This document shows, piece after piece, positions 1 to 32,000 of a stretch of 32,000 nucleotides of DNA (position 1 is the first letter of the stretch; each line of letters begins with the position of its first letter). The stretch covers positions 96,322 to 128,321 of the forward strand of contig NZ_JAQFIQ010000001.1 of NCBI RefSeq assembly GCF_029504745.1. The letters are read 5' to 3'. A program made the translations under genes and the position numbers. The notes under the pieces were generated by a model, which worked only from the letters and a program-made list of their open reading frames with translations, did not search any database and was not told the DNA's origin. This stretch comes from Breznakia sp. PF5-3 (lineage in GTDB: Bacteria > Bacillota_I > Bacilli_A > Erysipelotrichales > Erysipelotrichaceae).

Positions 1-330
1 GTAAAGAAAAAGAATCATGCTTTGGTTATTATTTCTGAGAAAATCACGGATGTTGAAGTATTTGCTCGAAAAGTCTCACAACATACAGGCTTCTCGGGTA
101 GAGCTACCATTTTAGGTCATGTACAGCGTGGAGGATCTCCTACACCTGATGACCGTGTACTTGCTTCACGTATGGGTGAAAAAGCTGTTGATCTACTAAT
201 GCAAGGTGTTGGTGGACAATGTGTTGGTATACAGCATAGTGAAATTGTTGGTGTACCAATTGAAGAAGCACTCAATATGCCTTCAAAATCACGTAAAGAT
301 TTACAAAATTTATTTGACCGATTAGTCTAA
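1..330 (+). CDS. pfkA: 6-phosphofructokinase, C-terminal part (5' end outside window)
   Basis: Frame 1 is open from base 1, with no stop before the TAA at 328-330. The C-terminal sequence ILGHVQRGGSPTPDDRVLASRMG is typical of ATP-dependent PfkA. It lies directly upstream of pyk, as in the Bacillus pfkA-pyk operon. Confidence 0.9.
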   Translation, partial: VKKKNHALVIISEKITDVEVFARKVSQHTGFSGRATILGHVQRGGSPTPDDRVLASRMGEKAVDLLMQGVGGQCVGIQHSEIVGVPIEEALNMPSKSRKDLQNLFDRLV

Positions 331-340
331 AGGGGAAAAC

Positions 341-1753
341 ATGAAAAGAACAAAAATTATTTGTACGATTGGGCCAGCAACAGAAAGCCCTGAAATGCTT
401 AAAAAATTAGTAGATACAGGAATGAATATCACACGATTGAATTTCTCTCATGGTGATTATGAGGAGCATGGTAAAAGAATTGCGACTATTCATCGCATTA
501 ATGATGAAACAAATGCCAATATTGGTATTCTATTAGATACCAAAGGTCCTGAAATTCGTTTAGGAGACTTTGCTAATGGTGCAGAAACATACGAAAAAGG
601 TGACATTGTAACGATTGTTCGCGATGAAATGTTAGGAACACATGATAAATTCTACATTCAATGTCCAGAAGTATTTGATGATGTAAGTGTTGGGGGAACG
701 ATTCTAATTGATGATGGAAAAGTTCGTTTAACTATTATTGAAAAAGGTGATGGAGAATTAACATGTCGTATTGAAAATCCTGGTGTTTTAAAAAGCCGTA
801 AAGGTTGTAATGTACCAAATGTTAAATTAAGCATGCCGTTTATTTCACCAAAAGATGATAGTGATATCCGTTTTGGTTGTAAGATGAAAGTAGATTATAT
901 TGCTGCATCATTTACACGTAGAAAAGAAGATATCCTTGCAATTAAAAAAATTCTAAAAGAAGAAAATTGTGAAGATATTCAAATCATTGCGAAAATTGAA
1001 AACCAAGAAGGTTATGACAATTTAGATGAGATTTTAGAAGAAGCAGAAGGAATCATGGTTGCTCGTGGAGATCTAGGAGTTGATGTATCATTTGAAAAAG
1101 TTCCTATTTACCAAAAACAAATGATTGCTAGAGCAAATGCCTTTGGTAAACCAGTTGTTACAGCAACACATATGTTGGAAAGTATGCAACAAAATCCAAG
1201 ACCAACAAGAGCGGAAGCAAGTGATGTTGCCAATGCTGTTTTGGATGGAACAGATGCAATTATGTTATCAGGAGAAAGTGCAGTTGGTATGTATCCAATT
1301 GAAGCTGTTCAAACGATGAATACAATTGCGCAAGGAATGGAAGAAATTCTTCCTTATCGTGAAAGATTACAACAATCAATTGATACTAGTAAGAGAACTA
1401 AAGAAGATGCAATTGGAATTGCAGTTGCAGATACTGCATTAGCGATGGATGTAGCAGCAATCGTTGTATTTACTTCAAGTGGGACTAGTGCAAGAAGAAT
1501 TGCTAAATTTAGACCTGTATGTCCTGTATATGCAGCAACATTTGATGAGCGTACAAGACACAGTTTAGCAATCAACTGGGGTGTCTCTGCTGTCACAATA
1601 CCTAACATTAATGAACGCGATACAGAATCAGAGTTAGCAAGAGATGTTGCGAAAAGCTTTGGTTGCAAAAAAGGTGATACGATTATCGTTGTAGCTGGAT
1701 ATCCACATGGAACAGGTGCAACAAACTCAATGAGAATTATTGAAGTTGAATAA
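341..1753 (+). CDS. pyk: pyruvate kinase
   Basis: 470-aa ORF. N-terminus is MKRTKIICTIGPA...NFSHG. It also carries the motifs MVARGDLGV and TATHMLESM...PTRAE..DVANAV.DG.DA.MLSGESA. A GGGG/AAAA Shine-Dalgarno-like stretch lies 6 nt upstream. Confidence 0.95.
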   Translation: MKRTKIICTIGPATESPEMLKKLVDTGMNITRLNFSHGDYEEHGKRIATIHRINDETNANIGILLDTKGPEIRLGDFANGAETYEKGDIVTIVRDEMLGTHDKFYIQCPEVFDDVSVGGTILIDDGKVRLTIIEKGDGELTCRIENPGVLKSRKGCNVPNVKLSMPFISPKDDSDIRFGCKMKVDYIAASFTRRKEDILAIKKILKEENCEDIQIIAKIENQEGYDNLDEILEEAEGIMVARGDLGVDVSFEKVPIYQKQMIARANAFGKPVVTATHMLESMQQNPRPTRAEASDVANAVLDGTDAIMLSGESAVGMYPIEAVQTMNTIAQGMEEILPYRERLQQSIDTSKRTKEDAIGIAVADTALAMDVAAIVVFTSSGTSARRIAKFRPVCPVYAATFDERTRHSLAINWGVSAVTIPNINERDTESELARDVAKSFGCKKGDTIIVVAGYPHGTGATNSMRIIEVE

Positions 1754-1754
1754 A

Positions 1755-1777
1755 GCGCTGAAATCAGCGTTTTTTTA
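1755..1777 (+). terminator. Rho-independent terminator after pyk
   Basis: Stem cgctga (1756-1761) pairs with tcagcg (1764-1769), with one possible extra G-U pair. A T7 tract follows at 1771-1777. Confidence 0.65.
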
Positions 1778-1847
1778 ACTAAGTTGAGGTAGCGAATTTG
1801 GTTTATAAATGTTAGAATAGAAAGTACATAAAATATGGGGTAAGCGT

Positions 1848-2984
1848 ATGAAACTTAATCTTAGTCAAGAAACAAAAACTAGAGTACTTACTGGAGCACT
1901 AATTGCATTAATTGCGATTGTCATATATTTTTTCTTTTTGAATTTCACAGGTATTGAAAAAGCAATCAGTAATCTTTTTAAAATTATGTTTCCTTTTATT
2001 GTTGGATTTGTAATAGCTTTTTTATTAAATCCTTTTATGATGTTTTTGGAGAATAAAGCATTTGCTAAGTTGAAACTAAAACAACAGACGAAGCGAAATA
2101 TTGCTGCTACTATTTCAATCATTGTTGGAATTATAGTTGTTGGTGCCTTGATGTTTTTAATCATTTACCAAGTTAGAGAAAGCATTGAAAGCTTGTTGAG
2201 TAATTATGATGTCTATTTAAATTCTTTTGAGACCTTTGTTGAAGATGTTTTCCAAAGATTTAATTTAGATATGGATGAAGTCGCTCAAATAACCCAATCT
2301 AGTGAAGATTTTTTATCTATGATTACAGGTACTGCATCAAAATATGCACCAAAAGTATTGGGGATGGGATTTGATTTCATTGCAACCTTATTAAAAATTT
2401 TAATTGGAATTATAGCTGGTCTATATTTATTAATGGACAAAGAAAAATTTCTATATCAATGCAAAAAGCTAAACTATGCGATTTTCCCAAAAGAAATTGC
2501 AATCTATATAGCTAGATTCATGCATAAGTTGCGTAATATCTTTTATGATTTTATTGTTGGTAAAGCAATCGATTCTTTTATCATTGGAATTATATGTTAT
2601 GTAGGTATGACGTTACTAGGCTTTGAATATGCTGCACTTATCAGTGTTATTGTAGCAATCACAAACATGATTCCCGTATTTGGACCTTTTATAGGTGCTG
2701 TACCAGGAGTATTTATTCTATTAATTGTTAATCCACTTCATTCGTTGTATTTCATTATTTTCATTTTTGTTTTACAACAATTTGATGGTAATTTCTTAGG
2801 TCCACTTATCTTAGGGGATAAATTAGGTATTCCTAGTTTTTGGATATTATTTTCTGTAACAGTAGGTGGAGCATTGTTTGGAATCGTTGGGATGTTTATT
2901 GGAGTTCCTTCATTTGCTGCCATATATTTCTTAGTAAAAGAATTTGTTGATTATCGTTTAGCGAAAAAGAAAATTGATTTATAA
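1848..2984 (+). CDS. AI-2E family transporter (PerM/UPF0118-type permease)
   Basis: 378-aa polytopic membrane protein with about 8 hydrophobic segments. The C-terminal half ([16 protein letters not shown] ... [16 protein letters not shown]) has the pattern I associate with the AI-2E/YtvI family. The antisense ORFs 1865-2164 and 2738-2923 are discounted. Confidence 0.75.
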
Positions 2985-3061
2985 CTTATTTATTCGACTT
3001 ACTTGAGGATTATAGTGAGATATGGTTTAATTTAGTTAGATTGAAAGGAGATTACTATATT

Positions 3062-3601
3062 ATGGAATTAAAAGGATCAAAGACTGAGAAAAATTTACAA
3101 ACTGCTTTTGCTGGAGAATCACAAGCATCGATTAAATATACATTCTATGCTTCAAGAGCAAAAAAGGATGGATATGTTCAAATTCAAAATGTTTTTAATG
3201 AAACTGCACATAATGAACACGAACATGCGAAAATATGGTTTAAATTATTACATGGTGGTTCAGTAAAAGATACAGCATGGAATTTAAAAGATGCTGCTGC
3301 TGGAGAGAATTACGAATGGACTGATATGTATGCAACATTTGCTAAAGAAGCTGCAGCAGAAGGATTTGATGAAATAGCAGAAAAGTTTAAACAAGTTGGT
3401 GCTATTGAAAAACGTCATGAAGAAAGATATTTAACATTATTAAAAAACGTTGAAGAAAATGCAGTATTTAGCAAAATCGAAGAGCAAGTATGGATTTGTT
3501 CAAACTGTGGACATATTTACATGGGGAATGATGCTCCTGATATGTGTCCTGTATGTGATCATCCACAAGCACACTTTGAAATCTTTAATGAAAACTTCTA
3601 A
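3062..3601 (+). CDS. rbr: rubrerythrin
   Basis: The N-terminal part is a ferritin-like diiron domain ([18 protein letters not shown] ... EHEHAKIW ... EKRHEERY). The C-terminal part is a rubredoxin-like CxxC...CxxC (CSNCGH...CPVCDH). I prefer the ATG at 3062, with AAGGAG at 3045-3050, over the TTG at 3041, which lies inside that SD. Confidence 0.9.
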
Positions 3602-3624
3602 AAGCGGGAAATCCGCTTTTTTAT
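3602..3624 (+). terminator. Rho-independent terminator after rbr
   Basis: aagcgg-gaaat-ccgctt hairpin followed by a T-run. Confidence 0.7.
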
Positions 3625-3645
3625 TTTTAATAAAAAAAAGGTGGA

Positions 3646-3885
3646 TTATTCTTCCACCTTTACTTCTTTAATACCATCAACTTCATCTTGAAGCATTGCT
3701 TCAAGACCAAATTTGATTGTGTCATCTAGTGCCAAACACCCTACACAAGCACCAATCATTCTTACATATACAATACCATCTTCGTATCGTAAAAACTCTA
3801 CATCTCCACCATCACGTTGAATATAAGGTCTTATCTTTTCAATGACGGCAATTATTTCATTATTTTTTTTCTCCATAGCTACCAT
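3646..3885 (-). CDS. NifU-like (Nfu-type) Fe-S cluster assembly protein
   Basis: 79-aa ORF with IRPYIQRDGGDVEF and the GACVGC CxxC motif of the NifU C-terminal domain. AAGGAG lies 6 nt upstream of the ATG on the minus strand. The hairpin aaggtgga...tccacctt (3634-3660) with a flanking A/T run overlaps the stop and can terminate transcription. Confidence 0.85.
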   Translation of the reverse strand: MVAMEKKNNEIIAVIEKIRPYIQRDGGDVEFLRYEDGIVYVRMIGACVGCLALDDTIKFGLEAMLQDEVDGIKEVKVEE

Positions 3886-3981
3886 TCAAACTCCTTAGGA
3901 TATATTATATCACTATAAATAAAAAATTATATAGAAAATGACCTAGATTTGTGAAAATAATAATTATTATAATGTTATCTG

Positions 3982-3990
3982 TGATATAAT
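3982..3990 (+). promoter_or_regulatory. candidate extended -10 promoter element (TGaTATAAT) for the S1-domain gene / pgi
   Basis: tgatataat at 3982-3990 lies 11 nt upstream of the AAGGAGG SD (4001-4007). I found no convincing -35, so this is tentative. Confidence 0.35.
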
Positions 3991-4014
3991 AAAAAACATG
4001 AAGGAGGTCTGTTC

Positions 4015-4377
4015 TTGTATCAAAATGGAGATATTGTTGAAGGTATTATTACAGGTATTCAACCTTATGGAGCCTTTGTAAAAATAGATGATCAACATAA
4101 TGGATTGCTGCATATATCGGAAATTTCAGATAGTTATATACACGATATTCATGAATATGTATCAATGAAAGAAAAAATTAAAGTTAAAATACTCGATGTT
4201 GGGACAGATGACCATCATTTTAAATTATCACTAAAAGCATTGCATAAAGATGCTGGTAGAAAACGGCGTTCACAACCTCATCGTTTATTACCTAAACAAG
4301 AGCTTGGATTTAAAACGTTAGAACTACATTTAGATAAGTGGATTAAGGAAGGAATGGATGGAGGTAACAATGATTAA
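4015..4377 (+). CDS. S1 RNA-binding domain protein (YugI/GSP13/CvfD-like)
   Basis: 120-aa ORF with a TTG start 7 nt after AAGGAGG. It has an S1 fold signature (GDIVEG.ITGIQPYGAFVKI....GLLHISEIS...I.D) and a basic C-terminal tail. Confidence 0.85.
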   Translation: MYQNGDIVEGIITGIQPYGAFVKIDDQHNGLLHISEISDSYIHDIHEYVSMKEKIKVKILDVGTDDHHFKLSLKALHKDAGRKRRSQPHRLLPKQELGFKTLELHLDKWIKEGMDGGNND

Positions 4378-5644
4378 ATTTGAAACAAAAAATGCTTTTT
4401 TACAAGAAGATATAACTTCTTATCAAGATGAGGTTACAAAACTTCATGATGCTTTAATGAACAAAACAGGGAAAGGAAATGACTTTCTTGGTTGGGTTGA
4501 TTGGTGCAACAATTATGATAAAGCAGAATTTGAAAGAGTAAAGCAAGCGGCATCATATATTAAAGAAAATTGTGATGTGTTCCTTGTGTGTGGAATCGGA
4601 GGATCTTATTTAGGAGCTCGTGCAGCGATTGAAATGATCAATGGATTATATGCTGATAAAAAGCCAGAAATTATTTTCTGTGGAAATACATTTTCGTCAA
4701 CATATACAAAACAAGTTTTAGATTATATTAAAGATAAAGATGTATGCTTGAATGTTATTTCTAAATCTGGTACTACAACAGAGACGGCATTAGCATTCCG
4801 ATTGTTCAAACAAGCAATTGAAGAAAAATATGGCAAGGAAGAAGCAAGTAAAAGAATTGTAGCAACGACAGATGGTGCAAAAGGTACTTTGTATGAATTA
4901 GCTAAAAAAGAAGGTTATGATATGTATGTGATCCCAGATGATATTGGTGGTCGCTTTAGTGTAATTACACCAGTAGGACTTTTACCAATTGCTGTTGCAG
5001 GTATTGATATTGATGAACTTATGAATGGGGTTACACAAGCGTATAATGACTTTAATACTGCAGATTTAACAAAAAACCCAGCATATGCTTATGCTGTTGC
5101 AAGACGTATTCTTGAAAAACAAGGAAAAAGTGCCGAAATGTTTGTTACTTATGATTTACAAACAACGATGCTTGCCGAATGGTGGAAACAATTATTTGGT
5201 GAATCAGAAGGGAAGAATGGCTGTGGACTTTTGCCTACAAGCGCGACATTCTCTACCGATTTACACTCTTTAGGACAATTTGTCCAAGATGGAAAGAAAT
5301 TGTTATTTGAAACGTTAGTTTTATTTGAAAAACCAACCGAAGATATTATCTTCCCTAATGATGATGATAATTTGGATTCAATGAATTATCTTGCAGGGAA
5401 AAATGTTGATTGGGTCAATAAAATGGCAATGAAAGGTACTTTGCAAGCGCATGTGGAAACAGGAAAAGTTCCAAACTTAGAAATTATTGTACCAGATATG
5501 AGTGCTTATTCATTTGGATATCTAGTATATTTCTTCTTTAGAGCTTGTGCTATGACTGTTTATTTAATTGATCAAAATCCGTTTGATCAACCAGGAGTAG
5601 AAGTATATAAGAAAAACATGTTTAAGCTATTAGGAAAAAACTAA
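4370..5644 (+). CDS. pgi: glucose-6-phosphate isomerase
   Basis: Firmicute-type short PGI carrying GIGGSYLGARA, ISKSGTTTET, IGGRFSV and QLFGESEGK. I chose the ATG at 4370 (GGAGG at 4360-4364, 5-nt spacer) over the ATG at 4358. The gene overlaps the preceding one by 8 nt. Confidence 0.9.
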   Translation: MIKFETKNAFLQEDITSYQDEVTKLHDALMNKTGKGNDFLGWVDWCNNYDKAEFERVKQAASYIKENCDVFLVCGIGGSYLGARAAIEMINGLYADKKPEIIFCGNTFSSTYTKQVLDYIKDKDVCLNVISKSGTTTETALAFRLFKQAIEEKYGKEEASKRIVATTDGAKGTLYELAKKEGYDMYVIPDDIGGRFSVITPVGLLPIAVAGIDIDELMNGVTQAYNDFNTADLTKNPAYAYAVARRILEKQGKSAEMFVTYDLQTTMLAEWWKQLFGESEGKNGCGLLPTSATFSTDLHSLGQFVQDGKKLLFETLVLFEKPTEDIIFPNDDDNLDSMNYLAGKNVDWVNKMAMKGTLQAHVETGKVPNLEIIVPDMSAYSFGYLVYFFFRACAMTVYLIDQNPFDQPGVEVYKKNMFKLLGKN

Positions 5645-5647
5645 TTT

Positions 5648-6100
5648 GTGAATACAAGGATTTTTGAAATAGAATGTTCCAATTGTAATCATACTTGGTT
5701 TGTAAAGACAGATACCATATTTCATGATCATATTCATAAACAGATTAAATTTGCATTTTATGATGGTTCATTTTTCAAAAGAAAGTGTAGCAATTGTGGG
5801 GAATTGATTGATTTTAAATGTCCATTGGTGTATTACTTTACAGACAAAAATATCTTAATTTGTCTTGGGTGTGAAGCCCATAATGAGCAAGCAAAAAGTT
5901 ACAATGTTTCTTCAATTGGTGAATTTGTTGAGAATTTGAAAATCATTGACTATGGTTGTACAATGGAAGAAATCATAGCGTTAAAAAAGAAATTAATAAA
6001 CTATGATAAATTAATATTTGATAGTTTTGCAGATAATTGTTATTTCTTTCAGACTAGAGATGGAATCATAGCGATTGAAAAAATAGTGAAAGTACGATGA
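5648..6100 (+). CDS. hypothetical zinc-ribbon (multi-CxxC) protein
   Basis: 150-aa ORF with a GTG start 3 nt after the pgi stop. It has three CxxC pairs (CSNC, CSNC, CLGC). I do not recognise a family. A good terminator follows. Confidence 0.5.
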   Translation: MNTRIFEIECSNCNHTWFVKTDTIFHDHIHKQIKFAFYDGSFFKRKCSNCGELIDFKCPLVYYFTDKNILICLGCEAHNEQAKSYNVSSIGEFVENLKIIDYGCTMEEIIALKKKLINYDKLIFDSFADNCYFFQTRDGIIAIEKIVKVR

Positions 6101-6118
6101 TAAAATCGTACTTTTTTT
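6089..6118 (+). terminator. Rho-independent terminator
   Basis: aaagtacgat (6089-6098) pairs with atcgtacttt (6105-6114) across a 6-nt loop. The T-run extends to 6118. Confidence 0.8.
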
Positions 6119-6128
6119 AGATAATTAC

Positions 6129-6156
6129 TTGAAAAATATAGAATTAGGTATATAAT
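6129..6156 (+). promoter_or_regulatory. sigma-A type promoter of the arsR-family / P1B-ATPase operon
   Basis: -35 TTGAAA (6129-6134), a 16-nt spacer, then -10 TATAAT (6151-6156). Confidence 0.6.
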
Positions 6157-6159
6157 GAA

Positions 6160-6181
6160 CATATGAACAAACGTTCATATG
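6160..6181 (+). promoter_or_regulatory. ArsR/SmtB-type operator (9-4-9 inverted repeat)
   Basis: Perfect inverted repeat catatgaac-aaac-gttcatatg immediately downstream of the -10 box. The TGAAC...GTTCA core matches the ArsR/SmtB (CadC/CzrA) operator type. Confidence 0.75.
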
Positions 6182-6191
6182 AGGTGGTATT

Positions 6192-6533
6192 ATGGAACAT
6201 CATTGTGAAATTATTGATGAAAAAGAAGTTATGAAGTTAAAAGCGAACATGCTACATATGGATGATACAGAAGAATTGGCTGTGTTTTTCAAAATGTATG
6301 CAGATCCAACCAGACTAAAAATTTTGAATCTTTTATTTCAAAGTGAATTGTGTGTTTGTGATATTGCATACTTATTAGGTATGAGTCATTCAGCGACTTC
6401 ACATCAACTTGCGGTATTAAAGCGTAATCGTATTATTAAGTCTCGTCGCGAGAAAAAGAATGTTTTTTATTCTTTGGATGATCGTCACATTGAAATGATT
6501 TATAATGCTGCATTCGAACATATAAAGGAGTGA
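6192..6533 (+). CDS. ArsR/SmtB family metal-sensing transcriptional repressor (CadC/CzrA-like)
   Basis: 113-aa ORF with the winged-HTH signature DPTRLKIL.LL...ELCVCDIA..LGMSHSATSHQL..L. It carries the alpha3 CVC motif plus an N-terminal HHC. It sits directly upstream of a heavy-metal ATPase. Confidence 0.9.
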   Translation: MEHHCEIIDEKEVMKLKANMLHMDDTEELAVFFKMYADPTRLKILNLLFQSELCVCDIAYLLGMSHSATSHQLAVLKRNRIIKSRREKKNVFYSLDDRHIEMIYNAAFEHIKE

Positions 6534-6537
6534 TACT

Positions 6538-8787
6538 ATGAGTCAAAGAAATGAAACGCATATGCACGAACACAACCATGATGGATCGTGTTGCAATCAC
6601 ACAAGTCGTGTGGAAAAACAAGAGGTGAATGAAAATCATCACCATGACCATGATCATTCTCACTGCAGTTGTGAAAGCCAAGCAGAAGAGGATGATGTAG
6701 GCGATATACAGGCCAAATATAAATATAAGATAGTTGGTCTTGATTGTGCTAATTGTGCAATGAAAGTAGAGGATACCCTCAATAAGCAAAATTTTATTAA
6801 GGATGCAAAAATAAATTTTTCTAGCGGTTTGCTATATGTAAATCCTAGTAAGCAAGCAAATGATGATACTTTACAAGAGAAGATTGCAAAGATTGTAGAT
6901 GATGTTGAACCAGGTGTTAAAATTGTTGATACAGAAAGTGATGTTGATACAAGTAATAAGGGTGAATTGATTCATCTACTAGTAGGTATTGGATTGTTTT
7001 TGATTGCTCTTTATTTTGAATCGAGGATTAACTTTTCACCAATTTTCTTATATATGATTCCATATTTATTCATTGGCTATAAAGTATTATGGAAATCTGT
7101 CCGCAATATTATGAAAGGTGAGATTTTCGATGAAAACTTTTTAATGTCTATCGCTACCATTGGAGCCTTTGTTGTTGGGTCTTATGAAGAAGCAGTGGAA
7201 GTTATGTTGTTTTATAGCATTGGTGAACTTTTACAATCTTATGCAGTTAATAAATCAAGACGTTCTATATCTGATTTAATGGATATCAAGAGTGAATATG
7301 CTAATTTGATTAAGAGTGATGGTAGTGAAGTGAAAGTGGATCCAAAATCTTTAAAAATAAATGATATGATTAGTATCAAGGCAGGAGAAAAGGTTCCTGT
7401 TGATGGTGTTATTGTGAATGGAGCATCATCTTTAGATATTTCTGCTCTTAGTGGTGAAGCTGCTTTAAAAGATGTTGGTGCCGATGATGAAATTTTAGCA
7501 GGATCCATTAATACAAATGGTCTTCTAAAAGTAAAAGTTACAAAAATCTTTGAAGATTCTACCGTGGCGAAAATATTGGAACTTGTTGAAAATGCAGCGA
7601 ATAAAAAATCTCCAATTGAAAATTTTATTACTAAATTTGCTAAGATTTATACTCCAATTGTTGTATTTTTAGCATTGGCTATCGTTCTTATTCCATCCTT
7701 AATCTATGGATTTGATGAGTTCAATACATGGTTATATCGTGGATGTACATTCTTAGTTATATCTTGTCCATGTGCACTTGTTGTATCTGTACCATTAGGT
7801 GTATTTGCTGGTATTGGTAGCGCAAGTAAAATTGGTGCACTTGTGAAAGGCGGGAATTATTTAGAATTATTGAATGATGTAAATTGTATTATCTTTGATA
7901 AAACTGGAACAATTACAAAAGGGAATTTTGAAGTCAGTGATTGGAGTGGTGATTCAAACATCTTAGAGTATGCAGCATATGCTGAAAGTTATTCTAATCA
8001 TCCGATTGCAAAGAGTATTGTTTCAAAATATGGTAAAAAAATTGATTTTAAACGTTTGGAAAACTATCAGGAACTTGCTGGTTTTGGAGTAAGTGTAGAA
8101 TTTGATGGAAAAGCTTTAATCGCTGGTAACGAAAAACTAATGAAGCAAGAAAAAATTGAATATACTGAAACGGATGCACTTGGCACAGTTATATATATTG
8201 CATATGACGGACTTTTTGTAGGGTATATAATAATTAGTGATGAAATTAAAAAATCTAGTAGAGAGGCTTTAAATGAACTCAGAGAGCTTGGTATTACCAA
8301 TACTGTTATGTTAACTGGTGATCGTGAAGCAATTGCTAATAATATTGCAAATGATGTAGGAATTCAAAGTGTTCATGCACAATTGTTACCACAAGATAAA
8401 GTTTCTATTTTAGAAAACTACTTGTCTAATAAAGATAATACTGTAGCCTTTGTTGGTGATGGCATTAATGATGCTCCATCGCTTATGCGTGCAGATATAG
8501 GTATATCTATGGGAGGTATTGGTAGTGATGTAGCAATTGAAGCAAGTGATCTTGTTCTTATGACAGATGATTTGTTACTTATTCCCAAAACGATTAAAAT
8601 TAGTCGTAAGACTAAAAAAATCGTTATGCAAAACATAATATTCTCACTTGCAGTTAAATTGATTGTTTTAATTCTATCAGCAATTGGTGTTGCAAATATG
8701 AGGATGGGAGTCTTTGCAGATGTTGGTGTTACTTTGATAGCAATTATAAACTCCATGCGTGCTTTAATTGCATATAAGCATGTATAA
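6538..8787 (+). CDS. heavy-metal translocating P1B-type ATPase (Cd/Zn/Co type, CadA/ZntA-like)
   Basis: 749-aa ORF. It has a His/Cys-rich N-terminus and an HMA domain with GLDCANCAMKVE. It also has the CPC membrane motif (ISCPCALV), the phosphorylation site FDKTGTIT, SNHPIA (HP motif) and the hinge GDGINDAP. Confidence 0.93.
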   Translation: MSQRNETHMHEHNHDGSCCNHTSRVEKQEVNENHHHDHDHSHCSCESQAEEDDVGDIQAKYKYKIVGLDCANCAMKVEDTLNKQNFIKDAKINFSSGLLYVNPSKQANDDTLQEKIAKIVDDVEPGVKIVDTESDVDTSNKGELIHLLVGIGLFLIALYFESRINFSPIFLYMIPYLFIGYKVLWKSVRNIMKGEIFDENFLMSIATIGAFVVGSYEEAVEVMLFYSIGELLQSYAVNKSRRSISDLMDIKSEYANLIKSDGSEVKVDPKSLKINDMISIKAGEKVPVDGVIVNGASSLDISALSGEAALKDVGADDEILAGSINTNGLLKVKVTKIFEDSTVAKILELVENAANKKSPIENFITKFAKIYTPIVVFLALAIVLIPSLIYGFDEFNTWLYRGCTFLVISCPCALVVSVPLGVFAGIGSASKIGALVKGGNYLELLNDVNCIIFDKTGTITKGNFEVSDWSGDSNILEYAAYAESYSNHPIAKSIVSKYGKKIDFKRLENYQELAGFGVSVEFDGKALIAGNEKLMKQEKIEYTETDALGTVIYIAYDGLFVGYIIISDEIKKSSREALNELRELGITNTVMLTGDREAIANNIANDVGIQSVHAQLLPQDKVSILENYLSNKDNTVAFVGDGINDAPSLMRADIGISMGGIGSDVAIEASDLVLMTDDLLLIPKTIKISRKTKKIVMQNIIFSLAVKLIVLILSAIGVANMRMGVFADVGVTLIAIINSMRALIAYKHV

Positions 8788-8813
8788 TTAACAGTAGTAT
8801 TATTTAATAATTT

Positions 8814-8849
8814 AAAAAAACTAGACACATAAATCATGTCTAGTTTTTT
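8814..8849. terminator. bidirectional Rho-independent terminator between convergent genes
   Basis: aaaaaactagaca (8815-8827) pairs with tgtctagtttttt (8837-8849). The stem is flanked by an A-run and a T-run, so it serves both the ATPase (+) and the LCP gene (-). Confidence 0.85.
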
Positions 8850-8887
8850 GATGTAATCGCTATTTTGCTATATTGAGAAAATATTTC

Positions 8888-10636
8888 TTATCCTCCTGAT
8901 TCAGGAGTCTCAGGTTCTGTTGGTGTTGTTTCTGGAGGGGCAGTTTCCCCTGGGTCTGGAACAGTAGGTTCTACAGGCTTTTCTTCAGGCTCTTCTTCTG
9001 GAATGTAAGGCGTTTCTGTTTCAGGGACATAATAGTCATCGTCATAATTTGTATTTTCATTCACTTGTACATTTCCACCACTATAAGTTTCAAGGTAAGT
9101 AACGCCTTCCACTTCTTCATAACTAGGTAATTGTGCTCCCAAGTCATTTAAATCAAAAGCAAATTTCTTAAACGTTGTAGGCTTTATGATCATTTGATAT
9201 TTTTTATATAGAGTATCTAAGTCCGTCATACTTAATACATAACATGATAAAGGGGTATTACTTCCCATACTTGCTGTTGTAAGCATGTAAGAACCACCAT
9301 GATCCATTGATGTATTACCAAATGTCCAAGGACTTAAATCATTTAATTCATTGTTTATGAAATCAGAAAGTTGATCATAAGAGATATTCGTTTTTACATA
9401 TTTAGGAACAATATCTAATAATGCTGGTACTTTTGTAGCACCATCTTTTGTAAGTAGTTTATTAGCAATTCCTTTTACAACTAATTGTTGTGCTTGAGTA
9501 CGTTCAATATCACCATAAGTTTTACGATGTCTAGCTAATGCTAATGATTCTTCACCATTAAGTGTTTGAAGTCCCTTATCCAACACAATTAAATCTTCAG
9601 GAGCAAAACTTCTTTTTGAATTTTGTTCTTCAAAGGCAATTGGAACATCAACTTCAATACCTCCAATAGCATCAACAATCTGAACGACAGATGTAAAGTT
9701 AACTTGTACATAGAAATCAATGTCAAAACCAATTACATCATCTAAAGAATCCATGGTATTTTCAATTCCATCATTACTCGTGTGTGTCAATTTGTCATCG
9801 CCACCACCCAAAGCTAAATTTGGAATATAAGCATCCCTAGGGAAGGAAACCATCTCTACGTGATTTGTTAAAGGATTGACAATCAAAATCATATTAACAT
9901 CACTACGTAAACTTGCTTCACCATCATCTGTAGTATCAACACCACTTAAGAGAATGGTAAATGGTTCTTTGGTAAGATCTTTTGTATTTTCTGAAGTATT
10001 TGTATTTGTTACTTTTCTTTTATACGTTGCAATTGTTTTGATGCCTTCTGTGTAGCCTTCACGTTCTGCTTCAACATGTTGTAAATAAGAAGAAGTAATA
10101 ATCATTGCATCGATATCATTAGCATCCATTTTTTCAGCTAAAGATAAGTAGCTTTCTTCTTTTACATAATTAATGTTATTCGCTACTTTATTCAATTGCT
10201 TTTTACCGTAATTCGCATTTTCTTTATCTAGTCCATCTTGGACACCAACTTTTTTATCTGAGAGATCACTATCTGATTCTAAATTACTATCATTTTTTGC
10301 AATTACAGTAATCGTTATATATTTATCTTGATTTGTATTTGTAATTTGTCGAATTGAAGAAACTCCTTTATGCGCATAAAATGCAGAAAATCCATATAGC
10401 CCACAAAGAATTACAATCATAAATCGACGACCCCATAATGGCTTTCCACTCATCTTTTTAAAAGAAAGTGCTAAAAAGATAAGATATATTAATAAGAAAA
10501 TCGCCAAGGCAGCAATTCTCCATTTTTCTGGTAAGCTCTTAATATCCCAAATATAATAACAGCTCAATGCCATCAATAGAGTTAAGGTAATTAACAATAC
10601 ATAATCTGCAATTCTTGATTTTTTTAACCGTCCCAT
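8888..10636 (-). CDS. LCP family protein (LytR-CpsA-Psr cell-wall glycopolymer transferase), with extra N-terminal domain and Pro/Glu/Thr-rich tail
   Basis: 582-aa ORF with N-terminal TM helices. The LCP core is FTILLSGVD....RSDVNMILIVNP....EMVSFPRDAYIP ... LALARHRK. The C-terminal 60 aa are rich in P, E and T. Confidence 0.88.
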   Translation of the reverse strand: MGRLKKSRIADYVLLITLTLLMALSCYYIWDIKSLPEKWRIAALAIFLLIYLIFLALSFKKMSGKPLWGRRFMIVILCGLYGFSAFYAHKGVSSIRQITNTNQDKYITITVIAKNDSNLESDSDLSDKKVGVQDGLDKENANYGKKQLNKVANNINYVKEESYLSLAEKMDANDIDAMIITSSYLQHVEAEREGYTEGIKTIATYKRKVTNTNTSENTKDLTKEPFTILLSGVDTTDDGEASLRSDVNMILIVNPLTNHVEMVSFPRDAYIPNLALGGGDDKLTHTSNDGIENTMDSLDDVIGFDIDFYVQVNFTSVVQIVDAIGGIEVDVPIAFEEQNSKRSFAPEDLIVLDKGLQTLNGEESLALARHRKTYGDIERTQAQQLVVKGIANKLLTKDGATKVPALLDIVPKYVKTNISYDQLSDFINNELNDLSPWTFGNTSMDHGGSYMLTTASMGSNTPLSCYVLSMTDLDTLYKKYQMIIKPTTFKKFAFDLNDLGAQLPSYEEVEGVTYLETYSGGNVQVNENTNYDDDYYVPETETPYIPEEEPEEKPVEPTVPDPGETAPPETTPTEPETPESGG

Positions 10637-10735
10637 AAATTCACCTCATGCTCATAATTATATAATAAAAAGCATACACATTGCAAAAATAACATATTTT
10701 CCCACAAAATATCATTTTAAGATACTTTATAAAAG

Positions 10736-10771
10736 TTTAAAAAAGCAAATCGTTTTTCATTGATTTGCTTT
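10736..10771 (-). terminator. Rho-independent terminator after upstream LCP paralogue
   Basis: aaagcaaatc (10742-10751) pairs with gatttgcttt (10762-10771). On the minus strand the stem is followed by a T-run (plus-strand A-run, approximately 10739-10744). Confidence 0.75.
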
Positions 10772-10784
10772 TGTTACTATTTAA

Positions 10785-12371
10785 TTATGGGACTAATTCC
10801 AAACCTTCTATGTCCTTGAAAGTACTATAAGGTTCATATAGATCATCTAAATCGAAGGTAAGCTCAGATAACTTCTTAGGGCTCTTTATAAGTTCATAAA
10901 CGCCATTTACTTGGATAACATCATTTCTTGAAAGATAGTAAATGCTCAACGGCTCATACTCGCCACCAGCTGCTGTTATCTCACTTCCATTTCTTCCGTT
11001 TGTTAGGTTGACAGAAGATATTGTCCATCCTTTTAAATCATCTACTTGCTTGCGTACAAAAGAACTAAGTTGTTGATCTGAAAAATTCATTATTACATAC
11101 TTTGGTATGATTTTTAAGACATCATCAATTTTACTAATTCCTTCTGTTGTTGTAACTTTATTTATAATTCCTTTAATTACTTCTAGCTGTGCTTCATTAC
11201 GACCGATATCTTGATTTAAATAAGATTTCCGATGCCTTGCATAGGCAAGTGCCTGTCTACCATCTAATCGCTGATAACCAGCTTCAAGACGAATTAAGTC
11301 TTCTTCAGCAAAACTTCTCTCTTCATCCTGCTCTTCAATAGCGTTAAGAACATTTACATCGATACCACCCAATGTATCAACAATTTCAATAAGTGAGGAA
11401 AAAGATATTTTCGCATAGAAATCAATGTCAATTTGAAATGTTTGTTCAACTGCTTCTATTGTATTTGTAACACCATTCCAACCAGTATGAGTCAGTTTAT
11501 CGTTTTTTCCATAATATGCTGGATTGGGTACAAAGGAATCTCTTGGAATGGAAATCGTTGTAATATGATTTGTATTTGGATTGATAATCATAATCATATT
11601 CATATCACTTAAAGATTCTGACAAGACATCCATTTCATCAGTAGCACTAATATATACCGTAAACACTTCTTTGGTAATATCAATGTTATTTCCTTCAACT
11701 TTGTTTTTATAAGTATAGGTAAAAGATTCAATAATGGTTGAATCTTCGTATAAACCAGCATATACACTATTTAATAGATTTTTTTGCTCACGATTAACGA
11801 CTATTGCATCTACAAGACCTCTATAATAAGCATCATACATACTTTGGTAATCCTCGTATTGTATTTGTTCATAGGTATCAGAAATTCGCTTTTTAAGATC
11901 TTTTTTCACATCTTCGCAAGCTTTTTTGTCACTAGCATTTTGAAATCCAATACTTTTTCCAGATAAATCCTCAATATTTTCAACTGTATTGATTTCATTG
12001 TTCAAAACCATAATATCCATTGTTATCTTTGTTTCACTAACGTTGTTAGAGCCATCCGTGATCCCTGAAAATCCATCACTTAGATTTTTCACGAATACAG
12101 AAGCAAAAATCAAAGCTCCTGTAATTAATACCATTAATATTCTGCGTACAATTTCAATCGCTTGTTTTTTTAAAAACATGCTCAATATACATATTGCATA
12201 AATCAAAGCAAAAGCTACAAATGCTAAAATAATGTACTTGTTTGTAAATTTTTTTAATAAAAATAACAAGTATCCAGCGATAACAGGATAAGCTATTAAA
12301 TATATACAATCAATAACTCGACCCCATGAAATCTTTCTTTTTAATTGTCCTTTAGTTTTCAATGTGCCCAC
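10785..12371 (-). CDS. LCP family protein (LytR-CpsA-Psr), paralogue
   Basis: 528-aa ORF with the same architecture as its neighbour: TM helices, an inserted domain, then the LCP core (FTVYISATD....SDMNMIMIINP....TTISIPRDSFVP ... LAYARHRK). Confidence 0.88.
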   Translation of the reverse strand: MGTLKTKGQLKRKISWGRVIDCIYLIAYPVIAGYLLFLLKKFTNKYIILAFVAFALIYAICILSMFLKKQAIEIVRRILMVLITGALIFASVFVKNLSDGFSGITDGSNNVSETKITMDIMVLNNEINTVENIEDLSGKSIGFQNASDKKACEDVKKDLKKRISDTYEQIQYEDYQSMYDAYYRGLVDAIVVNREQKNLLNSVYAGLYEDSTIIESFTYTYKNKVEGNNIDITKEVFTVYISATDEMDVLSESLSDMNMIMIINPNTNHITTISIPRDSFVPNPAYYGKNDKLTHTGWNGVTNTIEAVEQTFQIDIDFYAKISFSSLIEIVDTLGGIDVNVLNAIEEQDEERSFAEEDLIRLEAGYQRLDGRQALAYARHRKSYLNQDIGRNEAQLEVIKGIINKVTTTEGISKIDDVLKIIPKYVIMNFSDQQLSSFVRKQVDDLKGWTISSVNLTNGRNGSEITAAGGEYEPLSIYYLSRNDVIQVNGVYELIKSPKKLSELTFDLDDLYEPYSTFKDIEGLELVP

Positions 12372-12458
12372 CTCGAAATGATTATATCTTATTTTTTTAT
12401 AAAAATCTCTATATTTTAAAAATTCTAATTGAAATTATAGTATAATAAGAACATTGAG

Positions 12459-14630
12459 GTGAATATATTGGATTTATTAAATGGACTGAACAAGCAACAA
12501 TTAGAAGCTGTAAAAACAACGGATCATCATTTGCGTATCGTTGCAGGTGCTGGTAGTGGAAAAACACGAGTTATTACAACAAGAATTGCATATTTGATTG
12601 AGGAAAAGCATGTTGCTCCTTATCGAATTTTAGCTATTACTTTTACGAATAAAGCTGCAAACGAAATGAAAGTAAGAGTTGAGAACTTTCTTAACGTAAC
12701 TAGATCTGGTGTCCTTATTTCTACGATCCACTCTTTGTGTGTGCGCATTTTAAGAGAAGAAATTCGACATTTTAATTATCCCCAAAATTTTGTAATTTTA
12801 GATGGTGATGATCAAAAGAGTATTTTAAGAGAAATTTATAAGAAGCATAATATTGAAGTAAAGACATTATCTTTTAATCATGCACTATCTTATATTTCAA
12901 ATAATAAGTGTGCTTTTATCCGTGCGGATAAAGCCATGCAAATGGTATCTTATGAATTTGAGAAGCTAATGGCTACTGTTTATAAAGACTATGAAAAGAA
13001 ATTAGAAGATATGCAAGCGCTTGATTTTGATGATTTGCTAATCTTTGTAAATCGCTTATTTAAAGAGAATAGTGAAGTACGTGATAAATGGCAAAGCCGT
13101 TTTGATTATATCCATGTAGATGAATTTCAAGATGTCGATGAAATTCAATATGGAATTATTAAAAATTTAATTGCTCCATCTGCATATTTGTGTGTAGTTG
13201 GAGACCCTGACCAAACGATTTATACATGGAGGGGGGCTAAAGTTGATATTATTATGAATTTTGAAAAAGACTTCCCAAATTGTGAAAGTATTATTTTGAA
13301 TGAAAATTATCGTTCTACGAAAAGTATATTAAAAGGTGCTAATGCATTGATTAGAAATAATCAATTTCGTGTCGAAAAAGATTTATTTACTAATAATGAT
13401 GAAGACTACAAAATCAATTTCTATGAGAGTCAGGATGAACGTTATGAAGCATTGTGGATTGCCAAAAAGATTGTATCCTTAAAAGAAGAAGGGGTTCCAT
13501 ACCATGAAATTGCAATCTTATATCGTTCAAATTATCTATCGCGCAACCTTGAGAAAGTTTTGTTAGAAGCTCACATCCCTTATCGTATTTATGGAGGTGT
13601 GAAATTCTTTGAACGAGCAGAAATAAAAGATGCTTTATCATACTTGCGTTTATTAGTGGAAAACTCAAAAAGTATGAGTGAGTTAGCGATTAAACGAATT
13701 CTTAATGTTCCTCGTCGTGGGGTTGGACCAAAAACAATGGAAACGATTGATTTGTTAGCTGATGCGAATAAAGAAGACTACTTTGATGTATTGAGTAAAT
13801 ATGCTGTTGCAAAAGGGAAAACGCAACGAAATATCGAAGAATTTGTTGCTTTGATTTCAAAATATCGTTCTGAAAAAAGTACATATTCAATTTCTATTAT
13901 ATTGAAAAAGCTTTTAGAAGAAAGTGGTTACTTAAAAGCTTTGGAAATTGCAAATGAGACAGAACGCTTAGAAAATGTTAATGAATTGATTCATGATATT
14001 GAAAATTATGAAGAAAATAATCCAGAAGGATCTTTGGACGATTATTTACAGATGATTTCTTTGTATACAGATACACAAGATGAAGAATTCAAAGATAGCA
14101 TTCAATTGATGAGTGTTCATGCTGCAAAAGGTTTGGAGTTTGATTGTGTCTTTGTATATAGTGTCAGTGAAGGTATTTTCCCTAATGAAAGAAGTGTAAA
14201 CGAAGGGGGAAGACATGCTTTAGAAGAAGAGAGAAGACTTGCTTATGTTGCTTTCACAAGAGCCAAAAAACAATTGTTTTTAACTAGTTCAGCTGGATAT
14301 TCATATGTTACACAACGAATGAAAAGTGCATCACGCTTTATAAAAGAACTGGGAGAAGATGTTGTTAACCGTGAAGGAGAAATATTTAATCCTTATCCAA
14401 ACAAACAAAGTGTTGATAAAGGGGAAAAGCAATACGATGGAACATCATCTATGAAGATGCCAACCAGCAAAAAGAAAGGTTCTATTCGCAAAGGTGATTT
14501 GATTCATCATGATGCCTTTGGTGAAGGGGTGGTTATTACTTTAAAAGATGGTGTCGCAACCATTGCCTTTGATAAAAAGTTTGGTATTAAAAAATTGGCC
14601 GCTAATCACCATATGATTACAAAGAAATGA
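12459..14630 (+). CDS. pcrA: ATP-dependent DNA helicase PcrA (UvrD/Rep superfamily 1)
   Basis: 723-aa ORF with Walker A AGAGSGKT, DEFQD, and the motifs YRS and VHAAKGLEF. It is followed by ligA as in Bacillus. The start is ambiguous: GTG at 12459, or in-frame TTG at 12468, which has GAGGTG 6 nt upstream. Confidence 0.93.
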   Translation: MNILDLLNGLNKQQLEAVKTTDHHLRIVAGAGSGKTRVITTRIAYLIEEKHVAPYRILAITFTNKAANEMKVRVENFLNVTRSGVLISTIHSLCVRILREEIRHFNYPQNFVILDGDDQKSILREIYKKHNIEVKTLSFNHALSYISNNKCAFIRADKAMQMVSYEFEKLMATVYKDYEKKLEDMQALDFDDLLIFVNRLFKENSEVRDKWQSRFDYIHVDEFQDVDEIQYGIIKNLIAPSAYLCVVGDPDQTIYTWRGAKVDIIMNFEKDFPNCESIILNENYRSTKSILKGANALIRNNQFRVEKDLFTNNDEDYKINFYESQDERYEALWIAKKIVSLKEEGVPYHEIAILYRSNYLSRNLEKVLLEAHIPYRIYGGVKFFERAEIKDALSYLRLLVENSKSMSELAIKRILNVPRRGVGPKTMETIDLLADANKEDYFDVLSKYAVAKGKTQRNIEEFVALISKYRSEKSTYSISIILKKLLEESGYLKALEIANETERLENVNELIHDIENYEENNPEGSLDDYLQMISLYTDTQDEEFKDSIQLMSVHAAKGLEFDCVFVYSVSEGIFPNERSVNEGGRHALEEERRLAYVAFTRAKKQLFLTSSAGYSYVTQRMKSASRFIKELGEDVVNREGEIFNPYPNKQSVDKGEKQYDGTSSMKMPTSKKKGSIRKGDLIHHDAFGEGVVITLKDGVATIAFDKKFGIKKLAANHHMITKK

Positions 14631-14633
14631 TAG

Positions 14634-17742
<3,109 letters not shown>

Positions 17743-17751
17743 GGGGTACTT

Positions 17752-18045
17752 ATGGAAATGTATAGCAATGAATATTTTAAAAAGTTAGCAAATCAAATTA
17801 TGTTTGATTTAAGCGATGAAGAAATTGTTAGTTTAAAAGCAGATTTTGAAATTATGCTTCAACAAATGGAACTGTTGAATAAAATTGATACAGATGGTAT
17901 TACCGAAATGGTATATCCTTTTGAGGATGAAACATATTTTCTTCGTGAAGATAAAATTAATCATGTTTTGTCACAAGAGGATGCACTTGAAAATGCGCCT
18001 GAAACAAAAGATGGGCAAATTGTTGTTCCAAAGGTGGTGAAATAA
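17752..18045 (+). CDS. gatC: Asp-tRNA(Asn)/Glu-tRNA(Gln) amidotransferase subunit C
   Basis: 97-aa ORF in the gatCAB order. Its stop overlaps the gatA start (TAATG). Confidence 0.9.
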   Translation: MEMYSNEYFKKLANQIMFDLSDEEIVSLKADFEIMLQQMELLNKIDTDGITEMVYPFEDETYFLREDKINHVLSQEDALENAPETKDGQIVVPKVVK

Positions 18046-19460
18046 TGCGTATTGATGATTATAAGCAAGGTAATCTTGAAAAGGTTGTAGAAGCTGGAGA
18101 AAAAGCAAAAGCTTCTCAGGAACGCTTAAATGCGGTTGTCAGCTTTTGTGATATAGAAGAACAAATCAAAGATTATAAACATACACAAAGTGATTTATTA
18201 TTTCAAACACCTGTTGCATTGAAAGATAATATAAATACCAAAGGAACCCGTACAACAGCATCAAGTCGAATACTGGATAATTACATTCCTGTTTATAATG
18301 CAACTATTGTTGATAAATTGAAAGCGGCAGGAGCTGTTTTTGTTGCGAAAACGAGCATGGATGAATTAGGAATGGGTGGAACTAATTTAAATGCATATAC
18401 AGGAAAAGTAAATAATCCTTGGGATTTACAACGTATTTCAGGTGGGAGTAGTGGAGGAAGCGCTGCACTTGTAGCAGAAGGTGTTGTACCATTAGCCATT
18501 GGTAGTGATACTGGTGATAGTGTAAGAAAGCCAGCTGCATATTGTGGGGTGGTAGGTCTTAAACCTACTTATGGTAGAATTTCGCGTTATGGGATAATTC
18601 CATATGCTTCAAGTTTAGATCATGTTGGTTTATTTACTACAACAATTAAAGATGCTGCTACTGCTCTTGAGGTATTAGCAGGCCGTGATGATAACGATAT
18701 GACAACTTCTTATAAACCAGTCGAAAAATATAGTTCTTTACTAAATAGTGATTTGCAAGGAAAACGTATTGGGGTCATTAAGAATGTTATGGATGCAATT
18801 GAAGATAAAACAATTCAAGAAACCTTTAAACAGTTATTAGACAAATTAGAAAGTCGTGGTGCAATTATTGAAGATGTTGTATTTGATACAGATCTAATGA
18901 ATGCTTTATTACCAACTTATTATGTTATATCCAATGCTGAAGCAACTGCCAATCATTCCAATTTAGATGGGATTCGTTTTGGTGTTCGTGAAGATGGAGA
19001 TGATCTTACTTCTATCATGATCAACTCTAGAACAAAAGGCTTTAGTAGTGAGGTAAGAAAAAGGTTTGTTATTGGATCATATTCTTTGTTTACTGAAAAT
19101 CAAGATAAGATTTTTAGAAAAGCACAAAAAGTTAGACGAAGAATTGTTGATGCATTAAAAGAAAAACTTGCTTCTTATGATGTTTTATTAGCAAGTGCTG
19201 CTGGATCTATAGCACCATATCCTGATGAATCTTATGGTGAAAAATTAAGTGCTACATATTTAGTTGCTGAAAACCATATGTTGCTAGGAAATTTTAGTGG
19301 ATATCCATCCATTACTGTTCCCAATGCTATTGTTGATGGAATGCCAGTTGCTGTAAATCTATTAGCAAAACCATTTGAAGAAACATTGATGCTTTCCATT
19401 GCGAAAGCAATTGAAGAAGAATGTGGCTTAGAAGGGTATTGTAGGGAGGTAAGTGAATAA
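18045..19460 (+). CDS. gatA: Asp-tRNA(Asn)/Glu-tRNA(Gln) amidotransferase subunit A
   Basis: 471-aa ORF with the amidase signature GGSSGGSAALVA...GSDTGDSVRKPA. Confidence 0.93.
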   Translation: MRIDDYKQGNLEKVVEAGEKAKASQERLNAVVSFCDIEEQIKDYKHTQSDLLFQTPVALKDNINTKGTRTTASSRILDNYIPVYNATIVDKLKAAGAVFVAKTSMDELGMGGTNLNAYTGKVNNPWDLQRISGGSSGGSAALVAEGVVPLAIGSDTGDSVRKPAAYCGVVGLKPTYGRISRYGIIPYASSLDHVGLFTTTIKDAATALEVLAGRDDNDMTTSYKPVEKYSSLLNSDLQGKRIGVIKNVMDAIEDKTIQETFKQLLDKLESRGAIIEDVVFDTDLMNALLPTYYVISNAEATANHSNLDGIRFGVREDGDDLTSIMINSRTKGFSSEVRKRFVIGSYSLFTENQDKIFRKAQKVRRRIVDALKEKLASYDVLLASAAGSIAPYPDESYGEKLSATYLVAENHMLLGNFSGYPSITVPNAIVDGMPVAVNLLAKPFEETLMLSIAKAIEEECGLEGYCREVSE

Positions 19461-20884
19461 TGAACTTTGAAGTAATTATTGGAATTGAAATTCATTGTGA
19501 ATTAAAGACAAAAACAAAAATGTTTTCTAGCGCTCCTGTAAGCTTTGCAGCTAAGCCCAATACTTGTACAAATGAAATTGATTTAGGGATGCCTGGAACT
19601 CTTCCATGTGTAAATCAAGAGGCGGTTAGAAGTTCTATTAAGGTCTGTCATGCACTTGAGTGCGAAATTGACCCATTGGTTCGCTTTGATCGTAAGAATT
19701 ATTACTATTCGGATTTACCAAAAGGATTTCAAATTACACAACAGTTTTTTCCAATTGGGAAAAATGGAGAAATCATGATTAATACAGATGATGGTGAGAA
19801 AATTATTCGTATCAATCGTATTCATATGGAAGAAGATACTGCAAAACAATTTCACCATGATGATGGCTCTTATTTAGATTTCAATCGTGCAGGAACACCA
19901 TTGATTGAAATTGTTACAGAACCGGATATGCGAAATGGTAAAGAAGCTGCTGCTTATGTAGAAAAGATTCGTAACATTTTGTATTACCTTGGTGTAAGTG
20001 ATGTGAAGATGGAAGAAGGATCTTTACGTTGTGATGTAAATATCTCTTTACGCCCTTATGGTAGTGATACATTGGGGGCAAAAAGTGAAATTAAAAACTT
20101 GAATTCAATTAGTAATGTTCAAAAAGCAATTGAATACGAAATTGATAGACAAAATAAAGTCTTATTATCTGGTGGTACAATTGATCAAGCTACTTTACGA
20201 TATGATGAAACTGCAAGAAAAACCGTTTTGATGAGAAAAAAAGAAGGGGATGTTGATTATAAATATTTCCCTGAACCAAATATTTTTCCAATTCGTTTAA
20301 AAGAAGATTTTATCTCATCTATTATCGAGCAGTTAGACGAACTACCAGATCAAAGAAAGCATACATATATTCATTCATATGGTTTAAATGAATATGATGC
20401 TCAGCAAATTGTTGCAAATAAAGAGTTATCTGACTTTTACAATAAAGTAGTAACAAATACAAAAGAATATAAATTGGCAGCAAATTGGATATTAGGGGAA
20501 GTAAGTGCTTTTCTTAATAAAGAAAATATTGCAATTGATCAAAGTTCTATTATCCCTGAAGAGTTGGCAATAATGATTGACATGATTGTGAAAAAGGAAA
20601 TTTCAGGAAAACAAGCGAAAGAAGTTTTTGAAGAAATTGTACTTGGAAAAAAAGCAAAAGAGGTTGTAAAAGCCAAAGGAATGGAACAAGTAAGCGATGA
20701 AAATGCCATTTTGGATTTTGTTATAAATGTACTAGATGCAAACCCTCAATCAATTGAGGATTATAAAAATGGAAAAGATCGTGCTGTAGGTTTCTTGGTT
20801 GGTCAAGTTATGAAATTATCCAAAGGACAAGCAAACCCAGCGATAACAAATAAGTTAATAGTTGAGGAATTGAAGAAAAGATAG
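19460..20884 (+). CDS. gatB: Asp-tRNA(Asn)/Glu-tRNA(Gln) amidotransferase subunit B
   Basis: 474-aa ORF. The N-terminus is MNFEVIIGIEIHCEL.T.TKMF. It also has RIHMEEDTAK and a C-terminal YqeY-like tail. The TAATG junction with gatA indicates coupling. Confidence 0.93.
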   Translation: MNFEVIIGIEIHCELKTKTKMFSSAPVSFAAKPNTCTNEIDLGMPGTLPCVNQEAVRSSIKVCHALECEIDPLVRFDRKNYYYSDLPKGFQITQQFFPIGKNGEIMINTDDGEKIIRINRIHMEEDTAKQFHHDDGSYLDFNRAGTPLIEIVTEPDMRNGKEAAAYVEKIRNILYYLGVSDVKMEEGSLRCDVNISLRPYGSDTLGAKSEIKNLNSISNVQKAIEYEIDRQNKVLLSGGTIDQATLRYDETARKTVLMRKKEGDVDYKYFPEPNIFPIRLKEDFISSIIEQLDELPDQRKHTYIHSYGLNEYDAQQIVANKELSDFYNKVVTNTKEYKLAANWILGEVSAFLNKENIAIDQSSIIPEELAIMIDMIVKKEISGKQAKEVFEEIVLGKKAKEVVKAKGMEQVSDENAILDFVINVLDANPQSIEDYKNGKDRAVGFLVGQVMKLSKGQANPAITNKLIVEELKKR

Positions 20885-20927
20885 TAAAATATACTAGAGA
20901 TTTCTAAATCATTATAAGGAGTAGTGT

Positions 20928-21548
20928 ATGGCGTTAAAGAAAAAGAAATTAAAAACACCAAAAAATACTGGACAAAAGAAAACTAACAAGAGAAGACCAA
21001 ATTGGATATTGCGTTTTACACTTATCGTCATCGCAGTTCCTTTAATTATCTTAGCTTGGGTTTTAATGACCTCTTTAGAAACATCGGGTGAACCAGTTGT
21101 TGGAAATCGTTTTGATAACCAATTGGATCCTGCAATTACTGAAAAAAAAGTAGATGAATTAAAAGGGAAGTTTACATATGCTGAAGCTGAAAATGTAGAA
21201 GTAAATTTAAAAAGTGCTACTTTAAGAATTACCATTGATGTAGCTGATGCAACTACGGATGAGCAAATTACAGCAATTATGAATGATGTATACGCAAAGG
21301 TAGATGAAACACTACCAATTGCTACGTATTTCACAAATAAAAAAGCAGTAAAAATGTACGATCTTGAAATAAATGTATATAATTATATACCTGATGATAC
21401 AAATAGAGCTGGATATATTTATCATCTTTTAACAAAAAATGCTGGAAATGATGGACCAGAACATTCAATTCCATCACAACCAAAAAATCAATCTACAGCA
21501 GATGATTTAAAGAAAGCACCTAAAAAAGGAGAACAAGTCGGACAATAG
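20928..21548 (+). CDS. hypothetical membrane-anchored protein
   Basis: 206-aa ORF with AAGGAG 7 nt upstream. It has a Lys-rich N-terminus, one TM helix (ILRFTLIVIAVPLIILAWVLM) and an extracytoplasmic domain of unknown family. The antisense ORF 20912-21334 is rejected. Confidence 0.65.
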   Translation: MALKKKKLKTPKNTGQKKTNKRRPNWILRFTLIVIAVPLIILAWVLMTSLETSGEPVVGNRFDNQLDPAITEKKVDELKGKFTYAEAENVEVNLKSATLRITIDVADATTDEQITAIMNDVYAKVDETLPIATYFTNKKAVKMYDLEINVYNYIPDDTNRAGYIYHLLTKNAGNDGPEHSIPSQPKNQSTADDLKKAPKKGEQVGQ

Positions 21549-21556
21549 TCCGATTT

Positions 21557-22891
21557 TTGTTATTAAATATGATGAAAAAAAATGATATTTATGAAGGTAC
21601 ATGTAGTGATTATACATATGATGGTCTTGGGATTGTAAAAGTTGATGGTTTTTCAGTATTTGTTAAGAATGTCATTATTGGTGAAACTATTTTATTTAAA
21701 CTCATTAAAATAAAGAAAAATTATGGCTATGGACGTATAATTGAGATTAAAAACCCCTCCATACACCGCACAACACCATTCTGTGAGTATTTTGGAAAAT
21801 GTGGGGGGTGTCAATTACAGCATATGGATTTAGAAGCGCAAAATGAATTAAAAGAAAATATAGTCATCAATAATATTCGCAGAATTGCTCATAGTGATGC
21901 TGAAGTTAAACCAATACTCAATGGACAGCCAAGAGCATATCGTAACAAGGCACAATTTCCATTAACAGCAAATCCATACGCTCTTGGCTTTTATCGTATT
22001 CATTCAAATGAAATTGTTGATATTACTATGTGTCCTATACAAAGTGACAAGATAAATACACTATATCAATACCTGAGATTACATTTAAAATCAACTTCTT
22101 TTGTATCTAAATTACGTCATATACTTATTAAACATGCATTTCATACAGATGAGATCATGTTGGTATTTATCGCTAGTGATAACATACAAAATAGTATGGA
22201 AGAATTTATAAACAAACTAACAAAAGAACAGAATATTACTAGTGTTATTTTAAATGTAAACCGCTCTACAAATAATGTAATTCTGGGAAATGAAGAACAT
22301 TTACTTTTTGGTAGTAATACGATCAATGAATCGCTAATGGGATATACCTTTCAAATTGCTTCCAAATCGTTTTATCAAGTCAACCCAGAGCAGACAAAGG
22401 TTTTGTACGAGAAAGTATTAGAGTATGCAAATATCACTAAAAATGACACTGTAATTGATTTATACTGTGGAGTAGGAAGTATATCTTTATTTCTTGCGAA
22501 ATCAGCAAAGCAGGTAATTGGGATTGAAATCGTTGAAGATGCGATTACAAATGCAAAAGCAAATGCGAAAATGAATCATATTAATAATATTGAATTTGTA
22601 TGTAGTGATGCTGGTACATATGCTGAATATATGGTAGCGAATAATATTACTGCAAATATTGTTGTTCTAGATCCACCAAGAAAAGGATGTGATGATAAAA
22701 CAATTCAAAGTGTTATTAAGATGCACCCTGAACGTATTGTTTATGTATCTTGTAATCCTGCTACACTAGCAAGAGATATTGAAAAATTTGAACAATTTGA
22801 TTATAAATGTACCATCGTACAACCCGTTGATATGTTTCCACATACATTTCATGTGGAAACGGTCTGCTTGATGTCTAGGAAAGAGAAATAA
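21557..22891 (+). CDS. rlmCD: 23S rRNA (uracil-C5)-methyltransferase, RumA/RlmCD (TrmA) family
   Basis: 444-aa ORF with an N-terminal TRAM-like domain, the 4Fe-4S cysteines C....CGGCQLQH...C, the SAM motif DLYCGVGS, and the catalytic region DPPRKG ... YVSCNPATLARD. The start is uncertain: TTG at 21557, or ATG at 21569 or 21572. Confidence 0.9.
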   Translation: MLLNMMKKNDIYEGTCSDYTYDGLGIVKVDGFSVFVKNVIIGETILFKLIKIKKNYGYGRIIEIKNPSIHRTTPFCEYFGKCGGCQLQHMDLEAQNELKENIVINNIRRIAHSDAEVKPILNGQPRAYRNKAQFPLTANPYALGFYRIHSNEIVDITMCPIQSDKINTLYQYLRLHLKSTSFVSKLRHILIKHAFHTDEIMLVFIASDNIQNSMEEFINKLTKEQNITSVILNVNRSTNNVILGNEEHLLFGSNTINESLMGYTFQIASKSFYQVNPEQTKVLYEKVLEYANITKNDTVIDLYCGVGSISLFLAKSAKQVIGIEIVEDAITNAKANAKMNHINNIEFVCSDAGTYAEYMVANNITANIVVLDPPRKGCDDKTIQSVIKMHPERIVYVSCNPATLARDIEKFEQFDYKCTIVQPVDMFPHTFHVETVCLMSRKEK

Positions 22892-23039
22892 ATAGCGAAG
22901 TGTTGCGTATTTACTGGATTTTTTTGAGATTAGGCAATAGTTCATGAAAGTCCGTATTTCTTATTTTGAAACATATCTACTGCAAAAACGGTCAGAGTGT
23001 TTAGGCAGTGGATTAGATGTTATAGAAGGAGGCGTTTTC

Positions 23040-23813
23040 ATGGAATTTGATTTGAGAACTTGTGATGCAGCATACAACTTCGTTCTTGATTTTATGGGTA
23101 TGACTCCTGATGAGTACATCACAGAGAGTATTATAAATTGTGAGAATGACTTTGAGACATTTTGGAGCCGGAATATTAAACGAATAAAATCAATTGATAT
23201 TTCTGGGGTGAGGCTGATGGCATTTCATGTTGTAGGTTCAATTGATGAATGTTGCGAGATTAAAGAAAATGGTTTGATGAATTTACAAAGTGTTCTTTCG
23301 GAAGAAACCATCTTAAAGAAGCTATTAGAAAAAACAGGTGTCATATTTGATATTCCAAATAAGCTCGTGAGCTGTAAAGAGAATAATTATGACATTGATT
23401 ATGAGAAATACAAAGGCCATCATTTCTTGACAGGAATGGATGAAAAGTTATACCGTGTTGCTCATCGAGTTTATTATGATTTTTGTGTAAATGGATTCAT
23501 GGCTAATGATAATGTGTTCAATTATGGTACTAACATTCACGAAAGGCCTGAATTCTTAATGACACTCGGAGAATTATTTCCGCAGGCAGAAAAAGTTGAA
23601 AGTTTCTGGAAAACAAAAGCTAAGAGTTATAGAGTTGACTTCTATGCGACCATTGACCAAGTTCACCGATTCAATTTTGAACTTGATGAGTATAGAGACC
23701 CTCCTTACGAGGATTGGGTTGACCTTGATGATGATATGAAACTTAAAAAATGGATGTTATCACACATTATTGATAGAGCGCATGGCGATTTGGGCATACA
23801 ATTTTATATATAA
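23040..23813 (+). CDS. hypothetical protein (no recognised family), first gene of accessory region
   Basis: The ORF is open from 22944, but GAAGGAGG lies 7 nt upstream of the ATG at 23040, giving a 257-aa product (MEFDLRTCDAAY...). The protein is acidic and soluble-looking. I recognise no catalytic motif. Confidence 0.7.
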   Translation: MEFDLRTCDAAYNFVLDFMGMTPDEYITESIINCENDFETFWSRNIKRIKSIDISGVRLMAFHVVGSIDECCEIKENGLMNLQSVLSEETILKKLLEKTGVIFDIPNKLVSCKENNYDIDYEKYKGHHFLTGMDEKLYRVAHRVYYDFCVNGFMANDNVFNYGTNIHERPEFLMTLGELFPQAEKVESFWKTKAKSYRVDFYATIDQVHRFNFELDEYRDPPYEDWVDLDDDMKLKKWMLSHIIDRAHGDLGIQFYI

Positions 23814-23890
23814 AAGATGATGTGATAATTCCGGTAAATCAAATTATTGATATTTCAGAATTATAAAAGCATATAAAAGGCGGTGTGATT

Positions 23891-24442
23891 ATGGGTGAAT
23901 ATGTAAAAAAGAAAAAATACATGGTATTCCAAAGTGTAGAATCACTTCAGCAAGCTGTTAATGTTCTAAATGATGCGGCAGCTGCGGTAAATGATAAATC
24001 ACGTACAATTAGAGAAAGCGCAATCCCTGAAGTGCTTGCAGGAGTATTAGGTGCTGGTATTGGCGGAGTAGGTTCTTTTGCTGCACTTTACGGGTTGGGT
24101 TCTGTTGTAGGATTATCAGCAGCAGGTATAACATCAGGACTTGCTGCAGCAGGTAGCATTGTTAGCGGCGGTATGGTTGCAGGTGTATTCGTACTTGCAG
24201 CACCTGTAGCAGCCCTTGCAGCAGCAGGAGTAGGATTTGCTACACACTTAAAAAATAAACAGTTAAGACAAGAAAAAGAACGTTTGTATAAAGAAGCTTT
24301 GAAAAAGCATGAAGCAATTATTCAAGCTTTGAAATCTGAGGTTGATGCTGATAAAGAGCGTCTCGATTACTTACAGAGCTTAAATATTCTTCTTACGCAA
24401 ATAATAAAAGACTTAAAGAAGGATTTGGGTAAGGCGGCATGA
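23891..24442 (+). CDS. hypothetical Gly/Ala-rich (glycine-zipper) membrane protein with C-terminal coiled coil
   Basis: 183 aa from the ATG at 23891 (GTG at 23885 is also possible). Three regions are visible. There is an N-terminal helix. There are about 75 aa of G/A/V/S-rich hydrophobic sequence (GVLGAGIGGVGSFAALYGLGSVVGLSAAGITSGLAAAGSIVSGGMVAGVFVLAAPVAALAAAGVGFA). The C-terminus is a charged heptad-like helix (KNKQLRQEKERLYKEALKKHEAIIQALKSEVDADKERL). AAGGCGG serves as SD. Confidence 0.75.
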   Translation: MGEYVKKKKYMVFQSVESLQQAVNVLNDAAAAVNDKSRTIRESAIPEVLAGVLGAGIGGVGSFAALYGLGSVVGLSAAGITSGLAAAGSIVSGGMVAGVFVLAAPVAALAAAGVGFATHLKNKQLRQEKERLYKEALKKHEAIIQALKSEVDADKERLDYLQSLNILLTQIIKDLKKDLGKAA

Positions 24443-25800
24443 GCAAATTCAAGTACACTGAAACAGAACAACAATTTAATAATGCTTTGAATCATCAGTC
24501 AAAAGAATTAAGTTTAATTAAAAGACCTGATATGACATCAGTAGAAGTTTGCATTTCTGAGAGCGAAGAACTACTGAAGGAGTTAGGTATCTCTACAGAG
24601 AGTATGCCTGAAGTGGTTAACCCTACATTTCAAAGGGGGATGGTAGTTCCTACGTGGGAGGAATTGTGCATTCAAGCTGAACAGGAAGTTGGTTCAACAA
24701 CAGATTTAGAATCCCTTTTTACAGATGAAGAATTGAGAATGAATCAAGTTGCTCTACGTGCTTTGAATATCGATTACAATAATATTCATAAGCTTGATAA
24801 AATAGATATTACTATTTGTGCAACTGCAGGTATTTTGGGCGTTGTTGTTGATATTCTACTAATAGGAATTCCGAAAAAAACACCAGAAGGTTTAAAAGGT
24901 GGGCCACTTTCCAATTATGTAAGAGACTGGTTTAATCAAAGATTTCCAGAAGTAGAAATGGAAAAACTCTCCAATTCAAAAGTAAGCAAAGTATCATTTG
25001 ATGCTCAGGATAATCGCCATACTACAGAGTATGTTACCGGTTTATCTGCTTACTATCATAGATTGTTATCGCTTGGGCATGACCCTATCCTTGGATTGAT
25101 ATTTGGAGTTTATGACATTTTGACTGATAAAATGACGACGATTGATAAAACTGGCAAAATGGTATCTCAGGTTATGGAAAACTATGCAGACCGAAAAGAA
25201 AGTGATATTTTTGCTGCAATTGCTAAGCAGATTATTCATTTCAAATCTGACATTACAACGTCTATGGGGCTACCGGCTCCTTTGATGGCATTATTTAACT
25301 TACTCCAGTTTGGTAGTATTGGAGAAGAAGAACAGATAATTGCTGAAATTGTGCAGGGAATGTATTACGAAGGTTATGATTTCATTCATTTTTGTAGTAT
25401 GTCAATTCCGACAATGATAATTGAAGTAATCATCAGATTAGGCTATGGCATTAAGAGGATTAAAGAAGGTAATTCTATAAAGGACTCGATTCCTTTTTCA
25501 TTAAATCGAGAAAAACATCCAAAGCTGAGCACTATGTTATTCATTGGACATTCTGCGGCTACTGCTGTAAATGCTGGAAAGGTTTACTTCACCAAAAATC
25601 CTATGGCAATAAACTATCCTCAATGGATAACATTTGCTAAATATTTATACAAACAATTGAAATGGGTGTTGTTAGAGAAACAAGAACTTAAAGATGCCTA
25701 CGTTAGAGGTATCATTGCTGAAGAATTGAATGAAATATATGCTGAAATAGATAATAGCTTCACGGAAATGTCGGAAGAGTATATAGTTGTCTTTAATTAA
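24439..25800 (+). CDS. hypothetical membrane-associated protein, translationally coupled to the upstream gene
   Basis: 453-aa ORF. The ATGA start/stop overlap is at 24439-24442. The same AAGGCGG SD motif lies 1 nt upstream. Hydrophobic segments include ITICATAGILGVVVDILLIGIP, IHFCSMSIPTMIIEVIIRLGYGI and LSTMLFIGHSAATAVNAG. The conserved-looking stretch YHRLLSLGHDPILGLIFGVYD stands out. I recognise no family. Confidence 0.8.
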   Translation: MSKFKYTETEQQFNNALNHQSKELSLIKRPDMTSVEVCISESEELLKELGISTESMPEVVNPTFQRGMVVPTWEELCIQAEQEVGSTTDLESLFTDEELRMNQVALRALNIDYNNIHKLDKIDITICATAGILGVVVDILLIGIPKKTPEGLKGGPLSNYVRDWFNQRFPEVEMEKLSNSKVSKVSFDAQDNRHTTEYVTGLSAYYHRLLSLGHDPILGLIFGVYDILTDKMTTIDKTGKMVSQVMENYADRKESDIFAAIAKQIIHFKSDITTSMGLPAPLMALFNLLQFGSIGEEEQIIAEIVQGMYYEGYDFIHFCSMSIPTMIIEVIIRLGYGIKRIKEGNSIKDSIPFSLNREKHPKLSTMLFIGHSAATAVNAGKVYFTKNPMAINYPQWITFAKYLYKQLKWVLLEKQELKDAYVRGIIAEELNEIYAEIDNSFTEMSEEYIVVFN

Positions 25801-25806
25801 GAATCG

Positions 25807-25837
25807 CCCTCTCAACCATTATGGCTGGGAGGGTTTT
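25807..25837 (+). terminator. Rho-independent terminator after the 453-aa gene
   Basis: ccctctcaacca (25807-25818) pairs with tggctgggaggg (25822-25833): a 12-bp stem with two G-U pairs and a 3-nt loop. TTTT follows. Confidence 0.7.
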
Positions 25838-25849
25838 ATGCGTCTATGC

Positions 25850-26530
25850 TTATCTTTCAACATCGACCTTGAATCCGAATTTCAATTCAACGGTACAGTG
25901 AGTAGGCCAGATTATAATTTGCTTGAGCCAGCATTTTACAAGCTCCTGCTGAAGCTCCATAAGCTTCTCATCAATGCCATCCGTGGTGATTGCAGTAGAA
26001 GCTCTGATGACCGATGCGATATTTTGATTTATCTCTAAGAAGCTCATTCTAGACGATGAGTACAATTTCCTGCAGGTCAATCTCGTTGATGATTCTTGCG
26101 AGGCACTCAAGGCCATGGGTTCTAACTTGCTGATGCAGCGCCAGACGATGGATTTGCAGCCACGGTTGTTCCAATGAATTCTTCTGAACATTTCACCACA
26201 ATCACCACAAATAATAATCTGTGAGAAGCAGTGCTTGCAGCTGTAGCTTCGTTTCTTTCCATTAGCACTGGTCTTAACCACTCGCCTGTATACCAATTCT
26301 TCCTGCCACGCATGTAAATTTCTCTAGGAATAATCGCTTCGCGGTTTCCTTCAACATAATATTATGGAACGATGCCACTGTTCTTAACTCTGGTCTTGTT
26401 CGGTTTTTGGACTTTTTGTTGTAAAGTAAGAACCAAACATATCCACGGTTAAAATGTCGTAGGGTTGAGTTTAGAAGATGAAAACGGTAGGGAGTGGATA
26501 TAGGATTGTTAAAAGAAATTAATTGAGTAC
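25850..26530 (-). pseudogene. large serine recombinase remnant (C-terminal recombinase / zinc beta-ribbon part only; multiple frameshifts and stops; catalytic N-terminus absent)
   Basis: Recombinase-like peptide is spread over all three minus-strand frames:
- LQQKVQKPNKTRVKNSGIVP*YYVEGNREAIIPREIYM, with a stop at 26362-26364
- a frameshift near 26305-26311, leading into QEELVYRR...KKRSYSCKHCFSQIIICGDCGEMFRRIHWNNRGCKSIVWRCISKLE
- a frameshift near 26115-26122, leading into HGLECLARIINEIDLQEIVLIV*, with a stop at 26049-26051
- a further shift into FLEINQNIASVI...IDEKLMELQQELVK...HCTVELKFGFKVDVER
The pattern matches what I recall of TndX/Ccr-like large serine recombinases. The upper boundary (26530) is approximate. 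Confidence 0.8.
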
Positions 26531-26890
26531 GGAGTATCGAGAGGAAGTTTGCAAATAAGAGAAATAAAGAACAGAAAACCAATTGTATCTGGTACATTAT
26601 AAGAAGTGAATAATCCGCAAAAGTATTATACAGGCAGTAAAATGATTATGTCTAGTCTCCAGATACGGCTTCAATCTAGGTGTTCCTGCAACAGTTCATT
26701 GTGACGGAGAAAACTAATCATAACAGTGAATGATATTAATAATTTGTAGAGGATGGTGTTGTATACAATTAAAAACCTAGGATGATAATTTTATTATTTA
26801 AATATAATCAAATATCATCAAACTGATGCAAATATAATAAAAATGAGTATAATAAAGAGAAGCAGTTTAATTATACAGAGAGGTGATGTT

Positions 26891-27040
26891 ATGCAAAATA
26901 GCAACGAAGATATATGGATTAATATTAATGAAGCTTCTGAATATTTAGGTGTAAAAACTGTTACTTTACGTGGAGTGATAAAGAATGAGAATTCTGTTCC
27001 AGCATATAAAGTTGGTAAGCAGTGGAAATTCAAACGATAG
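26891..27040 (+). CDS. excisionase-family (MerR-like) helix-turn-helix DNA-binding protein
   Basis: 49 aa from the ATG at 26891 (GAGAGGTGA SD upstream). The sequence WININEASEYLGVKTVTLRGVIKNENSVPAYKVGKQWKFKR fits the HTH_17 / Xis-type pattern (L...EAA.yLGVs..TL......G.iPa.KvGk.WrF.r). The longer 65-aa ORF from 26843 is not favoured. Confidence 0.75.
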   Translation: MQNSNEDIWININEASEYLGVKTVTLRGVIKNENSVPAYKVGKQWKFKR

Positions 27041-27077
27041 AAATAGACAAATGAGTCAAAAGTGGAGAAAGCGAATT

Positions 27078-27239
27078 ATGAAACAAAAAAAGATTAAGCA
27101 TTTATCATTGTTTGCCGGGTACGGTGGTATAAATTTAGGTTTTCAATGGGCAGGTTTCAAGACAGTTGCAGGAGTAGAAATCAAACAATTTGCTTGTGAT
27201 ATTCTTAGAAAAAAATGGAGAGATAAATCATGGCACTAA
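27078..27239 (+). pseudogene. DNA (cytosine-5) methyltransferase, 5' stub only (motif I region), truncated
   Basis: MKQKKIKHLSLFAGYGGINLGFQWAGFKTVAGVEIKQFACD matches the N-terminus of C5-MTases: motif I F.G.GG and the following acidic E of motif II. The frame stops after 53 codons. I found no PCQ or ENV catalytic motif downstream in any frame. The stop overlaps the start of the DUF262 gene. Confidence 0.7.
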
Positions 27240-28531
27240 TTCAAGAAGAATTAAAAATAATTAAATTAAAAGACTTACTTAATATAAATTTAGCCTTGCC
27301 TTCATATCAGCGTCCATATAGTTGGAGTGCGAAGTCAAGTAATACCTTATTTATTGATACATATGAAGCCTTTAAGGATGGAATAAACGAATACCGACTT
27401 GGATCGGTAATCTTACAGAAAGAATGTTCAGAAAAATATAATATTGTTGATGGACAACAAAGACTTACTACCTTAACAATTCTACTTTTTTGCTTAGGCG
27501 ATGACAATCAAAGATTGTTGGAAGAAAAATACAGCAAACTATCTAATGATGTTATTGTTACAAATTTTGGTGTTCTTTCTAAAAGAACTAACGAATTAAC
27601 TGATGATGAGCGTAAAAAATATAAAGATTATCTTTTGAATCAATGCACCACGGTTCAAATTGTTACAGATAGTGAACAAGAGGCGTTTCAGTTCTTCGAT
27701 TCACAAAATTCTCGTGGAAAAGAGTTAGCACCACATGATTTGTTGAAATCATACCATTTACGGGAAATGAATAACGAGGATGAAAAACAAAAAGTTAAAA
27801 TTATAAATAACTGGGAAAATATGAATCAAGATGATCTAGATGATTTATTTAAAAACTATTTGTACCCACTAACTCAATGGTATAAGAAAAAAAAGGGGTT
27901 GGGTTATTCTTCAAGCAAAATTGATTCTTTCAAAGGAATTAAAGGAACAAATATCTACAACTATGCAATTTATCATAAAGCTAGTAGTCTGTATGTAGAA
28001 CAACTCAATACTAATGGTAGTAGTGAATTACTTGCCTCAAAATTTTTGAATCAATTCCAATTGACACAACCATTGATAGCTGGAAAGCGATTCTTTAATT
28101 ATACACTCCATTACGGGAAATTATTAGAAAAGATTCAAAAACAAATTAACCGCTTTTATAACCATGAGCAAGTTCCAAGTAAGCGTTCTGGCGATATTTA
28201 TATTATGCAACTTTATGAATGTTCATTATTATTCTTTGCAGATAGATTTGGTCTTGAGAGTTTAACCCAATCCGTGATGCAACAACTTTATTCATGGAGT
28301 TATTCATTGAGAATGGCAATGAATGCAGTGTATCCGCAGACCATCAATAAATATGCGCAAGGTCAGCATGAACGTGCAAACTATGGAATCGATATGTTTG
28401 CTGAAATCAGCGAAATGGCTGATCCAGAAGAATTGAAGTTGCTGGTGCTTACAAAGCCAGACATTGATGACAATAATAAGGAAAAATACAAAGCAATTTA
28501 TACATTGCTTTGTAAATGGAATGGATGGTAG
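27230..28531 (+). CDS. DUF262 (GmrS-like, ParB/Srx-fold NTPase) protein lacking a nuclease domain
   Basis: 433-aa ORF with the DUF262 motifs LPSYQRPYSW, VDGQQRLTTLTILL and FQFFDSQNSRGKELAPHDLLK. The C-terminal half is helical. I see no H..(N/H) His-Me motif. GGAGAG SD lies upstream. Confidence 0.85.
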   Translation: MALIQEELKIIKLKDLLNINLALPSYQRPYSWSAKSSNTLFIDTYEAFKDGINEYRLGSVILQKECSEKYNIVDGQQRLTTLTILLFCLGDDNQRLLEEKYSKLSNDVIVTNFGVLSKRTNELTDDERKKYKDYLLNQCTTVQIVTDSEQEAFQFFDSQNSRGKELAPHDLLKSYHLREMNNEDEKQKVKIINNWENMNQDDLDDLFKNYLYPLTQWYKKKKGLGYSSSKIDSFKGIKGTNIYNYAIYHKASSLYVEQLNTNGSSELLASKFLNQFQLTQPLIAGKRFFNYTLHYGKLLEKIQKQINRFYNHEQVPSKRSGDIYIMQLYECSLLFFADRFGLESLTQSVMQQLYSWSYSLRMAMNAVYPQTINKYAQGQHERANYGIDMFAEISEMADPEELKLLVLTKPDIDDNNKEKYKAIYTLLCKWNGW

Positions 28532-28534
28532 AAG

Positions 28535-30322
28535 ATGACTGAAGATTTAAAAATAATACCTGTATCAGATGTTTTTGCTAATATTAATTACCTAGTGCCA
28601 ATTTACCAACGTAACTATGCATGGAGAGAAACGCAAATAGAACAATTAATTGAAGATGTTGAAAGTTCCATTGACGATTCTAATAAAAACTACTTCTTAG
28701 GGAACTTGATTGTTAATCAAACGGATAACAATGTTTACGAAGTGATTGATGGACAGCAGCGATTAACGACTTTATATCTTCTTGAAAAGTATTTAGAGGT
28801 TGAATTTGCGAAAGAGGCATTGCGATTTGAGGCACGCGAAAAATCAAATCGTACCCTTTCCAATATCAGTAATAGTAATAACCAAGAATTAATTGAAGAA
28901 TTATTATCACCAGAAATTCTGAATGGTTTTCAAATCGTTGATAACTACTTCAAGAATAAAAATATCGACAAAAACAGATTTGCTCAAAAGTTAAAACAGG
29001 TTTTTCTTATTCGTATACAAGTTCCGCAGAATATTGATTTAAACCATTATTTTGAAATTATGAATACGCGTGGAGAACAATTAGAACTTCACGAAATCGC
29101 TAAAGCTAAGTTGTTAGAAGCACTTGAAAGCGATCAAGATAGAAATATAGCAGCACAGATTTGGGAAAAATGTTCTGATATGAATTCCTATGTTCAGATG
29201 AATTTTGATGTGAGTGTGCGAAGGAGTATCTTTACCGAAAACTGGAGCAGTCTTATTCCATCAATTACAAATTTTGACTCTATAAAAAGTAAAATTTCTA
29301 CAGACAATAAATCTACAGACAAAAAGTGTTTAATTGATATCTTGAAAGAAAATAAAATGGTTTATGTGTCAGACATGCAATCTGAAGATGAGAATGAACG
29401 TTTTGAATCGACTATTTCATTTCCAAACTTTTTATTGCAAGTCAATTCGGTTCTGAGAAATATTGGAGAAGAGGATGCAAACCTTGATGATAAACACTTT
29501 CTTAATAATTTATCTTGGGCATGGTCATCACCTGAAAATGCGAAAAATTTCTTGTTCCATATATTGAAATGTCGAGTGTTATTTGACAAGTATGTTTTAA
29601 AACGTGAGTTTGCTAGAGATTACAAAGAAACGGGCAAATGGTCCCTACAGCGTTTAGAAAAATACCGGGATAGCAAGAAAAATAGTGATAAACCAAAATA
29701 CGTTGGTACATTTGGCGATGAAGGTAATGAAAATAAGAAGTTAAGAACTCTTCAATCTTGTTTGCGTATTACTTATACATCACCAAAAACTATGCACTGG
29801 ATTACCGTTACTTTATCTAGCTTGTTAGAGAATGAGGAAGCTGATATTATTACTGTGCTAGAAAACTACTGTAAAAAGAAAGTCGTTGATTCCGATTACC
29901 AAAACCGAAACGGTTTTGAATTTGAACGCATTGTATTTTCATATCTTGATTATTTAATTTATCGAGATGGATATTCGTATGATGGAGAAGAAATAATATC
30001 ACCAATGCAAGAGGATTGGCAATTCCAGTTTAGAAGTTCCATTGAACATTTCCAACCTCAGCATCCAGTTGAAGGAGATTCTTGGGAACAGGGCGACTTG
30101 AACGAATTCGGTAATTTAGCGTTAATAACGGTTTCGGGGAACTCTAAGTTTTCTAACTTGCCACCTGCTGGAAAAATTAATTCATATCCGAGTGTCATCA
30201 GTCAAAGTCTGAAATTAAAAATCATGGAAAAAATGACGAGACTTGATGATGGAAAATGGACAGAAGAAAAGTCAAGTAGACATAAAAAAGAAATGTTCAG
30301 CATTTTGAAAAATAAAGGGTAG
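28535..30322 (+). CDS. GmrSD-family type IV (modification-dependent) restriction endonuclease-like protein (DUF262 + DUF1524)
   Basis: 595-aa ORF. The N-terminal DUF262 motifs are VPIYQRNYAW, IDGQQRLTTLYLL and FEIMNTRGEQLELHEIAKAKLL. The C-terminal DUF1524 His-Me finger-like motif is SIEHFQPQHP ... FGNLALITVSGNSKFSN. The gene starts 3 nt after the preceding stop. Confidence 0.88.
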   Translation: MTEDLKIIPVSDVFANINYLVPIYQRNYAWRETQIEQLIEDVESSIDDSNKNYFLGNLIVNQTDNNVYEVIDGQQRLTTLYLLEKYLEVEFAKEALRFEAREKSNRTLSNISNSNNQELIEELLSPEILNGFQIVDNYFKNKNIDKNRFAQKLKQVFLIRIQVPQNIDLNHYFEIMNTRGEQLELHEIAKAKLLEALESDQDRNIAAQIWEKCSDMNSYVQMNFDVSVRRSIFTENWSSLIPSITNFDSIKSKISTDNKSTDKKCLIDILKENKMVYVSDMQSEDENERFESTISFPNFLLQVNSVLRNIGEEDANLDDKHFLNNLSWAWSSPENAKNFLFHILKCRVLFDKYVLKREFARDYKETGKWSLQRLEKYRDSKKNSDKPKYVGTFGDEGNENKKLRTLQSCLRITYTSPKTMHWITVTLSSLLENEEADIITVLENYCKKKVVDSDYQNRNGFEFERIVFSYLDYLIYRDGYSYDGEEIISPMQEDWQFQFRSSIEHFQPQHPVEGDSWEQGDLNEFGNLALITVSGNSKFSNLPPAGKINSYPSVISQSLKLKIMEKMTRLDDGKWTEEKSSRHKKEMFSILKNKG

Positions 30323-30380
30323 AACAATACTTCAATACACAACGATTTATATATAGTAATAATAATCCTATTACAGGATC

Positions 30381-30415
30381 AAAAAACCTAAAGTTACTTG
30401 ATTTTAGGTTTTTTT
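30381..30415 (+). terminator. Rho-independent terminator after the DUF262-DUF1524 gene
   Basis: aaaacctaaa (30382-30391) pairs with tttaggtttt (30402-30411) across a 10-nt loop. A T-run follows. Confidence 0.8.
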
Positions 30416-30755
30416 AGTATTTACATCTATATAAACTACTGCTTGTTAACTTAGTTCTTCTTTTTTATATTCTAATTTCAAATAAAATTATAAGTGAAAT
30501 ATATAAAAAAACAAAAAATGAATATAATATTTATGTTACTATATAACTAAATATAAAAAGACAAACTATTAGATGTCAATAGCTAAATAAAATTAACTAT
30601 AATCTATCAAAAAAGTGCAATTGTCTTGCTTCAGAGGTGAATCCTCTATAAAAATCTTGTTGCTAGTGCTTGAAATTGGTCACTAAAAACAACTATTTGA
30701 TTATTACAATTTCAATAGTCTAATTTACTGGGACTGTAGAGAATAATAGTAATAT

Positions 30756-32000
30756 CTATTCATCATATTTTGTATAAATGAAGTCAAATATTTCACCGTT
30801 TATATCAGAATATGAATAGATTTGTTTTCTAGTATTTCTAGGGATTTCAGTTGAAATGTTCGTGAAGAACGTTGTTTGGGTTTCTTCATTTAGCAGCATT
30901 AACTGCTCATAAGAGATTACAAACTTAGTACCTGTTTTAAGTACTGAATAAACATATCTGGCAACCTTGTTTGCAATAGCTGTGACTGCTAACTTATGAC
31001 GTTTCTTGTTTCCGTTCTTGATTTTCTCAAAGTGAGCTTTAAGAACAGGATTATGACGGCGAGCAAATTCGGCAATCATATAGATAGCATGACGTAAATA
31101 ACGCGAACCACGTTTAGAGATTTTACCATGAGTATCTACAGAGGAACCAGACTTGGAGTTACAAGGACATAAACCAATGTAACTGACAAGTTTATCAGCA
31201 CAACTAAACAGTTTAATATCACTAATTTCAGAAAGAATAGCAGAAGCAGTGATATTACCACAACCAGGCATTGATTTTAATAAATCAAATGCTTCAAATG
31301 ATGAAGCAAGTACCTTCAATTCTTTTTCCAAAGAACGAAGAATTTCTTTAAGACGAAGTACTTCATCAACATTATCAAGGATAACGCGTTTCGAAGCGAG
31401 AGATATCTCAAAAGTGTTTAATGTATCTGAACACAAACGAAAGAGTTCATCAATCTTATCCATGCTTACACGCTTCTTACTAGCAGTAAAAGCAATGTTG
31501 TATACTTCCTCTTTGGAAGAATGCATGATATCATAAGTTGTAGGATATATTGATAAGATTGCAAGGAACACAGCAGATTTGGGTTCAAATACATACTGTA
31601 GTTCAGGAAAGTGTTTGTCACATCTACCAATGAGGCGATTAACTTCTTGAGTGTATGATTTCTTGCGTTGACAGTAACGGTGGAACGTATCTTTCAAATC
31701 AGTATGTCCTTTTATATTGGAATTAGGAGTTTTATTAACAAATAAAACATCATTCTCATTCGCAATAATAGAAGCAATAGATTGAGCATCAAGAGGATCA
31801 CTTTTACTCTTATTATGAGTGTCACACCAACGTTTAACATAAGTGGTGTTAAGTAACTTAACATGCTCATTATCAAGAGTATTAGAACATAGCCAATGAA
31901 AGAGGTTATCCATATAGTTACCAGTAACTTCCATCGCAAAAGTTATATTGGTACAATTAGAATTTGCAAAGGATCTAACAAGGTCAATGAAAGCATTGAC
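30756..32000 (-). CDS. IS110 family transposase / recombinase (N-terminus outside window)
   Basis: The minus-strand frame stays open from 31934 to base 32000 (VNAFIDLVRSFANSNCTNITFAMEVTGNYMDNL...). The true start is therefore beyond the window edge. DEDD-domain pieces are present (AMEVTGNY; KSDPLDAQSIA). So is the C-terminal Transposase_20 signature (MPGCGNITASAILSEI.DI..F....KLVSYIGLCP...SGSS......ISKRGSRYLRHAIY). Confidence 0.9.
   Translation of the reverse strand, partial: VNAFIDLVRSFANSNCTNITFAMEVTGNYMDNLFHWLCSNTLDNEHVKLLNTTYVKRWCDTHNKSKSDPLDAQSIASIIANENDVLFVNKTPNSNIKGHTDLKDTFHRYCQRKKSYTQEVNRLIGRCDKHFPELQYVFEPKSAVFLAILSIYPTTYDIMHSSKEEVYNIAFTASKKRVSMDKIDELFRLCSDTLNTFEISLASKRVILDNVDEVLRLKEILRSLEKELKVLASSFEAFDLLKSMPGCGNITASAILSEISDIKLFSCADKLVSYIGLCPCNSKSGSSVDTHGKISKRGSRYLRHAIYMIAEFARRHNPVLKAHFEKIKNGNKKRHKLAVTAIANKVARYVYSVLKTGTKFVISYEQLMLLNEETQTTFFTNISTEIPRNTRKQIYSYSDINGEIFDFIYTKYDE
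30756..32000 (-). mobile_element. IS110-family insertion sequence (partial; ends not determinable from this window)
   Basis: The call rests on the transposase above. IS110-family elements lack classical terminal inverted repeats, so I cannot place the 3' end within the AT-rich 30416-30755 spacer. Confidence 0.6.

Follow-up and report, generated by a model that had tools for sequence, protein, structure and literature searches.

A TerB-less gene pair of Breznakia sp. PF5-3 as a probable stripped-down relative of the Bunzi anti-phage system

Two overlapping genes, ORF1 and ORF2, in a 32,000-nt window of the Breznakia sp. PF5-3 genome (the window being the whole stretch of DNA analyzed) encode a short BnzA-like protein and a homologue of BnzB. 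Sequence comparison points to the pair as a TerB-less, stripped-down relative of Bunzi, a new variant and not a new kind of system, and we consider it probable that the two genes form a translationally coupled, Bunzi-related anti-phage module with ORF2 as its membrane-acting effector. Bunzi (BnzA/BnzB) was named in 2022 (Millman et al., bioRxiv 10.1101/2022.05.11.491447). Its verified representative is the Ligilactobacillus animalis DSM 20602 system, which has a TerB-containing BnzA and protected Bacillus subtilis when cloned alone ("Verified", Tables S2 and S18). That study also tested a Bunzi from Escherichia coli, which is marked "x", i.e., not verified (Table S2). The literature usually characterizes Bunzi by its TerB domain, and reviews up to 2026 list the mechanism as unknown. 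A preliminary description of the window, made from its letters, had proposed that the pair could be an undescribed system, which does not hold because ORF2 belongs to the BnzB family.

Gene layout and expression signals

The ATGA junction that joins ORF1 to ORF2 was verified in the sequence (Table 1), and the same 4-nt overlap (gap of -4) is retained at many homologous loci. The start of ORF1 had been placed at GTG 23885, which is almost certainly wrong; the true start is almost certainly ATG 23891, as homologues are 181-183 aa long and open with MGEY or MGDY, and as the spacing from the AAGGCGG motif is 7 nt for the ATG but just 1 nt for the GTG. This motif had been read as a Shine-Dalgarno site before both genes. 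Two copies do precede them, and the window contains three against 0.78 expected (at least three in 4 of 100 shuffles), but in front of ORF2 only 1 nt separates the motif from the ATG, a poor spacing for a Shine-Dalgarno site. The same nucleotides encode the widely conserved C-terminus of ORF1 (...GKAA). Coupling of the two genes thus more likely rests on the ATGA overlap than on a Shine-Dalgarno site.

RNA folding recovered a terminator after ORF2 that a simple terminator scan did not detect, consisting of a 12-pair hairpin at 25806-25834 (dG -18.4 kcal/mol, z -2.8) followed by UUUUAU and falling within a DNA block conserved with other taxa that reaches ~25942. Scanning 5' of ORF1 gave no convincing plus-strand promoter, and co-transcription with the upstream gene X is possible. 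The earlier view of ORF1 and ORF2 as a single expression unit is borne out by the ATGA overlap, the one hairpin terminator and the fact that the pair is kept together across phyla.

Table 1 Features of the ORF1-ORF2 locus and its surroundings (positions in the window).
Feature	Position	Strand	Remarks
rumA-like 23S rRNA (uracil-5)-methyltransferase	21557..22891	+	Pfam tRNA_U5-meth_tr; putative integration target, left border of the island
Gene X	23040..23813	+	~257 aa from Met33 of the 22944 ORF; cargo, closest clade only
AAGGCGG ribosome-binding site of ORF1	23877..23883	+	7 nt 5' of ATG 23891
ORF1	23891..24442	+	183 aa; short BnzA-like partner
ATGA start/stop overlap coupling ORF1 and ORF2	24439..24442	+	Read from the sequence
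ORF2	24439..25800	+	453 aa; BnzB homologue
Intrinsic-terminator-like hairpin and U-tract closing the ORF1-ORF2 unit	25806..25840	+	RNA fold
Decayed large serine recombinase	25850..26600	-	Zn_ribbon_recom on a 148-aa fragment, 25850-26296; putative integrase remnant of the rumA element
GmrSD-type pair	27230-30322		Type IV restriction-like cassette
IS110-family transposase	30756-31934	-	

ORF2 as a BnzB homologue

The profile searches proposed in the preliminary description (Pfam, PADLOC) returned no housekeeping family for either protein and instead linked both to Bunzi. ORF2 matched the PADLOC BnzB profile at E 3.1e-62, with residues 9-435 aligned to profile positions 54-502 of 504. Using the L. 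animalis and E. coli BnzA and BnzB sequences of Table S2 (bioRxiv 10.1101/2022.05.11.491447), compared over at most 400 residues, we found 29% identity between ORF2 and the verified L. animalis BnzB across 256 aa (E 8e-20). Pfam and NCBIfam gave nothing significant for ORF2, its sequence found no relatives in the PDB, and a Pfam search with 56 aligned BnzB relatives produced no consistent weak family.

Conservation in ORF2 centers on an invariant Asp/His set (D123, D138, D188, H207, H214, H267 and D271) and on the motifs HRxxSLGHDP, HxxSD, GLPAP and MYxxGYDF. Adding BnzB of L. animalis and E. coli to the alignment leaves 13 columns invariant, including D188, H207, H214, H267 and D271, and ORF2 keeps every His/Asp residue that is invariant in the BnzB family. 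A motif-like stretch singled out earlier, YHRLLSLGHDPILGLIFGVYD, proved to be the most conserved stretch of the family, with H207, H214 and G223 invariant and R208, G213, D215, P216, G219 and D226 nearly so. On the strength of its invariant His/Asp residues, ORF2 is a candidate enzyme. An HD-domain assignment, suggested by an H...HD...D pattern, was dropped as it found no support in Pfam or Foldseek and D215 varies once canonical BnzB is added.

The AF2 model of ORF2 (pLDDT 93.2, pTM 0.85) is mostly alpha-helical, and Foldseek found no fold relative for it in the PDB (best E 0.85, TM about 0.1) or BFVD (best E 0.07). ORF2 carries a net charge of -18, with an acidic, poorly conserved N-terminal region of 110 residues, and has one strongly hydrophobic helix (~121-142, modeled at pLDDT 97-98) and one weaker one (~320). 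Its earlier description as a membrane protein is therefore not established. Its dN/dS is 0.06-0.14.

ORF1 as a shortened BnzA

ORF1 opens with an amphipathic helix (~16-34), continues with a glycine-zipper membrane region (45-118) and ends in a charged pair of helices (118-178) bearing a "KKHEAII" motif. Its initial characterization was accurate on both main counts: the 74 residues of the membrane region are 70% G/A/S/V and hold 12 overlapping small-xxx-small-xxx-small ([GAS]xxx[GAS]xxx[GAS]) motifs that start within residues 50-107, and the last 65 aa are 40% charged. As no Pfam glycine-zipper family matched, "glycine zipper" denotes a compositional class here and carries no claim of homology. 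Among 21 diverse homologues 16 columns are invariant, S82, G83, L84, G88, G93 and G98 are invariant across phyla, and dN/dS is 0.12-0.15. The AF2 model was of low confidence (pLDDT 52) and was left out of the fold searches. Neither Pfam nor NCBIfam returned anything significant for ORF1; a PDB match to PurE (E 0.002) was rejected as reflecting Gly/Ala composition, and PHROG gave a weak Rz-like spanin match (E 0.008) within the coiled coil.

Against the PADLOC BnzA profile, ORF1 matched at E 2.4e-10 across positions 314-411 of 544 only (18% coverage), and a 31-aa stretch shares 61% identity and the motif GSVVG[LM]SAAG[IL]TS with the E. coli BnzA TM segment. As in Bunzi, the A gene directly precedes the B gene on one strand, the B proteins show full-length homology and have invariant D/H/P residues in common, and the A proteins have a predicted transmembrane region (45-118 in ORF1) whose shared glycine-zipper motif is followed by an "...EA[IL]K[KR]HE..." helix, the canonical BnzA coiled coil being aligned up to "...KRHEMG". 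In contrast, canonical BnzA is 546-555 aa long and has lipid-interacting and TerB domains N-terminal to its TM segment, whereas ORF1 has 183 aa and no TerB, and the 44 residues ahead of its membrane region include nothing that matches residues 1-310 of L. animalis or E. coli BnzA. Pfam (E <= 1) found no TerB (PF05099) in ORF1 or gene X, and none was present in the ORF1-like partners tested from other loci. ORF1 appears to correspond to the C-terminal half of BnzA only, comprising the glycine-zipper segment and the coiled coil but neither the TerB nor the lipid-binding domain.

Distribution of the short-form pair

Relatives of BnzB were sought in genomes with a 12-sequence alignment as query. 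An ORF1 homologue lies upstream of the BnzB homologue on the same strand at 70 of 87 genomic loci from many phyla, 48 of these 70 having the two genes adjacent or overlapping and 22 having a small homologous TM and coiled-coil gene between them. In IMG/VR, 29 of 31 viral contigs showed the same A-B arrangement, down to 30% identity. The preliminary description had asked whether homologues of the two genes co-occur and stay adjacent, and on these counts the pairing holds across phyla. Since a short partner recurs in this way (170-230 aa in nearly all paired loci and viral contigs), the shortness of ORF1 is not a local truncation. A identity and B identity are correlated across loci (r = 0.88), and natural A-B fusions were also found. 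Aligned by hhalign, the small partners match the last TM and coiled coil of ORF1 (probability 95%, E 2e-8). In Coriobacteriia, BnzB is paired with a ~100-aa single-TM coiled-coil protein that has no glycine zipper, and in two fusions (P0285 and P0289) the A part is without any hydrophobic segment.

The distribution of the pair is patchy and marked by horizontal transfer, with ~90% identical copies in unrelated, distant Bacillota and 85-92% identity across classes. Both ORFs are full length relative to their homologues and under purifying selection (dN/dS 0.06-0.15), which indicates that they are intact and functional. No conserved third gene accompanies them, as the 111 nearest neighbors match 132 different Pfam families. 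In annotated records, every gene of the pair that we encountered was labeled hypothetical, and the TerB-less architecture appears to be uncatalogued so far. The Bunzi list of Table S18 has no entry from the six checked genera that carry the short form. One of these six, Marinilactibacillus, is present elsewhere in the Millman tables.

Genomic context of the pair

The accessory mosaic described around the pair was verified in all its parts, i.e., the GmrSD-type pair, the serine-recombinase fragment and the IS110-family transposase (Table 1). rumA lies directly upstream and a minus-strand remnant of a dead recombinase downstream, a layout shared with two other loci (L005 and L006) that have intact or longer recombinases at the equivalent position. 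The pair also sits just 3' of rumA in Veillonella and Peptoanaerobacter, and rumA is an integration hotspot for serine integrases, whose elements insert at its 3' end and carry the integrase gene at their opposite end (Ambroset et al. 2016, PMC4701971). At the DNA level, identity to Enterococcus camelliae is 87% across the rumA 3' end (22817-23020), a block from 23003 to 25942 with raised GC is conserved with other taxa, and the recombinase flank is similar to Peptoanaerobacter and Enterococcus loci; GC rises from about 30% to 34-40% over 22800-26600. The surrounding island has decayed, leaving the dead recombinase, a truncated C5 methyltransferase and an IS element. Together, these comparisons point to the pair, itself intact, as probable cargo of a decayed serine-recombinase element at the rumA 3' end.

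Gene X is 87% identical to a 276-aa gene located 5' of the pair in Peptoanaerobacter. It occurs only where ORF2 identity exceeds 84%, is decayed in Veillonella and is absent elsewhere. Searches of Pfam, NCBIfam, PHROG and the PDB gave no match, its sole match being a weak one to PADLOC PtuB (E 9e-5). We rejected the idea that gene X is a third component or stands in for TerB, given its confinement to the >84% clade and its decay in Veillonella.

GmrSD-type genes are found near the pair both here and in Veillonella, the Peptoanaerobacter pair adjoins an R-M-like cluster, and PADLOC matches among neighbors of the family include REase_I, QatA, DndF, AbiEi and PDC candidate families; this neighborhood evidence consists of family counts. 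The pair also occurs on plasmids and temperate phages, in one temperate phage at the genome end beside recombinase-sized genes and an endolysin, and it lies within a Streptococcus suis rum-locus prophage record.

Proposed mechanism and alternative readings

The suggestion that the pair is an anti-phage or abortive-infection module is supported by the kinship of ORF2 to the BnzB of a verified Bunzi, the conserved pairing and the mobile and defense genes nearby. In our model, ORF1 would be a membrane protein folded as a helical hairpin or bundle whose termini both face the cytoplasm, a topology suggested by the conservation of both termini in the TM-less fusions. Through its conserved N-terminal helix and "KHEA" coiled coil it would dock ORF2, the predicted effector and constant core of the family, with its new all-alpha fold, invariant Asp/His set and very hydrophobic, putatively buried helix. 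At the membrane, ORF2 would then work as a metal-dependent enzyme or else insert into the bilayer. The trigger may be an infection that disturbs the envelope and the outcome an aborted infection. Lacking the accessory sensor domains of canonical BnzA, this minimal form would have to sense infection through the membrane module or ORF2 itself.

Glycine-zipper sequences such as that of ORF1 had been put forward as a pore-forming effector, and a version in which the ORF1 zipper is the pore or depolarizer and ORF2 a cytoplasmic sensor or gatekeeper keeping it closed is possible, though rather doubtful. The 74-aa G/A/S/V-rich region has stacked small-xxx-small motifs typical of tightly packed TM bundles, the invariance of S82, G83, L84, G88, G93 and G98 suggests more than a passive anchor, canonical BnzA retains the same motif, and the acidic, variable N-terminus of ORF2 could be a sensing surface. 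However, the single-TM partners of Coriobacteriia and the TM-less fusions P0285 and P0289 show that parts of the family do without the zipper, whereas the His/Asp core of BnzB is invariant. The pore proposal is weakened by these members, and as the zipper is replaced or absent in some of them while the ORF2 core is constant, we infer that ORF2, and not the glycine zipper, is the effector.

It is improbable that the pair serves its carrier element or prophage instead, for example through superinfection exclusion at the membrane, lysis timing, addiction or toxin-immunity. Such a role would fit the ~90% identical copies at the rumA hotspot in distant Bacillota, the position at a temperate phage genome end beside an endolysin, the S. 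suis prophage record, the plasmid copies and the spanin match of ORF1. Carriage by prophages and elements is, however, typical of true defense systems too and does not discriminate, and the spanin match, which falls in the coiled coil, is not significant. Phage genes are not the nearest neighbors at most of the 87 loci, and a homologous Bunzi gave protection when cloned alone. The toxin/immunity or competition module also raised in the preliminary description received no specific support. Least probable is that the pair has a housekeeping role in the envelope or in stress, or that it is a functionless decaying remnant; for these readings one could cite the lack of Pfam or NCBIfam families for both proteins and the decay of the island. 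They are largely refuted by the full-length ORFs and their transferred homologues (patchy, 85-92% identical across classes), the heterogeneous neighborhoods, the dN/dS values and a GC content that differs from the flanking DNA.

Implications for Bunzi

As this locus and its relatives show, neither TerB nor the lipid-binding domain is essential to the family; its constant parts are BnzB, with its confident, unmatched fold and invariant Asp/His residues, and the TM/"KHEA" coiled-coil adaptor. For mechanistic work on Bunzi, attention is thereby directed to BnzB and away from TerB, with the present locus as a tractable 2-kb minimal system. The widespread "hypothetical" pairs found in gut and oral Bacillota, Coriobacteriia, plasmids and temperate phages may be overlooked Bunzi relatives, and TerB-centered descriptions, perhaps also detection rules, may pass over short-form pairs.

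A tentative extension, plausible without being the favored view, is that the ancient core of Bunzi is a new-fold effector with an invariant Asp/His site, BnzB, joined by a small membrane-tethered coiled-coil adaptor, TerB being one of several optional sensor add-ons. If so, TerB-based descriptions and perhaps detection rules would miss most of the family, and BnzB would sense infection without a recognizable sensor domain and act as a membrane-directed metalloenzyme or as a helical toxin that inserts, for which the minimal pair would offer the simplest handle on mechanism.

Comparison with other systems

Colicin- and Bcl-2-type helical pore formers follow an "inside-out membrane protein" design, to which ORF2, acidic and mostly helical with one very hydrophobic helix (~121-142), can be likened by analogy only; the ORF2 model resembles no such structure in Foldseek, and these toxins are not known for an invariant His/Asp set. 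Shango and Dionysus contain TerB and have been discussed beside Bunzi as possible "membrane surveillance" systems, but the link is TerB, which is missing here, and the PADLOC scan found no homology of either to ORF1 or ORF2. The candidate family PDC-M09A gave no match to ORF1 itself at E <= 1, whereas the glycine-zipper and coiled-coil part of the A-B fusion P0376 matches it at E 4e-10, and membrane modules like that of P0376 may be used in other candidate systems as well.

A TerB-less variant of the Bunzi defense system

Pfam and NCBIfam searches returned no match for ORF1, the glycine-zipper protein, or for ORF2. Against PADLOC profiles, ORF2 matched nearly the entire BnzB model (E = 3.1e-62) and ORF1 matched BnzA (E = 2.4e-10), restricted to profile positions 314-411 of 544. 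BnzA and BnzB form the two-gene anti-phage system Bunzi, in which BnzA combines a TerB domain, transmembrane (TM) helices and a lipid-interacting domain, and for which a role in "membrane surveillance" has been proposed (Millman et al., bioRxiv 10.1101/2022.05.11.491447). Table S2 of that study lists a verified system from Ligilactobacillus animalis (BnzA, 546 aa; BnzB, 487 aa) and an unverified one from E. coli; the first 400 residues of each protein were used for comparison here. Over 256 aa, ORF2 and L. animalis BnzB shared 29% identity (E = 8e-20), and D123, G131, D138, L177, D188, H207, H214, P216, G219, H267, D271, P279 and P281 were invariant in a family alignment containing both published BnzB sequences. 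ORF1 shared 61% identity over 31 aa with the TM segment of E. coli BnzA (motif GSVVG[LM]SAAG[IL]TS), after which "...LLQEAIKRHE" in L. animalis BnzA parallels "...LYKEALKKHE" in ORF1. Based on these profile matches, pairwise identities and shared invariant residues, ORF2 is, by sequence, a BnzB and ORF1 is the C-terminal membrane-plus-coiled-coil half of BnzA, without TerB and without the N-terminal domain.

The pair is thus homologous at the sequence level to a verified defense system, and would be expected to work like Bunzi. Unlike the BnzA by which Bunzi is described, however, ORF1 has neither the TerB domain nor the N-terminal lipid-interacting domain, and because both of these features are missing we classify the pair as a TerB-less Bunzi-like variant and not as a canonical member. 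The preliminary description had suggested that the pair could be an undescribed system; the matches of ORF2 to BnzB and of ORF1 to the BnzA TM segment instead make it a variant of a known one.

The short form is a conserved family

The window ORFs are 100% matches to Breznakia sp. PF5-3 M2475_000111 and M2475_000112. A genome scan yielded 87 loci covering Bacillota, Actinomycetota, Bacteroidota, Pseudomonadota, Chloroflexota and CPR, and in 70 of them the ORF2 homologue is closely preceded by an ORF1 homologue in the same orientation. The two genes were adjacent or overlapping in 48 of these and separated in the other 22 by a gene of 100-118 aa encoding a single TM helix and a coiled coil. Across the scanned loci, the identities of A and B to the window copies co-varied (r = 0.88). 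No ORF1 homologue was found at 17/87 loci, 13 of them of Coriobacteriia type (Collinsella, Olsenella, Raoultibacter and one Ruminococcaceae MAG), where a small-type partner of ~100 aa lies upstream instead, except in the Ruminococcaceae MAG (a 139-aa hydrophobic protein with an acidic tail). One of the remaining four has a replaced upstream region and three are cut by contig ends. The small partner aligned to the last TM helix and coiled coil of ORF1 (hhalign probability 95%, E = 2e-8), with the common signature RKHEAxIxxLK. In IMG/VR, an ORF1 homologue preceded B in 29/31 contigs, down to 30-33% ORF2 identity; all were short except one 459-aa ORF.

TerB was absent from every ORF1-like partner tested, 16 columns were invariant among 21 diverse ORF1 family members, and dN/dS values of 0.06-0.15 indicate purifying selection on both ORF1 and ORF2. 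The short partners constitute a conserved family and are not truncation products. The Bunzi list in Table S18 contains no entries from Peptoanaerobacter, Catenibacterium, Butyrivibrio, Atopobium, Veillonella or Marinilactibacillus; Marinilactibacillus appears in other tables of Millman et al., including M. piezotolerans DSM 16108, a short-form carrier (L062). All homologues of ORF1 or ORF2 in the annotated records examined are named "hypothetical protein".

Organization and composition of the pair

ORF1 homologues are 181-183 aa long and start at the position matching ATG 23891, which lies 7 nt downstream of AAGGCGG (23877-23883); ORF1 was accordingly taken as 183 aa from this codon. The window contains AAGGCGG three times (expected, 0.78), including one copy ahead of ORF1 and one ahead of ORF2. 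Since the second ends 1 nt short of the ORF2 start and encodes the conserved C-terminal GKAA of ORF1, coupling probably occurs via the overlap and not via a well-spaced Shine-Dalgarno site. RNA folding gave a 12-pair hairpin at 25806-25834 (-18.4 kcal/mol, z = -2.8) with UUUUAU after it; a simple terminator scan did not pick it up. Residues 45-118 of ORF1 are 70% G/A/S/V with stacked small-xxx-small motifs, and charged residues make up 40% of its final 65. ORF2, an acidic protein (net -18), contains a strongly hydrophobic helix at ~121-142 and a weaker one near 320. The preliminary description of the pair was accurate overall, save that ORF1 starts at the ATG and not at GTG, and that ORF2 is only a putative membrane protein.

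Coordinates of features in the window and of related genes at homologous loci (L-numbers).
Feature	Coordinates	Strand	Remarks
206-aa ORF	20928-21548	+	between gatB and rumA-like gene; no Pfam match
Gene X	23040-23813	+	about 257 aa from Met33 of the 22944 ORF
ORF1	GTG 23885 or ATG 23891 to 24442	+	overlaps ORF2 in ATGA
ORF2	24439-25800	+	ATGA overlap with ORF1
Recombinase fragments	25850-26600	-	remnant of large serine recombinase
HTH_17/excisionase-like small ORF	26843-27040	+	overlaps 84-aa C5 methyltransferase fragment
C5 cytosine methyltransferase fragment, 84 aa	26985-27239	+	N-terminal motif only; runs into DUF7834 gene
GmrSD-type cassette, two genes	27230-30322	+	DUF7834 with GmrSD_N, then GmrSD_N with GmrSD_C; PADLOC HEC-06/Orf5-like
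XRE-type HTH-TM genes	L014 6600-7106; L016 6542-7093; L030 6550-7083; L091 246-743

Alternative architectures and a proposed division of roles

An AlphaFold2 model of ORF2 built with 56 diverse sequences (pLDDT 93.2, pTM 0.85) was mostly helical with two small beta-hairpins. Foldseek identified no relative of this model in the PDB (best E = 0.85, TM about 0.1) or BFVD (best E = 0.07), and ORF2 profile searches of Pfam and PDB sequences gave no hits. Judged by these libraries, the predicted BnzB fold is uncharacterized. The invariance of D188, H207, H214, H267 and D271 suggests a putative metal or catalytic site. The ORF1 model was poor (pLDDT 52) and showed no helices other than 16-34, 118-149 and 155-178.

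Natural fusions were also found. P0376 (691 aa) joins zipper, coiled coil and BnzB, and its A part matches the PADLOC candidate PDC-M09A (E = 4e-10). In P0285 and P0289 (about 620 aa), an N-helix, soluble linker and coiled coil precede BnzB; the linker replaces the glycine zipper and the A part contains no hydrophobic segment. B is obligately paired with a TM plus coiled-coil adaptor, fused in some lineages; everything N-terminal to the adaptor is variable, and the Asp/His core of BnzB is invariant. As the N-helix and coiled coil are both kept in the TM-less fusions, both ends of ORF1 are probably cytoplasmic, and the zipper would form a membrane hairpin. BnzB is the more likely effector, with ORF1 as its membrane tether or regulator, since BnzB never changes, whereas the zipper shrinks to a single TM helix or disappears in some members. 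The same variability of the zipper makes the opposite assignment, in which a zipper pore is the effector and BnzB its sensor or gate, a less likely but plausible rival. The TerB-less pair redefines the conserved core of the Bunzi family and, as a minimal form, lends itself to experiments on a mechanism that reviews still give as unknown.

In three- and four-gene versions, the gene immediately 5' of the ORF1 homologue encodes an XRE-type HTH protein whose C-terminus carries a Gly/Ala-rich TM helix. This protein could be a membrane-anchored regulator; its gene is absent from the window. ORF1 homologues of ~450 aa occur at L074 (6490-7836) and L103 (4619-5998). The N-terminal domain of the L074 protein (about 280 aa), the sole long homologue scanned, had no Pfam match and may be an alternative sensor in place of the bPH and TerB domains of canonical BnzA.

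Genomic setting and mobility

Gene X, ORF1, ORF2 and the terminator form a block (23003-25942) that is ~90% identical in Peptoanaerobacter stomatis, Enterococcus camelliae and Clostridia and Bacilli MAGs, and ~82% identical in Veillonella, with a GC content of 34-40% versus about 30% in the flanks. It lies directly 3' of a rumA-like methyltransferase gene in Breznakia, Veillonella and Peptoanaerobacter. Breznakia and Peptoanaerobacter, unlike the Veillonella loci, have large serine recombinases or their remnants next to the block; rumA is a known target of single serine integrases, with attR inside the integrase gene (PMC4701971). The pair is also carried by a Limosilactobacillus mucosae plasmid, by an Acutalibacteraceae temperate phage (a four-gene version, HTH-TM, A, small partner and B, at the genome end) and, at 89% identity, by an S. 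suis rum-locus prophage record. In the latter (phi-SsuFJNP8_rum, L090), the ORF1 homologue is split into two annotated CDSs of 141 and 71 aa (8367-9004), which suggests a frameshift; with a tet(M) region on one side of the pair and type VII secretion genes on the other, the record probably includes more than the phage proper. Distant BnzB relatives were present in 492 plasmid records. Large enterobacterial conjugative plasmids carry one of about 30% identity in hundreds of records, and on a Klebsiella IncHI1B plasmid (L088, 1839-5140) an IS3 insertion splits it from an ORF1-like "membrane protein".

Nearest neighbors at 63 dereplicated loci were heterogeneous (132 Pfam families in 111 proteins) and include recombinases and transposases; PADLOC matches, summarized as a list of families, included REase_I, QatA, DndF, AbiEi, HEC-06, WYL and PDC candidates. 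Gene X had no Pfam, NCBIfam, PHROG or PDB match and a single weak PADLOC match (PtuB-like, E = 9e-5). A gene of 276-281 aa that precedes the pair in Peptoanaerobacter, Enterococcus camelliae and several MAGs is 87% identical to it; the window copy has a divergent C-terminus and stops about 20 aa earlier. Gene X was ruled out as a core component, as it accompanies the pair in the closest clade only and is decayed in Veillonella; it may be separate single-gene cargo. The 84-aa C5 fragment appears to be what is left of a methyltransferase that has been lost. At the rumA locus of both the window and Veillonella (L001/L002/L004, 17199-20404), a GmrSD-type cassette lies a few kb 3' of the pair with a DNA identity of 67-78%, and the DNA flanking rumA appears to serve repeatedly as a defense hotspot in different classes of Bacillota.

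Follow-up and report, generated by a model that had tools for sequence, protein, structure and literature searches.

A truncated C5 methylase gene joined to a TgvAB-like DUF262 cassette beside rumA in Breznakia sp. PF5-3, a probable case of defence system replacement

Some restriction-modification (R-M) systems, such as LlaJI (PMC1459862) and PcaRCI (PMC8989522), pair a C5 methylase with McrBC-like restriction subunits. TgvAB, encoded on VPI-2 of Vibrio cholerae, is a two-protein type IV restriction system of the GmrSD family (PMC11411939, PMC11014532) that restricts phages with glucosylated hydroxymethylcytosine, not 5mC; neither TgvAB nor GmrSD acts on unmodified DNA, the substrate of both being glucosyl-hydroxymethylcytosine (PMC11411939). 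In the window analysed here (the whole stretch of 32,000 nucleotides from Breznakia sp. PF5-3), relatives of both kinds of system meet at one point: a C5 methylase gene was very probably cut after about 44 codons, with a mobile two-gene cassette replacing the rest of an older R-M system. Turnover of defence genes at hotspots beside core genes leaves gene remnants, and the locus shares with such cases a variable cargo downstream of one core gene (rumA) as well as a decayed recombinase, an IS element, a toxin pseudogene and the truncated methylase. It differs in that both parents of the junction were identified and the crossover was mapped to 11 nt, which, to our knowledge, is not usually possible for such remnants. 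The specific junction is new, while the event is of a known kind, ordinary defence-island turnover, and it opens no new mechanism; it would provide a clean, nucleotide-resolved case of one defence system replacing another at a chromosomal hotspot, with a single event removing the methylase and its restriction partners together.

The ancestral locus, read from three intact comparators (L007, L018 and L019), resembles LlaJI and PcaRCI in that a single operon holds a C5 methylase and, after it, genes for a McrB-like AAA_5 ATPase and for a McrC-family protein. By analogy, we regard it as a system of their style, in which the C5 methylase would protect the host from the McrBC-like restriction subunits. 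However, LlaJI has two methylases and the ancestor one, and the ancestor adds to the described systems a small HTH_17 leader gene and, between the methylase and the McrB-like gene, a protein annotated as BpuJI_N. The window is not itself a member of this group, with 44 methylase codons left and the McrB- and McrC-like neighbours absent. As in TgvAB, the first gene of the window cassette codes for a DUF262 protein without nuclease and the second for a protein with DUF262 and a DUF1524 His-Me nuclease, the two being adjacent and co-oriented. TgvAB, however, is embedded in a type I R-M operon, and the window cassette is joined to what is left of a dead methylase gene. Domain architecture and gene order thus suggest a TgvAB-like type IV system.

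Remnants of the older operon and their intact counterparts

The stub is an ORF of 53 codons on the + strand (ATG at 27078 to TAA at 27237-27239), whose product matches the C5 methylase profile PF00145 at positions 2-44 of 324 (E 1.2e-9, 38.5 bits, cut-off 22), bearing out the initial annotation, which had read it as beginning like a C5 methylase. Motif I (AdoMet-binding, FxGxG) is present as LFAGYGG at residues 11-17. Past profile position 44 there is no PF00145 signal in any frame, so the Pro-Cys of motif IV (PCQ) is missing; motif VI (ENV), the target-recognition domain and motifs IX-X are missing as well (53 aa vs about 320 aa or more at full length). A six-frame PF00145 search of the whole assembly returned only the stub and one unrelated intact gene on contig 11, and tblastn with the intact L007 methylase (388 aa, spanning PF00145 positions 2-324) matched residues 1-49 at the stub. 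Neither search finds a methylase body, in line with the earlier report of no PCQ or ENV downstream, and the continuation that a corrected frameshift might have restored is found in no downstream frame. The stub is 84% identical to the L007 methylase in amino acids and about 94% in nucleotides, and it retains its ATG and the RBS GGAGAAAG. Judged by these alignments, codons 1 to about 43-46 correspond to the N-terminus of a C5 cytosine methylase, and the last 7-10 codons are the cassette leader, its RBS and its first codons read out of frame. The 3' end overlaps the DUF262 gene (start 27230) by 10 nt and the stop codon lies 7 nt past the DUF262 ATG; on re-reading, the coordinates first given for the HTH gene, the stub and the DUF262 gene, and the overlap, proved exact.

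A stand-alone small protein conserved in many genomes would have been another reading of the stub, but among 5.8 billion proteins no relative of similar length was found except the stub itself. An exhaustive HMMER scan of 1.84 billion representatives gave generic methylase N-termini (57% identity or less) and two fragments on short contigs (702 nt and 1.9 kb). The candidate P0007 is a 53-aa fragment with methylase similarity up to EIKQ; it was not counted as a second stub, as it comes from a single 702-nt contig. The DNA of the HTH gene and stub had no match in phages and only chance matches in the genomes of 60 relatives; against plasmids, the cassette alone was matched, from its ATG onward. 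The stub is in all likelihood a non-functional remnant of an R-M operon, and annotators should not count this ORF as a methylase.

Before the stub lies a gene of 49 codons (ATG at 26891 to TAG at 27038-27040, + strand) of the HTH_17 (excisionase/MerR-like) family, matching PF12728 with E 2e-6 and 28.3 bits (cut-off 27) over profile positions 1-40 of 51, the C-terminus being frameshifted away. Alignment with L007 places a 1-nt deletion after 27038, missed in the initial annotation, that makes the TAG and costs the protein 14 C-terminal residues. The intact form (P0002, 63 aa, 90% identical) overlaps the methylase start by ATGA, an overlap that the deletion has broken in the window. The window protein also carries W29V at a conserved position, and an exact look-up of it found no entry on record. 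The earlier suggestion that the locus keeps its regulator thus holds for the gene, which is retained, but not for its full length.

HTH relatives numbered 283 in a metagenome scan and 5 in a viral-contig scan. We took 41 non-redundant genes directly following HTH homologues (85 HTH-homologue loci): 20 are C5 methylases, 14 Eco57I/N6_Mtase-type, 2 N4/N6, 1 an EcoRI methylase and 1 Dam-like, and the remaining 3 match MatE, BrxA and HhH-GPD. DUF262/GmrSD domains occur in none of the 41 (0/41). Since DNA methylases follow the HTH gene in about 38 (at least 34) of the 41 loci, it is a methylase-linked leader gene and not the excisionase of the neighbouring dead recombinase, and the arrangement in the window is a secondary derivative. 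Like the controller (C) proteins of R-M systems, it is a small HTH gene directly before a methylase and translationally coupled to it; however, classical C proteins are Xre-type HTH proteins, whereas this one has the HTH_17 fold and is a putative regulator, read from gene position.

The family precedes methyltransferases of at least five unrelated families (C5, Eco57I/N6, N4/N6, EcoRI and Dam-like; L035-L119) and has the look of a portable leader or controller module for methylases. One methylase of 896 aa that follows HTH homologues has shortened copies; these were considered as truncations and rejected, being due to an IS110 insertion, to small frameshift indels in low-coverage contigs or to adapter sequence. 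In L082, an IS110-family transposase (3720-4895) interrupts the 896-aa N6 methylase after the HTH gene, and in L086 the contig end (5585-5692) translates like a sequencing adapter, an assembly artefact.

The 63-aa HTH protein P0002 is encoded on 19 public contigs, of which L007 is the fullest. Its gene order is a rumA-type methyltransferase, a serine recombinase, a 114-aa ORF, SymE, the 63-aa HTH gene, the 388-aa C5 methylase and then three genes, the first coding for a 286-aa protein recorded as BpuJI_N, the second for a McrB-like AAA_5 ATPase and the third for a McrC-family protein. A search with the back-translated stub found the same four-gene module in Veillonella montpellierensis DSM 17217 and in a Clostridiaceae MAG (methylase followed by proteins of 287-290, 326-331 and 433 aa). 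The search for intact HTH plus C5 methylase loci proposed with the initial annotation was thus successful, and alignment to these loci mapped the breakpoint. In all three intact loci and in the window, the module follows the rumA-type gene closely, on its 3' side. By blastn, window 26432-27216 and L007 7509-8330 are 83% identical in nucleotides (about 94% over the HTH gene and stub), whereas the rumA proteins of the two are only 39% identical; the segment therefore belongs to a mobile element targeting this site. The ancestor was, with high probability, a mobile island beside rumA carrying SymE, the HTH gene, the C5 methylase and the BpuJI_N-type, McrB-like and McrC-like genes.

The DUF262 cassette and its junction with the methylase

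The first gene of the cassette (27230..28531, + strand, 433 aa, intact) codes for a TgvA-like protein with PF03235 (DUF262, GmrSD_N) at residues 16-176 and PF25202 (DUF7834) at 188-420; it has the motifs YQRPY and DGQQRLTT, and a profile search found no PF07510 nuclease domain in it. More than 6500 homologues are known, the best with 89% amino acid identity. After a gap of 3 nt follows the co-oriented TgvB/GmrSD-like gene (28535..30322, + strand, 595 aa, intact and of the same length as its relatives), with PF03235 at residues 11-194 and PF07510 (DUF1524, the GmrSD_C His-Me nuclease) at 459-588. The dN/dS is 0.10-0.15 for the TgvA-like and 0.15 for the TgvB-like gene, vs 0.33 for the HTH gene plus stub (weak evidence, as this value comes from just 17 substitutions), so the cassette is intact and under purifying selection. 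Best matches in PADLOC (version 2.0, which predates TgvAB) were partial (HEC-06, Orf5 and SspE), and a PDB sequence search with the cassette proteins gave a remote match to SspE only. The cassette, of 3.1 kb, is widespread as a free-standing operon in many bacterial orders and stands in unrelated contexts in the other loci examined. In two of these (L020 and L025) it lies directly downstream of guaA with about 90 nt of similar upstream sequence, perhaps one inherited insertion, making the 3' side of guaA another core-gene-linked site of the cassette. A short tandem duplication is found in the cassette leader of L025 and L026.

Cassette copies from three unrelated contexts (L020, L023 and L024) are 86-88% identical in nucleotides to the window, from 27206-27210 up to 30324-30331, the right end of the homology lying 2-9 nt past the stop codon. 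From the other side, blastn aligns window 26432-27227 with L007 7509-8340, real identity stopping at the tract CTTAGAAAAAAAT (27204-27216); past it the window reads GGAGAGATAAATCATG and L007 reads CATCCAGATATAAAAG, the usual HPDIK continuation of the methylase. In multiple alignments both parents carry an A-run here, CTTAAAAAAAAT in the methylase and AATA(G)AAAAAnnTGAGGAG in the cassette leader, and because of this we place the crossover within the tract TAGAAAAAAAT at 27206..27216, an interval of 11 nt with a microhomology of roughly 7-9 nt. The RBS GGAGAG (27217..27222, + strand) was imported with the cassette, its relatives having GAGGAG or GAGGGG at the same distance from the ATG. The initial annotation, which saw methylase similarity fade at about 27200 and proposed a cassette replacement that kept the 5' flank, was right on the first point and is supported on the second: the breakpoint is slightly further on, at 27206-27216, and the intact comparators and the independent copies of the cassette (L020, L023, L024 and others) meet within these 11 nt.

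The replacement and its alternative explanations

Using the L007 proteins as tblastn queries against the assembly (97.9% complete), we found the HTH gene, methylase residues 1-49 and the SymE remnant, and no homologue of the methylase body or of the BpuJI_N-type, McrB-like and McrC-like proteins; the sole other methylase match (33% over 115 residues) is the unrelated methylase of contig 11. From this absence we infer a loss of at least 4.2 kb and a replacement at the microhomology. Most likely, a single illegitimate recombination event at a short A-rich microhomology joined the A-run in methylase codons 44-46 to that of the cassette leader just upstream of the cassette RBS. Such a join would have cost the locus 4.2 kb or more, with the methylase body and the three restriction genes, and the cassette its own -10 region. 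With methylase and restriction genes gone in one step, there would have been no self-killing (post-segregational killing) of the kind that follows the loss of a methylase alone. The order of events may also have been different, with the R-M system dead first and the cassette arriving later. Moreover, the IS110 element or a larger imported fragment may have taken part, as the contig ends inside a multi-copy IS110 and the right-hand end of the event can be read only up to the IS.

At the usual position, the cassette has now lost its own promoter. In seven independent cassette contexts (L020, L023, L024, L025, L027, L029 and L032, with 229-1093 nt of upstream intergenic DNA) a -10-like hexamer (TAAAAT, TATAAT, GAAAAT or GTGAAT; xAxAAT) is found about 35 nt before the ATG. 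The window keeps only 14-24 nt of the leader and so lacks this element, in whose register the methylase-derived part has TGTGATATT. Between the HTH gene and the cassette, no terminator is predicted on the + strand, and a promoter scan (30 sites vs 23.7 expected) is uninformative in AT-rich DNA. The old HTH/methylase promoter, or else a fortuitous TGTGATATT element inside the stub, most likely drives transcription of the cassette, and the locus thus offers a small case in which promoter capture by mobile defence genes can be tested. More tentatively, the dead 5' end may have been co-opted as an expression platform, contributing the HTH/methylase promoter and possibly sensing by the truncated HTH protein and tuning by stub translation; if true, a modification-dependent system would now be run by a control module that was made for a modification-based one.

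We consider it unlikely that the stub itself is kept for a function, either as a uORF that couples or tunes translation of the cassette or, with the HTH gene, as a captured promoter and regulator. The ATG and GGAGAAAG RBS are still there, the stop codon falls 7 nt past the DUF262 ATG, the cassette has lost its -10 region, and the HTH-stub segment has about 94% identity to L007, in contrast to the SymE segment upstream, where decay has gone much further. However, the cassette has its own RBS at normal spacing, the HTH protein lacks its C-terminus and has the W29V change, the dN/dS of 0.33 indicates no special conservation, and the 9 extra open codons past the junction are expected by chance. 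A function of the stub would in any case be compatible with replacement of the R-M system by the cassette and does not exclude it.

Conflict between a cytosine methylase and the incoming modification-dependent nuclease, put forward in the initial annotation, would mean that the swap was selected and that the methylase had to go. Methyl-specific McrBC does kill cells that gain a methylase (PMC2614495), a Dcm/McrBC-type R-M system and a methyl-dependent HNH nuclease conflict in Pectobacterium (PMC8989522), and the methylase was deleted exactly where the cassette arrives. We nevertheless regard this as quite improbable, given that contig 11 of the same genome retains a C5 methylase of 365 aa, intact and with both PCQ and ENV, together with restriction genes of the LlaJI type and, 6 kb away, a third GmrSD-family protein, and that the closest relatives of the cassette (89% amino acid identity) have an intact HTH_26-C5 methylase and an Eco47II-type nuclease at a distance of about 740 nt. 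TgvAB and GmrSD, in addition, target glucosyl-hydroxymethylcytosine, neither 5mC nor unmodified DNA (PMC11411939). A motif-specific conflict between methylase and cassette may exist, but nothing here calls for one. The second defence cluster on contig 11 (29746-39159) consists of the C5 methylase, a 675-aa AAA_5 protein, a 414-aa RE_LlaJI-family protein and then a 682-aa GmrSD-DUF4357 protein; the first three look like a LlaJI-like R-M system unrelated to the L007 subunits.

Still less probable is a conserved landing pad for repeated exchange of defence cassettes at the HTH gene and methylase 5' end, although the 3' flank of rumA varies among relatives and small HTH homologues, as a portable module, precede many methylase families. 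The earlier suggestion that the stub is a recombination anchor is not supported, in view of its lack of any relative of similar length in 5.8 billion proteins and of a junction that is a plain A-run microhomology and no defined site; the HMMER scan gave only the generic N-termini and the two fragments on contigs of 702 nt and 1.9 kb. Nor did the proposed comparison of cargo at the junction yield any alternative, among the 10 of 19 L007-type contigs listed (all those long enough retain the full methylase) or among the 85 HTH-homologue loci, DUF262/GmrSD genes following the HTH gene in 0/41 non-redundant cases and the apparent truncations of the 896-aa methylase having the other causes given above (IS110 insertion, frameshifts in low-coverage contigs or adapter). 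Least credible of all is a false truncation by a frameshift or a chimeric contig. The assembly is a draft of 96 contigs, and this one ends 4.8 kb further on; however, identical 49-aa and 53-aa products are recorded from 4 contigs in public collections, the methylase signal is absent downstream in every frame, the cassette is continuous and intact from the junction onward, and three separate lesions (SymE, HTH gene and methylase) all indicate decay.

Flanks of the island

The flank retained upstream of the junction is decaying, with a SymE pseudogene in addition to the frameshifted HTH gene. The SymE-type toxin pseudogene (26555..26870, + strand) has ATA in place of the ATG, several in-frame stops and deletions of 12, 14 and 3 nt relative to L007; the intact L007 gene matches PF08845 (E 8.5e-13), and tblastn aligns it to the window remnant at 49% identity. 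Further upstream, a profile match and translation identify the C-terminal remnant of a serine recombinase (25850-26313, - strand). Between these two lies one copy, by blastn, of an island-edge sequence of about 100 nt (26413..26512). In L007 this sequence occurs twice (5704-5804 and about 7490-7590), as a direct repeat around the serine recombinase and the 114-aa ORF in the manner of att sites; no second copy was found in the window or the genome.

Downstream, a spacer of 225 nt (30332..30556) separates the end of the cassette from an IS110-family insertion sequence. The spacer holds an 11-bp A/T-rich hairpin followed by a T-run (30382-30415) that looks like a terminator, and has no match in any fetched locus or in plasmids. 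The IS110 element (30557..32000, - strand; PF02371 and PF01548, transposase 30756-31934 and beyond) runs off the contig end. Its 3' terminal sequence of about 100 nt is found at five other contig ends, so the element has several copies, at which the assembly breaks. With 30323-32000 as the query, neither tblastx nor blastn found anything but the IS end repeats in the fetched loci, the plasmids and the genome. The end at 30557-30675 has at least 6 near-identical copies (ends of C22, C5, C67, C11 and C14) and 76%-identical ones on C72, C31 and C82, and is conserved beside a C82 transposase that is only 38% identical. This non-coding end of about 100 nt could be a guide RNA region (bridge/seek-type); it has no Rfam match, and Rfam gave none across 25500-32000 at E up to 1.

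Other defence genes are found on the opposite side of the dead recombinase. At 23885-25800 of the window, two overlapping genes form a Bunzi-like system by their PADLOC matches (BnzA, E 2e-10; BnzB, E 3e-62), and the 289-aa ORF in front of them weakly resembles PtuB (E 9e-5). The 3' flanks of rumA in three same-genus genomes (L130-L132), from which the HTH gene and stub are absent, all differ from one another, consistent with an integration hotspot; one holds core-like genes, another a methylase and AAA-protein cluster with phage-like genes, and another miscellaneous small genes.

What the first reader, a model, noticed from the sequence alone, without database searches (positions are those of the whole stretch)
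27230..30322. Two-gene paired-DUF262 cassette: nuclease-less DUF262 protein plus DUF262-DUF1524 protein
Both proteins carry a complete set of DUF262 motifs (YQR.Y.W, DGQQRLTT, N.RG..L...D/E..K). Only the second carries the DUF1524 His-Me nuclease motif (EH..PQ ... GNL.L....N).

The genes are 3 nt apart, so they are almost certainly co-expressed. Canonical GmrSD/BrxU/SspE enzymes are single fused polypeptides, and classic GmrS/GmrD splits the two domains. A duplicated sensor/NTPase domain (GmrS-like plus full GmrSD-like) implies a hetero-oligomeric arrangement. The nuclease-less paralogue may set modification specificity or regulate the nuclease.

From memory, a two-protein GmrSD-like system of this kind (TgvAB) has been reported in Vibrio cholerae. 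I am not sure its architecture is identical. Gram-positive versions are, as far as I know, uncharacterised.
Basis: partly seen in the sequence, partly recalled or inferred. Interest (0 to 1): 0.7.

Follow-up and report, generated by a model that had tools for sequence, protein, structure and literature searches.

The report
TgvAB-type two-protein restriction cassette
The two genes are real and form a conserved pair, but they belong to TgvAB, an already described two-protein anti-phage system that cuts chemically modified DNA, so this is an untested Gram-positive copy of a known system rather than a new one.

Summary
Gene A (27230-28531, 433 aa) is DUF262 plus Pfam DUF7834. Gene B (28535-30322, 595 aa) is DUF262 plus the DUF1524 His-Me nuclease. 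They are 3 nt apart.

A aligns with V. cholerae TgvA over 367 residues, including the C-terminal domain, which in TgvA is also DUF7834. B aligns with TgvB. Each window protein is closer to its namesake than to the other partner. A Syntrophomonas wolfei pair that is 72% and 68% identical to the window pair is already listed in the published TgvAB survey.

The pairing held wherever it could be tested:
- 56 of 56 A-type loci in reference genomes have B directly downstream.
- 40 of 40 B-type metagenome loci have A directly upstream.
- 12 of 12 viral-contig loci are paired.

The two DUF262 domains form separate clades. A and B co-diverge (r = 0.94). Both are under equal purifying selection (dN/dS 0.11). 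The cassette moves as a unit, 27209-30326.

It sits in a small defence island of a Breznakia sp. chromosome and abuts a truncated dcm gene.

Most likely function: modification-dependent (type IV) restriction that needs both proteins. The target modification is unknown. Novelty is low: a new member of a known kind.

The parts
27209..30326 (+). Whole mobile two-gene module (short leader with ribosome-binding site, gene A, gene B)
   Evidence: Nucleotide homology to L001 (88.6% identical) spans exactly window 27209-30326. Homology to viral contig L164 (83.6%) spans 27230-30327. The flanks are unrelated.
27209..27229 (+). Shared leader with ribosome-binding site (GGAGAG, 8 nt before the ATG); no shared promoter region
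   Evidence: The alignment with L001 starts to match here; sequence read. The promoter scan gave no more sites than shuffled sequence (30 found, 23.7 expected).
27230..28531 (+). Gene A, TgvA homologue, 433 aa: DUF262 NTPase/sensor domain plus DUF7834; no nuclease
   Evidence: 28% identical to V. cholerae TgvA over 367 aa, E 5e-30. 72% identical to S. wolfei ABI69499, which is listed as a VC1767 homologue.
27275..27757 (+). DUF262 (GmrSD_N) domain of A, with YQRPYSW (27305-27325), DGQQRLTT (27449-27472) and FDSQN..K (27695-27748)
   Evidence: Q27, R28, D74-R78, F156, Q159 and N160 are invariant across 45 A proteins.
27791..28489 (+). DUF7834 (PF25202), the TgvA-specific helical C-terminal domain
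   Evidence: E 3.8e-63. Present in 45 of 45 A proteins and in V. cholerae TgvA itself (E 3.4e-38). No counterpart in B (hhalign) or in the PDB.
28535..30322 (+). Gene B, TgvB homologue, 595 aa: DUF262, helical linker, DUF1524 His-Me nuclease
   Evidence: 24% identical to V. cholerae TgvB over 335 aa, E 9e-25. 68% identical to S. wolfei ABI69498.
28565..29116 (+). DUF262 domain of B, with YQRNYAW (28604-28624), DGQQRLTT (28748-28771) and FEIMN..K (29051-29104)
   Evidence: Invariant residues across 45 B proteins are listed.
29909..30298 (+). DUF1524 (GmrSD_C) His-Me nuclease domain of B, with EHFQP (30044-30058) and GNLALITVSGN (30110-30142)
   Evidence: S502, E504, H505, G526, N527, N536 and K547 are invariant in 45 B proteins. 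44 of 45 B proteins match PF07510.
27078..27239 (+). Context: remnant of a C5 cytosine DNA methyltransferase gene (motif I only), cut off at the left edge of the module
   Evidence: Matches PF00145 profile positions 2-44 of 324 only. No further dcm sequence follows gene B.
26843..27040 (+). Context: small HTH_17/excisionase-like ORF upstream; possibly the source of transcription into the cassette (inferred)
   Evidence: No terminator-like site on the + strand between it and gene A.

Best explanation

- **Expression.** The two genes are transcribed and translated together.
- **Protein A.** It has a DUF262 NTPase/sensor domain plus the TgvA-specific helical domain DUF7834.
- **Protein B.** It has a DUF262 NTPase/sensor domain, a helical linker and a DUF1524 His-Me nuclease.
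- **Inferred mechanism.** A and B are inferred to form a hetero-oligomer in place of the homodimer of single-chain enzymes such as BrxU. Nucleotide binding and hydrolysis by both DUF262 domains would license B's nuclease to cut incoming DNA that carries a non-host base modification.

Shown here: homology to TgvA and TgvB, intact motifs, strict pairing, co-divergence, purifying selection, and mobility as a unit.

Taken from V. cholerae experiments: both proteins are needed, the DGQQR motifs of both and the nuclease motif of B are essential, and the target is sugar-modified 5hmC DNA.

Inferred only: the complex, and the modification targeted by this copy. This copy is only 24-28% identical to the Vibrio proteins, so its target is unknown.
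For: **Architecture and motifs.**

**Published TgvAB properties.** The architecture is the same. Both genes are needed. DGQQR mutants of either protein, and H571A or N602A in TgvB, abolish defence.

**Direct homology.**
- A vs TgvA: E 5e-30 over 367 aa, reaching into the C-terminal domain.
- B vs TgvB: E 9e-25.
- A scores 97-191 bits against six TgvA-type proteins and at most 69 bits against any B-type. B scores 93-247 bits against B-types and at most 69 bits against A-types.
- DUF7834 is present in V. cholerae TgvA.
- The S. wolfei pair in the published TgvAB hit list is 72% and 68% identical to the window pair.

**Pairing.**
- 56 of 56 testable A-type loci in 62 species genomes have B directly downstream. 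Gaps range from -32 to +80 nt; most are overlaps of 1-8 nt or gaps of 0-3 nt.
- 40 of 40 testable B-type metagenome loci have A upstream.
- 12 of 12 viral contigs are paired.

**Evolution.**
- Pairwise identities of A and B correlate at r = 0.94; 0 of 2000 Mantel permutations reached this.
- In a tree of DUF262 domains, the B-only split has 100/100 bootstrap support and the A-only split 68/100.
- dN/dS is 0.112 for A and 0.113 for B.
- The module boundary coincides with the two genes.
Against: - No experiment exists for this clade or for any Gram-positive TgvAB in the searched literature.
- Identity to the tested Vibrio proteins is low (24-28%), so specificity cannot be transferred.
- The published V. 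cholerae sequences I had were cut at 399 aa. TgvB's nuclease part was therefore compared only indirectly, through a close Vibrio-type relative (L055).
- No promoter can be assigned to the cassette, so expression in this genome is unproven.
- The closest reference genome (L001, a metagenome-assembled genome, MAG) has a 1-nt deletion in A.
- A physical A-B complex is inferred, not shown.
Confidence: 0.8

Rival explanations
1. B is a self-sufficient GmrSD-type enzyme. A is an accessory that is not needed for cutting, for example a decoy or shield against phage inhibitors of the IPI*/TifA kind, or a regulator that keeps B off.
For: B has the complete single-chain GmrSD architecture. The authors of the TgvAB paper raise the anti-inhibitor and regulatory options themselves. 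Single-chain relatives such as Eco94GmrSD, BrxU, HEC-06 and E. faecalis EF_B0059 work alone.
Against: In V. cholerae, TgvB alone gave no protection even when over-expressed, and DGQQR mutants of TgvA abolished defence. No B-type gene without A was found among 40 testable loci. A is as constrained as B.
Confidence: 0.12
2. A is a decaying duplicate of B's N-terminal half (a pseudogene in the making), and the pairing is incidental.
For: One close relative (L001) has a 1-nt deletion in A. L047 has A split.
Against: A and B share only about 27% identity, confined to DUF262. A has its own conserved domain, DUF7834, in 45 of 45 members. dN/dS is 0.11. The 120 closest homologues are full length. Pairing was seen in 56/56, 40/40 and 12/12 loci. 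B is also split in L020 and L028, so occasional breaks are not specific to A.
Confidence: 0.01
3. The pair is the effector arm of a phosphorothioate-sensing system of the SspE or DndI type, and depends on host DNA phosphorothioation.
For: The nearest solved structures and PADLOC models for the DUF262 domains are SspE and DndI.
Against: The similarity is limited to DUF262. No dnd or ssp modification genes appear among the ORFs of the window. The module travels alone with unrelated flanks.
Confidence: 0.03
4. The cassette is intact but silent in this genome. It landed without a promoter inside a broken dcm gene of a decayed mobile element.
For: Shared sequence starts only 21 nt before gene A. 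The surroundings are remnants: a truncated dcm, recombinase fragments and an IS110.
Against: Both ORFs are intact and identical in a second assembly of nearly the same strain. The upstream HTH/dcm' ORFs run in the same direction with no terminator-like site between, so read-through transcription is plausible. This rival concerns expression only, not identity.
Confidence: 0.1

Closest known systems
TgvAB (VC1767/VC1766) of Vibrio cholerae VPI-2; two-protein GmrSD-like type IV restriction system (PMC11411939; bioRxiv 10.1101/2024.04.05.588314)
   Same: Same gene order and tight coupling. A is DUF262 plus DUF7834. B is DUF262 plus DUF1524. All catalytic motifs are present. Homology is reciprocal and subunit-specific. 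A 72%/68% identical Clostridia pair is in the authors' own hit list.
   Different: Only 24-28% identical to the Vibrio proteins. Not embedded in a type I R-M operon. The host is a Gram-positive (Breznakia, Erysipelotrichia). The target modification is untested.
[quoted passage not shown]
   Same: Two DUF262 proteins, one of which carries DUF1524. Both are required. It is modification dependent.
   Different: The order is reversed: the full GmrSD-like protein comes first. GrwB has several other C-terminal domains and is stated to be distinct from TgvA. The window's A matches TgvA and DUF7834 instead.
Single-chain GmrSD family (Eco94GmrSD, BrxU/HEC-05, HEC-06, SspE, DndI, E. faecalis EF_B0059)
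   Same: B has the same DUF262, linker and DUF1524 layout. The DUF262 domains match PADLOC HEC-06, Orf5 and SspE models and the SspE and DndI structures.
   Different: Those enzymes act as one polypeptide. Here the B clade is always accompanied by A and forms its own DUF262 clade.
Split GmrS/GmrD of E. coli CT596
   Same: A two-polypeptide type IV enzyme built from DUF262 and DUF1524.
   Different: That system splits the two domains between two proteins. Here DUF262 is duplicated and the nuclease stays fused to one copy.

Membership tests
TgvAB | Two adjacent co-directional genes, the DUF262-only gene first, overlapping or a few nt apart | tested here: met
   3-nt gap. V. cholerae tgvA and tgvB overlap by 8 bp. 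Family-wide gaps range from -32 to +80 nt and are mostly overlaps of 1-8 nt or gaps of 0-3 nt.
TgvAB | TgvA-type subunit: N-terminal DUF262 with QR, DGQQR and FxxxN motifs; no DUF1524 | tested here: met
TgvAB | TgvA-type C-terminal domain (Pfam DUF7834), homologous to that of VC1767 | tested here: met
   E 3.8e-63 in the window protein and 3.4e-38 in VC1767. The BLASTP alignment runs to residue 362.
TgvAB | TgvB-type subunit: DUF262 plus DUF1524 with the H...N...N His-Me motif | tested here: met
   The direct alignment to VC1766 covers only its first 347 residues, because the published sequence was cut at 399 aa.
TgvAB | Subunit-specific orthology (A closer to TgvA than to any TgvB, and the reverse) | tested here: met
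   clade separation.
TgvAB | Both proteins necessary and together sufficient for defence | not testable with these tools
   Shown only for V. cholerae. Strict co-occurrence here is indirect support.
TgvAB | Restricts DNA with glucosylated or arabinosylated 5hmC | not testable with these tools
   (V. cholerae only).
TgvAB | Embedded in a type I R-M operon. This gives the name but is not general: 79 of the 1,341 published hits. | tested here: not met
   No hsd genes in the window. The publication reports the pair 17 times more often outside such operons.
GrwAB | Full GmrSD-like gene first; second gene is DUF262 plus several other domains, distinct from TgvA | tested here: not met
   Order and domain content are opposite.
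Single-chain GmrSD/BrxU | One polypeptide carries both domains and stands alone in the genome | tested here: not met
   The B clade always has an A partner: 40 of 40 loci.
SspE/DndI phosphorothioate-sensing nucleases | Genetic linkage to ssp or dnd modification genes | tested here: not met
   None found in 32 kb. The rest of the genome was not seen.

The most novel reading that the evidence does not exclude
This low-identity Bacillota clade of TgvAB may read a different modification from the Vibrio enzyme, possibly plain 5-methylcytosine or another mark common in Firmicute phages. On that reading, the dcm gene cut off exactly at the cassette's left edge would record a conflict between an incoming modification-dependent nuclease and a resident cytosine methylase. 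DUF7834 in A would then be the module that sets specificity.
Probability: 0.1. Interest if true: 0.5.

Novelty: new member of a known kind. Interest (0 to 1): 0.25.

Why it matters
The finding adds little that is new in kind. It does give three useful things.

1. **A compact family definition.** Pfam DUF7834 marks the TgvA subunit. The pair is obligate in both directions across at least six phyla, and on plasmids and viral contigs.
2. **A Gram-positive representative for experiments.** Why a complete GmrSD-like nuclease needs a second DUF262 protein is still an open mechanistic question for TgvAB and GrwAB. The more than 100 natural A-B pairs collected here would support paired-alignment modelling of the complex.
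3. **A concrete annotation.** The region downstream of the rlmCD-like gene in Breznakia can now be annotated as a small defence island.

Tried and rejected
- **NCBIfam** has no model for either protein.
- **PADLOC 2023** has only partial DUF262 matches to HEC-06, Orf5 and SspE, and no model for the pair.
- **Single-sequence PDB search:** nothing for A, weak SspE hits for B.
- **Exact look-up of A and B in the contig index** failed. A near-identical contig (L081) was found through GatB. It is the same strain (99.96% identical), so it adds no independent evidence.
- **Profile-profile test** of whether DUF7834 is a degenerate version of B's linker or nuclease: no similarity beyond DUF262.
- **AlphaFold2 model of A** was only moderate (pLDDT 71; residues 228-287 poor). 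Foldseek matched only SspE and DndI through DUF262, so the fold of DUF7834 stays unassigned.
- **First bootstrap run** timed out. The second had invalid distances. Only one search is used.
- **E. faecalis EF_B0058/EF_B0059** looked like a possible Gram-positive two-gene precedent, but EF_B0058 is a serine recombinase.
- **Motif scan for full-length C5 methylases** next to other TgvAB loci found none: one hit in 241 loci, beside a generic DUF262 gene. This neither supports nor excludes the dcm-conflict idea.
- **No plasmid** matches the upstream HTH/dcm' region.
Full report
**Observation**

Both are on the + strand and are separated by TAG-AAG-ATG.

Pfam gives these domains:
- A has GmrSD_N/DUF262 (residues 16-176) and DUF7834 (188-420, E 3.8e-63).
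- B has GmrSD_N (11-194) and GmrSD_C/DUF1524 (459-588).

The His-Me motif (EHFQP ... GNLALITVSGN) occurs only in B. The genes are not chance ORFs. More than 7,000 database proteins match A at E <= 1e-5, and the best 120 are all 421-444 aa with the same two domains.

**Identity**

TgvAB of V. cholerae VPI-2 was described in two 2024 papers.
- TgvA (VC1767) has DUF262 only. TgvB (VC1766) has DUF262 plus DUF1524.
- The genes overlap by 8 bp.
- Neither gene alone protects, even when over-expressed.
- Substitutions in the DGQQR motif of either protein, or in H571 or N602 of TgvB, abolish defence.
- The targets are T-even phages with sugar-modified 5hmC.

Supplementary Table S5 of PMC11411939 prints the first 399 or so residues of each hit. 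I used these sequences for direct comparison.
- Window A aligns with TgvA at 28% identity over 367 residues (E 5e-30). The alignment runs well past DUF262 into the C-terminal domain.
- Window B aligns with TgvB at 24% identity over 335 residues (E 9e-25).
- In an all-against-all BLAST, A scores 97-191 bits against six TgvA-type proteins from Vibrio, Pasteurella, Psychrobacter, Bifidobacterium and Cytophaga, and at most 69 bits against any TgvB-type. B behaves reciprocally: 93-247 bits against B-types and at most 69 bits against A-types.
- V. cholerae TgvA itself matches DUF7834 (E 3.4e-38). This Pfam family is therefore the TgvA C-terminal domain.
- Hit 6 of the published TgvAB list, Syntrophomonas wolfei ABI69499/ABI69498 (a Clostridia member), is 72% and 68% identical to window A and B.

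The other described two-gene relative is GrwAB. It has the opposite gene order, and its authors state that GrwB is distinct from TgvA. The window is therefore TgvAB-type, not GrwAB-type.

**Is the pairing conserved?**

I scanned one genome per GTDB species with an alignment of A proteins and obtained 80 loci.
- 62 loci encode A-type proteins.
- In all 56 with at least 1.8 kb of downstream sequence, a B-type gene follows directly on the same strand.
- The other six run into a contig end.
- Estimated gaps range from -32 to +80 nt. Most are overlaps of 1-8 nt or gaps of 0-3 nt, the usual signature of translational coupling.
- The hosts span Bacillota, Bacteroidota, Pseudomonadota, Actinomycetota, Spirochaetota and Verrucomicrobiota.

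The reverse test scanned metagenome contigs with an alignment of B proteins.
- 43 loci were B-type.
- All 40 with room upstream carry an A-type gene directly upstream. Three that my script flagged as solo are only long open frames overlapping a visible A gene.
- Three loci lie at contig ends.

In IMG/VR viral contigs, 12 of 12 testable A-type loci have B. All 45 aligned A proteins carry DUF7834 plus DUF262. All 45 B proteins carry DUF262, and 44 of them carry DUF1524.

These are samples, not a census. Each scan used two DUF262 peptide patterns, kept the best 80 loci, and was classified with my own score thresholds.

**Recent duplicate or ancient pair?**

- A and B share only about 27% identity, confined to DUF262.
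- A profile-profile comparison of the two families aligns A 5-199 with B 2-214 and nothing else.
- In a neighbour-joining tree of 109 DUF262 domains, the B-only split has 100/100 bootstrap support and the A-only split 68/100. Generic single-chain proteins sometimes intrude near A.
- Pairwise identities of A and of B across 46 loci correlate at r = 0.94. None of 2000 Mantel permutations reached this value.
- Against the 84%-identical copy L164, dN/dS is 0.112 for A and 0.113 for B.

A is therefore an old, selected partner and not a decaying copy. Occasional breaks do occur. L001, the closest reference genome and a metagenome-assembled genome (MAG), has a 1-nt deletion in A. A is split in L047, and B is split in L020 and L028. 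These breaks affect both genes. They may be assembly errors or sporadic loss.

**Mobility and context**

Nucleotide similarity to L001 covers exactly window 27209-30326. Similarity to L164 covers 27230-30327. The flanks are unrelated in both cases. The unit that moves is therefore the bare two-gene cassette with a 21-nt leader carrying GGAGAG. A 72%-identical copy with the same 3-nt gap is annotated on a plasmid record assigned to Klebsiella grimontii.

The window itself is chromosomal. Its genes include pyk, pgi, pcrA-ligA-camS-gatCAB and an rlmCD-like methyltransferase. Its housekeeping proteins are identical to those of unclassified Breznakia strains, in the Erysipelotrichia of the Bacillota.

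Downstream of the rlmCD-like gene, in order, lie:
- a Bunzi-like pair (BnzB E 3.1e-62; BnzA partial);
- fragments of a serine recombinase;
- a small HTH_17 ORF;
- the first 44 or so profile positions of a C5 cytosine methylase;
- the cassette;
- an IS110 transposase.

The methylase remnant ends at the cassette's left boundary, and nothing resembling the rest of it follows gene B. The cassette appears to have replaced the body of dcm. No promoter can be assigned: the scan found no more sites than in shuffled sequence. Transcription probably enters from the HTH/dcm' side. That is an inference.

**Structure**

- No solved structure matches A by single-sequence search.
- Family profiles hit only DUF262 and DUF1524 relatives: DndI 9jfl, SspE 6jiv, the 20yv entries and 7dri.
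- An AlphaFold2 model of A, built on 57 sequences, reached pLDDT 71 and pTM 0.53. The DUF262 domain is confident. Helices from about residue 290 to 430 are reasonably confident. The segment 228-287 is poor.
- Foldseek returned SspE and DndI with low TM-scores (0.3-0.4) and nothing specific for DUF7834.

This agrees with the published remark that TgvA resembles GmrSD enzymes only in DUF262.

**Mechanism**

The best-supported reading is a modification-dependent restriction enzyme made of two proteins.

The following is shown:
- intact NTPase motifs in both DUF262 domains;
- an intact His-Me site in B;
- residues invariant across 45 family members (A: Q27, R28, D74-R78, N160, K173, H176, R178, W195, G285, R361; B: Q25, R26, D72-R76, N177, E504, H505, N527, N536, K547);
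- obligate co-occurrence and co-divergence of the two genes.

The following is borrowed from V. cholerae:
- both proteins and both NTPase sites are needed;
- the nuclease of B is the effector;
- defence is direct and depends on DNA modification.

The following is inferred:
- A and B form a hetero-oligomer, analogous to the NTP-regulated homodimer proposed for BrxU;
- DUF7834 contributes to recognition or regulation;
- the nature of the modification recognised by this clade. At 24-28% identity to the Vibrio proteins, specificity cannot be transferred.

**Comparison and novelty**

The cassette meets every sequence-level criterion of TgvAB. It fails only the type I R-M embedding that gives the system its name, and the original paper shows that feature applies to 79 of 1,341 hits.

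Close homologues from Gram-positive bacteria are already in that paper's table, with Lactobacillales at 4.2% and Bifidobacteriales at 2.1% of hits. A 2026 Klebsiella survey that used DefenseFinder and PADLOC already reports TgvAB among its systems. I found no experimental work on a Gram-positive TgvAB in the searchable literature.

The finding is therefore a correct identification of a new member of a known kind. Its residual interest lies in three things: the unresolved role of the second DUF262 protein, the unknown specificity of this clade, and the juxtaposition with a truncated dcm. That juxtaposition could reflect a methylase/type IV conflict, but it is a single anecdote.

Noticed in passing
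window 23885-24442 and 24439-25800 (+): Two overlapping genes match PADLOC Bunzi components: BnzA (E 2.4e-10, partial) and BnzB (E 3.1e-62, nearly full length). Neither has a Pfam hit. This is probably a second defence system just upstream of the cassette.
   Followed up: partly
window 22944-23813 (+): A 289-aa protein with no Pfam domain and a weak PADLOC match to PtuB (E 9.3e-5). It is the first gene after the rlmCD-like gene, at the start of the variable island.
   Followed up: no
window 27078-27239 (+): Remnant of a C5 cytosine DNA methylase (motif I only) that ends exactly where the TgvAB cassette begins. No remainder lies downstream of gene B. The cassette seems to have replaced the gene body.
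   Followed up: partly
window 25850-26313 (-): Overlapping short ORFs in different frames, one with a recombinase zinc-ribbon domain. This is probably a broken large serine recombinase gene, suggesting a decayed integrative element.
   Followed up: no
window 30756-31934 (-): IS110-family transposase (Transposase_20 plus DEDD_Tnp_IS110) 430 nt downstream of gene B.
   Followed up: no
L001 5986-7301: In the closest reference genome (a Bacillota MAG, 88.6% nucleotide identity), gene A carries a 1-nt deletion that splits it, while B is intact. It may be an assembly error or a real inactivation.
   Followed up: partly
L241 (CP079755.1, 224505-227588): A plasmid record assigned to Klebsiella grimontii carries a 72%-identical copy of the whole cassette with the same 3-nt gap. 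It is surrounded by genes that look Firmicute-like (CPBP protease, DUF4352, DUF4064, sigma factor). This is either inter-phylum transfer or a misassigned record.
   Followed up: no
window 28529-28537: A and B lie in the same reading frame, separated only by TAG-AAG. This is not conserved elsewhere, where overlaps of 1, 4 or 8 nt are common, so it is probably incidental.
   Followed up: partly
L171-L174 (IMG/VR viral contigs): A divergent subgroup of A/B pairs (A about 200 bits, B about 300 bits against the family profiles) sits on viral contigs. The pair is therefore also carried by phages or prophages.
   Followed up: no
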